From an uncultured Chloroflexia bacterium (GTDB lineage: Bacteria > Chloroflexota > Limnocylindria > Limnocylindrales > CSP1-4): a stretch of 64,000 nt of DNA. The translations under genes and the position numbers were made by a program. The stretch is from NCBI GenBank assembly GCA_963711405.1, contig CAVQDZ010000001.1, positions 90,703-154,702 on the forward strand, in the 5' to 3' direction. Shown here piece after piece: positions 1 through 64,000 of the stretch (the stretch's first letter is position 1; each line of letters opens with the position of its first letter). The notes below the pieces were generated by a model. It saw only the letters and a program-made list of their open reading frames with translations. It did not search any database and had not been told where the DNA came from.

Positions 1-1359
1 CATGGAGCTCGCCAACGTCTCGACCAGCGCCTGGACGAAGACCATCCACGTGCCCAGCAGGAATGCGCGCACGAGCAGGTCGGCGGTCGGGGCGCGCACG
101 GCGCGCCAAACCTGGAGCGTCAGCACGACCGTGAAGATGAGTAGCGCAATGAGCCCGATGACGCCGGTCTCACCCAGGATGCGCGGCCAGAACGTGTCGC
201 TCACGAAGTTCGAGTGCTGCTCACTGAGTCCATCGATCTGGTCGAGCCCGTACTCGGCGTAGACCGGCGAGTACGGGTCGCGACTGACACCGCTGCCATA
301 GCGTCCCAGGCCGGCGCCAAACGGGAAATCGTCACGGGCGATGAGCACGGAGGTCTGATACAGCGCGACGCGCGCATCGGGCGTGCCGGTGCCGGTTCCG
401 GGTGCCGGATAGAGGGTCACATCGGCGAGACCGACCAGCGAGGGCAGGAAGACCAGGCCCACAAGAACCACGGCAACGACGGCCGGCCACCATGCGCGCA
501 GCGTCGTGCGTGCCGACCGTTCGCTGCGCGCGAATGCGGCGATGCCCGCGATCAGCGCCGCACCCACGCTGGCAATCGCTCGCCGTCGGCCGGCGAGGAC
601 CGTACCGACGCTGAACGCGGCGGCGCCCAGGAGCAGCCACCAGCGCCGCAGGAAGACGTAGCCAGCCACCAGATAGATGCCCACGAAGGCCGTGAACCAG
701 GAGAACAGCACGGGGTGATAGAAGACCGACTTGACGCTGGGCAGGCCTTCGCGCGGGGTCGAGATGTCGCTCAGGTTGAGCGTCGCGCGGAAGCGCGCCG
801 GGTCTGCCAGCTCGAGCGGCACGAGCGCCAGGACGAACACTCCAATGGCCAGCACGACCGGATAGAGCTGGCGAATGTCGGCGGGCTTGAAATCGTGCCA
901 CAGCACGATGTACAGAAAGGCGAAGACCTTGCCCAGGAGCAGCAGACCCAACGGCCAAACCGTGTTGGGCACGTTGTTGACGATGCTGCTTCCGACCCCG
1001 GCCACGAACATGACGAGCAGCGCTCCGTCGCGCAGCGGATCGATCAGATCGTGCCGCCAGGGCCTGGTCCGGACGGCCGCGGCAACGAACAGGACGGGCA
1101 CGACAATCTCGTCGATGTGGCGCAGGTCGGGCGTCAGCCAACGGCCGAGCGTGTGGTAGAAGAGGACGAGCAGCGCGAAGACGAGCAGCGTCGGCTTGGG
1201 CCACGGCACGTAGGCCAGCAGGATGGATGCGCTGGCCACGGCGAGCACCGCAGGACCCCTGACAGATCCCGGAGCGAGTAGCGCCGTGGCACTCATCAGG
1301 ACAAGAACGACTGCCCCGAGCACGATCGGCAGCCACGGGCTGGTCGAGTCGGCGCGCAC
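1..1359 (-). CDS. O-antigen ligase/polymerase (Wzy/WaaL-like) membrane protein, 3' end truncated by window edge
   Basis: Own translation of the minus frame running off the left edge (absent from the ORF track): multiple hydrophobic TM segments and ...FVSDTFWPRILGETGVIGLIALLIF... typical of the Wzy_C region. Lies downstream of the sugar transferase. Start uncertain (GTG 1359, or ~1414 with a frameshift). Confidence 0.7.
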   Translation of the reverse strand, partial: MRADSTSPWLPIVLGAVVLVLMSATALLAPGSVRGPAVLAVASASILLAYVPWPKPTLLVFALLVLFYHTLGRWLTPDLRHIDEIVVPVLFVAAAVRTRPWRHDLIDPLRDGALLVMFVAGVGSSIVNNVPNTVWPLGLLLLGKVFAFLYIVLWHDFKPADIRQLYPVVLAIGVFVLALVPLELADPARFRATLNLSDISTPREGLPSVKSVFYHPVLFSWFTAFVGIYLVAGYVFLRRWWLLLGAAAFSVGTVLAGRRRAIASVGAALIAGIAAFARSERSARTTLRAWWPAVVAVVLVGLVFLPSLVGLADVTLYPAPGTGTGTPDARVALYQTSVLIARDDFPFGAGLGRYGSGVSRDPYSPVYAEYGLDQIDGLSEQHSNFVSDTFWPRILGETGVIGLIALLIFTVVLTLQVWRAVRAPTADLLVRAFLLGTWMVFVQALVETLASSM

Positions 1360-1421
1360 GAGCTTACGGAACGCGGCGCGCCGACCTGGGCGCGCCGTTC
1401 GGGACGTCGGTCACGGAGTGG

Positions 1422-2825
1422 TCAGCGGCCTTGCTGGGAGACGAGCGCCGGCACGGTCCGCGCGATGATCTTCACGTCGAGCCACAGCGACCAGCGGTCG
1501 ATGTACTCCAGATCGCGCTCGACCCACCGATCGAAGTCGGGGCTGTTGCGCGCACTCACCTGCCACAGGCCGGTGATGCCCGGCTTCATTGACAACCTGC
1601 GCCGGTGCCATACGTCGTAGCCCGCCACTTCGTCGGGCAGCGGCGGTCGCGGCCCGACGAGGCTCATGTCGCCGCGCAGGACGTTCCAGAGCTGTGGCAG
1701 CTCATCGATGCTCGCGCGCCGCAGGAATGCACCGGTACGCGTCAGGCGGGGATCGTTGGTCATCTTGAAGGCGCGCCCGCGCACCTCGTTGAACAGCGCA
1801 AGCTGCTGAACATGTCGGTCGGCTCCGCGAATCATCGTCCGGAACTTAACCACGCGGAAGGGCCGTCCGTTGAGCCCGACGCGCGTCTGGCGATAGATGA
1901 CCGGTGCTCCTTCCGCATGACGGATGTATAGCGCCACGAGCGCCAGCAGCGGGCTCGTGAGCAGCAACACGAGGGCGGCAACGCTCACGTCGACGAAACG
2001 CTTGATGAGCAGGCTCAGCGCCCGATCCGGGCCGTACACCAGGGAGGTGACCGTCAGGCCATCGAAGTCCTCGACGTAGCCGCCACTCACCAGCGGGCCG
2101 CCGTCGGACGGAATGCGCACGATCTTGCCCTCGCCGGCACACAGCTGGGTCAGTGGCTCGACGTAGTTCCAGTCGCTGACCGGCATGCACACGGCGATCT
2201 CATCGACCACGCGGCTGTGCAGGACGGCCTCCACCTCATCGAGGTCGCCGATCACGGGTCGCGCCGGGTTCGCGTCTTCCTCACCAGGCGCGCGCAGATG
2301 GCCGATGACGCGCAGGCCCAGGTCGGTTGCGCCCTCGAGACGGTTTGCGAATTCCTCCGCGAACGGGCCAGCGCCAACGACGAGCACGAAGCGTGTCATG
2401 CGTCCGCGGCGGCGCAATGCGCTGAGTGCTGAGCGAAGGACGACGCGAGCGCCAAAGGCATACGTCACCGTCGCCGCGATGAGTCCGGCGATGAGCAGCC
2501 TGCTGGCATCCGAGATGCGCTCGAGAAACAGCAGGACGATCATTGCAACGCCCAGGATCGCCGCGGCCCTGATCAGCGCGATAGCTTCGCTGCGCAGTGA
2601 GTAGCGCGCCCTTACTCGATAGAGACCCTGCAGGCCGACGAGCGCCGTCCAGCCCAGTGCGTACAGAACCGCGGCGAGGAGGCCATCAATGCCCAGGCGG
2701 TTCCAGCTGGTGTACCAGTCCGGCCCGTAGCGGGCGATGGAGACCACGACGAAGAGCACCGCCGCACCGATGAAATCGGCGGCCATGAGGCTCGCGCGAA
2801 GGACAGTGGTATGGCGACGGACCAA
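1422..2825 (-). CDS. Exopolysaccharide priming polyprenyl glycosylphosphotransferase (WcaJ/CpsE family)
   Basis: N-terminal TMs, CoA-binding-like domain (VLVVGAG), C-terminal KFRTM...DELPQLWNVLRGDMSLVGPRP...KPGITGLWQVS. GAGGAG SD before TTG and a TATACT -10 upstream. Confidence 0.93.
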   Translation of the reverse strand: MVRRHTTVLRASLMAADFIGAAVLFVVVSIARYGPDWYTSWNRLGIDGLLAAVLYALGWTALVGLQGLYRVRARYSLRSEAIALIRAAAILGVAMIVLLFLERISDASRLLIAGLIAATVTYAFGARVVLRSALSALRRRGRMTRFVLVVGAGPFAEEFANRLEGATDLGLRVIGHLRAPGEEDANPARPVIGDLDEVEAVLHSRVVDEIAVCMPVSDWNYVEPLTQLCAGEGKIVRIPSDGGPLVSGGYVEDFDGLTVTSLVYGPDRALSLLIKRFVDVSVAALVLLLTSPLLALVALYIRHAEGAPVIYRQTRVGLNGRPFRVVKFRTMIRGADRHVQQLALFNEVRGRAFKMTNDPRLTRTGAFLRRASIDELPQLWNVLRGDMSLVGPRPPLPDEVAGYDVWHRRRLSMKPGITGLWQVSARNSPDFDRWVERDLEYIDRWSLWLDVKIIARTVPALVSQQGR

Positions 2826-2904
2826 GAGCTCTCCTCAGCTGGGGCACCGGAGAGGGCCGCAGTATAGGACGCACTCTGGTTGGGGCCGTGCGCGGGCCTA
2901 TGAG

Positions 2905-4014
2905 CTAGCGGGAGATCAGGCTCGCGTCCGCTCCGACAGACACTAATAGCTCGGCAAACGAGGCCCGGAAGCGCGCGACGTCGAACTGTTGGGCGTGCGC
3001 ACGGATGTCCATCGGGACGAGCCGCAGTCCTTCGAGCCGATCGAGCGCATCGCTGACGCCTTCGACGCTCTGTTCATCGAACAGCACCCCGGTGACTCCG
3101 TCTACGACCGTCTCAGCAGCGCCGCCCGCATTGAACGCGACGACCGGCTTGCCCGCAGCCATCGCCTCAACCGGAGCGATGCCGAAGTCCTCCTCGCCGG
3201 GCAGGAGGTAGGCGGTGCAGCGGGCGAACAACTCGAGCAGGCGCGCGCGCGGGACGTAGCCCTCGAAGGTCACGGACGGTCCCGCGCGCTCTTCGAGCTG
3301 GCGGCGTTCCGGGCCGTCGCCGACGACGATCAGTCGCCTGCCGGCAGCCGTCGCGGCGTCGACGGCCAGGTCCACGCGGCGATACGCGAGCAGCCTGGCG
3401 GCGACGAGCAGGAAGCCGTCGTTCACGCTCGACAGCGCGACCTCTTGTGTGTCGACCGGTGGATAGATGACGTCCGCGTCGCGGCCCCACCACTCGCGGA
3501 TCCGTTCGCGGACGTTGCGCGAGTTGGCCACGAGGTAGTCGGGCTGGCGCGAGGTGCGGCGATCCCAGGTGCGCAGCGGTGCGCTCATCAGCCGGCCCGC
3601 CAGGCGCGCCGGCCGGCCCAGCGACGAGCCGCGCTCGTACGCGCCGAGCTGCCACGCAAAACGCATCGGCGCGTGGATGTAGGCCACGTGAACATGTCGG
3701 TGCGACGTGCGAATGGCCTTGGCAAAGGCCGACGAGCTGCTCACCACCAGGTCGTAGCCGCGCAGGTCAAGCGCGGAGAAGTAGGCGGGGTAGAGCGGCA
3801 GCAGCGTGCGGAAGCGCTTCTCGTCGAAGTGGCCGGACAGCGGCCAGGTGTGGACGCGCGCCGCGTCGATCCGCTCGCCGAAGCGCTCCGCGTCGAAAAA
3901 CGTCGTGAACACCTGCGCGCTCGGCAATAGCCGCGCCAGCTCGATGGCGACGCGCTCGGCACCTCCGTCCTGGACGAAGTAGTCGTGGACGATGGCCACT
4001 CCGGATTGGTTCAC
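2905..4014 (-). CDS. Glycosyltransferase family 4 (GT-B)
   Basis: AIVHDY..GGAERV and EEDFGIAPVEAMAAGKPVV motifs. Confidence 0.92.
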   Translation of the reverse strand: MNQSGVAIVHDYFVQDGGAERVAIELARLLPSAQVFTTFFDAERFGERIDAARVHTWPLSGHFDEKRFRTLLPLYPAYFSALDLRGYDLVVSSSSAFAKAIRTSHRHVHVAYIHAPMRFAWQLGAYERGSSLGRPARLAGRLMSAPLRTWDRRTSRQPDYLVANSRNVRERIREWWGRDADVIYPPVDTQEVALSSVNDGFLLVAARLLAYRRVDLAVDAATAAGRRLIVVGDGPERRQLEERAGPSVTFEGYVPRARLLELFARCTAYLLPGEEDFGIAPVEAMAAGKPVVAFNAGGAAETVVDGVTGVLFDEQSVEGVSDALDRLEGLRLVPMDIRAHAQQFDVARFRASFAELLVSVGADASLISR

Positions 4015-4036
4015 CTGCGCTCACGCCCGCGCAGTG

Positions 4037-4940
4037 CTAGCGCAGATGGTTCGGGCTGTCGCCCGGCCCGGCCAGGTAGCCCATCAGGTGCCCGGTCGCC
4101 TGCACGTACTCGAGCCAGACGGCGAACGGCGCGCTCATGAGCAGCTCGCGCCGCAACCTGCCCTTGGCCAGGCCGGTCCGGATAACGCGCCCCACCCGCC
4201 AGGCCGGCAGCATGTACGCAGTGGCCATGCGCAGCCACTCCTCCCGAGTCATGCCGCGCGCGCGGCGAAAGGCGGAGATCGTGCGGCCGTTGTGGTAGTG
4301 AATTGATGTCGTCCAGCGCAGTCCTACCGTTTCGAAGTGGTCGACGACCATCCGATCGTCGACGCGCAACACCTCGCCGGCCTGAGCGAGGCGTTGGTTG
4401 TACAGGATGGCCATGAAACCCGAACCGTCGTCGGGGTCGTAGCGCTCCAGGGTCCCACGCTTGTACGACACATTGGCCTCGTTGGTGGTCATGGCTACGA
4501 CCGAGTCCCCGAGGGGTGCCATGTGCGGACCCTGGGTGGTGAAGTAGCTGGCCCACTCAAGGAGCCCCTCGGCCGAGCCGTTCTCGATCGCGCCACCGAT
4601 CGCCGCCGCCTCAGGATGTCGCTCATGCGCGTCCAGCACGGCGGCGATCCATCCGGCGCGCGGCAGCGCATGGTCCTCGGTCAGGGCGACTACATCGCCG
4701 CGCGCCGCACGCAGGCCGATGGCGTACAGCACGAAAACCGAGTCGCCCGGCGACTTGAGCCAGCGGACGGCCGGACCTATGTCCTCAGGCAACGGCGGCA
4801 TGTTGTTGCTGCCGTCGACGACGACGATCTCCGCGCCGACGCTCTCCGCACTCGACACGCAGCGATGCGAGCAGGTCGCTTACGTACGGCCAGCCCTCGC
4901 CAGTCGCGATCACGATTGACAGTGGCTGCCGATCAGCCAT
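4037..4940 (-). CDS. GT2-like glycosyltransferase, frameshifted at ~4860
   Basis: N-terminus MADRQPLSIVIAT.. (ORF 4785..5000, ATG 4940) joins ..AESVGAEIVVVDGS..ALTEDH (ORF 4037..4858). Paralogous to the two upstream genes. Confidence 0.75.
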
Positions 4941-4944
4941 GTCT

Positions 4945-5865
4945 CTAGAAGAGCCGGCTTGGACTGACGCCTGGTCCCGCCGCGTAGCCGAGCAGCTCAC
5001 CGGCCATCGCGCAGTACTGGAACCAGATGTGCGCAGGCAGGACCCGGGCCATGCGCGCTGCGGTCATGCCGTCCTGCATCTGCTTGCCGCGCACGATGCG
5101 CATCTGGCGCACGGCCCGGTAAGACGGCAGTACCGGCGAGCTGACGATGCGCAGCCAGTCGCCGCGGGTCATGTGCCGACGCCGGTAGCCGGCGATTGTT
5201 CGGCCGTTGTCGAACTCCGCGCGCGAGGTGCCCACGAGCCCCTGTGACTGGCTGTGCCAGACGCGAATGGAATCATCGGCGACAAGGTCTTCGCCTTCCA
5301 GCGCGTGAGGCAGCTCCAGAAAGTCGATGACGCCGTGCTCATCGTCGCCGCCCAGGCGCTCCAGGACACGTCGTTTGTACGAGACATTCGCCGGACCTGA
5401 GATACGCCGCGCAACACCGTTGACCAGCGGCGGCATGAACGGGCCCTGGGTCAGGAAGAAGGCGGCCCAATCGACAAGCTTGTCGTTGGTTCGGTTGTAG
5501 ACAGCGCCGCCGATAGCACCCGCGTTCGGGTTAGCTGCGTGTACCGCAAGAATGCGCTCGATCCAGTCGGGCGCGACGTCGACGTGGTCCTCTGTGATTG
5601 CCACGATTTCGCCGCGCGCAGCGCGATAGCCGGCCAGCCGCAGCTGGAAGACCGACTGTTCGGGCATGGTCAACCAGCGTACGACGGGAGCCAGCTCGCC
5701 CAGCTCCGCGTCTGTTGGCGCGGACTTGCCGGAGCCGTCGGCAACGATGAACTCGCCGCCCACGGCGAGCGTCTGCCTGCCGATCAGGCGTATGGCCGGT
5801 TCCGCATCGGGCCAGCCACGGATGCTGGCGATGAGCGCGGTGATTGGCAGCGCGTCGCCGCTCAT
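4945..5865 (-). CDS. GT2-like glycosyltransferase
   Basis: ITALIASIRGW, IVADGS, AITEDH, ANVSYKR. ATG 5865 chosen to avoid overlap with the upstream gene. Confidence 0.8.
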   Translation of the reverse strand: MSGDALPITALIASIRGWPDAEPAIRLIGRQTLAVGGEFIVADGSGKSAPTDAELGELAPVVRWLTMPEQSVFQLRLAGYRAARGEIVAITEDHVDVAPDWIERILAVHAANPNAGAIGGAVYNRTNDKLVDWAAFFLTQGPFMPPLVNGVARRISGPANVSYKRRVLERLGGDDEHGVIDFLELPHALEGEDLVADDSIRVWHSQSQGLVGTSRAEFDNGRTIAGYRRRHMTRGDWLRIVSSPVLPSYRAVRQMRIVRGKQMQDGMTAARMARVLPAHIWFQYCAMAGELLGYAAGPGVSPSRLF

Positions 5866-5887
5866 TGCGCCCCCTGCGTGGTTCGTC

Positions 5888-6787
5888 TCAATGCACCTCC
5901 CGCCCGCTCTTTCCAGGACCGCCAAGATATCCGACGCCCTCGCCCATGGTGTGCGACAGATGAAATAGTGCGATGACCGGCGCGCTCGTCAGCACCTCCG
6001 CCTGTATCTGCGGCTTGGTGCGCGAAAGCGCGATCGTGCGCGCCGTGCGGAAGATCGCCACCGGCACCGGTGCCACCGCGCGCAGCCAGTCGCGCGCGGT
6101 CATCCGCTGACGCCGCAGGCCGGCCACGACGCGCCCGTTGTGGAAGAGCAGGCGGGCCGTCGCAGGGAACCCGGCGGATTGGAAATGGGTGACCATGGTT
6201 CGGTCGGTGGCGAGCACCTCGTAGCCCGCATCGCGCAATGCGCTGACGTAGCGAAACTCGAGTACCTGGTCGCCCGTGGGAGGAAGCTCCTTGAACACCC
6301 ACGCCTTGAACGAGAGGTTGGCGTGACCGGGCGCGCCGCCGGCCACGGGCTGTGGCGGCGCCCAGGCCAGGTACCCCACGCAATAAAGGGCCCAGTCGAC
6401 AGCCTTGCCGCGCGAGCCGTTCTCGACAAGCCCGAAGATGCCTGCCGCGCCGGGCAGTCGCTGATGCTCTTCAACCACGCGCTGCGCCCAGTCGGCTGCG
6501 GGTTCGCAATGATCCTCAGTCACGGCGATTACAGCTCCCCGCGACTCCCGATAAGCACGCTGGCGCAGCTCGTACCCGGGCGTGTGAGCCAATCGTAGCC
6601 AGCGAATGTTGTCGGCCTTAGAGAAATCCGGCGCGGGCAGCCCGCTCGAATCGGCGACGATCAGCTCGGCACCGGCCGCCTCGAGTTGCGGCACGACGGC
6701 GTCCACGCTGCGGCGCATCTGCGGCCAGCCCACGCGCGTGGGAATGACGATCGTCAGCCGATACGCTCGATTGTCTGTGGCCGACAA
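5888..6787 (-). CDS. GT2-like glycosyltransferase
   Basis: LTIVIPT, LIVADSS, AVTEDH GT-A motifs. Confidence 0.82.
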   Translation of the reverse strand: MSATDNRAYRLTIVIPTRVGWPQMRRSVDAVVPQLEAAGAELIVADSSGLPAPDFSKADNIRWLRLAHTPGYELRQRAYRESRGAVIAVTEDHCEPAADWAQRVVEEHQRLPGAAGIFGLVENGSRGKAVDWALYCVGYLAWAPPQPVAGGAPGHANLSFKAWVFKELPPTGDQVLEFRYVSALRDAGYEVLATDRTMVTHFQSAGFPATARLLFHNGRVVAGLRRQRMTARDWLRAVAPVPVAIFRTARTIALSRTKPQIQAEVLTSAPVIALFHLSHTMGEGVGYLGGPGKSGREVH

Positions 6788-6823
6788 ATTCCTTCCTCTC
6801 GCGTATCAAGCATTCTAGAAACA

Positions 6824-7928
6824 GTGAGTGCAATCAGCGATCGAGTTGTAGTGGATGTCGCGCCCGTGCGCGCACAGCCCGCAGGCGTGGGCCTGTATGT
6901 CGCGCGCCTCACGGGCGAGCTGGTCAAGCGTGCGGACCTGTCGCTCGGGTTGATCGGCGTTCGCCCTGAAGCGAGCTCGCTGCCCGCCATCGATCCGAAC
7001 ATCCCGCAGCGCGCGTTCTCGACGCCCAGCTACCACGCCTGGATGCAGCTCGCTGCTGAGCGCGACGCGCACAGGCTGAATGCCCGCCTGATCCATTTCA
7101 CCAATGCCGCCGCGCCCATCCTGGGCCGGATCCCGTACGTGCTCACCGTTCACGACCTGTCGATCGGGCGGGAGCCTCTGACCCATCCGATCAGGCGTTG
7201 GCCGATCGTGCCCGTGAATCTCCTGGCGCTGCCCCGCGCGCGGACGGTCATCGTGCCCTCGCGCTGGACCGCGCGCGAGCTGCGACGCATCGGCGTCGAC
7301 GCCGGACGCATCGTCGTAATCCCGCACGCGCCGGCGTTTCCTGCGGCCACTGACGGGGGCGCTGTCGCGCGACGCCTCGGTCTCGCGGCCGGTGGCTACG
7401 TGCTCTATTTCGGCACGCTTGAGCCGCGCAAGAACATCGTTCGCCTCGTCGGGGCATTCGAGCGAGTGGCCGGCGAGATGCCCGATCTGCGCCTCGTCCT
7501 CGCCGGTAGCCGCGGTTGGCGTTTCGCCGGCCTCGAGGAGCGCATCGCGGCGAGCCCCATGCGCGAGCGGATCGTCATGCCCGGCTATGTCGACGATGCC
7601 GATCTGGCCGCGCTGATTGCTTCCAGCGCGGCCGTTGCGTACGTGTCGATCTACGAAGGCTTCGGCATGCCCGTGGTCGACGCAATGGCCCTCGGCGCCG
7701 CCGTCGTCACCTCGCGCACGTCGTCGATGCCGGAGGCGGCCGGCGGCGCGGCCGTGCTCGTCGACCCACGTGACGAGGCCGATATCGCGCGTGGCATCGC
7801 GGCCGCGCTCGCACGCCGAGCATGAGCTTGGCCGGCGCGGCCGCGAGTACGCCAACCGACGGAGCTGGGCGGACGTGGCCGACGAGCACGTTGAGGTGTA
7901 CCGCCACGTGCTGCGGGGCCAGAGGTGA
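6824..7928 (+). CDS. Glycosyltransferase family 4 (mannosyltransferase-like), frameshifted at ~7815
   Basis: GTLEPRKN, YEGFGMPVVDAMALG, SSMPEAAG. The expected C-terminal helix (..ELGRRGREYANRRSWADVADEHVEVY..) continues in another frame to TGA 7928, overlapping the next ATG. Confidence 0.85.
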
Positions 7929-8803
7929 TGGCCGTCGAAGATCATCCGGCGCGCATGGCGCGCATCGCGCGCGGCGCCGACGGTGCCGGACCGCTGCGCC
8001 GCCTGTACCGGGAATCGCGATTGCGGCGCCTGCTGCGCGTCGACTGGTCTCATCGCGGGCTCACCGCGAACGACGTCATGCTCGCCTCGTATCCGCGCTC
8101 GGGCAACGCGTGGCTGGCGTTTATCGTGCTCGAGATGACCGGACGCGGTGCCGGCTTCGACACGGTCCGCTTCGACGCTCCGATCGTCGGCGCGCACTCC
8201 GACGCACCCGCGCTGGTGCCCGGCGGCGGCCGCTTCATCAAGACCCACGAGCCGTACGTGCCGGCATATCGACGCGCCATCCATCTTGTGCGCGACCCGC
8301 GCGACGTGGCGCTGTCCTATTTCCGCTTCATGCAGCGCGCCGGCGAGCTCGTGCTGCAGCCGACAGACGATCGGGCGGCGACCTTCGACCGCTATCTCGA
8401 CGCCTTCCTGGCCGGCCGGCTCCATCCCCACGGGACCTGGCAGGAGCATCTCGACTCGTGGCTCGCCGCGCAGGCTGACGGCCGCGCGGACGTCCTCAGA
8501 CTTCGCTACGAGGACATGCGCAGCGACGCGCCGGCGCACGTGGCCCGGATCGGTGCGTGGCTCGGACTCGACCTGTCGTCCGACCAGGCCACCGATGTGG
8601 CCGCCCGCTGCTCTCTCGAGCAGATGCGCGAGAAGGAGCTCGCCTCCGATCCGAGCGTCTTCGGGCGAGTGCGGCCGGAGATCGCGTATGTCGGCGACGC
8701 CCACGTTGGAGGCTGGCACGACGCACTGACCCACGATCAGCAGCAGCGCTTCGCTCGCTTCGCCGACGGGCTGGCGCAGATGGGCTACGAGCCTGCGATC
8801 TGA
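7928..8803 (+). CDS. PAPS-dependent sulfotransferase domain protein
   Basis: 5'-PSB loop SYPRSGNAW, IKTH, 3'-PB motif VRDPRDVALSY, LRYEDM. Confidence 0.88.
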   Translation: MAVEDHPARMARIARGADGAGPLRRLYRESRLRRLLRVDWSHRGLTANDVMLASYPRSGNAWLAFIVLEMTGRGAGFDTVRFDAPIVGAHSDAPALVPGGGRFIKTHEPYVPAYRRAIHLVRDPRDVALSYFRFMQRAGELVLQPTDDRAATFDRYLDAFLAGRLHPHGTWQEHLDSWLAAQADGRADVLRLRYEDMRSDAPAHVARIGAWLGLDLSSDQATDVAARCSLEQMREKELASDPSVFGRVRPEIAYVGDAHVGGWHDALTHDQQQRFARFADGLAQMGYEPAI

Positions 8804-8887
8804 GGCACGTTTGAGGCGCTCCGCCGGAGTACCAATACCAAAGGTCCGGATCGACGGGCGCGCGCGCAGCCGCGATGCTCACCATCA

Positions 8888-10180
8888 GTGGCGAACGAGG
8901 AGCCGACCCCTGCCGGACTGACCGACTTTCACGCCGGCGGCACGCCAGACGCTCCCAACGGTGCCGATTCGCGTGAGCGCACACTGCTCCGGCGCGTCCG
9001 TCGGACCGTCTACGGCCTGCTCACGATTCTGGGCGCCCTGCTGCTGGTCAGCTTCGTGCGCGCTCCGCACGAGCTGCTCGGGCTGCTCGAGTTGGCCTGC
9101 GTGGTGGCCTTGGGCGCGGGAATGTGGACGCAGCACGAGCTCGGCCGGCGGCTGAACGAAAGGCGCGCGGCGCGCGACGCGGGCCTGACACGCATGCTCC
9201 AGGGCATGTCGCGCTCGGTGTCATCGGACGCGATCGTCCAGACCATCGTGGATGAGTTGCGCGGCGCCGCGGATGCCGACCACATCCTCGTCGCGCGCCT
9301 ACGACCGGTCGACCGTGTCGTCGAGGCGACGCTTGTCTCAAGCCGCGCACGCGTGCCGCCATCGCGGACCGTCCTGCCCGCGGGCATCCTCGACCCGTCG
9401 CGGCTGCCCGCGGCGCGCCGCCAGCTGCCGCCGGGAACGGATGCGCGTGACCACGATGCGCAGATCGTGGCCGACGAGATCGCGCACCGCCTGTCCGAGT
9501 CGTACGCGCTGCCCAACACGCTGGCCATGCCGCTCGTGGCCGATAACGAGATCCTTGGCGCGCTCATCCTGTCGCGCCGCCAGCGGCGCGACTGGTCGAG
9601 CGCTGATCGGCGCCTGTTGTCGTGGGCGTCGGCGGAGCTGTCGGCGGCGTTGACTCGGGCGTTCGCCTTCGAGCAGGCGGAGAACCAGGCCAACATCGAC
9701 GCACTCACCGGCCTGCCCAACCGGCGCTACCTCGAGGAGCTGCTGGCCAGCGCCGGCCCGCGCCGCCGCGCGATCGACCAGCTCGGCGCGCTGATGATCG
9801 ACCTGGACCATTTCAAGAAGCTCAACGATCGCTACGGCCACGCTGCCGGCGACCGCGTTCTGCGCTCTGTTGGCGAGCGCATCTCCAACGCGGTTCGAGC
9901 TGAGGACACGCCGGCGCGCTACGGAGGCGAGGAATTCGCCGTGGTGTTGCGCAAGGCCACGGCCGAGCAGGCCGTCGAGATCGCCGAGCGCATTCGCGTC
10001 CAGATCGCGGAGATCCCGCCGGTCGAGATGGGCATTGCCGAGAAGATCACCGTGTCAATCGGCGTCGCGGTCGGCGAGGTACGCGTGGGCGAGGTGCCCG
10101 GCTTGCTTGCGGCCGCGGATGACGCGTTGTACAGCGCCAAACGCCAGGGCCGTAACCGTGTCGTCCTGGCTGCCGCCTAG
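8888..10180 (+). CDS. Membrane-anchored GAF-GGDEF diguanylate cyclase
   Basis: Two N-terminal TMs, GAF domain, DALTGLPNRR, IDLDHFK, RAED I-site and RYGGEEF active site. Confidence 0.92.
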   Translation: MANEEPTPAGLTDFHAGGTPDAPNGADSRERTLLRRVRRTVYGLLTILGALLLVSFVRAPHELLGLLELACVVALGAGMWTQHELGRRLNERRAARDAGLTRMLQGMSRSVSSDAIVQTIVDELRGAADADHILVARLRPVDRVVEATLVSSRARVPPSRTVLPAGILDPSRLPAARRQLPPGTDARDHDAQIVADEIAHRLSESYALPNTLAMPLVADNEILGALILSRRQRRDWSSADRRLLSWASAELSAALTRAFAFEQAENQANIDALTGLPNRRYLEELLASAGPRRRAIDQLGALMIDLDHFKKLNDRYGHAAGDRVLRSVGERISNAVRAEDTPARYGGEEFAVVLRKATAEQAVEIAERIRVQIAEIPPVEMGIAEKITVSIGVAVGEVRVGEVPGLLAAADDALYSAKRQGRNRVVLAAA

Positions 10181-11124
10181 CGTCCTCCGAACCAGAGGCT
10201 GACAAGGTCGCGCCCGATGAGCGCGCCCGTTGCCTCCACATCGGGCCGCAGCTCGGCTTCCAGCTGTGCGCGTAGCTGTGCCGGAATAGGGCTGCGCTTG
10301 ACCTGGCGTCGGTTCATTCGGCTGTGCCGGAAGCGGTACGCCGCGCGGTCGCGGCGGGATTCACCGAGCACTATCCGCGCGACATCGTCGGTCACGAAAG
10401 TGCCCGCGCGACTGTCGAGCATGCGCCGCACCCAAACGCGCTGGCGGTGACTGGGGTTGCGTGCCGCAAGCGATTCGGGCTGGTAGTCCGGATCGACGTC
10501 CAGGAACGAGAGCGCCGCGCGCAGCGCTGCGGCGGGGTCGGCCGCGAAGTCGTCGAAGACGATGACGTGGACGCGATCCCGGCTGAGGGCGTCGAACCAG
10601 CGCCGCAATGGCTCGGCGAACAGCGCGCTCTCGCGGTAGACGGTGCCCAGAACGTTGGCAGCGCCGGGCAGCAGCTTGCCGTGCGCGCGCTCAGCGTCCG
10701 CGGCCATTGCCTGCGCGAAGTCGGTGAACTGCTCGTGACCCTGGGACACGCGTTCGTTGTGCAGCGCGTGGAGGAGCTCGACCGGATTGCGCAGCATTGC
10801 GATCGCGTACGCGTCGGGCTGGAACTCGTGCACCAGCCGGGCTGCCTCATGCGAGACGAGATAGCGCGTCGTGGCCTCGCCCAGGCGCGTCTCGTCGCGC
10901 GCATCGTCAAAAAGCGCCAGGTAACGCGCCGCGTCGCGCTCGTAAACGAACGGCTGGTCACCCCGCCAGCCGCGCACATCAGGGCAGAAATACATGGGCT
11001 CCTTGAACGGCGACATGTAGATCCGGGGATGACCGGCGAGCAACTCGTAGAGCGAGGTCGTGCCCGCCTTGGGCGCCCCGACGATGAACAGGTCGGGCCT
11101 GGCTGGGGCCTGGGCATTGGTCAC
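10177..11124 (-). CDS. Sulfotransferase family protein
   Basis: FIVGAPKAGTTSLY, KEPMYF, GEATTRY, MLRNPV motifs. Confidence 0.88.
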   Translation of the reverse strand: MTNAQAPARPDLFIVGAPKAGTTSLYELLAGHPRIYMSPFKEPMYFCPDVRGWRGDQPFVYERDAARYLALFDDARDETRLGEATTRYLVSHEAARLVHEFQPDAYAIAMLRNPVELLHALHNERVSQGHEQFTDFAQAMAADAERAHGKLLPGAANVLGTVYRESALFAEPLRRWFDALSRDRVHVIVFDDFAADPAAALRAALSFLDVDPDYQPESLAARNPSHRQRVWVRRMLDSRAGTFVTDDVARIVLGESRRDRAAYRFRHSRMNRRQVKRSPIPAQLRAQLEAELRPDVEATGALIGRDLVSLWFGGR

Positions 11125-11139
11125 GCGTAGGGACGGAAG

Positions 11140-12468
11140 TCAGTTCGCGCTGCGGCCGAGGACAATGACGTTCATGCCCGCGCTCGCCGCCGCCTGCGCG
11201 TCAGCGACGCGCCGAGAGTCGACCAAAACGCGTCCGGGCATACTCGCCACAAGCGATGTCCAGTCGAGCGTGTGGTACTCCGGCCACTCAGTCGCGATGA
11301 CCAGACCGTCTGCCGCGCGAGATGCCGCCACGACAGTGGGACACACTTCGAGGGTGAAGCCGCTTCGATCTGCCGCCTTCGCGGCAGCCTGACCGCCCAT
11401 CGGGTCGTGGCCGGCGACAGTCGCGCCGCGTGCCGCCAGGGCGTAGCAGATGCGCAGCGAAGGAGATTCGCGGACATCGTCGGTGCCGGCCTTGAAAGTC
11501 AGCCCCAGGACGCAGATGCGCTTGCCGTTGAGATCACCGACTGCCCGCTCAAGGCTGTCAACGACCCACCCCGCCTGCAACCCGTTGGAGCCGTCGATTG
11601 CGTCGATGATCGGCGTCGCGACCCCGTGCTCATGGGCAAGCGCCGGCAGCGAGCGCGCCTGAGACGGCAGGCACGACCCTCCAAAGCCCGGCCCCGGCGT
11701 CATGTACGAGCGCCCGATGCGTCGGTCGAGACCGATGCCGTCGACAACTGTCGCCACGTCGGCACCGGTCGCCGCCGACAGGCGCGCCAATTCGTTGGCG
11801 AAGCCGGCCTTCATAGCCAGGAACGCATTGGAGCCGACCTTGATCATCTCCGCGCTGGTCGCATCGGTCACGACGAGCGGGGCACGCACACGGCGGTAGA
11901 CACTGCGCAGCAGGGGCAGGGCACTCGACTCGTGTTCGGGTCGCGTGAGGCCAACGACTACGCGGTCGGGATTCAGGAAGTCGTCGATGGCCGAGCCCTG
12001 GCGCGTGAACTCCGGATGGTGCGCCAGCTCGACGTCCGCGTCGCGATCGCTGGCCAGCTTCGCCAGCCGCGCCGTGGCGCCGGGCATCAGCGTGCTGCGC
12101 ACGATCAGCGTGCGCGGCGCGGCCTGGTCTTCAGCCAGGCCACTGACGGCGCGCTTGACCGCGCGCGCGCTCCAGTCGCCGCGCTCGTCGAGTGTGCCGA
12201 CACAGATAAACACCGCCGTGGCGTCGCGCGCCGCGGCCATAGACGTGGCGAAGGTAAGTCGGCCGGCGTCCACGGCATCGCGCACGGCCTCGTCGAGGCC
12301 GGGCTCGAAGAACGGCAGGCGGCCGGCATTGATGCCGTCGATGCGCGCTTCGTCGTTGTCGACGCAACGAACCGACCAGCCAAGCGTGGACAGGCATGCC
12401 GCGGTGACGAGGCCCACGTAGCCCGCGCCCAGAACGGCGAGCTTCAGCTCGTTCTCTTCGTCAGCCAC
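11140..12468 (-). CDS. ugd: UDP-glucose/GDP-mannose dehydrogenase family
   Basis: GAGYVG Rossmann motif, PEF.RQG, AEMIK..SNAFLAMK, GFGGSCLP catalytic Cys, GLTFKAGTDDVRESP. Start GTG 12468. Confidence 0.9.
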   Translation of the reverse strand: MADEENELKLAVLGAGYVGLVTAACLSTLGWSVRCVDNDEARIDGINAGRLPFFEPGLDEAVRDAVDAGRLTFATSMAAARDATAVFICVGTLDERGDWSARAVKRAVSGLAEDQAAPRTLIVRSTLMPGATARLAKLASDRDADVELAHHPEFTRQGSAIDDFLNPDRVVVGLTRPEHESSALPLLRSVYRRVRAPLVVTDATSAEMIKVGSNAFLAMKAGFANELARLSAATGADVATVVDGIGLDRRIGRSYMTPGPGFGGSCLPSQARSLPALAHEHGVATPIIDAIDGSNGLQAGWVVDSLERAVGDLNGKRICVLGLTFKAGTDDVRESPSLRICYALAARGATVAGHDPMGGQAAAKAADRSGFTLEVCPTVVAASRAADGLVIATEWPEYHTLDWTSLVASMPGRVLVDSRRVADAQAAASAGMNVIVLGRSAN

Positions 12469-12504
12469 GGGCGAAGCATACGAGCGCCCATTAGGCTGCG
12501 GTAA

Positions 12505-14431
12505 ATGAGTCCCGGACGCAGGTCTGCCCCGCCGCGCCCCAAGCGCATCGACGTCCCGACACGATCGGAGACGGACTCCGTCACGCCCGAGCTTGATGAG
12601 GAGATCGAGCTCGACCCGGATCAGCCGCCGTACGAGACGCGGCCGAGTGCGTCGCGCGGCGACGACGTGCCTCTCTTGGGCAACGACGAGCTGGCGCGCA
12701 TCTTCTACGAGATCGGCGACATGCTCGAGATCGCGGGCGAGCTGCCGTTCAAGATTGGCGCTTATCGCCGTGCAGCCGAGTCGATCGCGCACTCGCCCCA
12801 GGACGTTGCCCGCGCCTACCGGCTGCGTACGCCGCCGCGGCTGCCCGGCGTCGGCAAGGCCATCGACGAGAAGCTCGCCGAGCTGGCCGATACGGGCCGA
12901 TTGCGCTACTACGAACGGCTGCGGCGCGACGTGCCGCCGTCGGTGGTCACGCTGCTCCAGGTGCCCGGGTTGGGCCCGCGCACGGCTGGTGAGCTGTGGC
13001 GCCAGGGCGGCATCGATTCGCTCGATGCCCTGGAGGCGGCCGCGCGCGCCGGCGAGCTTCGCAATCTGAAGGGCATGAGCGCAAAGACTGAGGAGCGGCT
13101 GCTCGATGGGCTAAAGACGCTGCGCGCGCGGCCGCCGCAGCGCATCCGCCTGGGCACGGCGCAGGACATCGTCGATCGCGTGGTCGGCTCGCTCGAGCTC
13201 GCCGCCGGCGTCACGTCGGTGACCGCGGCTGGGTCGTATCGCCGGCGCCGCGAGACCATCGCCGACATCGATGTCTTGGTCGAGACCACGGATCCGGCCG
13301 CGGTCATCACCAAGCTGCACGACTCGCCATGGGTGGAACGAGTCGGCGGCCACGGCGGCCGGCCCGGTGGCGGCTCGCGCACGACCGTGCAGCATGACCC
13401 GCGGTCCGCAGATCGACCTGATGACTATGCCCGTCGGCGCCGCGGGGACGTATCTCGTCCACTTCACAGGCTCCGCGGCGCACAACGTCCGGCTGCGCGA
13501 GATGGCTCGCGACCGCGGCTGGTCGCTCTCCGAGCACGGCTTCACCGCGCTCGACGACGAGACCCGCCGCGTCACCTTCGAGACGGAGGCGGAGGTATAC
13601 GACTTCCTTGGCCTGCCGTTCATGGCACCGGAGCTGCGCGAGGACCGCGGCGAGATCGAGGCGGCGCTCGCGGGCACGCTTCCCAATCTCGTCACGCGCG
13701 CCGACCTGCAGGGCGACTGCCACACGCATTCCGACTGGTCGGACGGGCACTTCTCCATCGAGCGCATGACCGAGGCGGCACGCGAACACGGATTGCGCTT
13801 CCAGGTGCTGACCGACCACACCCAGAGCCTGACCATCGCCAACGGCCTGACGCCGGCGCGCGTGGAGCAGGAGCGCCGCGTCATCGGCGAGCTGAACGAA
13901 TCGTTCGCCAGGGAGGGGATCGACTTCCGCCTGCTTCACGGCTGCGAGCTGGAGATCCGTGTCGACGGCATGCTCGATTACGACGACGCCCTGCTCGCGC
14001 GCTTCGACGTCGTCGTCTGCTCGCTCCATGTCGGTCGGCGCCAGCCGCGCGCGCAGCTCATGGCCCGCTACCGGACTGCGCTGCGCAACCCGAACGTGGA
14101 CATCATTGCCCACCCGTCGGGGCGCAAGATCGGCCTCCGCGACGACCTGGACCTGGACTGGGATGCGTTCTATCGAGAAGCGGCACAGACGCGCACCGTG
14201 CTCGAGCTGAACGGCTCCGACGAGCGGCTAGACCTGGACGACCGGCGCGCCCGCGCCGCCCACGAGGCGGGCAATCGCTTCGTGGTCGACTCGGACGCGC
14301 ACTACGTGCACGAGTTCATCAACCTCGACTGGGGCGCGGCGCAGGCGCGCCGGGCGTGGCTCGAGCCGGCCGACGTCCTCAACACGTTTCCCGTCGACGA
14401 CTTCCTGGCCGAAGTCACGGACCATCAATGA
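12505..14431 (+). CDS. polX: DNA polymerase X / PHP 3'-5' exonuclease, frameshifted at ~13393
   Basis: HhH motifs (LPGVGKAI, VPGLGP), AGSYRR, ADIDVL catalytic Asp pair. Then in another frame QIDL, HFTGSAAHN and a PHP domain (HTHSDWSDG, TDH, AHP, DSDAH). Confidence 0.9.
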
Positions 14432-15837
14432 GCGCCGCTGATGTCGGCCTGCCTTCCACGTTCGACAGTCGAGCTCGGCAGCTGGCAGCGCGCGTCAGCG
14501 CGACACCACTCATCCCGGTCATCGTCGCGGTCGTGCTCGGCACGATCGGCATCGGCGACAAGAGCATCTGGGTCGACGAGGGCATCGCGTTTGCCATGGC
14601 CCGAATGCCGATTCGGGCGATGCTTGACTACATTGCTCGTCAGGAGCTCGTGGCGTCGCCCTACTTCCTTGCCCTCAAGCCGTGGCTGGCGCTGGGCGAG
14701 TCGGAGGCCGCCATCAGGTTGCTTGCCGTCGTCTTCGGTGCGCTCGCCGTTGTGGGGACATGGCTCGTCGCCAAGCGCTACGGAGTTGCCTTCAGGGCAG
14801 CCCTGCTGATGGCTGTGCTGCCGACGCTCGTGGTCTACATGCAACAGGTCAAGGGCTATACCTTGATCGCTGCCGTCAGCGCGTTTTCCACCTGGCTGGT
14901 GCTGCGCCTGATCGACCGACCCTCGCCGTGGCGCGCCATCGCCTATGTCGGCTCGGCGATCCTGATCGCATATGTCAATCCCCTCGCCGCGCTGATCCCG
15001 ATCGCACACATCGGCTTTGTGTTCGCCACCGCCGCCCACGGCGATCGGCGCCGTCTGTTGCTGTTGTTCGTCCCGATCTTCATCGGCTGGATCCCGGTGG
15101 TGGTGTTTGCCATCCGGTCAGGAGATAAGTGGGCGTGGATCCCTCCCGCGACGCCTGATGTCGTGGCGTCCGAGCTGGTTGCCCTCGGTGGCGGCCTTCT
15201 CGTTGCGATAGTCCTCGGCGTTGCGCTGCTTTTCGGAATTCGACGCGACGTCATGGCCCTTTGGCTGCTCGTGCCGCTCGCAGGTGCGCTCTTGGCGTCC
15301 GTTCTGATCGAGCCGGTATTTCGTCACGCATACCTGATTGGCGTGCTCCCGGCCGCGGCGATCATCGCCGCGCGCGCGCCGCGTGTGGTCGTCGCCACTC
15401 TGATCGTCGTTGCCCTGGTCGCCAACGTGAGCTGGTACCAGGCGCCGTCGAGCGAAGACTGGCGCGGAGCGGCCGGCTACCTTGCCGCCCAGGTGCAGGA
15501 CGGCGACGGCCTCGTCTTTGCGCCGGCCTACGTTCGTCCTGCGTTCGGCTACTACGCCCGGATCGGCGAGCCGCTGCTGCCGTCGATGCCGTGGTCTGCC
15601 TCAGACGTCCCCTACTCCGCGGCTCCGAACGACAACGCGCTCAGGGTGGCCGCGCGCATCTGGCTGATCAAGTCCGATCAGCACTACCCGACCGTGCCTG
15701 ACAACGTCGCGGCAGAGATTGCTCGCCGGCCCGTTTTGTCGGAGCGGGACTTCGGCGGCGAGATCCGGGTCATCCTCCTTGGCCCTGATGCGAGCGGTGA
15801 TCGTGCGGCGACCGCTGCTACGCTGGCCGGCCAATGA
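14428..15837 (+). CDS. GT39/PMT-like (GT-C) polytopic membrane glycosyltransferase
   Basis: 3' part of the 1110-aa ORF from ATG 14428 (ATGA overlap): SIWVDEG, SPYF..LKPW, EAAIRL, many TMs, EDWRGAA. Confidence 0.8.
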   Translation: MSAADVGLPSTFDSRARQLAARVSATPLIPVIVAVVLGTIGIGDKSIWVDEGIAFAMARMPIRAMLDYIARQELVASPYFLALKPWLALGESEAAIRLLAVVFGALAVVGTWLVAKRYGVAFRAALLMAVLPTLVVYMQQVKGYTLIAAVSAFSTWLVLRLIDRPSPWRAIAYVGSAILIAYVNPLAALIPIAHIGFVFATAAHGDRRRLLLLFVPIFIGWIPVVVFAIRSGDKWAWIPPATPDVVASELVALGGGLLVAIVLGVALLFGIRRDVMALWLLVPLAGALLASVLIEPVFRHAYLIGVLPAAAIIAARAPRVVVATLIVVALVANVSWYQAPSSEDWRGAAGYLAAQVQDGDGLVFAPAYVRPAFGYYARIGEPLLPSMPWSASDVPYSAAPNDNALRVAARIWLIKSDQHYPTVPDNVAAEIARRPVLSERDFGGEIRVILLGPDASGDRAATAATLAGQ

Positions 15838-17510
15838 GCTACCTGCGGCTGTACCACCAGTCGACCCGCCAGGTCGCGCTCGCCGTGTTCAGCGGCGTGC
15901 TCCAGTCGATCGTGCTCATCCCGATCATCTTCCTGATCCGGATCGCGTTCGACACCTTGATCCCAGGTCGTGACCTGACCGGCCTGGTGCTCGTCGGCGT
16001 GCTGATGACGGTGCTGTACATCGTCAGTGGCGGGCTGTTGTTGTGGAGCCGCGCAGCGGCCCTCGACGGGACGCGGCGCGCGATCGATTCGATGCGCATG
16101 GATCTCGTGGCGAAGATCCAGGGACTGCCGCGCGAGCGCCTGGTCAGTGACGAGGCGTCGCACGTGCACAGCCTGCTGGTCTACGACACGGAGCGGGTCA
16201 GCTCCGCGAGCAACGCCCTCGTCGGTCAGCTGCTGCCCGCGGCCGTGTTCTCGATCGCGCTCGGCCTGGCCCTGCTGTACATGAACTTGCTGCTGTTCCT
16301 GACCGTCCTGGCCGTCGTGCCGATACTGACCGTCGCGATGCGCTTCATCGGCCGTCGCGCGTCGCAGCGCATTGCCGTCGGTCGGAACACCTTCGAGCGC
16401 TTCAGCAGCGGCGTCCTCTTCCTGGTCGAGCGCATGGACCTGACGCGCAGCCAATCCGCTGAGGCCGTCGAGCGCTCGCGTCAGGAGCGCAACATCAAGG
16501 AGCTGGGCCAGGCCACCGCGAGCATGGGTGCGTGGTCCGCGGCGCACACCGTCGCCCAGGAAACGGTGACGTCCGTCTCCTGGTCGCTGATCCTGATCAT
16601 CGGCGGCATCGCCGTCGCCGGCGGGGCGATGAGCGTGGGCGACGTGCTCGCCTTCTCCGTCGCCGCGATGATGCTCAAGCGCTCGGTCAATTCGCTTGTC
16701 GGCGCGGTGCCCACGATCCTCGAGGGCGGCTCGTCGATGGCAGCCATCCAGGCGCTCAGCGCCGAAGCGGACGACGACGCCTACCGGGGTGAGCGCCCGG
16801 GCACGCTCGAGCGACAGCTGACCATGACCGGCGTGACGTTCAGCTTTGGCGTGGAGCCACTGCTTGATCGACTCGACCTGCAGCTGTCTGCCGGCGACGT
16901 GGCCGTGATCAGCGGCCCGAGTGGCGCGGGCAAGACGACGCTGCTGCACCTCGTGCTGGGCTACTACCGACCGAGCGCGGGCACGATCGCCGCGGACGGA
17001 ATCGCGTATGACGAGCTCGACCTGCCGGCCTTGCGCAAGCAGATGGGCTTCGTCGCCCAGGATCCGGTCGTGTTCGCCGGGACGCTGCTCGAGAACTTGA
17101 CCTACGGCACCACCGATATCGATCACGACCGCCTCAACGAGGCCTGTGCGCTGGCCGGCGTGGACGAGTTCGTCAAGCGCCTCAGCGACGGCTATGACAC
17201 GACGGTGGGTGAGGGCGGGGCGCTGCTCTCCGGTGGCCAGCGCCAACGGATCGGGCTGGCCCGCGCTCTGTACCGTCGCCCGGCTGTGCTGCTGCTCGAC
17301 GAGCCCACCAGCCAGCTCGACGAGCGCCTCGCCGTGCGCCTCGTCGAGAGCCTGCGCGCGCTGCCGTGGCGGCCGGCGCTGCTCATCGTCAGCCACGAGC
17401 TGGGCCGCGTGGCGGCACATGCGGACGCGGTCTACGAGCTGAGCGGCGGCCGCCTGCACGAGCGCACTGATCGCGCCACGGACGACCTCCTGAGCGCAGC
17501 CGTCGCTTGA
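15834..17510 (+). CDS. ABC exporter, fused permease/ATP-binding
   Basis: N-terminal TM domain, Walker A GPSGAGKTT, LSGGQRQR, LLLDEPTS. No C39 peptidase domain. Confidence 0.93.
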   Translation: MSYLRLYHQSTRQVALAVFSGVLQSIVLIPIIFLIRIAFDTLIPGRDLTGLVLVGVLMTVLYIVSGGLLLWSRAAALDGTRRAIDSMRMDLVAKIQGLPRERLVSDEASHVHSLLVYDTERVSSASNALVGQLLPAAVFSIALGLALLYMNLLLFLTVLAVVPILTVAMRFIGRRASQRIAVGRNTFERFSSGVLFLVERMDLTRSQSAEAVERSRQERNIKELGQATASMGAWSAAHTVAQETVTSVSWSLILIIGGIAVAGGAMSVGDVLAFSVAAMMLKRSVNSLVGAVPTILEGGSSMAAIQALSAEADDDAYRGERPGTLERQLTMTGVTFSFGVEPLLDRLDLQLSAGDVAVISGPSGAGKTTLLHLVLGYYRPSAGTIAADGIAYDELDLPALRKQMGFVAQDPVVFAGTLLENLTYGTTDIDHDRLNEACALAGVDEFVKRLSDGYDTTVGEGGALLSGGQRQRIGLARALYRRPAVLLLDEPTSQLDERLAVRLVESLRALPWRPALLIVSHELGRVAAHADAVYELSGGRLHERTDRATDDLLSAAVA

Positions 17511-18649
17511 GAGCTTCCCGCCAGCAGGCGCTGCTGCTGCGCGCTGCGCTCGTGTCTGGCGACGCGGGCCTGGCCGCGTGGCATGGCTGGCGGCGTGCCG
17601 CGGACCTCGACGAGATAGACCGTGGCTCGGCGCGTCTGCTGCCGTTGCTGTGGTTCAACCTGCTGGCCAACGAGGTCGACGACCCGTGGATGCCACGCTT
17701 CAAAGGCATCTATCGCCACACCTGGTTTGGCAACCAGGTGTGGATGCGCAACGTGCGCGAGGTGCAGGCATTGCTGGCTGTTCACGGCGTCGAGCCGCTG
17801 TTTCTCAAGGGCATCGCGCTGGCCAACGTGTACTACTCGAATCCGGGCTTGCGGCCAATGGACGATCTGGACATCCTGATCGCGCCCGAACAGGTTCCAT
17901 CCGCGCTGGACGCCCTGGCGGCCGGAGGTTGGCGATGCATCGTCGAGCGGCCCACGATGGTCCTGCGCACGGTCCACGCGGTCGAGCTGCTGTCTGCCGA
18001 TCAGCACAACCTCGATGTCCACGCCCATCTGCTCCAGGGCAGCCTGAACTCCGATGTCGACGCCCGGCGTCGGGCGCGCGCAACAACCGTCCAGCTTGCC
18101 GACGGCCCGCTGACGGTGCTCGATCCGACCGATCAGCTGCTCCACGTCCTGGTCCACGGTGTGGAGTCGGATCCGCCCGCGCCGCGCTGGCTCGCCGACG
18201 CGCTGATCGTCATGCGTCGTGAACCTGCCATCGACTGGCGCCGACTGGCGGCCGACGCCGGCGCCGAGAGCCGCTCGCTGGCCGTGGCCCGCGCGCTCGC
18301 TGAGCTGGTCGAGGTCTTCGGCCGCGACAACGTGCCGGTTCCTGCCTATGTGCTCGACGCGTACCGCGACAGGCTCCGATCGTCAGCGCAGGCTCGTTTC
18401 GAGCAGCGCGTCGCCTCTGGTCCACGTGTACCCGTCGTTGGCTATGCGCTCCAACGCACGGTGGACTATCGACGCTGGCGACGCAGCGGAAACGGTGACC
18501 CCGAGCGAAGCGCCGGTTTCGACGCCTATCTGCGCCTCAACTGGGGCGTCGAGAGTCGGCGTGACCTGGTCGTGCAGGCCTCACGCCGCGGCACGCGGAC
18601 GGCACTGGCGGATCTGCGGGCCGCATCGCTCAAGCTGCGCCCGGAGTGA
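17507..18649 (+). CDS. Nucleotidyltransferase family protein (NTP_transf_5-like)
   Basis: LFLKGIALA..Y...GLRPMDDLDILI, LDVH, LLHVLVHG, RWLADA signature. Confidence 0.85.
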   Translation: MRASRQQALLLRAALVSGDAGLAAWHGWRRAADLDEIDRGSARLLPLLWFNLLANEVDDPWMPRFKGIYRHTWFGNQVWMRNVREVQALLAVHGVEPLFLKGIALANVYYSNPGLRPMDDLDILIAPEQVPSALDALAAGGWRCIVERPTMVLRTVHAVELLSADQHNLDVHAHLLQGSLNSDVDARRRARATTVQLADGPLTVLDPTDQLLHVLVHGVESDPPAPRWLADALIVMRREPAIDWRRLAADAGAESRSLAVARALAELVEVFGRDNVPVPAYVLDAYRDRLRSSAQARFEQRVASGPRVPVVGYALQRTVDYRRWRRSGNGDPERSAGFDAYLRLNWGVESRRDLVVQASRRGTRTALADLRAASLKLRPE

Positions 18650-19785
18650 CAAGCGCGGTGGTCGTTGACGCCAAGTGGCCGCGGCCGGCGTCCGACGCAG
18701 CCTCCCAGCGCACGCTCCAGATCGTCAATGAGCTCGATCACCTGGGTTTCGACGTTCACCTCGCAGCCCTCTTCCCGACCGAGGCCGGCGGCGAGGCCGG
18801 CATACCCATCGAGCTGGGGGCCGCGCGGCGTGTTCCCGTGGCAGGCGGCTCCGCGCTGATCGACTATCTGGCCCAGCACGTCGCCGACTTTGATCTGGCG
18901 CTGGTGTGCTGGACGCGGACCGCGCAGGCTGTCCTGGGACCTCTTCGAACTGCAGATCGTGATCTGCCGCTGTGCTTTGACACGCAGGATGTCAACCACG
19001 TTCGCGAGTACCGACACGCGCGGGTGACGGGCAATGCCAATCTGCTCCGGCGCGCGCTGGCGATGAAGGCGGCGGAGCTCGGCGCCGTGGCCGCCGCGGA
19101 CCTGACCCTGGCGATCAGCGAGGCTGACGCGGCGACGCTGCGCGCCGGCGCGCCGGATGCCCGCATCGAAGTCGTGACGATGTCCGTTGACCGGCGCGCC
19201 TCTGCGGTGCCCGGGCCGGACGGTCGGCGTGGCGCGGTCTACCTGGGCAATTACATGGCCTGGCACAACGTCGATGCGGCGACGTACCTGTGTCGCGAGA
19301 TCGTGCCCGCCCTCGATGCGCTGAATTCGACCCTGCCCGTGGCGCTCGCCGGCGCCGGCCGTCACGAGCTGATCGACCAGCTCGCCTCCGACAGAGTGCA
19401 AGTCGTCGGCTATGTCGACGATCTCGTGGCGCTGTTCGACAGCCGGCGCATGTTCGTGGCGCCGTTGCGCGTCGGCTCGGGCGTGAAAGGCAAGCTGCTC
19501 GCCGCGTTAGCGGCCGGGCTGCCCGTGATCGCGACACACATCGCGGCGGAGGGGGTGCCGCTCGTCGACGGGCGCAGCGCGCTGCTCGCGGATACACCTG
19601 AGGCCTTTGCGGCCGCATGCGCGCGGCTCGAGCACGACGACGACATGTGGCGAACTTTGTCCGAGGGCGGTCGCGCGGTCGTGGCCGAACACTTCAGCCC
19701 GGCGGTGGTGCGCGACCAGGTTCGAACCGTGTTCGAGCCGCTCCTCGAGGGCCGTGCTGGACGAGGCGCGCGGAGCGCTGGGTAA
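18646..19785 (+). CDS. Glycosyltransferase family 4
   Basis: DTQDVNH, YLGNY..HNVDA, FVAPLRVGSGVKGKLLAALAAGLPVIAT. Confidence 0.88.
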   Translation: MTSAVVVDAKWPRPASDAASQRTLQIVNELDHLGFDVHLAALFPTEAGGEAGIPIELGAARRVPVAGGSALIDYLAQHVADFDLALVCWTRTAQAVLGPLRTADRDLPLCFDTQDVNHVREYRHARVTGNANLLRRALAMKAAELGAVAAADLTLAISEADAATLRAGAPDARIEVVTMSVDRRASAVPGPDGRRGAVYLGNYMAWHNVDAATYLCREIVPALDALNSTLPVALAGAGRHELIDQLASDRVQVVGYVDDLVALFDSRRMFVAPLRVGSGVKGKLLAALAAGLPVIATHIAAEGVPLVDGRSALLADTPEAFAAACARLEHDDDMWRTLSEGGRAVVAEHFSPAVVRDQVRTVFEPLLEGRAGRGARSAG

Positions 19786-19821
19786 ACTGCGCCAGCACTG
19801 CTGCCGCCAAGGGGGACGAGC

Positions 19822-20288
19822 GTGACCAGCCCGGACGCGCGCCGCTATCGACAGCGCGGCGCTCCGATCATCCACGACACGATCGACAACGAGACGATCG
19901 CCATAAACCAGCTCACCGGCGCGTATTACTCGCTCGAGGGAGCGAGTGCGCTGGCGTGGGAGCGCCTGGCTGCGGGTGCCACCGCGCTGGAGATCGGTGA
20001 TGCTCCTGTGCGCGGCCTACGAGGCGGATCGTGCCGCGATCGATCAGGCCGTCAACGAGTTCGTTGGCCGAGCTGCTCGACGAGGCATTGATCGTCGCCG
20101 TGGACAGCGACCAGGCTGGTGGTGCCGCGGCGGTCGTGCCACAAGCTCCGTCCACAGGCTCGCGCGCACCGTTCAGCGGCCTTCGTCTGCAGCGCTACAA
20201 CGATCTCGAGGTGATGCTCCTGGCCGACCCGATCCACGAGGTGGACGACACCGGCTGGCCCATGCCCGTCGCCGACGCTGGCAAATGA
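19822..20288 (+). CDS. PqqD-family / RiPP recognition element protein with C-terminal DPIHEVD-GWP tail; two +1 frameshifts (~20005, ~20066)
   Basis: Three frames join: MTSPDARRYRQRGAPIIHDTIDNETIAINQLTGAYYSLEGASALAWERLAAGATALEIGDA / LCAAYEADRAAIDQAVNEFV / AELLDEALIVAV..FSGLRLQRYNDLEVMLLADPIHEVDDTGWPMPVADAGK. Three-strand plus three-helix PqqD pattern (YYSL...A..W..L; F+..L....LI). Confidence 0.8.
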
Positions 20289-21376
20289 CGGCGGTTCGGC
20301 TGATTGCCGCCGCCCATGATGCGTTCGCCGAGGCGCGTCGTTCGGCCGTCTCGCGCGATATCGACGGCTGGCTGGCCGGGAGGCCGGTCAGGTTTGAGTT
20401 CGCGGGCGACTTCTTCGAGCGGCAGCTGAGCCGCGCGCTGGCCATCGATCCACAGCCGGCGGCATCCACGCCGTCGACGGCCGGGGCCGCAGCGGCCCTC
20501 GCGCTGCATGCGTGGGACGCGGCCTCGACCGGTGTGCGGCTGGCCTCCGAATCGTGGGCCGGCCTGATGATCAACTCGTCGAGCGTGATCGAGGACCTGT
20601 CCGACGAGCGCTACCAGGTCAGCCTGGAGCTGCGCGGCGCCTTGGCATCCATCCTGGACCGCGATACGGGCGAGGCCTATCACTACGTGCCTGATCCGGA
20701 CAGGCTGCCGGCGTGGGAGACGACGCACCCCGCGCGCGTGCTGCTCGCCGCGTGGGCGCGCGCCCAGGGTCTGATCACGTGCCACGCCGCGGCCGTGGCC
20801 GACGAAACGGCCGGTCTATTGCTGTGCGGCGGCAGTGGCGCTGGTAAATCGACGACGACGCTCGCGTGTCTGGCGGCCGGGATGCGTTCGGCCGGTGACG
20901 ACTACGTGCTGGTCGAGCCGGGCGCTCCGCCCATCGTTCACGCGTTGTACCGCTCGACGCTGCTCGAGATCGACAACTACACCCGACATCAGCGCCTGAT
21001 GCCCGCTGTCGATCACGTCGCGGATCAGCTCGACCGGCGCAAGGCGGTCATGTTCGCGGCCGGAGCGGACCGGCCGCTGATCTCAGGCGGCTTTCCGATC
21101 GCTGGCATGGTCGCGCTGCATGTCGAGAAGGGCAGCCAGCCCGCGTATCGACGAACGAGCGGGGCGGCCGCGCTGCGCGCCCTTGCACCAAGCACGCTGT
21201 CCCAGTTGGGCATGGTCAATTCCGCGGGCCTGGCCCGCCTCGCGGACCTGTGTCGCTCGCTGCCCGCCTTCGAGCTCAGGCTGGGCGACGATCCCGCGCC
21301 TGTGCCCGACATCCTGCGCGGCGTGATCCGCGACGCCCTTCACGACACGACGCTGGCAGTGCCCGCGCATGCCTGA
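20285..21376 (+). CDS. HPr kinase-related P-loop serine/threonine kinase
   Basis: CHAAAVA, Walker A GGSGAGKSTTT, GDDYVLV. ATG 20285 overlaps the PqqD stop. Confidence 0.82.
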   Translation: MTAVRLIAAAHDAFAEARRSAVSRDIDGWLAGRPVRFEFAGDFFERQLSRALAIDPQPAASTPSTAGAAAALALHAWDAASTGVRLASESWAGLMINSSSVIEDLSDERYQVSLELRGALASILDRDTGEAYHYVPDPDRLPAWETTHPARVLLAAWARAQGLITCHAAAVADETAGLLLCGGSGAGKSTTTLACLAAGMRSAGDDYVLVEPGAPPIVHALYRSTLLEIDNYTRHQRLMPAVDHVADQLDRRKAVMFAAGADRPLISGGFPIAGMVALHVEKGSQPAYRRTSGAAALRALAPSTLSQLGMVNSAGLARLADLCRSLPAFELRLGDDPAPVPDILRGVIRDALHDTTLAVPAHA

Positions 21377-22064
21377 CGCCTCGCCCAGCATCGGCGTGGT
21401 CATTCCTGCACGCGACGCTGGCCGTTACATCGCCCAGACGATCGAGAGCGTCCTCGCGCAGACAGTCAGCCCGACCGAGATCATCCTCGTCGATGACGGC
21501 TCGACCGATGACACCGTAACCATCGCGCGGGCCTTTGGCGAGCGCATCCGGATCGAACGTCAGCCGCCGACCGGCCCGGCCGCCGCGCGCAACCTGGGCA
21601 TCAGCGCGACCTCGTCCGAGCTGGTGGGGCTGCTGGACGCGGATGACATATGGCCGACCAACAGCCTCGAGCTCCGCCTCGCTGGACTTCGGGCCGACGA
21701 GGACGCCGACCTGTGCTTCGGCCACATGATCCAGTTCGCAAGCCCTGACCTGCCGATCGAAGAACAAAGCCGGCTGCACGTCGATCCCGCGCCGCAGCCC
21801 GCGCTGAGCTCGACGGCCATGCTTGCCAGGCGAACGGTTTTCGATCGAGTGGGGCTATTTCCTGATCGGCGCGCCGGCGACTTTCTCGAGTGGCTCATCC
21901 GCGCGCGCACGGAGGGCGTGCGCTGGGTCATGCTCGGCGACGTCGTTCTCCGCCGGCGGCTGCACCTGCACAACCTGTCGCGCCGCGAGCCGGAGGCCAA
22001 CGCCCATTACCTGGCCGTCGTGCGCGCCGAGCTGGCCCGCCGCCGGCTCGCGGGCGAGGCGTGA
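21369..22064 (+). CDS. Glycosyltransferase family 2
   Basis: VVIPA, IILVDDGSTD, ARNLG, LLDADD. Confidence 0.92.
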   Translation: MPDASPSIGVVIPARDAGRYIAQTIESVLAQTVSPTEIILVDDGSTDDTVTIARAFGERIRIERQPPTGPAAARNLGISATSSELVGLLDADDIWPTNSLELRLAGLRADEDADLCFGHMIQFASPDLPIEEQSRLHVDPAPQPALSSTAMLARRTVFDRVGLFPDRRAGDFLEWLIRARTEGVRWVMLGDVVLRRRLHLHNLSRREPEANAHYLAVVRAELARRRLAGEA

Positions 22065-22078
22065 AAGGAGGCGACCTC

Positions 22079-22591
22079 ATGACCGACGAAGTCGCCAAGA
22101 TCCAGATCCGGCCCATCGTCGAGGCCGACGAAGCTATCGTCGACCGGCTCTGGCAGCTGTACATCCACGACCTGTCCGAGTCGCGCCACTCGCTGCCCAA
22201 CGAGCACGGCCTGTTCAAGTTGGGCCACCTGGCCGACTTCCGCGCCCGGCCCGATGAGTGGCCCGGTTTCCTGGTCACGTATGGCGGCACTCCGGCCGGC
22301 TTCGCGTTCGTCGGCCTGCGCTGGCAGGGGGACAAACGCACGATCGGTGAGTTCTTCGTCGTCCGTGGCGCGCGACGCCATGGCGTGGGCCGACACGTAG
22401 CGCGCGCCTTGATCGGACGCTATCGGGGCTCATGGGAGATCGCCTTCCAGGACAACAATCCAGGTGCGCCCGATTTCTGGAAAGGCGTGGTAGCGGACAT
22501 CACCGGCGCCGACTGGCGTGAGGAGTGGCGGCCGGTGCCTGACAAGCCGCACATCGCGCCCGATCACTGGCTGATGTTCAGCGTGTCCTAG
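22079..22591 (+). CDS. GNAT family N-acetyltransferase
   Basis: EFFVVRGARRHGVGR acetyl-CoA motif, N..A.DFW. AAGGAGG SD before ATG 22079. Confidence 0.85.
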   Translation: MTDEVAKIQIRPIVEADEAIVDRLWQLYIHDLSESRHSLPNEHGLFKLGHLADFRARPDEWPGFLVTYGGTPAGFAFVGLRWQGDKRTIGEFFVVRGARRHGVGRHVARALIGRYRGSWEIAFQDNNPGAPDFWKGVVADITGADWREEWRPVPDKPHIAPDHWLMFSVS

Positions 22592-22610
22592 CCTTGGGCC
22601 GTGCCCGGAG

Positions 22611-23015
22611 CTACCAGTGGTCGGGTCTGAACTCCACGAACTCGATCTGGTTGCCGAACGGATCGCGCGCGAAGAAGCGCGGCCGGCCCGGGATGTCACC
22701 GTCGTGGTCGCGCGTGACGACACCGTTCGCGTCGAGATGGGCGCGAAATGCCGCGGCATCGTCCACCTGGAAGCACGGATGGCGGCGTGACTGGTCGTTG
22801 ACCGCCACGCCGGATGGTTCGCCGAACAGGTGCAGCTCCAGATCACCCGCCTTCCACCACACGACCGTCCCCGGCAGCGTGTCCGGCACGGGCATCTCTT
22901 CGAGGCCCAGCACGTCGGTGAAGAAGCGGCGCGCCACGGCGACCGAGTCGGGCGTGCCCGGGAAAGGCATGGCGACGTGCTGAAGGCGAAGGATGCGCGG
23001 ACGCTGGGCGGTCAT
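22611..23015 (-). CDS. VOC/glyoxalase family protein
   Basis: LQHVAM, FFTDVLGL, HPCFQVDD, RDPFGNQIEF. Confidence 0.88.
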   Translation of the reverse strand: MTAQRPRILRLQHVAMPFPGTPDSVAVARRFFTDVLGLEEMPVPDTLPGTVVWWKAGDLELHLFGEPSGVAVNDQSRRHPCFQVDDAAAFRAHLDANGVVTRDHDGDIPGRPRFFARDPFGNQIEFVEFRPDHW

Positions 23016-23025
23016 GTCGTCAACG

Positions 23026-24315
23026 TCATGACGAGAACGAAGTAACGACGAGGACGACCGACATCACAACGAGCATCAGTGTCACGCCCCAGCCCAGGAT
23101 CAGGTTGATGCGGCCGCTGACGAGATTGCCCATGATCTTGCGATCGCCAACCAGGAGCATCACGAATACGAGGATGACCGGCAGCAGCAGGCCGTTGAAC
23201 ACCTGGGCACTGAACATGACCTGGATCAGCGGCAGGCCCGGGATGAGCATGAACAGGGCGGCAAAGACGATGAAGAAGACAAGCAGCCCGTAGAAGGCGG
23301 GTGCCTCACGGAAGCGCCACTCGACGCCCTGCTCCCAGCCGAACACTTCCGCGGCCGTGTAGGCACTAGAGAGCGGAACCACCCCCAGGCCCAGCAGCGA
23401 AGCGGCGACGAGGCCGATGGCAAAGAGAACGGCCGCGACGTTTCCGGCGATCGGCTCGAGCGCCTGCGCCGCGTCAGCGGCGCTACTGATGTTGAAGATG
23501 CCGGTGGCCCACAGCGTGGCGGCACAGGCGACGAGGATGAACGCGGCGATGACGTTCGTGATGAACACGCCAATCAGGACGTCGATACGCTCGGCGCTCA
23601 TGTCCTCGGGCCGCAGGCGCTTGTCGACGACATAGGCCTGGATGAACTGCTGTCCCCACGGGGTGATGGTGGTGCCCACGACACCGACCACGGCGAGCAT
23701 GTACACGCCGTTGAAGGTGCCTGAGGGCACGATCAGGCTGTGCAGCGCCAGGCCCCAGTCCGGGTTGGCCAGGATCGCCGACACGATGTATGCGCCGGAG
23801 ACGAGCACGCCGACCGCGACAAAAAAGTACTGGACGCGGTTGAAGCTGCCCGCGCCGATGAGCGTAATGACCGCGATCGCAGCGACGACCGCGGAGATTG
23901 GTGCCGGCACTCCAAAGATCGACAGCGCCGCACCGATTCCGGCGAACTCCGAGACGGTCGTGCCCAGGTTGGCGGCGAGCATCGTCACGGTGGCGAAAGC
24001 TGCCCAGCGGATGCCGAACCGCTCGCGAATCAAGCCAACGAGGCCTTTGCCCGTAGCGAGTCCCATTCGTGCGCCGATCTCCTGGGTGATGAGCAGCGCG
24101 ACCTGGGTCACGAGAATCAGCCACAACAGCTGGTAGCCGAACTTCGCCCCGGCAATCGAGTAGGTCGTGATGCCGCCGGCGTCGTTGTCGGCGAAGCCGC
24201 TGACGATGCCCGGGCCGAGCACCGCCATCGTGGCTACAAATCGGGCACGGCGGCCCAAGCGCCGGCGCGGCGCCATAGGCGCGGCAGGATTGACCGGCCG
24301 AGCCGCGGCGCTCAT
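23026..24315 (-). CDS. NRAMP-family divalent cation transporter (NrmT/Mg-type clade)
   Basis: GPGIV..ADNDAGGITTYS, GTTITPW, about 11 TMs. Confidence 0.88.
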   Translation of the reverse strand: MSAAARPVNPAAPMAPRRRLGRRARFVATMAVLGPGIVSGFADNDAGGITTYSIAGAKFGYQLLWLILVTQVALLITQEIGARMGLATGKGLVGLIRERFGIRWAAFATVTMLAANLGTTVSEFAGIGAALSIFGVPAPISAVVAAIAVITLIGAGSFNRVQYFFVAVGVLVSGAYIVSAILANPDWGLALHSLIVPSGTFNGVYMLAVVGVVGTTITPWGQQFIQAYVVDKRLRPEDMSAERIDVLIGVFITNVIAAFILVACAATLWATGIFNISSAADAAQALEPIAGNVAAVLFAIGLVAASLLGLGVVPLSSAYTAAEVFGWEQGVEWRFREAPAFYGLLVFFIVFAALFMLIPGLPLIQVMFSAQVFNGLLLPVILVFVMLLVGDRKIMGNLVSGRINLILGWGVTLMLVVMSVVLVVTSFSS

Positions 24316-25577
24316 CGCACGGGGCGTGAAGGACGACGTGGCTGCCAGCGGCGGCTGGCTTCTGGCGCCACGGCATCGAGCGCGTCGTCAACAGTGACAA
24401 TGCCCTCGAGGTGCCCGGCGTCATCGACTACGGGCACGGCCAACAGGTTGTAGCGCGCGATTACGCCCGCGACGTGATCCTGGTCGTCGAGTACACGAAC
24501 GGTGATCGGCTCCTTGATCATCACCTCGCTGACGACAGTCTCCGGCTTGGCCACGATCAGGTCGCGCAACGAAAGCACGCCGACGAGGGCATTCTCCGGC
24601 CCAACGACGTAGACGTAGTAGATCGTCTCCGCGTCGGGCTCCAGCTCGCGCAGCCGGTCGATCGCCTGGGCTGCGGTGAGGTTCGCCGGCAGAGCGACAT
24701 ACTCGGTGGTCATGATCCCGCCGGCCGACTCCTCCGGGTAGCCCAGCAGCTCCTGTACCTCCTCTGCCTCGTCCTTCTCCATCAGGGCGAGGATCTCCTC
24801 GCGCGCGGTCTCTGACAGGTCGGCGACCAGGTCGGCCGCGTCGTCGGGGCTCATCTCCTCGAGGATGTCCGCTGCGCGATCCGGCTCGAGGTCCTCGAGC
24901 ACCTCGACCTGTGTCTCCGGCTCCATCTCCTCGATCGCATCCGCGACCTGCTCGTCGTCAAGCGAGGCGAGCACGCCGGCACGATCGCGTGGCGTGAGCT
25001 GGTCGATGATCGAGGCGAGATCCGACGGGTGCAGCGAGGCGAGACCTGCATGGGGCACGCGCAGGCGCACCGCCGCAATCGACGTCTCGAGTGGATCGAC
25101 GTCCTCCCAGTCGATGAAGCGCTCGCGCACACGCAGGTTCAGGTTGCGTGCAAGCGTCCTATACGGACCCTCAAGGCCAAAGCGACGCAGGATGCCGGCT
25201 GCGCCGACGTCGACCGCGACGAGACGAAACGAACCGGTCACGACGTCGAGGCTCACGTCGTTGACGCGCACCACGCGCCGGCCGTCGATATCGACGATCT
25301 GCTTGTCCATCAAATCGGCCTTGAGCAGGATCTCGTTCGGCCGCTGACTGAACTTGTTGATGTCCAGCGTCGACGTCTTGAGGCGCGCGCCACTCATGTC
25401 CAACGACGCGACAGACGACCAGGGCAGGAAGATCTGGCGCGCGTCGGTCTTGATGACCAGACCGGTCACGGGCGGATAGCGCTCGCCAACCGCCACGATC
25501 AGGTCCGCGACCTTGCCCATCGGGTCCCCGTTCATGTCGCGAACGGGTCTGCCGATGACTTGACTCAGGTAGAGCAT
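24312..25577 (-). CDS. MgtE-like cytosolic protein (PRC barrel + MgtE_N + CBS pair, no TM domain)
   Basis: PRC-like N-terminus, LHPSDLA, MSPDDAADL, YPEESAGGIMT, IYYVYVV, GIVTVDD. The ORF ends before the MgtE membrane domain. Confidence 0.88.
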   Translation of the reverse strand: MLYLSQVIGRPVRDMNGDPMGKVADLIVAVGERYPPVTGLVIKTDARQIFLPWSSVASLDMSGARLKTSTLDINKFSQRPNEILLKADLMDKQIVDIDGRRVVRVNDVSLDVVTGSFRLVAVDVGAAGILRRFGLEGPYRTLARNLNLRVRERFIDWEDVDPLETSIAAVRLRVPHAGLASLHPSDLASIIDQLTPRDRAGVLASLDDEQVADAIEEMEPETQVEVLEDLEPDRAADILEEMSPDDAADLVADLSETAREEILALMEKDEAEEVQELLGYPEESAGGIMTTEYVALPANLTAAQAIDRLRELEPDAETIYYVYVVGPENALVGVLSLRDLIVAKPETVVSEVMIKEPITVRVLDDQDHVAGVIARYNLLAVPVVDDAGHLEGIVTVDDALDAVAPEASRRWQPRRPSRPVR

Positions 25578-25808
25578 CTCGGGTTACCTCGACGGGGTGG
25601 TTGTCCCGCCAGAGGCGCTCGACGCTCTACTGAGCGAGCACCTCCTGGTGGACGGGACGAACCGTTGTTGAACTCACGGCGCGTGTTGCGCCGCGGCTAC
25701 TGCATCCGGCATCCACGACTGGAGCGCTTCCTCCAAGGGCGGTTTCAGCGGTCCGACTCGCACGCGCACCTACGCGTAAGTCGCACGAGGGGACCTTGAT
25801 GAGTATAT
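25578..25808 (-). promoter_or_regulatory. Long structured 5' leader of the mgtE-like/NRAMP operon (candidate metal-sensing cis element)
   Basis: TATACT -10 near 25802-25807 on minus. Stems CGACT/AGTCG and GGTCC/GGACC, plus a 65-nt hairpin at 25599-25663 whose wobbles are G-U on the minus strand. Confidence 0.45.
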
Positions 25809-25893
25809 TAGTCAGCGAATTCCCGAATTCCATCCGTCCCGCGGTACGCCGACGCGTGCCCGGCGGGGTCGTACGAAGGACGCACGCACACAC

Positions 25894-26769
25894 ATGAGCT
25901 TTTCGATCACCGATGGCCAGGCGCAGCCGGCCCTCAACGCCACGCGCCTCAAGAGGCAGCTGACCGAGCAGGCAATCGCCGCCGCCACTGACGCCGACTG
26001 GGAGCAGGCCGCGGACCTCAACAAGCGCATCCTTGAGCTGGGCGCTGACTCTGAGGCAGAGAACCGCCTGGCCAAGTCCTACTGGGAGCAGGGCGAGCTG
26101 GGCCAGGCGCGCGAGCACTACCAGGCGGCGCTGGCCCTTGATCCGACCAACCGCATTGCCGAGCGCAACATCTCGCGCCTGCGCATGCTTCTGGCGGAGG
26201 CCGGCAAGAAGACGATCGCGGCCAAGAAGACGGACAAGGCGCCCGTCTCGATCTTCGTCGAGGAGACCGGCAAGACCGGTTTCGCGCACCTGATCGATCT
26301 CGCCGATCCCAAGCAACTGGCCCAGGTCAATCCGGGCGACTCGGTCGAGCTTTCACCGGTCGGACCGCGCCTCGAGGCGAAGTCCAACGGCTGGCACATC
26401 GGTTACGTCGAACCGCGCGTCGCCGCCCGACTGCTGAAGCTGATCGCGGAAGGCAACAAATACACCGCCGGCGTGACCAGCATCGGCGAACGCGACGTCC
26501 GCGTCATCATCCGTGAGACCTACCAGGACCCGGCCAACTACGGCAAGGTTTCGTTCCCGACAGCGGCCAAGGTCGGCGACCTGCGGCCGTACACCAAGGG
26601 CACGCTCATCCGTGAGGAGATGGACCTTGAGGATGAGCTCGAGCTGGACGAGGACGACGACGAGATCGAGGACATCGGCCGGGTCATTCCTGACGATCTG
26701 ACCACGGACGAGGCCTTCGTCGAGGAAGAGTCGGTCGACGACGACCGCTCCGACGACGAAGAGGAGTAG
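25894..26769 (+). CDS. Tetratricopeptide repeat protein with acidic C-terminal tail
   Basis: TPR pattern NRLAKSY...G....A...Y..ALALDPTN.IA, a middle FVEETGKT domain and a D/E-rich tail. Confidence 0.8.
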   Translation: MSFSITDGQAQPALNATRLKRQLTEQAIAAATDADWEQAADLNKRILELGADSEAENRLAKSYWEQGELGQAREHYQAALALDPTNRIAERNISRLRMLLAEAGKKTIAAKKTDKAPVSIFVEETGKTGFAHLIDLADPKQLAQVNPGDSVELSPVGPRLEAKSNGWHIGYVEPRVAARLLKLIAEGNKYTAGVTSIGERDVRVIIRETYQDPANYGKVSFPTAAKVGDLRPYTKGTLIREEMDLEDELELDEDDDEIEDIGRVIPDDLTTDEAFVEEESVDDDRSDDEEE

Positions 26770-26818
26770 TCCTCGTCGGCTCCTGGTCGCGTCGGTGACC
26801 GGGAACGTGACTGACCGG

Positions 26819-26846
26819 TTGACATTGACGCCGCTGCCGATACCGT
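26819..26846 (+). promoter_or_regulatory. Sigma70-type promoter of the secreted protein gene
   Basis: TTGACA-16 nt-TACCGT followed by a small hairpin and a GGAGG SD. Confidence 0.5.
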
Positions 26847-26883
26847 CCCCTTCATCGCAGAGGGGCAAGAGGGAGGATTTCGG

Positions 26884-27447
26884 ATGTCGAAGGTGAATTG
26901 GCGCGTCCCTGGCCGTCTGGCTGCAGTAGCTGGTCGGCTGGGTCTGGCAATCGGAGTCGCACTGTTCATCGCCGGATCGCCGACGATCGTCGGTGCCGCG
27001 GCGGCCCCGCGCATTTCTGGTCCCTTCTCGACCACGTTGACCGTCACCGCGCAGAAGAACTCATACAACACGGTCGGTCAGCAGATCACCCGCAATTGGA
27101 CCTTCACGCCGCAGTGTGCAAATGGCGGCTGCGCTACCAAACTGTCGCGAATCCGCGGCGACAACACCATCTCGAAGTACACGCTCAACCCGGTGCTCAA
27201 GAACGGTAAGTGGCAGTACACGACCACGGCCAACCAGACGACGAACTGCTACGCACCTGGCGGGGCGCTGGTCAAGAAGAATGCCTATGACTCGACGGAG
27301 AAGATCGTGCTCAAGGTGGGCAACGTGACGGGCGGCAACGTGACCAGCTTCACCGGCAGCTACGCCTTGACGTTCAAGGCGACGAGCGCCGCGAAGGCGC
27401 TCGGCTGCAAGGACGGCTTCGTCAAGGGCACGTTCAAGAACTCATAG
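26884..27447 (+). CDS. Secreted hypothetical protein (Thr/Lys/Asn-rich, 4 Cys)
   Basis: Signal-peptide-like N-terminus ending AAA, GGAGG SD, beta-rich composition. Confidence 0.7.
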   Translation: MSKVNWRVPGRLAAVAGRLGLAIGVALFIAGSPTIVGAAAAPRISGPFSTTLTVTAQKNSYNTVGQQITRNWTFTPQCANGGCATKLSRIRGDNTISKYTLNPVLKNGKWQYTTTANQTTNCYAPGGALVKKNAYDSTEKIVLKVGNVTGGNVTSFTGSYALTFKATSAAKALGCKDGFVKGTFKNS

Positions 27448-27514
27448 CTCGACGCCGGTAGCCGCTGCTGCCCGCGTCGCTGCGGCCGCCGGGCGTCGGT
27501 AGACTCCGAGGCAC

Positions 27515-30238
27515 ATGGCGGACCCGCTCTCGTCGCTTATCCGACCTAACCTCGGGCCGCAGCTCCCGGCCTTCGAGCGGTTTGCGCCACCGCCTCCGGA
27601 CAACGTCGTCGCCGCCCAACTTGCGGCACGCACCGCGCCCGGCGACGTTGTCATTGACACCCACGGGCGCGGTGGCTGGATCGCGCGCAACGCCATCGCC
27701 GCGCTGCGCCGGGTCTACTCGCTCGAGTCGACGGCGCTCACGCGGCTGCTGGCTGAGATCGTGCTGCGCCCGCCCGACCTGCGTCATTTCGACGCCGGGC
27801 TGTCGGCCGTGGCCACCGTCCCGCACGGCGAAGTGGAGCTGAAGCGTTACCTCGAGCAGGGCTTCACGACGCGCTGTCCAACGTGCGGCAGGCCGGTCAT
27901 AGTCCACGAGTACATCTGGGACGTTGGTGCGGAAGCGCCAACGCGCAAGGTCTTTCGCTGCTCGTTCTGCCGCGAACAGGCACGTGGCAACGAGCCGCGC
28001 ATTGCCCCGGTCGACGAGGACGACATCGCGCTCGCGTCGAGAATCGACGCGAGCGCGGCACGCGAGAGCCTCAAGCAACGGTTTCCGCTGCTCGGGCCAG
28101 GCCGCGGATTGCCCGACGAGCTGCTCGACCTGTACACGCCGCGCACGCTCGTGGCGCTCGACGAGATCATCGCCCAGCTCGACACGCAGCTGAAGGCGCC
28201 GGCAGTCGGCGCCGGCCTCAAGCTGGGCCTGGTCCACGGCCTGCTGGCCGCAAGCAAGCTGAACGGCTATCCCGGTCGCGTCGCGGCGCTGCGCATCCGC
28301 CACGGGCACGTTCAGCAGCCCGCCTCCAAGCAGTGGCGCGAACGTAATCCGTGGCTGTGCTTCGAGGAGGGCGTGCGCGAGGTGCGCTCGTTCATCGTCC
28401 GCGTCGAGCCGGGCGCGGCCAGCTTTCAGCCGCGGCCAGGCGACGACATCGAGACGCTCATCGACGGCACGGCCAACGTCGTGTTGCGCACCGGTGCCGC
28501 ATATGTCAGCGGCAACGAGCCAATGTTCTGGTCACGCCGGCCGGTCCTGCCCGGGCGGCTCGATCCGCGCTCGCGAGTTCGACTCGTGCTGACCCAGCCG
28601 CCCGTCCGCTGGTCGGTCGAGAACGTCAGCTTCGCGTATCTCGCCACGGCCCTGGTCCTGGGCCGCGAACAGGCTGCCGAGCTGCCGCTCGAATGGGTCT
28701 TCGGCGCGCCGCCGCCGAACGACCGCGGTCGTGAGGCCACGGCCCTGCGCAAGTCGCTGCTGGCCGTCCGTCCGGTGTTGGCGCGCGACGCCAGGGCAAT
28801 CGTGCTGCTCGACCGTGGCGGGGCCTCCGGGCTCGTGGCAGGCGTGCTCGGGGGAGTCGGTGCAGGCTTCCGTCTGTCGAGCGCGTTGCTCGCCGAATCG
28901 GGCAACCAGATCGGCGGCGTGCTCGAATTCAACGTCGGCCCGGCCGACGACGATCCACAGACGCACGCCGAGCTGGCCGATCTACCGAGCGCCGATCCGA
29001 GCGCACCGTTCGCGTTGACTGATGTCGAAAATGCGGTGACGTCGGTTGCGGTCAGCGTCCTGCAGGCGCGGGGCGAGCCGGCCAGCGGCGAGCGGCTGCT
29101 GGGCGAGGTGCTCGTAGGGCTGGACCGGCTGGGCCATCTGCGCCATCTCGTCGCCACTCAGACTTTCGGAGAGACGGAGGCGGCCAACGCCAGCGCCGTC
29201 GCCGAAGACGACACGGCGCAGGACTCGGAGTTCGAGGAAGGCGGCCCGGAGGATGTGTCCGAGCCCGACTTCCAGACCGATGCTGAGATTCAGGCCGAGT
29301 CCGACGACAGCGCCGCCGTCGATGAGCCCGAGTGGGCGCTGGGCAGTGCATCTGCGACCGACCACGTGCGCTTGTTGATGGAGATCGTCATGGGCGAGCT
29401 GCGCCGCCCGGATCATCCGCGGCTGATCGAGGTCGACCGCGGCCGTTGGTGGCTGCGCAGCGAAAAGGACCTGGCGCTGGCCCGGCCGCCGCTCTCAGAT
29501 CGGCTCGAGTGGGCCGCCTATGGGCTGCTATCGACCAGCCGCGGCATCGACGAGGAGACGTACTTCGAACGTGTCGCGGGCATGTTCCGCGGCCATGACA
29601 CGCCCGACGCCGAGCTCGTCCGCGCCGTGCTCGAGTCGTATCGCGATCCTGACGCTGACGCGGTCCAGCTGCGGCCGCAGGACGAGCTGACGGCGCGCCA
29701 CGCCGAGCACGGCGAGCTGTGCGGCCTGCTCGTCGAGTACGGCCACCGCCTGGGCCTGCGCGCGCACGTCTCGGCGCGCGAGAGCCGCCGTGCCTACCGC
29801 GGCGGCGTCGTGGGGGATCTGCTCAGCGAGGAGGAGCTGCGCGCGTACATGCCGCTCATCGCGCCTGGCGACCCGCAGACTTTCGACGCGCTCGACTGTG
29901 TCTGGTACCTGCGCGGCAAGGCCACGTTCCTGTTCGAGGTCGAATGGACGGCGATGCTTACCGACGCACTGTTGCGGCGCGGCCCGCGCATCCCTGCTGA
30001 CGACTCGATCATCCGCTTCCTGGTCATTCCGCCAGAGCGGACGGAGCTCGTGCGCTTCAAGATCGGCCGTTCACCGCTGTTGGCCAAGGCGCTCGAAGAG
30101 CAGAACTGGCATATCCTCAAGTCCGATCACCTGCGCCGGCTGGTTGGCCGCGAGGAGGCGGACCTCGATCAGCTCGGTCCATTGCTTGGGCTCGACCCTG
30201 AGATCGAACGCGAGGCGGAGCAGCTGGCGCTCTTCTGA
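27515..30238 (+). CDS. Large DNA-methyltransferase-like protein with Zn ribbon and degenerate catalytic motifs
   Basis: GDVVIDTHGRGG (motif I-like), CPTC...CSFC, VRLVLTQPPV (motif IV-like), C-terminal DCVWY....FLFEVE. Confidence 0.55.
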   Translation: MADPLSSLIRPNLGPQLPAFERFAPPPPDNVVAAQLAARTAPGDVVIDTHGRGGWIARNAIAALRRVYSLESTALTRLLAEIVLRPPDLRHFDAGLSAVATVPHGEVELKRYLEQGFTTRCPTCGRPVIVHEYIWDVGAEAPTRKVFRCSFCREQARGNEPRIAPVDEDDIALASRIDASAARESLKQRFPLLGPGRGLPDELLDLYTPRTLVALDEIIAQLDTQLKAPAVGAGLKLGLVHGLLAASKLNGYPGRVAALRIRHGHVQQPASKQWRERNPWLCFEEGVREVRSFIVRVEPGAASFQPRPGDDIETLIDGTANVVLRTGAAYVSGNEPMFWSRRPVLPGRLDPRSRVRLVLTQPPVRWSVENVSFAYLATALVLGREQAAELPLEWVFGAPPPNDRGREATALRKSLLAVRPVLARDARAIVLLDRGGASGLVAGVLGGVGAGFRLSSALLAESGNQIGGVLEFNVGPADDDPQTHAELADLPSADPSAPFALTDVENAVTSVAVSVLQARGEPASGERLLGEVLVGLDRLGHLRHLVATQTFGETEAANASAVAEDDTAQDSEFEEGGPEDVSEPDFQTDAEIQAESDDSAAVDEPEWALGSASATDHVRLLMEIVMGELRRPDHPRLIEVDRGRWWLRSEKDLALARPPLSDRLEWAAYGLLSTSRGIDEETYFERVAGMFRGHDTPDAELVRAVLESYRDPDADAVQLRPQDELTARHAEHGELCGLLVEYGHRLGLRAHVSARESRRAYRGGVVGDLLSEEELRAYMPLIAPGDPQTFDALDCVWYLRGKATFLFEVEWTAMLTDALLRRGPRIPADDSIIRFLVIPPERTELVRFKIGRSPLLAKALEEQNWHILKSDHLRRLVGREEADLDQLGPLLGLDPEIEREAEQLALF

Positions 30239-30284
30239 CCAGCATGCTGACTCGCACTTATCAACCATTCGAACGGAGAGTTTT

Positions 30285-31964
30285 GTGACCGACGTCGCCG
30301 TGAGTAGTAGTTCCGTCACCGATATCGCCGACCGCTTCTGGCAGTGGGTGCTGTCGCGCCAGCCGATCTACGCCACCGTGCTCGGTGACGAACGCTACGA
30401 CGACAAGCTGCCTGATCCCTCCGCCGAGGGCAGGGTCGAGGAAACGGTTGCGCTGAAGGACTTCCTGGCCGACGCGAAGCAGATCAATCGCCACGAGCTC
30501 GACCAGGAGGACACGATCACGCTCGACATGCTCGAGGTGGTCGCGCACATATGGCTCAAGCAGCTCGATCTGCGCCTGTACCACTTCGAGTCGATGGATC
30601 AGCTCGCGGGACCGCAGGCGCTGATGGGCGACCTGGCCCGCTTCCAGCGCGTCGATACGCCCGAGCGCATCGATCGTCTCATCCGCCGCCTCGAGCAGTA
30701 TCCAGAGTTCCTGGCCCAGAACCGCGCCAACCTGCTCGAGGGGGTCGCCGCCGGACGCACTGCCGCGGCCCCGGTCGTGACGCGCGTCATCGAGCAGACG
30801 CGGCGCGCGGTCGACACGCCCGTCGACGAGTCGCCCATCCTGCTCGCCCACCCTGAGCTTGACGAGGAGAGTCGCGCGCGGATTCGGCACGCGATCGAGA
30901 CGTGGGTGATGCCCGCGCTGTCCGACCATCTCGCCGCGGTCGAGGGCTACGCGCCGTTCGCCAGAAGCGGCGAAGGGATCTGGGCGCTGCCCGACGGCAG
31001 CGAGGTCTACGAGGCGATGATCCTGGCCTCGACGACGCTTGACGAGACGCCTGCGGCGCTGCACGAGTACGGCCTCCAGCAGCTCGACGCGATCCGTGCG
31101 GAGGCGCTCGAGATTGCCCACGAGCTGGGCTTCAGCGACATCGCGTCAATGCGCGCGGCGCTACAGACGGAGAGCTCGAACTACGCCTCGAGCCCAACGG
31201 AAATCGTCGACAAGGCGCGCGCGCAGATCGACAAGGCAGAGGCCCTGGCACCGCAGTGGTTTGGCCGGCTGCCGCGCGCACGTTGCGAGGTTCGCGCGGT
31301 CGAGCCTTACTCGGAGGCAGAGGCGCCGCCGGCGTTCTACTACCCGCCCGCGCCAGATGGCTCACGCAAGGGCATCTACTTCGTCAACACGTACCAGCCT
31401 GAGAACCGGCCGCTTTACCGCCTCGCCACGACCACCTATCACGAGGCCACGCCGGGCCACCATTTCCAGATCGCGATCGAGGGCGAGCTCGACGGCCTGC
31501 CCGACTTCCGGCGCTTTGGCGCGCGCATGACCGGTGCCGCGTACGGCGAGGGCTGGGGCCTGTACAGCGAGCGCCTCGCGGATGAGATGGGCCTGTACGA
31601 GAGTGCCTGGGAGCGCCTGGGCATGCTCGATGCGCAGGGCTGGCGTGCCGCGCGGCTCGTTGTCGACACCGGCATGCACGCCTTCAAATGGACGCGCGAG
31701 CAGTCCGTTGACCTGCTCATGACGGTGGGCCTGTCGCGCCTCGAGGCGGAGACGGAGACGGATCGCTACATCACCTGGCCCGGTCAGGCACTGGCGTACA
31801 TGACCGGCATGCGCGAGATCGTGGCGCTGCGCCGTGAGCTCGAGGCACGCGATGGCGATCGCTTCGACCTGAACGGTTTCCACGACGAGCTGTTGGCTCA
31901 CGGCACCTTGCCACTGGCGACCATGCGCCGCGTCCTGCCCGGCTGGGTCAAGCCCAAGCCCTAG
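30285..31964 (+). CDS. DUF885 family protein (metallopeptidase-like)
   Basis: HEATPGHHFQ, YGEGWGLYSE, RAARLVVDTGMH, WPGQALAY. GGAGAG SD before GTG. Confidence 0.9.
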   Translation: MTDVAVSSSSVTDIADRFWQWVLSRQPIYATVLGDERYDDKLPDPSAEGRVEETVALKDFLADAKQINRHELDQEDTITLDMLEVVAHIWLKQLDLRLYHFESMDQLAGPQALMGDLARFQRVDTPERIDRLIRRLEQYPEFLAQNRANLLEGVAAGRTAAAPVVTRVIEQTRRAVDTPVDESPILLAHPELDEESRARIRHAIETWVMPALSDHLAAVEGYAPFARSGEGIWALPDGSEVYEAMILASTTLDETPAALHEYGLQQLDAIRAEALEIAHELGFSDIASMRAALQTESSNYASSPTEIVDKARAQIDKAEALAPQWFGRLPRARCEVRAVEPYSEAEAPPAFYYPPAPDGSRKGIYFVNTYQPENRPLYRLATTTYHEATPGHHFQIAIEGELDGLPDFRRFGARMTGAAYGEGWGLYSERLADEMGLYESAWERLGMLDAQGWRAARLVVDTGMHAFKWTREQSVDLLMTVGLSRLEAETETDRYITWPGQALAYMTGMREIVALRRELEARDGDRFDLNGFHDELLAHGTLPLATMRRVLPGWVKPKP

Positions 31965-32026
31965 TCCGGCATTTGCGCGCGGAGCCCTGGCTCCGCGCGG
32001 CAACCGGCCGCCGCTAACCTACGCCC

Positions 32027-32926
32027 GTGCCCGACCCGCAGGCGTTTCTCGATGAGCTGAAGACGGTCGAAGTCTGGATCATCGTCTTCCAGCTGCTGCT
32101 GATCGTCGTCCTGACATTCGTTGCATTGCGCTTCGCGCGCAGCGTCGTGCGCGCATCGCTGCGGCGCTTGTTCGATCGAGAGGCGCAGGAAGGCACCGCC
32201 CAGGAGGTCAACTCCGTCGAGCTCGAGCGCCGCAAGGAGACGCTCGAGGACCTGACCTACCAGGCGCTGCGCATCATCATCCTGGTCATTGCCTTCCTGA
32301 TGGCCCTGGCCGTGCTCCATTTCGACATCGGCCCGGCCATCGCCGGTTTGGGCATCGTGGGACTGACCATCAGCCTGGGTGCGCAGAGCATCGTGCGCGA
32401 CTACCTGGCGGGCGCCTTCGTGCTCATCGAGAACCAGTATTCGAAGGGCGATGTGGTGGCGATCGCCGGTGCCCAGGGCACGGTCGAGGACATCAACCTG
32501 CGCCGGACGGTGCTGCGCGACGTCGACGGCACGGTCCATTTCGTGCCCCACGGCCTGATCGAGACGACGAGCAACCTGAGCCGCAATTGGGCCGCCATCA
32601 CGCTCGACCTGCCCTTCGAATACGGCGTCGACATGGCCCTTGTCACGGCCGCGGTCGATGCCGCGGCCGCGCGCATGACCGCTGACCCAGAGTGGCACAG
32701 GGCCATCTTTGAACAGCCCAAAGTGGCGCGCGTGGAGCGCCTCGCCGAACAGGGCGCGGTCGTGCGCGTTACCGGTAAGGTCGCGGCGCTGTACCGCACG
32801 ACGGCGCCGGGCGAGCTACGCGGCCTGATCCTCGAGGAATGCGCCAAGCGCGGCCTGAAGATCGGCTATCCGTCAGCGCTTAATGTCCGCCCCAGCTCAA
32901 CAGATCCCAAGCAGACTCAAGGCTGA
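32027..32926 (+). CDS. Small-conductance mechanosensitive channel (MscS family)
   Basis: AGLGIVGLTISLGAQSIVRDYLAG..IENQYSKGD...GTVEDINLR.T. Confidence 0.92.
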   Translation: MPDPQAFLDELKTVEVWIIVFQLLLIVVLTFVALRFARSVVRASLRRLFDREAQEGTAQEVNSVELERRKETLEDLTYQALRIIILVIAFLMALAVLHFDIGPAIAGLGIVGLTISLGAQSIVRDYLAGAFVLIENQYSKGDVVAIAGAQGTVEDINLRRTVLRDVDGTVHFVPHGLIETTSNLSRNWAAITLDLPFEYGVDMALVTAAVDAAAARMTADPEWHRAIFEQPKVARVERLAEQGAVVRVTGKVAALYRTTAPGELRGLILEECAKRGLKIGYPSALNVRPSSTDPKQTQG

Positions 32927-32938
32927 GAGGAGAGGGGA

Positions 32939-34930
32939 GTGAGCGACACCAACCTGCCCGGCTCGATGCGCGGGCCGGAGATCGAGAACCTGATGGCTGA
33001 GCGGCGCACGTTCGTGCCGGCGCCGGAGTTCGTGGCCCAAGCCAACGCCACGCAGGCGCTGTACGACGAGGCCGAGCGTGACTACGTCGCGTTCTGGGAG
33101 CGTCTCGCGCGCGAGCGGCTGTCGTGGGATACGCCGTTCGACAAGACGCTCGAGTGGGACGTGCCCTTCGCCAAGTGGTTCCTGGGCGGCAAGCTCAACC
33201 TGGCCTACAACTGTGTCGACCGCCACGTAGAGAACGGGCTGGGCGACAAGGTTGCCTATCACTGGATCGGCGAGCCCGGTGACACGCGCACCCTGACCTA
33301 CGCCGATCTCCAGCGTGAGGTGTCCAAGACGGCCAACGCGCTGCTCGAGCTGGGCATCACGACCGGCGACCGTGTCGCGATCTACATGCCCATGATCCCC
33401 GAGCTGCCCATCGCGATGCTCGCCTGTGCGCGCATCGGCGCCCCGCACACGGTCGTCTTCGGTGGCTTCAGCTCCGAGGCGCTGGCCGGCCGCATCGAGG
33501 ACGCCCAGGCCAAGCTGCTGATCACCGCTGACGGTGGCTGGCGCCGGGGCAAGGCGGTCAATCTCAAGACCGCGGCCGATGAGGCCGTCGCGCTGGGCTC
33601 GACCATTGAGCACGTGCTCGTCGCGCAACGCATCGGCGACGCCGGTGACGTGCCCATCGAGATGAAGCCGGGACGCGACGTGTGGTGGCACGACATCGTC
33701 GAGCGCCAGAGCAGCGACTGCCCGCCGGTGCCGCTGGACTCGGAGCACATGCTCTACCTGCTGTACACGTCGGGCACCACGGCCAAGCCCAAGGGCATCG
33801 TGCACACCACCGCCGGGTACCTGCTCGGCGCGAGCTTCACGCACTGGGCCGTCTTCGACGTCAAGCCGGACGACGTCTACTGGTGCGCCGCCGACATCGG
33901 CTGGGTGACCGGCCACTCGTACATCGTCTACGGGCCGCTGGCCAACGCGACGACGAGCGTCATGTACGAGGGCGCGCCGGACACGCCGGCCTGGGACCGC
34001 TGGTGGCAGATCATCGAGGACTACAAGGTCAACATCCTGTACTGCGCGCCCACGGCCATTCGCGCGTTCATGAAGCAGGGCGAGGACTGGCCGCGCAAGC
34101 ACGACCTGTCTTCTCTGCGCTTGCTGGGCAGCGTCGGCGAGCCGATCAATCCAGAGGCGTGGCTGTGGTACCAGACCAACATCGGCGCCGCCAGGACGCC
34201 CGTGGTCGACACGTGGTGGCAGACGGAGACGGGCATGATCATGATCACGCCGCTGCCGGGCGTGACGACGACCAAGCCGGGCAGTGCCACGTTCCCGTTT
34301 CCGGGCATTGGGGCCGACGTGGTCGACGCCAACGGCAACTCCGTGCCCTTCGGTGGCGGCGGCTACCTCGTCCTCACACGGCCGTGGCCGTCAATGCTGC
34401 GCGGCATCTACGGCGACCCGGAGCGCTACAAGGCAACCTACTGGAGCCGCTTTCCGGGCAAGTACTTCGCCGGCGACGGCGCCAAGCGCGACGAGGAGGG
34501 CTACCTCTGGTTGCTCGGCCGCGTCGACGACGTGATGAATGTGTCCGGCCACCGGATCTCGACGATCGAGATCGAATTGGCCCTCGTGTCCCATCCCGCG
34601 GTGGCCGAGGCAGCGGTTGTCGGGCGCGCCGATCCGATCACCGGACAGGCGATCTTTGCCTTCGTCATCCTGCGCCTGGGCAACGAGCCCACTGACGAGC
34701 TGGCCACGGAAGTGCGCGAGCACGTGGGCAAGGTCATCTCGCCCATCGCCAAGCCCAAGTACCTGCTCTTCACGCCCGACCTGCCCAAGACCCGCTCGGG
34801 CAAGATCATGCGCCGCCTGTTGCGCGACATAGGCGAGGGCAGGCCACTGGGCGACACGACCACGCTCGCCGATTCGGGCGTCGTTGAGACGATCCGCGAG
34901 CGCAGCGGCGCGGCGACCGAGGAGGAGTAG
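32939..34930 (+). CDS. acs: Acetate--CoA ligase
   Basis: [46 protein letters not shown]. Confidence 0.97.
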
Positions 34931-34932
34931 GG

Positions 34933-35757
34933 GTGGAGTCGTTTCAGACCTCCGACGGGCGCACGCTCGCCTACAACACCGTGGGCTCAGGCCCGACTCT
35001 CGTGTGTCACCCTGGCGGACCTGGTTTCGCCGGAGCCGAGCTGGGCGATCTCGGTGGCTTGTCAGCGTCGCGCACCCTGGTGCTGCTCGATCCGCGCGGT
35101 ACGGGCGGTTCGTCACCCGGTCCCGACTATTCGCTCAACGGCTACGCCGCGGACCTGGAGCAGCTGCGCGTCCACCTCGGGTTGACGCGCATGGACCTGC
35201 TCGGCTTCTCGTTCGGAACCGTGGTCGCCATCTCATACGCTGCGGCATACCAGGACGGCCTGGGCAAGCTCGTGCTGGCCGGCGGCCTGGCCGCGTTCAC
35301 AGAGGAGGGTCAGGCACACGCCAACGCCGTGATCGCGTCGAAATCGGCCGAGCCGTGGCACGCCGACGCGGTCGCCGCGCTCGAACAGGAAGAACACGGC
35401 GAGATCGACGACATGGCGGCATTGTGGATTCGCGAGGCGCCGCTCTATTTCGCCAAGTGGGATGAGCGCTACCGGCCGGCCATCGTCGCAGGGGCCGTCG
35501 GCGCGAGTGCCAAGCCGCTGATCGAGTCGAATGAGATCGGCTTCGACGTCCGCGGCGAGCTCAACCTGATCACCGCGCCCACGCTGATCGTGTGCGGCCG
35601 CGACGACTTCATCTGCGGGCCGCCCGCTGCACAGGAGATGGCGCGCGGCATCACCGGCTCCAAGGTGGTCTACGTGGAGAACGCCGGTCACATGATGTTC
35701 ATGGAGCAGCCCGACGCGTTCCGGACTGCGGTGAGCGACTTCCTCAGCGCGGCCTGA
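34933..35757 (+). CDS. Alpha/beta hydrolase (proline iminopeptidase-like)
   Basis: HPGGPG, DPRGTG, GFSFG nucleophile elbow, AGH. Confidence 0.85.
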   Translation: MESFQTSDGRTLAYNTVGSGPTLVCHPGGPGFAGAELGDLGGLSASRTLVLLDPRGTGGSSPGPDYSLNGYAADLEQLRVHLGLTRMDLLGFSFGTVVAISYAAAYQDGLGKLVLAGGLAAFTEEGQAHANAVIASKSAEPWHADAVAALEQEEHGEIDDMAALWIREAPLYFAKWDERYRPAIVAGAVGASAKPLIESNEIGFDVRGELNLITAPTLIVCGRDDFICGPPAAQEMARGITGSKVVYVENAGHMMFMEQPDAFRTAVSDFLSAA

Positions 35758-35798
35758 TTCGGGGCATCGCCGCGCACAGCGGCGACAATCACCCGACG

Positions 35799-36830
35799 AT
35801 GCTCATCAGAGACACGCTCGGCCGGCCCATCCATGACCTGCGTATCTCCGTCACGGATCGCTGCAACTTCCGCTGCACGTACTGCATGCCGCGCGAGGTG
35901 TATGGCCGCGACTACGCGTTCCTGCCGCGGGCCGAGCTGCTGACCTTCGAGGAAATCACGCGCCTTGCGCGGATCTTCGTCGGGCTCGGCGTACGCAAGA
36001 TCCGCCTGACCGGTGGCGAGCCGCTCTTGCGCCGCGATCTGCCGGTGCTGGTCGAGATGCTGGCGCGGATCCCGGAAGCAGAGGACATCACGCTCACGAC
36101 CAACGGCTCACTTCTTGCGCGCCAAGCGCAGGCCCTCGCCGACGCCGGCCTGCGGCGCATCTCGGTCAGCCTCGACTCGCTCGACGAGCAGACTTTCGCG
36201 CTCATGAATGACGTGGGCTTCCCGGTCAGCGACGTGCTCGACGGCATTGCCGCGGCGGACCGTGCCGGGCTGCGCCCGATCAAGGTCAACGTGGTCGTCC
36301 GCCGCGGCCTCAACGAACGCGACGTCGTGCCCATGGCGCGCTACTTTCGCGAGCGCGGCCACGTGCTGCGCTTCATCGAGTACATGGACGTGGGCCACAC
36401 CAACGGCTGGCGGCTCGACGACGTCGTGCCCGCCAACGAGATCATTGCCGCCATCGATGCGGACATGCCGCTCGTCGCGCTGCCATCGAACTACCCGGGC
36501 GAGGTCGTCGATCGGTGGGCGTACCGCGACGGCAGCGGCGAGGTGGGCGTCATCGCATCGGTCACTCAGCCGTTCTGTCGGGATTGCTCACGCGCCCGAC
36601 TGACCGCCGACGGCCAGCTATACACCTGCCTCTTTGCGAGCTCCGGCCACGACCTGCGCGGCCCGGCTCGTGCCGGAGCCAGTGACGACGCGCTGCGCGA
36701 CGAGATCAGTGGCGTGTGGGCCGCGCGCACGGACCGCTATTCGGAGCTGCGCTCGCTGGCGACGTCGCGGCCGCTGCCGGTGATCAGCGTGGACCCGAAT
36801 CGCGTCGAGATGTCGCGCATCGGCGGCTGA
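35799..36830 (+). CDS. moaA: GTP 3',8-cyclase (molybdenum cofactor biosynthesis)
   Basis: LRISVTDRCNFRCTYCMP, C-terminal FC..C.R.RL....LYTCLF and MSRIGG end. Confidence 0.97.
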   Translation: MLIRDTLGRPIHDLRISVTDRCNFRCTYCMPREVYGRDYAFLPRAELLTFEEITRLARIFVGLGVRKIRLTGGEPLLRRDLPVLVEMLARIPEAEDITLTTNGSLLARQAQALADAGLRRISVSLDSLDEQTFALMNDVGFPVSDVLDGIAAADRAGLRPIKVNVVVRRGLNERDVVPMARYFRERGHVLRFIEYMDVGHTNGWRLDDVVPANEIIAAIDADMPLVALPSNYPGEVVDRWAYRDGSGEVGVIASVTQPFCRDCSRARLTADGQLYTCLFASSGHDLRGPARAGASDDALRDEISGVWAARTDRYSELRSLATSRPLPVISVDPNRVEMSRIGG

Positions 36831-37010
36831 ACCCTCTGGTGGGCCTGGCAATGGGTCCAAAATCGCCGTGGCCGGCGACGAGCCGATGTGGCGAAATTCA
36901 TCATCCACACACTGCGGCGGACGCTATGCTCACGCTAAGTGACGCGAACGTCCGCTCTTGGACATGTCGCGAACTGACACGTCGTGCCCACGAGGAGGGA
37001 TAGCGAGAAG

Positions 37011-37712
37011 ATGGACCAATCTGGCGGTCCTAATGTGCCGCCCCCGCCACCGCCAGCGGCACCGCCGCCCCCGCCGCCGCCACCCCCGCAGCAGGGCTGG
37101 CAATCAACGCCTCAGCCGCCCGGCCCGCCGCCCGCTGGCGGTCAGCAGGGCATGCCGGCGTGGACCAACAATCTCACCGCACGCGGCACCATGGCCGGCC
37201 CAGGCGGCGTCGCGCTCTCGGACGCACCGTCGCGTTTCATCGGGCTGTTCATCGACTTCATCATCATCGGGATCATCGGCTTCATCGTTAACGCCATCAC
37301 CACGTCGATCTTCGGCGATAACTTTCTGGGCATCTTTGGATCAACGTTCAAGACCCAGTCGCTGATCGGCGCGATCATCACCGTTGTCATCCTGCTCGCT
37401 GTCACCGGCGCGTACTTCATCTACATGTGGACGCGCATGGCCGGCCAGACGCTGGGCATGAAGGTCATGAAGATCTCTGTGCGCGATCAGGCAACCGGTG
37501 GCCCGATTACCCAGAGTCAGGCAATCACGCGATGGCTTTTCCTTGGAGCGCCATGGGCGGTCAACTTCCTGTACGGCTGGGGGCTCGGGCTGATCATCAG
37601 CTTGCTGATCCTGGTCTACTACATCTACCTCGTCTACAGCATCGCCAATGACCCGTTGCGCCAGGGTCTGCATGACAAGCAGGCCAAGACAGTCGTCGCC
37701 AAGGTCGGCTGA
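37011..37712 (+). CDS. RDD family membrane protein with Pro-rich N-terminus
   Basis: RFIGLFID, GQTLGMKVM, RQGLHDK. GAGGAGG SD. Confidence 0.88.
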   Translation: MDQSGGPNVPPPPPPAAPPPPPPPPPQQGWQSTPQPPGPPPAGGQQGMPAWTNNLTARGTMAGPGGVALSDAPSRFIGLFIDFIIIGIIGFIVNAITTSIFGDNFLGIFGSTFKTQSLIGAIITVVILLAVTGAYFIYMWTRMAGQTLGMKVMKISVRDQATGGPITQSQAITRWLFLGAPWAVNFLYGWGLGLIISLLILVYYIYLVYSIANDPLRQGLHDKQAKTVVAKVG

Positions 37713-37741
37713 CCAGCGCGACTCATCCGAGTCACTTGCGC

Positions 37742-37780
37742 AGAACCCCGCCGGGCAGCCGGCGGGGTTCTTTGTTGTTT
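37742..37780 (+). terminator. Intrinsic terminator
   Basis: AGAACCCCGCCGG-GCAG-CCGGCGGGGTTCT perfect 13-bp stem followed by TTGTTGTTT. Confidence 0.9.
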
Positions 37781-37806
37781 GCCACCAACCGCGTGCCAAC
37801 GGGATG

Positions 37807-37880
37807 TTGTCCACGGGATATCCACACTGACTGTGGATTTGTGGATGGGTCCGAGGAATAGTTTTGAAATGCGTGGATAA
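37807..37880. promoter_or_regulatory. Cluster of five DnaA-box-like 9-mers
   Basis: TTGTCCACG 37807, ATATCCACA 37818, TGTGGATTT 37832, TGTGGATGG 37840, CGTGGATAA 37872 versus the TT(A/T)TNCACA consensus. Confidence 0.6.
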
Positions 37881-37885
37881 GAACG

Positions 37886-37914
37886 TTGACCGTCCGTTAT
37901 CGCGCCCTTAACTT
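37886..37914 (+). promoter_or_regulatory. Sigma70-type promoter
   Basis: TTGACC-17 nt-TAACTT. Confidence 0.6.
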
Positions 37915-37920
37915 AGGTCT

Positions 37921-37998
37921 TGCCCGGAGGGGCCGCAGAGAACTCGGTAGTCGAGATCACATCAAGACTGCAAGAGACTTGGCTGGCTTCTTCGGGCA
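37921..37998 (+). ncRNA. Candidate ~80-nt structured RNA or 5' leader of punA
   Basis: 14-bp closing stem TGCCCGGAGGGGCC/GGCTTCTTCGGGCA with 3 G-U pairs, beginning at the predicted TSS. Inner CTCG/CGAG hairpin. Confidence 0.35.
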
Positions 37999-38034
37999 TT
38001 TGCTTGTCCATGGCGTGCGCTATCGTCAGCGGCC

Positions 38035-38880
38035 ATGACCGACGGCACTGTTCCCTTCTCGATCCGACTCGATGCCCTCGAGCACGCCGTCCGTCTACGC
38101 ACGGACATGGTCCCTCAGCTCGGCATCGTCCTCGGCTCAGGCCTTGGCGCGCTGGCCGACGAGCTCGACAACGCTGTCGCCATTCCTTTCGCCGAGCTAC
38201 CCGGCTGGCCCGCGGCGTCGGCCCCGGGTCACGCTGGCCGGCTCGTTTTCGGCACTCTCGAGGGACTACCGGTCGTCTGCCTCCAGGGCCGGCTGCACCT
38301 GTACGAAGGTCATTCCGTGCGCCTGGTTGTGGAGCCGGTGCTGCTCATGGGTCGCCTGGGCGCGCCACGTGTGCTGTTGACCAATGCCGCGGGCGGCGTC
38401 AACGCGAGCTATGCGCCGGGCACGCTGATGATCATCAGCGACCACATCAACATGACCGGTCAGCAGCCGCTCATCGGCCCCAACGACGACGCAACCGGGC
38501 CACGCTTCCCCGACCTAGTCGACGTCTGGAGCCCGCCGCTGCGCGCCCTGCTGCGTCGAGCGGCGGCCGACGAGGGCATTGATGTCGAGGAAGGCATCTA
38601 CGTCGGCCTGACCGGGCCGACCTACGAGACTCCGGCGGAGGTCGTGATGCTGCGCGGCTGGGGCGCGGATGCCGTGGGAATGTCAACCGTGCTCGAAGCG
38701 ATCCTGGCGCGCTGGGCGGGCATCGAGGTTGTTGGCGTGTCGCTCGTCACAAACCCCGGCGCGGGCGTGACGGGGTTGCCGCTCAGCCACGAAGAGGTTC
38801 TCGCTGCGGGCGAGGAAGCCGGCCCCAAGTTCCGGACGCTGATCCGTCGTTTCGTCCGCCTGCTGGGTGGCGACGCCTAG
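38035..38880 (+). CDS. punA: Purine-nucleoside phosphorylase (trimeric type)
   Basis: GIVLGSGLG, GHAG, QGRLHLYEG, TNAAGG, GPTYET, VGMSTV, VTN. Confidence 0.95.
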   Translation: MTDGTVPFSIRLDALEHAVRLRTDMVPQLGIVLGSGLGALADELDNAVAIPFAELPGWPAASAPGHAGRLVFGTLEGLPVVCLQGRLHLYEGHSVRLVVEPVLLMGRLGAPRVLLTNAAGGVNASYAPGTLMIISDHINMTGQQPLIGPNDDATGPRFPDLVDVWSPPLRALLRRAAADEGIDVEEGIYVGLTGPTYETPAEVVMLRGWGADAVGMSTVLEAILARWAGIEVVGVSLVTNPGAGVTGLPLSHEEVLAAGEEAGPKFRTLIRRFVRLLGGDA

Positions 38881-39758
38881 ATCGTCGGTAGGTCCCGACC
38901 GGCGGCCTTGGCCGCGGCCTTCTTCTCCGCCCAGGCGGCAAGGACGTTGTCCTTGTGCGGCCGGATGGGGCAGTGCTCGTCGCGGTTGCGATCCTCGTCG
39001 CAGTAACCCAGCGGCACGCACTTTGGCGCCAGGAATGAGCCAAGGAAGGGCGAGACCGTGAACACCTCGTGGCGGATGAGCTGGAAGAGCCGGCGGATCT
39101 CCCACTGGGCCATCGTGCACAGGCGCAGCCCGCTCATGTGGATCAGCGCACGCAGGTTGGCGGTCATGATCAGGTTGGTGCGCGTCGCATTGGGCATGAC
39201 GAAGCGGGCGTCCTCGCCCGGGATGCCGGCGTCGAGCATCTCGCCGTAGAAGGCGAGCGAGTCGTCCATCTCCGCCACGAAACGGTCGCGCAGCTCCGGC
39301 GGCGCGTCCGTCAGCGAGCCTGGAACCATGTACGACGGTCGCTTGTAGTTCAGGTAGCGCTGCGACTGCTGATCAAACGCGACGCCCGCCCGGTGCCGGA
39401 CGAGCTGGTGCGACAGCGTCCGCGTAACCCCACTGATGGCGAAGGTGAAGACGATGTGCTCGATCGTCGAGCCGTGGCCCGACTCGATCACGCGCCTGAT
39501 CAGGTCCTGCTGCTTGTCGGTCGCGACCTGGCCGGTCGTGGCGCGCTCGAAGATGTCCTGCGGCAGCAGCTCGCTGTAGCACGTCCGGCACGCCGTATAG
39601 ATGAGCGGCAGGTAGTAGCCCTCGGCGATCTCGCGCGTGGGGAAGAGCAGGGTCGCCTTCATGCCCAGCTCGCGGGTGGCTGGGCTGCGCGGAGTCGCAG
39701 ACGTGGGCGCTGCTTTGGGCTGAGGCGCGGGCTGCTGGGGCGCGGAGTCGACGGCCAT
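38877..39758 (-). CDS. thyX: FAD-dependent thymidylate synthase
   Basis: GHGSTIEH, SHQLVRHR...QQSQRY, EDARF, NLRAL, RLC..AQWEIR. Confidence 0.95.
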   Translation of the reverse strand: MAVDSAPQQPAPQPKAAPTSATPRSPATRELGMKATLLFPTREIAEGYYLPLIYTACRTCYSELLPQDIFERATTGQVATDKQQDLIRRVIESGHGSTIEHIVFTFAISGVTRTLSHQLVRHRAGVAFDQQSQRYLNYKRPSYMVPGSLTDAPPELRDRFVAEMDDSLAFYGEMLDAGIPGEDARFVMPNATRTNLIMTANLRALIHMSGLRLCTMAQWEIRRLFQLIRHEVFTVSPFLGSFLAPKCVPLGYCDEDRNRDEHCPIRPHKDNVLAAWAEKKAAAKAAGRDLPTI

Positions 39759-39788
39759 CTGACGGCCTAGGTTATTCGGTCGGGCGGA

Positions 39789-40592
39789 TTACCGGATGCC
39801 CGTGTCGTATTCCATGACGATCGTCGCGTTGCGGCCGCCCGGAACGGAGAAAGCCTGTGGCTCTGCTTGGCGCATCAGGCCTTCCACCGCGGAGGCTTCG
39901 GCGTAATACGCGCCACCGGGGACGCTGAAGGCGACCTTGCCGCCGGCGTCCGCCACGGCCTGCCCGACCTGCGCGCCGCTCGGATCGCGCAACACGACCA
40001 ATCCACCCGGCACAGGCCGTGGCGCGCAACTCGGATCGGGTGGGTTGCGCTCGACCGGACAAACCGGACCCGCGACGAGCCGGATGGTGACCTGGGCTGG
40101 ATCCGGTGTGCCACGATCGATCGGGTCGACGACCTGGCCGCCCTGCTCGCTGACAAGAGTGACGGTGCCGTTGTTGCTGACGGTGTAGTTCCACGTGTGC
40201 TGATTGATGCAGCCCGCCGGACAGTCGCCCGAGCCGATCGTGACTGACACGGAGAACTTGTCGCCGACCTGCGATGCCTGGTACGACGTCGAGGCGCCGA
40301 TCGAACCTGGTTCGGGCTGGGTGATTGAGGCGAAGACAGGATCGGACGCAAACACGACGGCCGCCGCCTGCGCGGGCGAAGTTACCTGCGTGACAGGCGC
40401 CGCCGTGCGCCTGCCCGGTGTACCGCTTGGCGTCGCAGCGGAGCTCGGCACGGGGGTCGCAGCGGGCGCACTTGGTGCGGCGCTCGACGTCGACGCGGGA
40501 GGACTGTTCGAAGATCCGGGCAGCGTCCCGCACGCGGCAACGAGCGCAAGCGCCAGCCCCGCCAGCACTGACGATCGGAAGATGTTGCGCAC
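39789..40592 (-). CDS. Lipoprotein with Pro/Ser/Thr linker and C-terminal prealbumin-like beta domain
   Basis: Lipobox LVAAC, GSGDCPAGCI, AGPVCPVE...C and YDTGIR end. Confidence 0.7.
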   Translation of the reverse strand: MRNIFRSSVLAGLALALVAACGTLPGSSNSPPASTSSAAPSAPAATPVPSSAATPSGTPGRRTAAPVTQVTSPAQAAAVVFASDPVFASITQPEPGSIGASTSYQASQVGDKFSVSVTIGSGDCPAGCINQHTWNYTVSNNGTVTLVSEQGGQVVDPIDRGTPDPAQVTIRLVAGPVCPVERNPPDPSCAPRPVPGGLVVLRDPSGAQVGQAVADAGGKVAFSVPGGAYYAEASAVEGLMRQAEPQAFSVPGGRNATIVMEYDTGIR

Positions 40593-40658
40593 GTATCTCT
40601 CGACGTGAAAGCCCGCGCGAATGTTCCTTCGGCCCACGTGTGGCATTCTCCGCCTGTA

Positions 40659-41237
40659 ATGGCACTAAGACATCTGTTTCACCCGTCCACTCCCGCCACG
40701 CCTCCAACGGAGCCGGCCCCGCCGATTCCTGTCGATCAGGCGGAAACGGAGACCATCCGCAAGATCGTCCGGGCGCTCGAAGCGGTCGACCCAGAGCGGC
40801 GCAAGTTCCTCGCCGGCTTTGCTTACGTGCTCGCGCGCGCGGCCCACGCCGACCTCGACATCACCGACGACGAACAGGCGGAGATGGAGCGCGTCGTCTC
40901 GAGCATCGGCGGCCTGCCGATGGCCCAGGCTGTGCTCGTCGTCGAGATCGCTCGCAACCAGAGCGAGCTGTACGGCGGAACCGAGGACTATGTCGTCACG
41001 CGCGAGTTCAACAAGACCGCCACCGACGAGGAGCGGCGCGCCGCCGTCGCCGCGTGCTTCGCGGTTGCCGCCACGGACCACGAGATCACGGCCGAGGAGT
41101 ACGCCGAGCTGACCGAGATCGCGGACGAGCTTGGACTGTCACGCGAGGAGTTGAACGTGATCCGCAACGAGCATCGCGATCAGCTGACGGCGATCAAGAA
41201 GATGCGCGCGCAGCAGGCTGGTCAGGCGGCCGAGTAG
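40659..41237 (+). CDS. TerB family protein
   Basis: Duplicated A.AD..I...E motif (AHADLDITDDE; AATDHEITAEE...IADELGL). Confidence 0.8.
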   Translation: MALRHLFHPSTPATPPTEPAPPIPVDQAETETIRKIVRALEAVDPERRKFLAGFAYVLARAAHADLDITDDEQAEMERVVSSIGGLPMAQAVLVVEIARNQSELYGGTEDYVVTREFNKTATDEERRAAVAACFAVAATDHEITAEEYAELTEIADELGLSREELNVIRNEHRDQLTAIKKMRAQQAGQAAE

Positions 41238-41240
41238 CCC

Positions 41241-41963
41241 TCAGGCGGTCGGGTCGGCCGGAGTGCGCATGAGGTCTGCCTCGGGCAGGAACAGGTAGCG
41301 GTACATGAGCGCCGCGATGCCCGCGCCGACGAGCGGGCCGACGATCCACACGTAGCTGTTGTCCCAGATCCCGGTCACGGCCGCTGGACCGAACCAGCGC
41401 GCTGGGTTCATCGCAGCCCCGGTCAACGCGCCACCCATCAGGATGTCTGCGCCAACGGCCAGGCCGATCGCCAGGCCGCCGACCTTTGGCGCGCGCGGAT
41501 CCACGGCCGTGCCGAAGACCGCGAGCAGCAGGACCACGGTCAGCACGCCCTCGATGACCGTGCCCGCGAGCGGGGTTACGGCGCCGAACAGGCGCGGGAT
41601 GCCCAGCGTCTGGCGAAAGGTCTCGTCGGGAATGACGGCCCACAACAGCCACGCGGCGACCATGGCGCCAATCAGCTGGGCCAGGACATAGGCGAGGCCA
41701 CGGCGCCACGGGATCTGGCCGGCAACCCAGACGGCAAAGGTCACGGCTGGGTTGAAGTGGGCGCCGCTGACGGCGCCCAGGGCGCTGACCAGGACCGCGA
41801 GCGCGACGCCGTGAGCCAGGGCGACTACTACGAGACTTGCCGCCGGGTCAACGGGATGGCCTGAGTTAGTGAGTTGCAGTGCGCCAATCGCGCCGATGCC
41901 GATGAAGAAGAAGAGGAATGTTCCGACCATCTCGGCGATGACGCCATTCCAACCGCTGCGCAC
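41241..41963 (-). CDS. Aquaporin / MIP family channel
   Basis: Two NPA motifs (SGAHFNPAVT, AAMNPARWFGPA), AE..GTF and WVYWxGP-like segment. AGGGAG SD before GTG 41963. Confidence 0.93.
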   Translation of the reverse strand: MRSGWNGVIAEMVGTFLFFFIGIGAIGALQLTNSGHPVDPAASLVVVALAHGVALAVLVSALGAVSGAHFNPAVTFAVWVAGQIPWRRGLAYVLAQLIGAMVAAWLLWAVIPDETFRQTLGIPRLFGAVTPLAGTVIEGVLTVVLLLAVFGTAVDPRAPKVGGLAIGLAVGADILMGGALTGAAMNPARWFGPAAVTGIWDNSYVWIVGPLVGAGIAALMYRYLFLPEADLMRTPADPTA

Positions 41964-42027
41964 TTCGTTCTCCCTCTTTGCTATCGCTTGCCATACTACG
42001 CATGCCCAAACGTCACCGGGGAGGCAC

Positions 42028-43005
42028 ATGGCACTGCTTCGTGCGCCGGCGTCCACTGACATGCGACGCCAAGACACGACATCGCGCATCGCGCGCGACG
42101 ACGACAAACGACTGCGTCTGAACGACGGTCGCTGGCTCGGCTATCGAGAGTCCGGCGATCCGGCCGGCGTGCCCGTGCTCTTCTTCCATGGCTTCGGGAC
42201 GACGCGCGTCGTGTGCCCAGCCGACGAGACCGCCCGCCAGCTGGGCGTGCGCCTCCTTGCCGTCGACCGACCCGCCCTGGGCCTGTCGACGCCGCTGCCC
42301 GGCCGGCGCCTGCTCGACTGGCCCACAGATGTGCGCGAGCTGGCCGATCAACTGGGTTTGCAGCGATTCTCGATCGTCGGCTGGTCCGGCGGCGGCCCCT
42401 ACGCGCTCGCCTGCGCCATGCGCCTGGCCGACCGGATCGAATCGATCGCCATCGTCAGCGGCGCGGCGCCGCTCGCAGGCACGACGCGGACGGACTACCT
42501 GCGTCGCTTCGATCGCAACGCGATATTTGCTGCGGGCAAGGCACCGTGGGTCATCCGCATCGCGATGTGGCATTGGGGCCGCGGCCAGCGGCGTGACGCG
42601 GAGGCGTACTTCGACAAGTCCGTGGCTGAGATGTGTGCAGCGGACCAGGAAGTGCTGTCGGCGCCCGAGCTGCGCAGCGCGATGATCGCGAACTCGACTG
42701 AGCTGTACCGCCAGGGCGGACGCGGCATGTACGACGAGGCGCTCGTCCTGGCTCGGCCGTGGGGCTTCGACCCATCCGATATCAACGTCCCGGTAGAGGT
42801 GTGGCACGGCGCGCGCGACAAGGTCGTGCCCATGGGCATGTCCTCACACCTGGCCGAGTCGATTCCGGGCGCCTCACTCCGGCTCTACCCGGATGAGGGA
42901 CACCACCTGCTCTACCGCCGCTGGCCGGACATCCTGCGCTCGCTCATCAAGCCTGAGCTCGCCCCGACACCGCCGCTGTTCATGGCCGCTGGAGCGACCT
43001 CGTAG
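42028..43005 (+). CDS. Alpha/beta hydrolase
   Basis: FFHG, DRPALG, GWSGGGPY, WHG..D, EGH. GGAGG SD. Confidence 0.9.
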   Translation: MALLRAPASTDMRRQDTTSRIARDDDKRLRLNDGRWLGYRESGDPAGVPVLFFHGFGTTRVVCPADETARQLGVRLLAVDRPALGLSTPLPGRRLLDWPTDVRELADQLGLQRFSIVGWSGGGPYALACAMRLADRIESIAIVSGAAPLAGTTRTDYLRRFDRNAIFAAGKAPWVIRIAMWHWGRGQRRDAEAYFDKSVAEMCAADQEVLSAPELRSAMIANSTELYRQGGRGMYDEALVLARPWGFDPSDINVPVEVWHGARDKVVPMGMSSHLAESIPGASLRLYPDEGHHLLYRRWPDILRSLIKPELAPTPPLFMAAGATS

Positions 43006-43028
43006 ACCGAACGGTCCCCGCATATTCG

Positions 43029-43180
43029 TTACCGATGGCACTGGCCCGCCGCGCGTCGTACAACGAAACTTCTGTTCGAAGCGTGATCGGGTGCTGCGTT
43101 GCCGACCATGCGAACGGTGTTCATTCCGCACCGGTTGTCGCAGCCAGCCGGTGAAACGGCGGGCCGGGTGTCGTGGGTCA
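43029..43180 (+). ncRNA. Candidate structured non-coding RNA (~150 nt, multi-stem, family unassigned)
   Basis: Closing stem 43035-43051/43157-43174, stem 43072-43117 and stem 43129-43153. Six G-U wobbles all favour the plus strand. Lies between convergent genes. Confidence 0.5.
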
Positions 43181-43181
43181 T

Positions 43182-43208
43182 CCGGCCCGCTTCTCGTTTA
43201 GCGGCCGG
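43182..43208. terminator. GC-rich hairpin, possible terminator between convergent units
   Basis: CCGG(C)CCGCT-loop-AGCGGCCGG inverted repeat with no clear U-tract. Confidence 0.35.
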
Positions 43209-43221
43209 AAGCGACCCGGAC

Positions 43222-44330
<1,109 letters not shown>

Positions 44331-44334
<4 letters not shown>

Positions 44335-46673
44335 TACGGCCAGCTCCAGCCTGAGATCTCCGGTTGGTCCTCGCCGAACTCGCGCGCGTGCGCGGCGGCG
44401 GTCAGGCGCGCGTCGACCATCTGCTGCCGCAGCGCCGCCGCCCGCTCGCCCAGCCCCGGCACACGGTCGATCACGTCGATCACGAGATGGAAGCGATCCA
44501 GATCGTTACGCAGGGTCATGTCGAACGGCGTCGTGACCGTGCCCTCTTCCTTGTAGCCGCGGACGTGCAGGTTGGCATGGTTGCGCCGCCGGTAGGTCAG
44601 CCGATGGATGAGCCAGGGGTAGCCGTGGAAGGCAAAGATGATCGGCTTGTCGTGCGTGAACAGGGCATCGAACTCGCGGTCGGGCATGCCGTGCGGATGC
44701 TCCGTGTCCTGCTGCAGACGCATCAGGTCGACGACGTTCACGAAACGGACCTTGAGTTGCGGCAGGTGCTCGCGCAGCAGGGCCGTGGCGGCCAGCGCCT
44801 CAAGCGTGGGCACATCGCCGGCACAGGCCATGACCAGGTCCGGTTCGCCGTCGCCGTTGCTCGCCCAGTCCCAGATGCCCAGGCCGCGCGTGGCGTGCAG
44901 CACCGCCTCGTCCATGGCCAGGAACTGCGGGGCCGGCTGCTTGCCTGCGACGATGACGTTCACGTATTGGCGCGAGCGCAGGCAGTGGTCGGCAACTGAC
45001 AGCAGCGTGTTGGCGTCGGGCGGCAGGTAGACGCGCACGACCTCTGCCTTCTTGTTCGTGACAACGTCCAGGAAGCCCGGATCCTGGTGGCTGAAGCCGT
45101 TGTGGTCCTGGCGCCAGACGTGGCTCGAGAGCAGGTAGTTGAGTGACGCGATCGGCCGCCGCCAGGGAATGCCGTTGCTGATCTCCAGCCACTTGGCGTG
45201 TTGGTTGAACATCGCGTCGACGATGTGGATGAAGGCTTCGTAGCAGTTGAAGAGGCCGTGGCGGCCGGTCAGCAGGTAACCCTCGAGCCAGCCTTCGCAC
45301 AGGTGCTCGGAGAGGACCTCGATGACCCGGCCCTCGCGCGCCTGGTGCTCGTCTGTTGGCAGGAGCTCGCCCTCGAACTGGCGATCGGTTGTCTCGAAGA
45401 CGGGCGTCAGCCGGTTCGAGTCAGTCTCGTCGGGCCCGAAAAGGCGAAAGTTGTCCGGGTTGCGATCTATGACGTCGCGCAGGAACTGGCCCAGCACCCG
45501 CGTCGCCTCCGCGCTCGACTTGCCCGGCTCGACCTTCACGCCGTAGCCGCGAAAGTCGGGCAGCGCCAGGTCGCGCAGCAGCTCGCCGCCGTTGGTGTGC
45601 GGGTTGGCCGACATGCGTCGTGCGCCCTTTGGCGGAAAATCGGCCAGCTCCGCGATCAAGCGGCCGTCGTCATCGAACAGCTCGTGTGGCCTGTACGAGC
45701 GCAGCCACTCGTCGAGTTGCTCGAAGTGTTCCTTGTTGCCGCGCACGTCCGACAGCGGAACCTGGTGCGCGCGCCAGGTGCCTTCCATGGGCTTGCCGTC
45801 AACCGACTTTGGCCCGGTCCAGCCCTTTGGCGAACGCAACACGATCATCGGCCAGCGCGGCCGGGCGTCGTCGCGGGCGCTGCGCGCCTGGGCCTGGATG
45901 GCAGAGATCGAGTCGAGTGCCTGGTCGAGAGCGGCGGCGAACTCGTTGTGCATCTTGACCGGCTCGTGGCCGGAGACGAACAACGGCTCGTAGCCATAGC
46001 CGTTGAACAGGTCACGCAACTCCGTCTCCGGAATGCGCGCCAAGAAGGACGGGTTCGCGATCTTGTAGCCGTTCAGGTGCAGGATCGGCAGCACGGCGCC
46101 GTCATTGACCGGGCTCAGGAACTTGTTCGAGTGCCACGAAGCGGCCAGCGGGCCGGTCTCTGCTTCACCATCGCCGACGACGCAGAAGACAACGAGGCCA
46201 GGGTTGTCGAACGCCGCGCCGTAGGCGTGCGCGAGCGAGTAACCGAGCTCGCCGCCCTCGTGAATCGAGCCGGGGACCTCAGGCGTGACGTGGCTGCCAA
46301 CGCCGCCTGGGAATGAGAACTCGCGGAACAGCGTGCGCATGCCCTCGTCGCCTGCGCCGACGGCCGAGTAGCGCTCCGACCAGGTGCCCTCGAGATAGGC
46401 GTTGGCCACTGCCGCCGGGCCACCGTGGCCGGGTCCTACGACCATCATCGCGTCCAGGTCGCGCGTCTTGATCGCGCGGTCGGCGTGCGCCCAGATGAAG
46501 TTCAGCCCGGGCGTCGTGCCCCAGTGGCCGAGCAGGCGCGGCTTGATGTCGCTCGGCTCGAGCGGCCTGCGCAACATGGGGTTGTCGAGCAGATAGATCT
46601 GCCCTACAGAGAGGTAGTTGGCGGCACGCCAGTAAGCGTCGATTACGGCCAGCTCGTGGTCGTCGAGGGGCAT
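44331..46673 (-). CDS. xfp: Xylulose-5-P/fructose-6-P phosphoketolase
   Basis: [46 protein letters not shown]. Confidence 0.97.
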
Positions 46674-46712
46674 CGTCAACAGATCGCCGGGCTGCGCTGG
46701 AGAGTCACCGGG

Positions 46713-47621
46713 CTAGGTTAGCGGGCGAGTCTCCCGGACCACGAGCACGGAGCACGGCGCGTGGAGCATCACGTTGCGCGCGACACTGCCGGCCAGGGCG
46801 CGGCGCAGCCCCGTGCGGCCGTGCGTGCCGACCACGATGACGTCCGCTTCGTCGTCCCTGGCGCAGCGGACGATCTCCTCTGCCGGGTCGCCCTGGATGG
46901 GACGCGTGACGGCCACGCGACCCTGCTTGCGCAGCCGGTGCGTGGCTTCGTCTGCCCAGAGCTGATGCTGCGCGGCGATCGCGCGCTCAGTCTGCGGATA
47001 GTCGATGCTGCCGGCATACGCGCTGAGCGCCAGGCTCGACGGCCACGACAAATTCATGTCAGTGACCGATAGGACTTCAACGGGCGTCGCGGCGAAGATC
47101 GGCCACGTACCGACTACCCGCTCTGCCGCTTCCCCAAAGCTTGACCCGTCGACGCCCAGGATGGCCCGCGACCAGGTCGATTTGCGGGCCACGATGACCG
47201 GGCAGTGAGCGTGATCGGCGACCTCCGCGCTGACCGAGCCCAGGAGCATCGAGCCGATCGTGCCGTGGCCGCGGCTGCCAACGACGATCACGTCCGCCTT
47301 GAGCAACTCTGCCTCGTCGACGATTGCCGTGGCCGGCCGGCCGATGAGCATGTGCGTCTCGACCTGCGCGCCCGTCTCGCGCAACGGAGCCGCCATGTGT
47401 TCCAGCTCCGTGGCCAGGCCGCCGATCATGGGCACCTCGCGTTCGACGGGATCCGCGATCGCGCCCGGCGCGCTGGGCACGTACGCGACTGAGGCACGCT
47501 CGACGACGGTCACGAGATGAATTGCGCAAGATTCCGGCCAGGGGATCCTTGCGGCCAGGTCGAGCGCGACCTGTGCGCACGCGGATCCATCGGTGGCCAC
47601 GAGGACGGTCATCTGATTCAT
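46713..47621 (-). CDS. Tandem universal stress protein
   Basis: Two USP domains (VLVATDGS...VGSRG...LGSVS; LGVDGS...VGTHG...GSVA...PCSVLVV). ATG 47621. Confidence 0.92.
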   Translation of the reverse strand: MNQMTVLVATDGSACAQVALDLAARIPWPESCAIHLVTVVERASVAYVPSAPGAIADPVEREVPMIGGLATELEHMAAPLRETGAQVETHMLIGRPATAIVDEAELLKADVIVVGSRGHGTIGSMLLGSVSAEVADHAHCPVIVARKSTWSRAILGVDGSSFGEAAERVVGTWPIFAATPVEVLSVTDMNLSWPSSLALSAYAGSIDYPQTERAIAAQHQLWADEATHRLRKQGRVAVTRPIQGDPAEEIVRCARDDEADVIVVGTHGRTGLRRALAGSVARNVMLHAPCSVLVVRETRPLT

Positions 47622-48085
47622 GGTGTTGGCTCCGGTTTCGGCTGTCGGTAGTAGACGACGGCAGCGATCACGAAACGCAGCAGCAGCGAGATCTCGTAGG
47701 TGACGCACCACACGCACACGGCCTTGATGACGAACACCTGCAGGAACAGGAAGTAGGCGTCGAAGATCACTCCGACCAGGGACAGCGCGTAGTGCGCAAG
47801 CAGCAGCCCGTAGATGTCCGTCTTCCACCACGCCAGCGCCAGGCTGAGCAGCACCACGGACAGCAACACTCCGAAGACGGCGACGGGGACGCCCAGGAAG
47901 TTGTTGTACTGGCTCTTGGCGACCTCCTCGCAGCCGGAGATGAGCCCGCACGTGGGCACCCCTCCGGACAGCTCCACGACTGACAGGTAGCCCGCGACAA
48001 GCAAGCCGACCGTGTCCAGCACGGCGAGGATGAGCCCCGGGTGGACGCCAAACAGCTTGCGCGCCGGGACGCGCTGGGTGAGCAC
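47618..48085 (-). CDS. Vitamin K epoxide reductase (VKOR) family protein
   Basis: C....GC..V..S, GVPVA, CVWC redox motif. Confidence 0.9.
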   Translation of the reverse strand: MLTQRVPARKLFGVHPGLILAVLDTVGLLVAGYLSVVELSGGVPTCGLISGCEEVAKSQYNNFLGVPVAVFGVLLSVVLLSLALAWWKTDIYGLLLAHYALSLVGVIFDAYFLFLQVFVIKAVCVWCVTYEISLLLRFVIAAVVYYRQPKPEPTP

Positions 48086-48099
48086 GGCCTGATCGCTCG

Positions 48100-48921
48100 C
48101 TACTGCACGGGTGCGGGCGGGGCGCCGCCGGCCGCGGTCATGATCGCATCGCCCAGATCCTTGACCGTGATCGGGCCGGTGTAGACCGCGCCGTTGAGCA
48201 TGATCGTCGGCGTCTGGTTGATGCCGTCCTTGACCGCCTGGTCAGTCTCCGCGCCGACGGCCGTCTGCTTGTCGCCAACGGCCATGCAGGTGTCGTAGGC
48301 GGACATGTCGAGCTCAGCGCTCTGGGCTATGGCGCGCAGTCGAGCTTGCGCGAATCCACCCTGGTTCTCGCCCGCCCAATTGGCGAACAGCCAGTCGTGC
48401 ATCTCCCAGAAGCGGCCCTGGTCGGCCGCGCACCGGGCGCCAGCGGCGGCCTGCTCCGACTCATCCCATGAGCTGGCCGACTTGCGTCCCTGGAACGCGG
48501 CGTCGTGATAAACGAGACGGGCGTAGCCGGGCACGACGAACTGGCTGACGAGTGACGGCTCGATGCGCGTGGCCAGCGCCCGACAGCCGGGACACTGGAA
48601 GTCGGACCAGATGTCGACCGCGACGGGCGCGCTGGCGCTGCCCAGCGTGCGGCCGTCGGCCTGACCGGCTGGTACGGCGGCAACAGGTGCGAGGAGCGTG
48701 TCGGTGGCAACAGTTGGCTGACTGGCCAGCGCCCAGGCCACGATGGCGGCGCCGACGACGAGCGCCGCGACCGTCAGTACGACAATCGGCGAGCGCCACA
48801 CCGGAGTCTTCGATGAAGCGCGCGCTGAGGGTCGTTGTGTCGCTCGCTCCGCGCGCTGGGCGGCGCGTCGCTCGCGACGCGCCGCGACAGGTGTCGCGGC
48901 GCTCTTTTTGCCGGCAGTCAT
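48100..48921 (-). CDS. Membrane-anchored DsbA-like thioredoxin
   Basis: TM anchor, SDFQCPGC, GINQTPT. Confidence 0.9.
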   Translation of the reverse strand: MTAGKKSAATPVAARRERRAAQRAERATQRPSARASSKTPVWRSPIVVLTVAALVVGAAIVAWALASQPTVATDTLLAPVAAVPAGQADGRTLGSASAPVAVDIWSDFQCPGCRALATRIEPSLVSQFVVPGYARLVYHDAAFQGRKSASSWDESEQAAAGARCAADQGRFWEMHDWLFANWAGENQGGFAQARLRAIAQSAELDMSAYDTCMAVGDKQTAVGAETDQAVKDGINQTPTIMLNGAVYTGPITVKDLGDAIMTAAGGAPPAPVQ

Positions 48922-49433
48922 GACTGGTGCTGCGGGCGGTTGAGTGCGGCAACGATCAGCAACACGCCGCCGCCGATCACGATGAGCGGCCAGATGAGGC
49001 CAAAGTCGAGCGTCGGGATGTACTGGCGCAGAAGGAAGAACGCGCCGACCACGATCAGGATCAGGCCGAACACAAGCGGGCCGGCGCCGTCGTGTCGTTC
49101 GCGCCGGTAATGACGTTCGTAGCGCGGCACGAGTGGCGGCGGCGTGCCCAGGTCAGGGTCGACCGGACCGGGAGGGGGCGCGGAGGTTGGCTGACCGTCT
49201 GGTCCCATCGGCGCCGGTGCACCCGCGGCGCTCCACAGCGAAGTCTGGAAGGGTCGGAGTGGAACGACGATGGCCATGACCAGGTACAGGAGCAGGAACA
49301 GGCCGCCGGTGATCAGGATCAGGAACGCCCAGCCGACGCGGACGATTGCCGGATCAAGATCCCAGGCTTCGGCCATTCCGCCGGCGACGCCGGCGATGAC
49401 CCGGTCGTCAGGCGACCGATACAAGCGGTTCAT
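48918..49433 (-). CDS. PspC domain protein with C-terminal LiaF/LiaI-like TM hairpin
   Basis: RLYRS..DRVIAGVAGG.AE...LDP..VR; GLILIVVG..FLL....WPLIVIG.G. Confidence 0.88.
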   Translation of the reverse strand: MNRLYRSPDDRVIAGVAGGMAEAWDLDPAIVRVGWAFLILITGGLFLLLYLVMAIVVPLRPFQTSLWSAAGAPAPMGPDGQPTSAPPPGPVDPDLGTPPPLVPRYERHYRRERHDGAGPLVFGLILIVVGAFFLLRQYIPTLDFGLIWPLIVIGGGVLLIVAALNRPQHQS

Positions 49434-50398
49434 TGGCACCCTCCCGATCTATCGAGCGTGATGGACGACAAGTTGCTTGTGACATGGAGCTCAGAAGGGG
49501 CAGGGACGATGCCCGCCGTGGACCAGTTCTCGCCACTGCCTACGAGGCCGGCCGCGGCGAAGTTGTCCGCACCGAGCGTGTTCGAGTACTCGACGCGCAG
49601 GCCCGCCGTCGGCGCCAGGCACACGGTCAGTGACGAGACGTTGAGCGTGACGCTCGCCTGTACGGCCGTATCTGGAAGCAGCAGCCGCACCGAGCTCGCG
49701 TTGAGCGTCGCGCTGACGCCGCTGTCACCGGTCGCACCGCGCAGGTCCAGGGTGGAGTCGGCACCGTTGTAAGTGGCACTGACGTGGCTGACGGAGCCGT
49801 TGCCGAAGGCCAGTCGCCCGGACGCCGCGTTGAGCGTCACGCCGGCGCCGACGATGCTCGAGGCCGGCAGCGTCACCCGCCAGTGCTCGTCCGTGCCGCC
49901 GGGGATCGGTCCGGCCAGGCGGGCGCTCGCCGAACGCAGGTCGAGCGACGTCGCATCCGCGCGTACGAGCGGAGATGCGCCGTCAGTGGCGACACCCACC
50001 GACCAGCCCGGATCGCCGCCGCGCGTGAGGCTGATGTCGCCACAGCTTAATTCGATGTTGACGTACGCAGACGAGCCGCTGAACGAGCCGGTCTGCGTCA
50101 CGGGAGCCGCGGCGGGTTGGCCGCCCGTGCATATGAAAGCGGGCGACGCGAGGCCGCCGGCGAAGAAGACCCCAACGACCAAACCAAAGGCGGCCGCCGA
50201 AACGACACTACCGAGCACCCGGTAACGGGTCATGCGCAGGACCAGGCTGAGCCCGATGCCAATCAGGATGAGCGGCCACAGCCGGAGTACGGCCACGGCC
50301 GCCTGCGCGTCGATCCAGCCCATCTGCACCGCAAGCGGCACGACGCCGAGGCAGATCAGAAATACGCCCCAGCCCAGGTAGCGGCGGTGGATCTTCAT
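49430..50398 (-). CDS. LiaF-like membrane protein with C-terminal beta-solenoid (toastrack-like) domain
   Basis: WGVFLI..G...LWPLILIGIG TM motif followed by Ser/Gly-rich beta repeats. Confidence 0.7.
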   Translation of the reverse strand: MKIHRRYLGWGVFLICLGVVPLAVQMGWIDAQAAVAVLRLWPLILIGIGLSLVLRMTRYRVLGSVVSAAAFGLVVGVFFAGGLASPAFICTGGQPAAAPVTQTGSFSGSSAYVNIELSCGDISLTRGGDPGWSVGVATDGASPLVRADATSLDLRSASARLAGPIPGGTDEHWRVTLPASSIVGAGVTLNAASGRLAFGNGSVSHVSATYNGADSTLDLRGATGDSGVSATLNASSVRLLLPDTAVQASVTLNVSSLTVCLAPTAGLRVEYSNTLGADNFAAAGLVGSGENWSTAGIVPAPSELHVTSNLSSITLDRSGGCQ

Positions 50399-50407
50399 CC
50401 GGACCTC

Positions 50408-52099
50408 CTAGGAGGCGGCAGGCGCACCAGCAGCGCTGGCCACTCCGGCCATCTCCTGGAGCGTTCGCCAGTTGAGCAGTCGATCGGCGGCCGTCGCCTC
50501 GATCTCCGGGCTCGGACTGCCGTCGGCGCCGAAGTGCGGCGCAAAGCGACCCTCCGTGCGCGCGAAGGCCACGAAGTCGAACAGTGAACCGTCGGGCTCG
50601 CGATACCAGTCCTCGCGCAACGCCGGATTGCCCTGGAGCGACAGCCGCTCAGCGAGCGTCGGACCGCGGCGCGGGTCATACGTGAACAGCGGGAACGCGC
50701 GCGAGTCGACCGCGAGCCGGGCCTGCGCCGCCGACGCGTCGTCGCCGATGCCGTGCTCCGGCTGGCAGGGGGTGTAGACGATGATCACGGCGGGGCCGGG
50801 ATACTCGTTGGCGTCCATCACCGCGCGGTAGAAGTGATTGATGTGCGCGGCGGTGGTCTGCGCGACGTACACCTCGCCGTGGGCGAGAAGGATGCGGCCG
50901 AGCTCCTTGCGCCGTTGCGTGTAGCCGTGCGTCTCCTTGCCGAACGCCGACAGCTTGGTGATCTGGCCGCCGAAGCTCGCGGTCGAAGACTGACCACCGG
51001 TATTCGAGTAGGCCTGCGTGTCCAGGACCATGACCTTGATGTCCGCTCCGCTGGCAACCATGCGTGACAGGGCCTGAAAGCCGATGTCGTACATGCCGCC
51101 GTCGCCACCCACGGCCCACAGCCGTCGATCCGCGTGACCTGCCTGGTCCCAGCGCGCACGAATGCCCATCGCATCTGTTGGCGCGTTTTCGAAGAGCGAG
51201 TTAGTCCACGGGATGACGTACGGGTTGTACGGGTAGGTGCTGCCATAGACCGTGTTGCAGCCGGTTGCGGCAACCATGCCCATCGACTCGGGGCCGTGGA
51301 TCTGGCGTGTGGCCGCGACGAGCATGCGCAGCGCCGTGGCTTCGCCGCAGCCCGAGCAGGACCCGGCACCGCCCACGTAACCGACCGCGTGCTCGCCGAG
51401 CATCAAGTCGGCCAACGCCTTGTCATTGCGGTAGACCGGCGGCGTGGGCGCCAACGAATTGAAGAAGCTGAACGCGACGCGGTAATCGCTGACGGTCGAT
51501 GGCGTCGTATCCGTCGCCGGTTGCTTGTCGATCATGACCAACGCGTCGTGGCCCAAGTGGGCGCATACCTCGACGCACTCGGCGCAGCCCTTGCAGTTGG
51601 TCGGGTCGATGAAGATGCCGAATAGCGCCGGCTCGATGCCCTTGCGCTCGGGCACGGTCGCGTACTTCTGAGTCTCGGCGAACTGCGCGTGCAGCTGCGT
51701 CTCTATCGCGGCTGGATCAGCCTGGGTCGCGGCGAAAGTCGTGATCGCGTTTTCGAGCGCGGCACGGGGTTGGGCCGTGGCCAGGATGGCCGTGTCGGGG
51801 CAGACGTTGACGCACGCCATGCAACCAACGCAGGCCTCAGCGATGAGCTGTGGGATGCGCGGCGACAGCGTCGAGAAATCGCGCGTGGCGGCTGTGGCGG
51901 GCGGAATGATCGAGCGTGCCAGGCCGGCGTCTGCGGGCAGCCCGCGGTCGGCCTTGCCTGACTTGTAGCTGGGCACGATCGTGGCGCCAAAGTCGGTGAC
52001 GTAGGTGTTGACGTCGAAGACAGGCAGCGCGTGGGCAAGGCGCACCTCGTGCGTCTCCATCGGTTCGCCTGCCTTCTTGGTCAGGACGTGTTCAACCAT
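50408..52099 (-). CDS. Pyruvate:ferredoxin oxidoreductase, 2x[4Fe-4S] + TPP-binding (delta-beta) half
   Basis: CVGCMACVNVCP, CKGCAECVEVC, GSCSGCGE, ATGC, NSLFEN, GGDGGMYDIG, YSNTGGQ. Confidence 0.92.
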   Translation of the reverse strand: MVEHVLTKKAGEPMETHEVRLAHALPVFDVNTYVTDFGATIVPSYKSGKADRGLPADAGLARSIIPPATAATRDFSTLSPRIPQLIAEACVGCMACVNVCPDTAILATAQPRAALENAITTFAATQADPAAIETQLHAQFAETQKYATVPERKGIEPALFGIFIDPTNCKGCAECVEVCAHLGHDALVMIDKQPATDTTPSTVSDYRVAFSFFNSLAPTPPVYRNDKALADLMLGEHAVGYVGGAGSCSGCGEATALRMLVAATRQIHGPESMGMVAATGCNTVYGSTYPYNPYVIPWTNSLFENAPTDAMGIRARWDQAGHADRRLWAVGGDGGMYDIGFQALSRMVASGADIKVMVLDTQAYSNTGGQSSTASFGGQITKLSAFGKETHGYTQRRKELGRILLAHGEVYVAQTTAAHINHFYRAVMDANEYPGPAVIIVYTPCQPEHGIGDDASAAQARLAVDSRAFPLFTYDPRRGPTLAERLSLQGNPALREDWYREPDGSLFDFVAFARTEGRFAPHFGADGSPSPEIEATAADRLLNWRTLQEMAGVASAAGAPAAS

Positions 52100-52517
52100 C
52101 GGTCGGCCTTCGCGCGAGCGCGCGCACCAGGTCGGTTGTCGAGATGACGCCGACTGGTGTCGTCTGGTCGTCGTCGACCACGACGAGGCGGTGGACGTGG
52201 GAGCGTTCCATGACCTGCGCCGCTTCCTCGAGCGACATCTGTCGGTCGGCGGTGAGAGCCGGCGAATGCATCAGGTGCCGAACACGAAGCCCGGGCCAGC
52301 GGTGCCACAGGTGGCCGACAGCCCGTGCGCGGACGATGTCGGTCTGGCTGATCACACCCAGCAGCACGCCCTGGCTGTCGACCACGGGCAAGCCGCTGAT
52401 GTCGTTCTCCTCGAGCAGGCGCACGGCGTCGTCGACCGTGGCCGACTCGTCGATGACGATCGGATCCGGGGTCATCAGCTGGTCGACCGTTACCGGCTCT
52501 GCGACGTGGGTAGTCAT
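52092..52517 (-). CDS. CBS-pair protein
   Basis: LMTPDPIVI, ISGLPVVD, GVISQTD, VHRLVVV, GVISTTD. Confidence 0.9.
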   Translation of the reverse strand: MTTHVAEPVTVDQLMTPDPIVIDESATVDDAVRLLEENDISGLPVVDSQGVLLGVISQTDIVRARAVGHLWHRWPGLRVRHLMHSPALTADRQMSLEEAAQVMERSHVHRLVVVDDDQTTPVGVISTTDLVRALARRPTDG

Positions 52518-54487
52518 GCGTGTGCCTCCTGCAGCTCTCGGGGCGCTTCGGCGCCTGCCGGCGCGGCGGCGCCGCGCAACGGCCCGGTGACATCGATGAG
52601 CTCCTCGTATGCCGCGCGGATCAGTCCCAGGTTTGCGTCGACGACGGCGCCGCCGCGCTTGCCGACTGACTTCGTGAGTGGTCCCTTGACCGCGGCCATC
52701 AGCTCGTCAATGGGCAGTCCGCGTGCAGCCACGAACGGGGCCACGCGCAGGAAGACGCCGACGAGTGCCGCGCCCTGCATCCTGCGGGCCATGTCGGGCG
52801 TCGGCGCGAAGCGCTCGGCGAGCGCGAGCGAGTCGAGCGCGACAACGTTGATGTCGCGCGCGATGATCTCCGCCCGGGCGTAGGCCGGGATCGAGTTCCA
52901 GATCTGCGCGGCATCGTCGAGCTTGCTGTTCAGGAAGAGCGTGCCGGCGTCGACGAGCCCGGCGAGCGGGTCGCCCTGGCCGAACGCGCTGACATCGTGG
53001 AGCGGGACGAGCTCCACGTAGCGCAGCTCGCTGTGCTGACGGATCGGCTCGTCGGCGATGGTCAGGTAGTAGGTCGTGGGCAGGCCACGCTTTTCTGAGC
53101 CGTAGCGCGGATAGGCCTGGACATACAGCCCGAAGAGGTCGCCGATGACGCTGGCCAGCAGCTTGTTGACCGTGACGGAGCCGTAGCCGCCGATCGAATG
53201 GCCGCGCAGGCTGTACGCGCCACGCGGGCGGATCTCGATTTCGGGTGCCTCGAGTGCGAGTGGGTGCTTGATGCCGAGCACGGCATACGGCCGTTCGGCC
53301 ATCAGAGCCTCGTCGCCGAGCCAGTCGTAGACGGCGATCAGGTCAGCCGACGAGACGTCGCGCGACCCAAGTCCGGCGGACGCCGACACGACGCGCGGAA
53401 TGCGCTGTCCGTCCGCGGCCAGGTCGGCGAGGGCGGCTTTCAGCTCGCGCGTCAGCGGGTTGGCAGAGGCGGCCGGCTCGTCCGTGCGCTCAATTACAGC
53501 AACCGAGTGCGCGCCGCCAAGCGCCTGTGCGAGCTCCGCGGCGGGGAACGGCCGGAACGATGTCACGGCCACGACCCCGGCGCGCACGCCTTGCTCGCGC
53601 ATGTGGTCGACGACGTCGCGCAGGCTGTCGGCGATCGTGCCCATGGCCACGACGATCCGATCGGCGTCTTCAGTCCGATATGCGTCGATCAGCCCATAGC
53701 GCCGACCGGTCAGCGACTGCCACTCGGCCATGACCTCCGCGAGGACGGCCGGGATGCGCTCGTACCAGGCGCGCTGGGCGATGCGGCCCTTCATGTAGCT
53801 GTCCTGGTTCTGGACGACGCCGGTCATGAGCGCCTCAGCCGGGTCGAACAGGTCGCGGATGCGCTCGCGCGGATCGCCGACGAAGTCGCGCAGCAGCTCG
53901 TCTTCCGGCAGCATCGCGTTTTCGAGCGTGTGCGTGGTCAGGAAGCCGTCCTGGGCGACGAGGAATGGTGTCTCTGTCTCTTCCGCCACGCGTCGGGCAA
54001 TGGCCGTCAGATCGGCCGCCTCCTGGACGTTGCGCGCGAAGAGCACGCCCCAGCCCGTGTCGGCGACGGCCATGACGTCGTCGTGGCCGGCATGGATGTT
54101 GAGCGCCTGGCTGGTCAGCGCCCGGGCGCCAACGTGGAAGACCACCGGCAGGCGCTTGCCGCTGATGACGAACAGCACTTCCTTCATGAGCACCAGGCCC
54201 TGCCCGGCGGTGAAGTTGGTGACGCGGCCGCCGGCCAGCGCGTAGCCCTCGGCGGCGGAGGCGGAGGAATGCTCCGATTCGGGCTCCAGGAAAGTCAGGT
54301 GGGTGCCCCACAGGTTGTGCTTACCGTCGGCGACCGCAGCCTGGAAGAGCGTCGCCATGGTCGTCGAGGGGGTGATCGGATAGGCGCAGCAGCCCTCGGC
54401 GATGCGCGTCTCGACGTATGCGACGGCCTCAGATCCGTCGATGATCGCGGCCTTGCCGGGGTAGCGAGGATGGGTTGTTTCGTTCAC
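52514..54487 (-). CDS. Pyruvate:ferredoxin oxidoreductase, alpha-gamma half
   Basis: DGSEAVA, YPITPST, ESEH, FTAGQGL, DGFLTTH, HSIGGYG, YGSEKRG. GTG 54487. Confidence 0.92.
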   Translation of the reverse strand: MNETTHPRYPGKAAIIDGSEAVAYVETRIAEGCCAYPITPSTTMATLFQAAVADGKHNLWGTHLTFLEPESEHSSASAAEGYALAGGRVTNFTAGQGLVLMKEVLFVISGKRLPVVFHVGARALTSQALNIHAGHDDVMAVADTGWGVLFARNVQEAADLTAIARRVAEETETPFLVAQDGFLTTHTLENAMLPEDELLRDFVGDPRERIRDLFDPAEALMTGVVQNQDSYMKGRIAQRAWYERIPAVLAEVMAEWQSLTGRRYGLIDAYRTEDADRIVVAMGTIADSLRDVVDHMREQGVRAGVVAVTSFRPFPAAELAQALGGAHSVAVIERTDEPAASANPLTRELKAALADLAADGQRIPRVVSASAGLGSRDVSSADLIAVYDWLGDEALMAERPYAVLGIKHPLALEAPEIEIRPRGAYSLRGHSIGGYGSVTVNKLLASVIGDLFGLYVQAYPRYGSEKRGLPTTYYLTIADEPIRQHSELRYVELVPLHDVSAFGQGDPLAGLVDAGTLFLNSKLDDAAQIWNSIPAYARAEIIARDINVVALDSLALAERFAPTPDMARRMQGAALVGVFLRVAPFVAARGLPIDELMAAVKGPLTKSVGKRGGAVVDANLGLIRAAYEELIDVTGPLRGAAAPAGAEAPRELQEAHA

Positions 54488-54521
54488 GTCGTAAGCGTGG
54501 CAGCGGGCACTCCATCCGGGA

Positions 54522-54560
54522 CGTGACGCGCGGTACCCAAAGACAGGGCCGTTTGGCACG
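54522..54560. promoter_or_regulatory. DosR/OsdR-like boxes upstream of PFOR operon
   Basis: AGGGCCGTTTGGCACG (54545-54560) plus weaker minus-strand GGTACCGCGCGTCACG (54522-54537), centred about -42.5 from GTG 54487. Confidence 0.6.
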
Positions 54561-54619
54561 CCAGTCAGGTCACTTCAGCGCTACGGATCCGTGATCGCCG
54601 GCACCTAGGGTCTGCGGCG

Positions 54620-55150
54620 ATGGCACCCAAGCGCGCAACGCTCGTAGCGACCGGGCCGGGACTCCGGCTCGTCGCCGGTACCGCCTCAGGCCATGCCGTG
54701 ATCTTCGACGACGAGCACGGCAACTCCGCCGCGCGGCCCATGGAAGTGCTCCTCGCCGCGCTGGGCGCGTGCGCGGGCATGGACGTCCTGTCGATCCTGC
54801 GCAAGAAGCAGCAGCCGGTCGCGGCCTACCACGTCCGGGTTGAGGGTGACCAACGCGTCGAGCATCCGCGCGTCTACACGGAGATCCGCGTCGTGCACGA
54901 GTTGGAGGGTGCGGGCATCGACGAAACGGCCGTTCGCCGCGCCATAGAGCTGTCCGCCGCGCGCTACTGCTCGGTCTCAGCCATGCTCGCCAGCGGCGTC
55001 GTGACCATTCGCCACCGCTATGTGCTGCGCGGCGTCTGTGAAGGCGATGACGAGGTTGGTGAAGTGATCGTCACCGGGCCATATTCGGCGCCCGGATCGA
55101 TACCGATCGGCCTGGGCTCAGAGCCCGTGGAGGCTGCCCTCCGCTCCTAG
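54620..55150 (+). CDS. OsmC family protein
   Basis: RPMEVLLAALGACAGMDV..IL.K and YCSV. Confidence 0.9.
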   Translation: MAPKRATLVATGPGLRLVAGTASGHAVIFDDEHGNSAARPMEVLLAALGACAGMDVLSILRKKQQPVAAYHVRVEGDQRVEHPRVYTEIRVVHELEGAGIDETAVRRAIELSAARYCSVSAMLASGVVTIRHRYVLRGVCEGDDEVGEVIVTGPYSAPGSIPIGLGSEPVEAALRS

Positions 55151-55166
55151 GCCGCCAGGAGGCGTC

Positions 55167-56438
55167 CTACACGAAGTGCGCGCGCCTCGCCTCTGATTCC
55201 AGCTCGTCGCGGAAGCGCGGGTCCGATATCGCGATGAGCTGGCGGGCGCGTTCGTGGATCGATCGCCCGTGCATCTCCGCAACGCCCCACTCGGTGACAA
55301 CCGTCTCGACATGTGCGCGCGTCGTGACCACGCCGGCGCCCTGGGCGAGAAAGGGCACGATGCGCGACACGCTGCCGCCGGCCGCGGTGGATGGCAGGGC
55401 GATGATGGCGCGCCCCTCATCGGCCAGGGCGGCGCCGCGTATGAAGTCCATCTGCCCACCCACGCCGCTGTACATGCGCGGGCCGATCGAGTCGGCGCAC
55501 ACCTGGCCGGTAAGGTCGATCTCGATCGCCGAGTTGATCGCAACCATTTTCCGGAAGCGACGGATCACGGCCGTGTCATTGGTGTACTCGGCCGAGCGCA
55601 TCTCGACCATTGGGTTGTCGTCGGCCCAGTCGTAAAGCCGCTGGGTGCCGAGCATGAAGGTGGCCACCACTCGACCGCGATTGATCTCCTTCTGGCTGCC
55701 CGTGACCACGCCACGCTCGACCAGGTCGAGGACCACGTCGGTCATCATCTCCGTGTGCACGCCAAGCTCGCGCTTGTCGCCCAGTGCGTTGGCTACGGCC
55801 GACGGGATCGCACCGATGCCCATCTGGAGCGTCGCGCCGTGAGGCACCAGGGCGGCGATGTATTCACCGATGCGCTGCTCGACCTCACCGATCGGATCAA
55901 GCGCGTGCTCGTAGGGCGGTACGTCCACCTCGACGCCCAGGTCGATGTCGTCAACGTGAACGAAGGTGTCGCCCAGGGTGCGCGGCATGCGCGCGTTCAC
56001 CTGGGCAATGACCACCTTGGCCGTCTTGATCGCCGTCGGCAGGGCAATCACGGAGGTGCCCATCGAGCAGAAGCCGTTGCGGTCCGGACGCGAGACGTTG
56101 ATGAGCACAGCGTCGAGGGCCAGGATGCCGCGGCGCATGAGCGCCTGCGCATCTGACAGGAACACCGGGATGTACTCGGCGCGCCCCTCGTTGACAGCCT
56201 TGCGCGCGTTCGGGCCGATGAACAGGGCGCGGTGGTAGAAGTGGCCGGCCATCTCAGGCGCCAGGTGCGGCCCCGGCCCTTCGCAATGGAAGTGGACGAT
56301 CTTGACGTCGCGCAGATCCGGCGCGCGCGCCACCAGAGCGTCGAGCAGTACGGACGGTGTGGCGGCCGCTGCATGGAGCCAGACCTGGTCGCCGGACTCG
56401 ATTCCGGCCACGGCCTCAGCCGCCGACACGATGCGCAT
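55167..56438 (-). CDS. Acetyl-CoA hydrolase/transferase (4-hydroxybutyrate CoA-transferase-like)
   Basis: LQMGIGAIP, HTEM, INSAIEIDLTGQVCADS, GVGGQMDF, VTEWG. Confidence 0.93.
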   Translation of the reverse strand: MRIVSAAEAVAGIESGDQVWLHAAAATPSVLLDALVARAPDLRDVKIVHFHCEGPGPHLAPEMAGHFYHRALFIGPNARKAVNEGRAEYIPVFLSDAQALMRRGILALDAVLINVSRPDRNGFCSMGTSVIALPTAIKTAKVVIAQVNARMPRTLGDTFVHVDDIDLGVEVDVPPYEHALDPIGEVEQRIGEYIAALVPHGATLQMGIGAIPSAVANALGDKRELGVHTEMMTDVVLDLVERGVVTGSQKEINRGRVVATFMLGTQRLYDWADDNPMVEMRSAEYTNDTAVIRRFRKMVAINSAIEIDLTGQVCADSIGPRMYSGVGGQMDFIRGAALADEGRAIIALPSTAAGGSVSRIVPFLAQGAGVVTTRAHVETVVTEWGVAEMHGRSIHERARQLIAISDPRFRDELESEARRAHFV

Positions 56439-56499
56439 TAGCTCTCCAGGTGAATGTTGACGCCGGCCACGACCCTACGACGTGGCCGGCGCCAGCCAT

Positions 56500-56515
56500 A
56501 GGGCCGATTGGCCGT
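56500..56515. promoter_or_regulatory. DosR/OsdR-like box
   Basis: AGGGCCGATTGGCCGT upstream of the CoA transferase. Confidence 0.6.
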
Positions 56516-56521
56516 CACACG

Positions 56522-58108
56522 TCAGTGCATCATGACGCTGATGCGGCCCTTCATCCACGGATGTGGCGTGCACGCATAGTCGAAGTCGCCGGGCTTGTCG
56601 AAGGTGTACGAGAAGGACTGTCCCGCGGCGAGCATGCCCGAGTCGAATGAGCCATCAGCGGCCGTCACGGTGTGGACCATGCCCGGGTCGTTGTTGGTCC
56701 AGGTCACGGTCGCGCCGAGCGGGACCATCAGCACGTTCGGGCCGTAGTCCGGCGGATTCTCCGTGTCGGCGAATTCATCAACAGCGCCATCTGCCTGGAA
56801 AGTGCTCGCGCCGGGCACGATGCTGACGCTGTAGCCCGTTGCCGGTCCACCCGACCCTGCGGGAGCGGACGGCGACGGCATGTCCGTGGATGGCGCCCCA
56901 CTTGACGTGACGGTCGCGGCCGGAGTTGGCGTCGCGGCAGGCGTTGGAGTCGTGGCCGCCGTTGGCGCCGGGAAGCCCTTGAAGATCTCCGGGTTCGGAT
57001 CGCCGGTGACCACGATCTGGCCGATTGCGCCCTTGTCAAATGCGCGTGCCAGGGCATGGTCGACCAGGACGATGGTCGAGGGCACCTGGGCGATCAGCTC
57101 CACCACCGTGCCGCCGCCGGCGGGCACGAGCGTGGTCTGGACTCCCCGCAGCGGAGCGTTGAGCAACGCGCCGTCCTCCCAGACCTTGTCCCAGTGCGAG
57201 CCAATCGGGTGGAAGTTGCTGTCCAGGTTGAGGCCCGCGTCAACGAAGTAGATGCGCACGTGGTCGCCGACGCTGACCCGTGGGGCGTTGTCGCCGGTGA
57301 GTGAGCCCATCGCCCCGTTGAACACGACGTAGGTTGGGTTCTCGTCCGTGATGGCCTTGCGATCGGTCGTCAGCGTGCCATCGGCGGCCTTCGTCGTGTA
57401 GTACTCGGACTGGACGATGTAGAGCTCCTTCTCGACCGCTGGCAGTGGCGTCTGCGGATCGACGAGGATGCCGCCGTACATGCCCTGGGCGATGTGGCCG
57501 GGCACGTCTCCGGCAGCGCAGTGGTACATGAAGATGCCCGGGTAGAGCATGCGGGCTTCGATCGTCGCGCTCTGACCGGGCGCGACGGTCAGGTCCTTGG
57601 CCCCGCCGCCCTGGCCGGTTACGGCGTGGAAGTCCACGTTGTGCGGCATGGTGCCGTTGTTGGTCAGCGTGAAACGCAGGATGTCGCCCACTCTGGCGCG
57701 GATGATCGGACCCGGCGTGCCGGTCGTGACCTGATTGTCGTCGTGCAGCCGGTAGCCCCAGGTCGTGTACTGGGTGCCGTTCGGGTCGATCGCCTGGACG
57801 CCCTCGACGACGTCGAAGTGGACTTCAACGATGGCCTGTGAGGTCCGCGTGGCAGCGGGCGGCACGTCCGGCGCGTAGGCGACGTTGACCTCGCCCTGTG
57901 GCACGGGCTTGAGATCCGCTACTGGCGTCAGCGCCGGCAGGACATCGTCGCTCGCGCCGGCCGAGACGGACGGGGAGGGCGCTGTTGCGGTGGCGGGTGA
58001 CGGACTGGGGCTCCGATCGGAGCGCTGGCGCGCGGTACAGCCGACGAGCAGAGCCGCGATGACCAGAACCGACAGAACAGCGATGACCGCGCGGTGTAGC
58101 GGCTTCAC
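56522..58108 (-). CDS. nirK: Copper-containing nitrite reductase, lipoprotein, with C-terminal cupredoxin domain
   Basis: Lipobox LLVGC. PHNVDFH, YHCA...HIAQGM, NFHPIG, VDHAL supply the T1/T2 Cu ligands and catalytic Asp/His. After a PT-rich linker, HTVT...YACTPHPWM. GGAGG SD. Confidence 0.88.
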   Translation of the reverse strand: MKPLHRAVIAVLSVLVIAALLVGCTARQRSDRSPSPSPATATAPSPSVSAGASDDVLPALTPVADLKPVPQGEVNVAYAPDVPPAATRTSQAIVEVHFDVVEGVQAIDPNGTQYTTWGYRLHDDNQVTTGTPGPIIRARVGDILRFTLTNNGTMPHNVDFHAVTGQGGGAKDLTVAPGQSATIEARMLYPGIFMYHCAAGDVPGHIAQGMYGGILVDPQTPLPAVEKELYIVQSEYYTTKAADGTLTTDRKAITDENPTYVVFNGAMGSLTGDNAPRVSVGDHVRIYFVDAGLNLDSNFHPIGSHWDKVWEDGALLNAPLRGVQTTLVPAGGGTVVELIAQVPSTIVLVDHALARAFDKGAIGQIVVTGDPNPEIFKGFPAPTAATTPTPAATPTPAATVTSSGAPSTDMPSPSAPAGSGGPATGYSVSIVPGASTFQADGAVDEFADTENPPDYGPNVLMVPLGATVTWTNNDPGMVHTVTAADGSFDSGMLAAGQSFSYTFDKPGDFDYACTPHPWMKGRISVMMH

Positions 58109-58137
58109 CAGTGGACCTCCCGTTGCGCGAGTTGCAG

Positions 58138-58168
58138 AAATGAACAGCAACGAGGTTCGTGTTTATTT
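58138..58168. promoter_or_regulatory. AT-rich imperfect palindrome, candidate Rrf2 (NsrR-like) operator
   Basis: AAATGAACA-N13-TGTTTATTT between divergent nirK and rrf2. Confidence 0.45.
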
Positions 58169-58180
58169 TGTGACCCGCCA

Positions 58181-58196
58181 CGTGCCGTTCGGCCCT
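58181..58196. promoter_or_regulatory. DosR/OsdR-like box
   Basis: CGTGCCGTTCGGCCCT (reverse complement AGGGCCGAACGGCACG). Confidence 0.6.
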
Positions 58197-58230
58197 ATTC
58201 GGAGGGGCAACAAGACGGCGAACTGTGCAT

Positions 58231-58707
58231 ATGCAACTTGAGCTCGCCCGGCGCACCGACTACGCGATACAGGCGCTCGTCCTGCTTGCCCACAATCCCG
58301 ATCAGACGCTGAGCAGCGTCGAGATATCCAAGCGCACCCACGTTCCCGTCCGCTTCGCGTCGCAGGTCATGGGCTACCTGGTGCGCGCGAAGTTCGTGAC
58401 CGCCGTAATCGGTCGGTCAGGCGGCTATCGGCTGAGCGAAATGCCAGAGCGAGTCAGCGTGCTGGCGATAGTCGAAGCAGTGGAAGGGGAGACCCGGCGC
58501 AAGCGCTGCGTCCTGCGCAGCGGGCCGTGCCAGCGCGCGATGCCGTGCGAGATCCACGACGTATTCAGTGCTGCGCAGGAGGCGCTTATCGCCGAGCTCG
58601 CCGCGGCGACGCTGGCCGACGTCGCGGCTGCGCCGCAGACCTCTAGTCGGACGTCGAGTGACGCTTCGCCAGGTATGCCGCCGCTTGCGCGCGGCGCTGG
58701 AGATTGA
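58231..58707 (+). CDS. Rrf2 family Fe-S transcriptional regulator (NsrR/IscR-like)
   Basis: TDYAI.AL, G..GGY.L, I..AVEG, three-Cys motif CVLRSGPCQRAMPCEIH. Confidence 0.9.
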   Translation: MQLELARRTDYAIQALVLLAHNPDQTLSSVEISKRTHVPVRFASQVMGYLVRAKFVTAVIGRSGGYRLSEMPERVSVLAIVEAVEGETRRKRCVLRSGPCQRAMPCEIHDVFSAAQEALIAELAAATLADVAAAPQTSSRTSSDASPGMPPLARGAGD

Positions 58708-59314
58708 GCTTCGAGAGGATCGAGCTGACGTAGTTCTTGACCGTCTTGTCGGACAGAAAGACTTCCGCCGCGATCTCCTTGTTGGTCTTGCCCTCGGCGA
58801 CCAGGAGCAGGATCTTCTGCTCCTGCGAAGTCAGCTGCGCGAGCTCGTCCGTGGCGCCACCGGTGGCGATGCGGCGCACGCGCTCGAGCACTTTCTCCGT
58901 CACTGCCGGATCGAGTAGGGATTCGCCACGACCGACGGCCTCGAGCGCTGCCACCAGGTCGCGCCCGCGGACCTGCTTGAGCAGGTAGCCGCTCGCGCCG
59001 GCGACGATCGCGGAGAAGACCGCCTCCTCGTCCGGGTAGCTGGTCAGGATCACGACGCGCGTACCGGGCAGCTCGGAGCGAATCTCGCGACACGCCTCGA
59101 TGCCCGAGCCATCGGGCAGGCGCACATCCATGATCACCAGCTCGGGCTGGAAGCGACGAGCGGCCTCGATCGCCTCGGCGACCGTGCCGGCCTCCGCCAC
59201 GACCTGGAAGTTGGGCCGGCGGCTGAGCATCGCGACCAGACCCTGGCGCACGACTTCGTGATCGTCGACCACGAGCAGGCGGAGCTGGCGCTCAACTGGT
59301 TGTGGGCTGGTCAT
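58643..59314 (-). CDS. NarL/LuxR response regulator, DosR/DevR-like
   Basis: VDDHEVVRQGL, DVRLPDGSGIEACREI, LTSY.DEEA, AGASGYLLK, TNKEIA...LSDKTVKNYVS.ILSKL closely follows the DevR pattern. Confidence 0.9.
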   Translation of the reverse strand: MTSPQPVERQLRLLVVDDHEVVRQGLVAMLSRRPNFQVVAEAGTVAEAIEAARRFQPELVIMDVRLPDGSGIEACREIRSELPGTRVVILTSYPDEEAVFSAIVAGASGYLLKQVRGRDLVAALEAVGRGESLLDPAVTEKVLERVRRIATGGATDELAQLTSQEQKILLLVAEGKTNKEIAAEVFLSDKTVKNYVSSILSKLNLQRRAQAAAYLAKRHSTSD

Positions 59315-60468
59315 TGGTTCCTCGTGGTCGAGATTGGGATCAGGAGCTCGAGTCGAGTCCCCGCGCCGGGCTCGCTGGTCAGGTTCATGATGCCGCCTAT
59401 CGCTTCCGATCGAGCGCTCAGATTGGTCAGGCCGCGCTGGCGGCTGCTGCGCGTCTGGGCGACATCGAAACCACGGCCATTGTCGCCGATCGCCAGCAGC
59501 ATCGCGCCGTCGCGCGCGCTCAGCGCCAGCGAGGCGCGCGTGGCCCCAGAGTGGCGCGCGATGTTGCTCAGCGCCTCGCGCGTGATGGCGAGCAGGTGCG
59601 CTGAGTCCTCCTGCGTTGGCTCGCTCAGATCGGCATCCAGGTGCAGCTCCAGATCGATCAGTGTGTTGGCCTCGAACTCGGCGGCGAGCGTCTGGATGCC
59701 CGTGGCAAGGTCGGCCCCGGCGAGCAGCTCGGGCTGGAGGCCCATGATGAAGTTGCGGATGTCGCGGATCGTGGCGTGGATCGAGTCGATCGCCCTGTCG
59801 GCCCGCGCTGCACCCTCCGTAGCATCTTCGGTGATCACCTCGGGCAGGTCCTCGAGCGACAGCGAGATCGCGTACAGGCTCTGGATGATCGAGTCGTGCA
59901 GGTCCTGGCTGATGCGCTGGCGCTCCTCGACGATCGCCAGGCGACCTATCTCCTCGTGCAGACGCGCGTTCTCGATGGCGATGCCGGCGTGTAGCGCGAA
60001 GCGCTCGACGAGCTGCAGGTCGCCCTCGCTGAACGATCCGCCGTCGATGCGGTTGGTGAGATACAGGTTGCCAACGGAGCGGCCCTTGGTATGCACGGGC
60101 ACGCCCAGAAACGAATGCATCTCAGGGTGGTTTGGCGGGAATCCGTAGCGCCGTTCGTCGGTGGCCATGTCGTCGATGAGGATCGAGTGGTCCTCGCGGA
60201 TGATCAGGCCCAGCAGGCCGTGGCCGCGCGGCGGCGCCCCGATCAGCGCGCGGATCTCGCTCGAGATGCCGCTGGTGATGAACTGCTCTATCTGGCCGAA
60301 GGATCCGACGATGCCCAGTGCGGCGTACTGAGCGCCGACAAGCTCGCGGACACGGTCGACGATGAGCTGCAGCACGCGCTCGACCGAGTCGATGGTGGCG
60401 ATGCCGCGCACGGCGGCATCGAGCGCCTCCAGCTGGCGGCGGAGCAGGGCCGCTTCGTCAGTGGGCAT
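59311..60468 (-). CDS. GAF-domain sensor histidine kinase, DosS/DevS-like (single GAF)
   Basis: GAQYAALG, PRGHGLLG, GFPPNHPEMHSFLGVP (heme-GAF-like His), ERQRISQDLHDSIIQ H-box, EALSNIARHS, DNGRGF. Confidence 0.9.
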   Translation of the reverse strand: MPTDEAALLRRQLEALDAAVRGIATIDSVERVLQLIVDRVRELVGAQYAALGIVGSFGQIEQFITSGISSEIRALIGAPPRGHGLLGLIIREDHSILIDDMATDERRYGFPPNHPEMHSFLGVPVHTKGRSVGNLYLTNRIDGGSFSEGDLQLVERFALHAGIAIENARLHEEIGRLAIVEERQRISQDLHDSIIQSLYAISLSLEDLPEVITEDATEGAARADRAIDSIHATIRDIRNFIMGLQPELLAGADLATGIQTLAAEFEANTLIDLELHLDADLSEPTQEDSAHLLAITREALSNIARHSGATRASLALSARDGAMLLAIGDNGRGFDVAQTRSSRQRGLTNLSARSEAIGGIMNLTSEPGAGTRLELLIPISTTRNQ

Positions 60469-60486
60469 CGCCAAAGAGCGTACCAG

Positions 60487-60525
60487 CGGCCCTAACGGTC
60501 ACGAGCATTAGGGCCGAACGTCACT
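60487..60525. promoter_or_regulatory. Tandem DosR/OsdR-like boxes between divergent kinase and multicopper oxidase
   Basis: AGGGCCGAACGTCACT (60510-60525, centred about -43.5 from ATG 60561) and reverse-complement GTGACCGTTAGGGCCG (60487-60502). Confidence 0.6.
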
Positions 60526-60560
60526 GTCGCGCGCCGACCAGACTCGCCGACCATCCGGCA

Positions 60561-61684
60561 ATGACAAAGCTGCTGCAATCCTCGATCGACCGCCGCGGGT
60601 TCCTGCGCCGCGGCGTGGTCGGCGCGGCCGGCGTTGCCGCCGCGACCATCGCGGCTTGCGCGCCCGGCGGCGTCGCGCGCTGGACGTATAACCCACAGTC
60701 GTCCGCACCTGGTGCCGGCGCATCGCTGTCGCCAACGCAGTCGGCTTTCGCTTCGCTCGCGCCGACCGCACCGGCCATGTCGATGGGGCCCGGCTCGCCC
60801 ATGGCGACGATGGCCGGCGACGACATGGACGCCCTGGCCGAGGCCGTCATCAAGCGCTTCCCTGAGACAACTGACAAAGTCGGTAATCAGCCGCTGGCGC
60901 CGACCATGGACGGCACGACCAAGGTCTTCGAGCTGACCTCGTCGGCGTTCCCGTGGCACATCGACGCGGTGCTCAAGCCGGTCGATGCGGTCGGCTACAA
61001 CGGCACTTGGCCCGGTCCGATCCTGCGCGTGACTGAGGGCGATCCGGTGCGCGTGATCCATCACAACAATCTGTCCGAGTCGACCGGCATGCACTTCCAC
61101 GGCCAGGCGGTGCCCAACAACATGGACGGTGTGCCGTTCATCACCCAGCCGCCGATCAAGCCGGGCGGAACCTTCGTGTACGAGTTCAACGCCGGCCCGT
61201 CCGGGTCGCACATGTACCACTCGCACCACAACGCTACCGACCAGGTTGGCCGCGGCATGCTCGGCGCGTTCATCGTTGATCCGGCCGACCCCGCCAAGCG
61301 CTACCAGGTCGACCAGGACATCATCTGGATCAGCAACGACGAGCTGGGCGGCTTCACGATCAACGGCAAGGGCTTCCCGGCCACGGCACCGATCGTCGCC
61401 AAGAAGGGCCAGCGCGTCCTGGTGCGCTTCATGAACGAGGGCGTGATGACCCACCCGTGGCACCTCCACGGCCAGCCCTTCCGTGTGGTCGCGCGCGATG
61501 GCTGGCCGCTGGGCACGGCCGAGTTCACATGCGACACGCTCGGCGTCAACCCGGGTGAGCGCTGGGACGTGATCATCGACTGCAGAACGTCGGCGTGTGG
61601 GCTTTCCACTGCCACATCCTGACCCACGCCGAAGGCCACTCAGGTATGTACGGCATGGTCACCGCGCTGATCGTCCAGGAGTGA
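60561..61684 (+). CDS. Tat-exported two-domain multicopper oxidase, frameshifted at ~61585
   Basis: DRRGFL Tat motif, MHFHG, MYHSHH, HPWHLHG. The C-terminal ..GVWAFHCHILTHAEGHSGMYGMVTALIVQE* is in another frame, ending at TGA 61684. Confidence 0.88.
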
Positions 61685-62208
61685 TGAAGGACCGCGACGA
61701 GATGGTCACAGAAGCGAAGTCGCTCGCCCAGGCGCGCACGAGCGACCCTGAGCTCTCGACGCCGCGCACGCAGCCGAGCAAGATCAAGACGGTCCTGCTC
61801 GCGACTGACCTGACCGCGGCATCGGAGGTTGCGACGGATCAAGCGATCGACTTGGCGGCCTCGATCGGCGCCAAGCTGCTCGTGGTCAACGTCATCGACC
61901 CGGGTCAACCCGGCGGCGGACCAGTCGCGCCATACCCCAGCGTCGTACGCGTCGACCAGCAGCGGGCAAACCGCGAAGGGCCGTTGCTCAATATCGTCGA
62001 GCGCGCCAGGATCCGCGGCATCGATGGCGCGTTCCTGCTCTGGACGGGGGAGCCCGGACTGGGCATCGTCGCCGCGGCAGAAGCGGAAAGCGCCGACCTG
62101 ATCGTCGTCGGCACGCGCGGGCTGGATCGCGCGGGACGGTTCCTGCTCGGCTCGGTGTCTGACTACGTCGTCTACCACAGCAGCTGCCCGGTGCTCGTCG
62201 CCCACTGA
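61684..62208 (+). CDS. Universal stress protein
   Basis: VLLATD, GEP...I, DLIVVGTRG, LLGSVSDYVV...CPVLV. Confidence 0.92.
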   Translation: MKDRDEMVTEAKSLAQARTSDPELSTPRTQPSKIKTVLLATDLTAASEVATDQAIDLAASIGAKLLVVNVIDPGQPGGGPVAPYPSVVRVDQQRANREGPLLNIVERARIRGIDGAFLLWTGEPGLGIVAAAEAESADLIVVGTRGLDRAGRFLLGSVSDYVVYHSSCPVLVAH

Positions 62209-62298
62209 CCGACTCGCGCCGGGGCCGTCGTGGCGGCGCCCAGCGCCGGGCGCGTTTGCCTCCATTCCGCTGGCTCCGGTGTGCGACGATCCGCCGCG

Positions 62299-64000
62299 AT
62301 GGCAGACGCGACGGCCGCCACCACCACCAGCGCGCATCATCGGCCGACAGAGGAGCTGCGCGACGACCCGCGCCTGGCTGATCTTTCGCCGACCACCGCG
62401 GCGGGGCTGACAGAGGCAGAGGCGACGCGACGACGCGCGGCGGGCATGGCCAACGACGCGCGGGTCGGCACCGGCCGGACGTACGCGGAGATCTTTCGCC
62501 AGAACGCGCTCAACCCGGTCAACCTGTTGCTCGTCGGCATCTCAATCGTGCTCGCGCTGCTCGGCCTGTGGGGCGACGCCGCGGTGACGGTCGTGCTCGT
62601 CGTTGTCAACGTGGTTGTTGGGGTTTACCAGGAGGGGCGGGCGAAGCAGACGCTCGATCGCCTGAGCATCCTGACCCGACCCACCGCGACCATCATGCGC
62701 GACGGGAAAGCCAGGGTCACCGACCAGCACGAGGTGGTGCTCGGCGACGCGCTGGTGGTCAAGCTGGGCGACCAGCTCATGCTCGACGGCCGGGTCATCG
62801 ACGGCGCGATGGAGGTCGATGAGTCACTCCTCACCGGCGAGCCGGACCGGATCCCCAAGCGCGCCGGAGCGGACGTCTATTCGGGCAGCGTGTGCGTCAG
62901 CGGCACGGCCACCTACGTAGCCACCCGCGTCGGCGCCGAGTCGTTCGCAAACCGGTTGACTTCGCAGGCTCGCGCGATGGGCGACGAGCCGACGCCGCTG
63001 CAACACGACGTCGGCCGCGTCATGCGCGCGATGACCGCGCTTGTTGTCGTCGCGGCGGTGCCGGTCGTGATCGGCATCTATGTGCGCACCGGCGGCATCG
63101 ACCCGATCGAGACGGCCCGTGCCGCGGCCGTCCTGGTCGCGCTCATCCCGCAGGGCCTGATCGTCATGGTCACCGTCACGTACGCGCTCGCGATCATCCG
63201 TCTCGCCGGAGGCAAGGCGCTCATCCAGCGCTCGAATGCGGTCGAGTCGATGAGCCGCGTGGATGTCCTGTGCCTGGACAAGACAGGCACGCTCACGACG
63301 CCACTGATCGAGCTTGTCGACACGCATTCGTTTGTCGACGAGCCAGAGCTGAAGGCGGCACTGGGCGACTTCCTCGCCTCGGCCAGTCTTGCGACGCGCA
63401 GCGCGGACGCGCTGCGCGCTGCTCACCCGGGCACGAAGCACGACATCGACAGCGAGGTGACATTCACGTCCGAGCTGCGCTGGTCGGGTCTGCGCTACGC
63501 GGCGGATCAGTCGCCCGATACGCCCTTCGGCATCTCGTACGTGCTCGGCGCGCCAGAGGTTGTGGGGCCGCACGTCAGCGGGCCTCGGGCCAAGGAGATC
63601 GCCGAGCTGACCCACACCTGGGCCGAAGACGGCTTGCGTGTGATGCTCTTTGCCGCGGCACCCGACACGGCCAGTCTGCGCGCGAGCGACGACTCGCCGC
63701 AGCTGCCCGACGGCATGCGCCCGCTCGCGCTGTTCGCGCTGCGTGAGCAGCTGCGGCCGGACGCGCGCGAGACGCTCGCTCGGCTCACGGCCGCAGGCGT
63801 CCGGCTCAAGATCATCAGCGGTGACAACCCGGTCACGGTCGCTGCACTGACCCGGCAGCTGGGTCTCGTGCTGGAGGGGCCGCCTACCTCCGGCCTTGAC
63901 CTGGCCGAGATGGATGACGCAGGTCTGGCCCATGCGATGGGCACGGCCACGGTCTTCGGCCGCGTCCCGCCGTCGCTCAAGGCGCGTCTCGTGCAGGCGC
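62299..64000 (+). CDS. Cation-translocating P-type ATPase (CtpE-like), truncated by window edge
   Basis: Own translation from ATG 62299: GLTEAEA, DESLLTGE, LIPQGL, CLDKTGTLT, IISGDNP, VFGRV.P. Confidence 0.9.
   Translation, partial: MADATAATTTSAHHRPTEELRDDPRLADLSPTTAAGLTEAEATRRRAAGMANDARVGTGRTYAEIFRQNALNPVNLLLVGISIVLALLGLWGDAAVTVVLVVVNVVVGVYQEGRAKQTLDRLSILTRPTATIMRDGKARVTDQHEVVLGDALVVKLGDQLMLDGRVIDGAMEVDESLLTGEPDRIPKRAGADVYSGSVCVSGTATYVATRVGAESFANRLTSQARAMGDEPTPLQHDVGRVMRAMTALVVVAAVPVVIGIYVRTGGIDPIETARAAAVLVALIPQGLIVMVTVTYALAIIRLAGGKALIQRSNAVESMSRVDVLCLDKTGTLTTPLIELVDTHSFVDEPELKAALGDFLASASLATRSADALRAAHPGTKHDIDSEVTFTSELRWSGLRYAADQSPDTPFGISYVLGAPEVVGPHVSGPRAKEIAELTHTWAEDGLRVMLFAAAPDTASLRASDDSPQLPDGMRPLALFALREQLRPDARETLARLTAAGVRLKIISGDNPVTVAALTRQLGLVLEGPPTSGLDLAEMDDAGLAHAMGTATVFGRVPPSLKARLVQA

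Follow-up and report, generated by a model that had tools for sequence, protein, structure and literature searches.

A probable DevR/DosR/OsdR-type operator recurs before predicted fermentation, nitrite reduction and stress-protein genes in an uncultured Chloroflexota bacterium

A short DNA box recurs in several control regions of this 64,000-nucleotide stretch of DNA (hereafter the window). Which protein reads this box, and which genes would it switch on? The initial annotation had proposed a DosR-like regulon based on four 16-mers, all of which are present: AGGGCCGTTTGGCACG begins at 54545, AGGGCCGATTGGCCGT at 56500 and AGGGCCGAACGTCACT at 60510, and AGGGCCGAACGGCACG occupies 58181-58196 on the minus strand. 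The genes concerned are the following.

43222..54487, minus strand: inferred 10-gene operon, gaps between genes of at most 38 nt (Pfam, NCBIfam)
54620..55150, plus strand: OsmC-family protein (Pfam/NCBIfam)
55167..56438, minus strand: CoA transferase of the acetyl-CoA hydrolase/transferase family (Pfam/NCBIfam)
56522..58108, minus strand: NirK-type copper nitrite reductase carrying a cupredoxin domain at its C-terminus (Pfam)
58231..58707, plus strand: regulator of the Rrf2 family, closest to NsrR, whose three Cys align with the cluster ligands; predicted member of the regulon
58643..59314, minus strand: response regulator, REC plus GerE/LuxR HTH (Pfam), DevR/DosR-like
59311..60468, minus strand: sensor kinase, one GAF followed by HisKA_3 and HATPase_c (Pfam)
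60561..61622, plus strand: two-domain multicopper oxidase with a twin-arginine-like N-terminus
61681..62208, plus strand: universal stress protein (USP), the best USP match of the genome (111.9 bits)
62299..64000, plus strand: P-type ATPase, 1023 aa in full, extending beyond the window to coordinate 65370

Results

The box is enriched in intergenic DNA at a single spacer length

The box follows GKGMC-N4-GKCMC, typically as AGGGCC-N4-GKCAC, a 5-4-5 near-palindrome, G(G/T)G(A/C)C-N4-G(G/T)C(A/C)C. In the whole genome (66.5% GC) we counted 17 intergenic matches to GGGCC-Nx-GKCAC at x=4, versus 9, 1, 4, 2, 3, 4, 6, 9, 7, 2, 5 and 6 at the control spacers x=0-3 and 5-12 (mean 4.8), where intergenic labels are approximate because the gene calls came from a home-made ORF scorer. 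Inside genes the counts were flat (20 at x=4 versus 20-34 at other spacers), and with 20 exact matches in coding DNA a lone match is not diagnostic. The motif is real, and its intergenic enrichment occurs at spacer 4 only. When the genome was scanned with a position matrix, 12 of 16 matches with scores of 16 or more were intergenic, as were all 5 with scores of 18 or more, compared to a background intergenic fraction of 0.21. Within the window, the pattern AGGGCCGNNNGNCNC matched three times (0.64 expected), a number reached in one of 100 shuffled sequences. The 56500 box falls outside this pattern because its right half is GGCCG (9/10 core positions).

Boxes stand at recurrent distances from start codons

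The following boxes and promoter-like elements were located in the window.

54523..54536: secondary box, GTGAC-GCGC-GGTAC, 9/10, 23 bp from P1
54546..54559: box P1, GGGCC-GTTT-GGCAC, 10/10 core, between the divergent PFOR alpha and OsmC genes
54591..54604: possible third site, GTGAT-CGCC-GGCAC, 9/10, 45 bp from P1
54606..54611, plus strand: -10-like hexamer TAGGGT, 9-14 nt before the OsmC ATG
56472..56477, minus strand: -10-like hexamer TAGGGT, centre 33 bp downstream of the P2 centre
56501..56514: box P2, GGGCC-GATT-GGCCG, 9/10, -69.5 from the CoA-transferase ATG
58182..58195: box P3, GTGCC-GTTC-GGCCC, 10/10, -42.5 relative to the ATG of Rrf2 and -80.5 relative to the GTG of NirK
60489..60502: degenerate in-phase site, 7/10, only its GTCAC half good, 22 bp from P4
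60511..60524: box P4, GGGCC-GAAC-GTCAC, 10/10, -43.5 relative to the ATG of the copper oxidase and -49.5 relative to that of the kinase

P1 is centred at -65.5 from the PFOR GTG and at -67.5 from the OsmC ATG, and the secondary box lies at -42.5 from the PFOR alpha GTG at 54487. All boxes had been described as intergenic, which holds for three of them; the 54545 box lies inside the longest ORF (GTG 54559), though ahead of the GTG at 54487, which is the likelier start. A PFOR orthologue of the same genus (L173) has an ATG at the position equivalent to this GTG and an equivalent box pair at -66.5/-42.5. Tandem sites about 23 bp apart had been claimed for two promoters. Such a pair exists between PFOR and OsmC, whereas the kinase/oxidase promoter has only the 7/10 site at 22 bp. 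A site centred at about -43, as had been noted, occurs in three cases, namely before the oxidase (P4), before Rrf2 (P3) and, as the 9/10 site, before PFOR. The third site at 54591 may be a chance occurrence. The hexamer near the OsmC ATG suggests a leaderless mRNA or one with a very short leader. Judged from the hexamer at 56472..56477, the CoA-transferase transcript would start about 27 nt ahead of the ATG, with P2 near -42.5 of that start, and a GGAG Shine-Dalgarno motif follows this hexamer. The NirK GTG is likewise preceded by a Shine-Dalgarno motif (GGAGG).

Box positions are conserved among Limnocylindria

Near relatives carry titles such as Candidatus Limnocylindrales/Limnocylindria or Chloroflexota MAG, which places the system outside Actinobacteria, as the initial annotation had thought possible. 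Over about 100 loci, box positions were conserved when compared with spacer controls. Of 71 Limnocylindria loci, 52 had an exact box within 1.2 kb upstream of the kinase-regulator operon (versus 2-8 of 71 for control spacers 0-3 and 5-10 in the same region). Exact boxes also preceded the Rrf2 gene in 19/26, NirK in 8/11 and the copper oxidase in 22/25 loci, as well as PFOR alpha in 11 of 16 family genomes, source genome counted. Upstream of the CoA transferase they were found in 7 of 44 loci, versus 1-4 for control spacers, and near-boxes were common there in relatives. Of the predicted targets outside the window, the one compared across genomes, a PNPOx pair, kept its exact box in no more than 2 of 13, again counting the source genome. 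No exact box was detected in the lower-GC Chloroflexota loci (47-58% GC; 7 of 20 fetched) that have regulator homologues.

Spacing was conserved too. Of 25 exact box pairs within 80 bp of each other, 15 were spaced 21-23 bp apart, and near-boxes occurred with a frequency of 20% at offset 22 and 8.5% at offset 23, versus about 1% elsewhere. Box centres peaked 42.5-44.5 nt before the start codon (Rrf2 15/20, CoA transferase 5/7).

The adjacent regulator and kinase resemble DevR and DosT/DevS

The best PDB match of the response regulator was M. tuberculosis DevR (3C3W, E 7.3e-58, residues 12-216; 198.7 bits versus 121 bits for NarL, which was also a weaker NCBIfam match). Both proteins combine REC with a LuxR HTH and are about 48% identical as counted from the alignment, and the recognition-helix stretch KTVKNYVS is the same. 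The kinase GAF matched the haem GAF-A domains of DosT/DevS (2VZW, E 1e-33; 2Y8H, E 1.4e-29), in which His149 is the proximal and Tyr171 the distal haem residue according to the accessible text of PMC4082495. Both columns are conserved, and HisKA_3 and HATPase follow as in DosT/DevS. By sequence, the domain is of this haem GAF-A type, and the DosR/DosS likeness claimed at the outset was upheld. In contrast to DosS/DosT with their two GAF domains, the Chloroflexota kinase has a single one; no GAF-B was found in it.

Predicted targets

Pfam or NCBIfam corroborated the gene content that had been read from the window (USP, CBS, PFOR, phosphoketolase, acetate kinase, CoA transferase, NirK-type reductase, two-domain copper oxidase and P-type ATPase). 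The NirK-type protein matched positions 12-322 of the 326 in the TIGR02376 model with 287.8 bits (cut-off 296.3), and no HMA domain was found in the P-type ATPase. The inferred operon at 43222..54487 begins with PFOR alpha, the CBS pair, PFOR beta, LiaF-like and PspC genes, followed by DsbA-like, VKOR, tandem USP, phosphoketolase and acetate kinase genes; box control of phosphoketolase-AckA rests on this operon. The three strongest USP domains of the genome, a CBS-pair protein and a P-type ATPase all fall in predicted box-controlled units. Outside the window, predicted targets were mixed (ABC transporters, ArsR operons, cytochrome b and an NfnAB-like oxidoreductase).

Discussion

We consider it probable that the box is the operator of the local DevR/DosR/OsdR-type regulator, paired with a one-GAF haem-type kinase like DosS/DosT. 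The box is essentially the OsdR consensus published for Streptomyces, AGGGCCGATCGGCCCT (as given in the accessible text of PMC5069765), in line with the type first proposed for it. S. coelicolor OsdR sites such as CGGGACCTTCGGCCCT, among those in the accessible text, recur almost letter for letter in the source genome. G5 and C7 are reported to be essential for DevR in the available part of PMC3177182, and in each half-site here the invariant G and C correspond to them. The 5-4-5 palindrome of GGG(A/C)C type resembles the DevR operator, although half-sites here are mostly GGGCC or GTGAC, not GGGAC. DevR boxes are described as tandem, at tgs1 with sites at -42.5 and -63.5; in-phase tandem boxes with a proximal site near -42.5 recur here, spaced mostly by 22 rather than 21 bp.

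Could another protein bind the box? The adjacent Rrf2/NsrR-like regulator (58231-58707) might use it as its operator and repress nirK and itself until NO destroys its Fe-S cluster. This would fit the fixed distance of the box before the Rrf2 gene (the 19 of 26 loci above), the three Cys kept in a protein nearest to NsrR and the divergent arrangement of rrf2 and nirK, which known NsrR systems share. However, an Rrf2 gene is absent from 41 of the 52 kinase-box loci (29 of them full +/-8 kb loci), and the box also fronts PFOR, the oxidase and the CoA transferase. The Rrf2 operators known so far are longer and rich in A and T, and both the tandem 22-bp phasing and the match to the OsdR consensus favour a DevR-type protein. 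We regard this reading as very unlikely; the Rrf2 gene looks like a target of the box rather than the source of its binder. Equally improbable is that a paralogous NarL-family regulator, such as the 42% identical one of the source genome (contig C9:554763-555374), is the true or an additional binder and that the local pair controls something else. Related HTH domains can share sites, and many relatives, like the source genome, have a second homologue, but the DevR recognition helix is unchanged in the local regulator and the box is conserved beside the gene of the latter.

Even less credit is due to binding by a CRP/FNR-family protein. Box variants of the form GTGAC-N4-GTCAC can also be read as GTGA-N6-TCAC, the core of a CRP-type site (ATGTGACCTTTGTCAC in L070 is an example), and a cNMP-binding regulator gene in the source genome has a box 56 nt upstream. 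There is a mycobacterial precedent as well, since the CRP-family factor Cmr clusters at DosR-regulon promoters according to the accessible text of PMC4705688. Yet the Cmr motif given for it, TGTCA-N6-TGACA, is unlike the box, and most half-sites here are GGGCC or GGGAC and lack a GTGA core. Two further points speak against this reading: the box is conserved ahead of the kinase-regulator operon, and its tandem layout at 22 bp is a DevR trait. That the boxes have no part in regulation, being GC-rich near-palindromes that arose by chance or repeats of terminator type, is hardly conceivable: the GC content and the coding matches would allow for it, but it is contradicted by the intergenic excess specific to spacer 4, by the positions kept across loci against spacer controls and by the fixed distances from box to start codon and from box to box.

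With the local DevR-type regulator as the probable binder, the kinase haem GAF would, by homology, sense the loss of O2 or the binding of NO or CO, and the kinase would phosphorylate the regulator. Regulator dimers would bind the near-palindrome and, by cooperativity, also occupy weaker sites at a distance of 22-23 bp. RNA polymerase would be activated from a site with its centre at about -42.5 relative to the transcript start, several target mRNAs being apparently leaderless. Through four intergenic control regions, the following would be turned on: the kinase-regulator operon itself; an operon of copper oxidase, USP and P-type ATPase; NirK together with the NsrR-like Rrf2 regulator; the CoA transferase; OsmC; and the long PFOR-CBS-USP-phosphoketolase-acetate kinase operon.

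The M. tuberculosis DosR regulon has USP, CBS-pair and P-type ATPase counterparts, and all three are found in the predicted Chloroflexota regulon. Both systems appear to be autoregulated, and a USP gene adjoins the Chloroflexota locus. They differ in the host, here a Chloroflexota of the class Limnocylindria and not an actinobacterium, and in predicted targets, which here include PFOR, phosphoketolase-acetate kinase, CoA transferase, NirK, the NsrR-like Rrf2 regulator and the copper oxidase; counterparts of hspX, tgs1 and nitroreductase were not seen in the 64-kb window. NarL/NarX share the regulator family (REC plus GerE), the kinase class (HisKA_3) and a link to nitrogen-oxide respiration. 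However, NarX has a periplasmic sensing domain where the Chloroflexota kinase has a cytoplasmic haem-type GAF, and NarL heptamer sites are unlike the box. In S. coelicolor, as far as the accessible text goes, USP genes likewise cluster around OsdR-OsdK, and both systems count a Crp-like regulator among their predicted targets, whereas phylum and target set differ; OsdR controls development and nitrate reductase genes (PMC5069765).

Taken together, these comparisons support the view that the O2/NO "dormancy" switch of mycobacteria and Streptomyces has a close copy in an uncultured Chloroflexota of soil or freshwater, where the same DNA box stands in front of predicted fermentation, nitrite reduction and stress-protein genes. 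Induction of this set would move metabolism towards ferredoxin-linked pyruvate oxidation, substrate-level ATP synthesis through acetyl phosphate and nitrite reduction.

An intergenic box with a fixed spacer

The initial annotation had reported one 16-bp box at four promoters of the window and had read it as the mark of a DosRS-like hypoxia regulon. All four 16-mers were found where they had been placed: AGGGCCGTTTGGCACG starts at 54545, AGGGCCGATTGGCCGT at 56500 and AGGGCCGAACGTCACT at 60510, and AGGGCCGAACGGCACG occupies 58181-58196 on the minus strand. We refer to their 14-bp core, a near-palindrome of 5-4-5 layout with ten scored positions, as the box. Pfam and profile matches bore out the identities first guessed for the surrounding genes:

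54487 down to 43222 (-): PFOR (pyruvate:ferredoxin oxidoreductase) alpha, CBS-pair protein, PFOR beta, LiaF-like protein, PspC, DsbA-like protein, VKOR, tandem USP, phosphoketolase, acetate kinase
right of PFOR alpha, in order: OsmC (+), CoA transferase (-), NirK-type copper nitrite reductase with a C-terminal cupredoxin (-)
regulators: Rrf2 protein (+); REC-GerE response regulator, 58643-59314 (-); GAF-HisKA_3-HATPase kinase, 59311-60468 (-)
from 60561 (+): two-domain multicopper oxidase, USP, P-type ATPase of 1023 aa

Gaps between the genes of the row 54487-43222 are at most 38 nt. NirK scored 287.8 bits against TIGR02376, slightly below the cut-off of 296.3. The acetate kinase ORF (43222-44292, minus strand) aligned to positions 53-391 of 392 in the Pfam model and 61-402 of 405 in TIGR00016; it seems either to be short of some 35-50 N-terminal residues or to begin upstream in another frame. 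At 58643-58707 the 3' ends of the convergent Rrf2 and response-regulator ORFs share 65 nt. The first 12,468 nt of the window hold a polysaccharide cluster with a sugar transferase, several glycosyltransferases, two sulfotransferases and a UDP-glucose dehydrogenase; a GAF-GGDEF diguanylate cyclase lies in this region (8888-10180), and a box-like site of 14 bits, GGGAC-GTCG-GTCAC, at 1401-1414, 49 nt before the gene at the left edge.

The box exceeded the expectation from shuffled sequence. The first core pattern had three matches in the window against 0.64 expected, and one in 100 shuffles reached at least three. The control was extended to the whole 3.14-Mb genome, using a home-made gene call of 2953 ORFs that cover 85% of it. 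Intergenic GGGCC-Nx-GKCAC occurred 17 times at x=4 versus 1-9 times (mean 4.8) at twelve other spacers, while coding counts were flat (20 at x=4, 20-34 at other spacers). Likewise, intergenic GGGCC-N4-GKCMC was found 31 times versus 6-18 times at other spacers. A matrix built from the four window sites had over-fitted flanks, with 49 of 140 matches intergenic, and was dropped in favour of the spacer controls and a matrix trained on relatives. With the latter, 12 of 16 genome matches scoring at least 16 were intergenic, as were all five scoring at least 18, against a background fraction of 0.21. Because of the intergenic excess at spacer 4, the flat coding counts and the mainly intergenic matrix matches, the motif is a real, spacing-specific intergenic signal. 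It reads G(G/T)G(A/C)C-N4-G(G/T)C(A/C)C, the centre being richer in AT. Both halves of the sites in the kinase-upstream training set had to fit G-K-G-M-C; among them the right half was mostly GGCCC, with C in fourth place in 80%, and G stood at the second position in about 37% of left halves.

The candidate binder of the box

Regulators of the DevR/DosR/OsdR type bind DNA cooperatively and in a phosphorylation-dependent manner, and activate transcription under hypoxia, NO or CO. The local regulator, made up of REC and GerE domains (Pfam), had been likened to DosR, and its best solved relative is indeed Mycobacterium tuberculosis DevR (3C3W, E 7.3e-58, residues 12-216), followed by VraR (7.3e-46) and NarL (4.6e-34). 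Counted on the printed 3C3W alignment, identity to DevR is about 48%, and the stretch KTVKNYVS of the recognition helix is identical in both proteins. Within it, K-T-V-K-N presumably holds the DNA-contacting residues of DevR, Lys179, Lys182 and Asn183.

The operator points in the same direction. The Streptomyces OsdR study (PMC5069765) gives the 16-nt palindrome AGGGCCGATCGGCCCT as consensus, and single OsdR sites listed there, such as CGGGACCTTCGGCCCT, reappear nearly unchanged in our genome. Operators of the family are near-palindromes of 16-20 bp of the type GGG(A/C)C-N4-G(T/G)CCC; the box has this form, as seen in the spacer-4 excess, in its conservation among relatives and in the OsdR consensus. 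A DevR study (PMC3177182) reports G5 and C7 of each half-site as essential. Their counterparts in the box are the two invariant half-site positions, G3 and C5, and the variable positions (G/T, A/C) are the non-essential ones.

Of 71 Limnocylindria loci, 52 had an exact box in the 1.2 kb before the kinase-regulator operon, compared to 2-8 at spacers 0-3 and 5-10. That is, the operon has a box before itself, the arrangement of an autoregulated system; in the window this box, P4, is centred 49.5 nt ahead of the kinase ATG.

Two other proteins were weighed as binders. The main rival is the neighbouring NsrR-like Rrf2 protein, whose operator the box might be. Yet 41 of the 52 loci with a box at the kinase promoter contain no Rrf2 gene, as counted within the loci, of which 29 span the full +/-8 kb. 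These loci argue against Rrf2 as the binder, and we consider this reading very improbable. CRP/FNR-type proteins recognize TGTGA-N6-TCACA or TTGAT-N4-ATCAA. Such a protein comes into question because the variant GTGAC-N4-GTCAC includes GTGA-N6-TCAC; however, only GTGAC...GTCAC variants overlap the CRP core, most half-sites are GGGCC or GGGAC, and those of the training set do not conform to a CRP/FNR site. The mycobacterial Cmr motif, as given in PMC4705688, is TGTCA-N6-TGACA. Binding by a CRP/FNR-type protein is likewise considered very improbable, and the DevR-type regulator is the preferred candidate.

Further regulators of this kind were seen. A second NarL-family protein (G000:C9:554763-555374, G000 being the genome that contains the window and C9 one of its contigs) is 42% identical to the DevR-like one, and many relatives have similar second copies. 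In three relatives' loci (L065, L070 and L076), a strong box, CAGGGCCGAA(T/C)GGCCCCC, lies about 150-250 nt past the CoA-transferase gene and just upstream of a gene for a second, distant REC-domain protein that is 35-37% identical to the regulator.

A sensor kinase with a single GAF domain

The kinase had been compared to DosS, and its GAF domain matched the haem-binding GAF-A of DosT/DevS (2VZW, E 1e-33; 2Y8H and others, about 1e-29). According to PMC4082495, the haem of GAF-A has His149 of DosS as proximal and Tyr171 as distal residue. Both residues are retained in their columns when chain positions are counted along the 2VZW and 2Y8H alignments, the proximal His falling within FPPNHPEM, and we infer that the GAF of the kinase may bind haem. 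A HisKA_3 dimerisation domain and HATPase_c are also present. DosS and DosT have two N-terminal GAF domains, GAF-A and GAF-B, according to the same study, whereas the kinase has one (residues 30-168), followed directly by HisKA_3 (184-250, Pfam). A single GAF was also found in all four orthologues scanned, out of about 70 kinase ORFs. Many kinase orthologues (for example those of L058, L059, L063, L068 and L097) have 100-200 extra N-terminal residues without a Pfam domain before the single GAF, which are either real protein or the product of an over-extended ORF.

Promoter architecture

In DevR promoters, two to four boxes follow one another in tandem and in helical phase; those of tgs1, for instance, lie at -42.5 and -63.5. 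We analysed 1.14 Mb of relatives' loci with 266 exact boxes. Among 25 box pairs no more than 80 bp apart, 15 were spaced by 21-23 bp, and minor groups had spacings of 44-45 and 64-67 bp. Near-boxes, which match 8 or more of the 10 core positions, turned up in 20% of cases at offset 22 and in 8.5% at offset 23, compared to about 1% elsewhere. The distance from box centre to start codon peaked at 42.5-44.5 nt (15 of 20 for Rrf2, 5 of 7 for CoA transferase). Across the relatives, tandem in-phase boxes with the proximal one near -42.5 of inferred starts agree with the DevR layout. In the window's own genome, the tandem sites proposed at two promoters are borne out in part; their second sites match only 9 and 7 of the 10 positions.

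Promoter features in the window. Box positions are centres relative to the start codon; fractions are matching core positions.
Gene; box; other features
PFOR alpha; -65.5 (10/10) and -42.5 (9/10); none found
OsmC; -67.5; TAGGGT at -14 to -9
CoA transferase; -69.5 (9/10); TAGGGT centred 33 bp downstream of the box centre, GGAG Shine-Dalgarno motif
NirK; -80.5; GGAGG Shine-Dalgarno motif
Rrf2; -42.5; none found
Kinase; -49.5, with a 7/10 site 22 bp closer; TACGCT at -14 to -9
Copper oxidase; -43.5; none found

A -10 hexamer TANNNT was absent at the expected place in the PFOR alpha, NirK, Rrf2 and oxidase promoters. In CoA-transferase orthologues of many relatives' loci (L063, L065, L068, L071, L074-L079 and others), TAGACT, TAGAGT or TAAACT ends about 7 nt before the ATG and there is no Shine-Dalgarno motif. 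A conserved TAGACT so close to the ATG fits leaderless mRNAs and suggests that these are common in Limnocylindria. Unlike those orthologues, the CoA-transferase gene of the window has a leader with GGAG.

Predicted targets

Boxes were conserved at several of the same genes in relatives' loci. Exact boxes preceded Rrf2 in 19 of 26, NirK in 8 of 11 and the oxidase in 22 of 25 cases, with 0-3 each at control spacers. PFOR alpha had an exact box in 11 of 16 family genomes of different genera, the window's genome counted. For CoA transferase the exact box was found in 7 of 44, and in many promoters a box with one mismatch stood at that position. Phosphoketolase and acetate kinase would come under the box only by way of the long operon inferred from 54487 to 43222.

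The proposed USP, CBS and P-type ATPase content was borne out: the three strongest USP domains of the genome belong to box-controlled units of the window, and the CBS pair and P-type ATPase were recognized by Pfam. Around the five other, weaker USP loci of the genome, no box scoring at least 8 was present within 4 kb, save one unrelated match near C8:733261 (C8, another of its contigs).

The genes that follow the top sites elsewhere in the genome are mixed and comprise those for an NfnAB-like oxidoreductase, ABC transporters, cytochrome b, ArsR operons and a cNMP-binding regulator. A PNPOx pair (G000:C9:192627) was rejected as a conserved target, the exact box being kept in just 2 of 13 genomes, its own counted. 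With the one target tested there not conserved, assignments outside the window are tentative predictions.

Three ArsR-headed operons (G000:C8:373127-373498, C8:360958-361302 and C4:321120-321455) have box-like palindromes 43-84 nt upstream, for example GTGCC-GTTG-GTCAC. Two of them encode DsrE and TusA, the third an ArsP permease and a thioredoxin, and the palindromes may be ArsR operators rather than DevR boxes. Two PFOR alpha orthologues in relatives (G190:C10:799183-801120 and G443:C12:174383-176314) each contain one in-frame TGA, which could be a sequencing error, a pseudogene or recoding.

Distribution in Chloroflexota

The initial annotation had allowed for a regulon outside Actinobacteria. 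The 80 closest public regulator loci were nearly all from MAGs of Candidatus Limnocylindrales, Limnocylindria, Chloroflexota or Chloroflexi, and the lineage is therefore Chloroflexota, not Actinobacteria. Regulator homologues (E <= 1e-55) were found in 138 of 401 sampled Chloroflexota genomes, one unpublished genome (G078) included. Every one of the 23 genomes sampled from the window's family had one, as had all 16, all 24 and all 8 genomes sampled from three other families; in the sister family, none was found in the four small genomes sampled. In distant Chloroflexota families, 9 of 20 regulator loci had at least one exact box, with 15 boxes versus 2-9 at other spacers. This is weak support, because only some of these boxes lie directly upstream of a regulator or kinase.

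Discussion

DosR/DevR is among the best-studied bacterial dormancy switches and has been treated as actinobacterial. Limnocylindria are an uncultured class of Chloroflexota common in soils and lakes. In the literature collection searched, DosR together with Chloroflexi or Chloroflex* yielded no publication on the subject, judged by title or abstract start; DevR with Chloroflex* gave none relevant among the matches listed, and for Limnocylindria with hypoxia no related publication was found, judged from the listing.

The observation of the boxes was confirmed, and at the level of sequence the interpretation as a DosRS-like hypoxia regulon is supported. The comparisons support a system that would work like DevR/DosR-DevS and OsdR-OsdK; of the sequence traits of that family, the second GAF is the exception. 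What can be read from the DNA is a solid example of a switch of known type, new for its phylum and not for its mechanism. New are the host phylum, the one-GAF kinase and the predicted target set, with ferredoxin-linked pyruvate oxidation, ATP synthesis from acetyl phosphate, nitrite reduction and copper proteins at its core.

Regulator, sensor, operator and promoter layout are all readable in an uncultured Chloroflexota class, which is of interest for DosR evolution and for the ecology of uncultured Chloroflexota. The one-GAF kinase is a natural variant for asking what GAF-B adds to DosS/DosT signalling, and the target set offers a comparison point for the rewiring of regulons between phyla. 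On losing O2, Limnocylindria are predicted to respond with pyruvate:ferredoxin oxidoreductase, with ATP synthesis based on acetyl phosphate and with copper nitrite reductase. A broader idea, possible and rather doubtful at present, is that the Chloroflexota module of haem-GAF kinase, DevR-type regulator and GGGMC-N4-GKCCC box is an old and widely kept O2/NO switch and not an actinobacterial invention. The ancestral kinase would then have been a one-GAF 'minimal DosS', and the role of the module in Limnocylindria of soil and freshwater would be to bring about a switch to PFOR/phosphoketolase fermentation and nitrite reduction. If true, this would explain how the abundant, uncultured, aerobic Limnocylindria survive in anoxic microsites.
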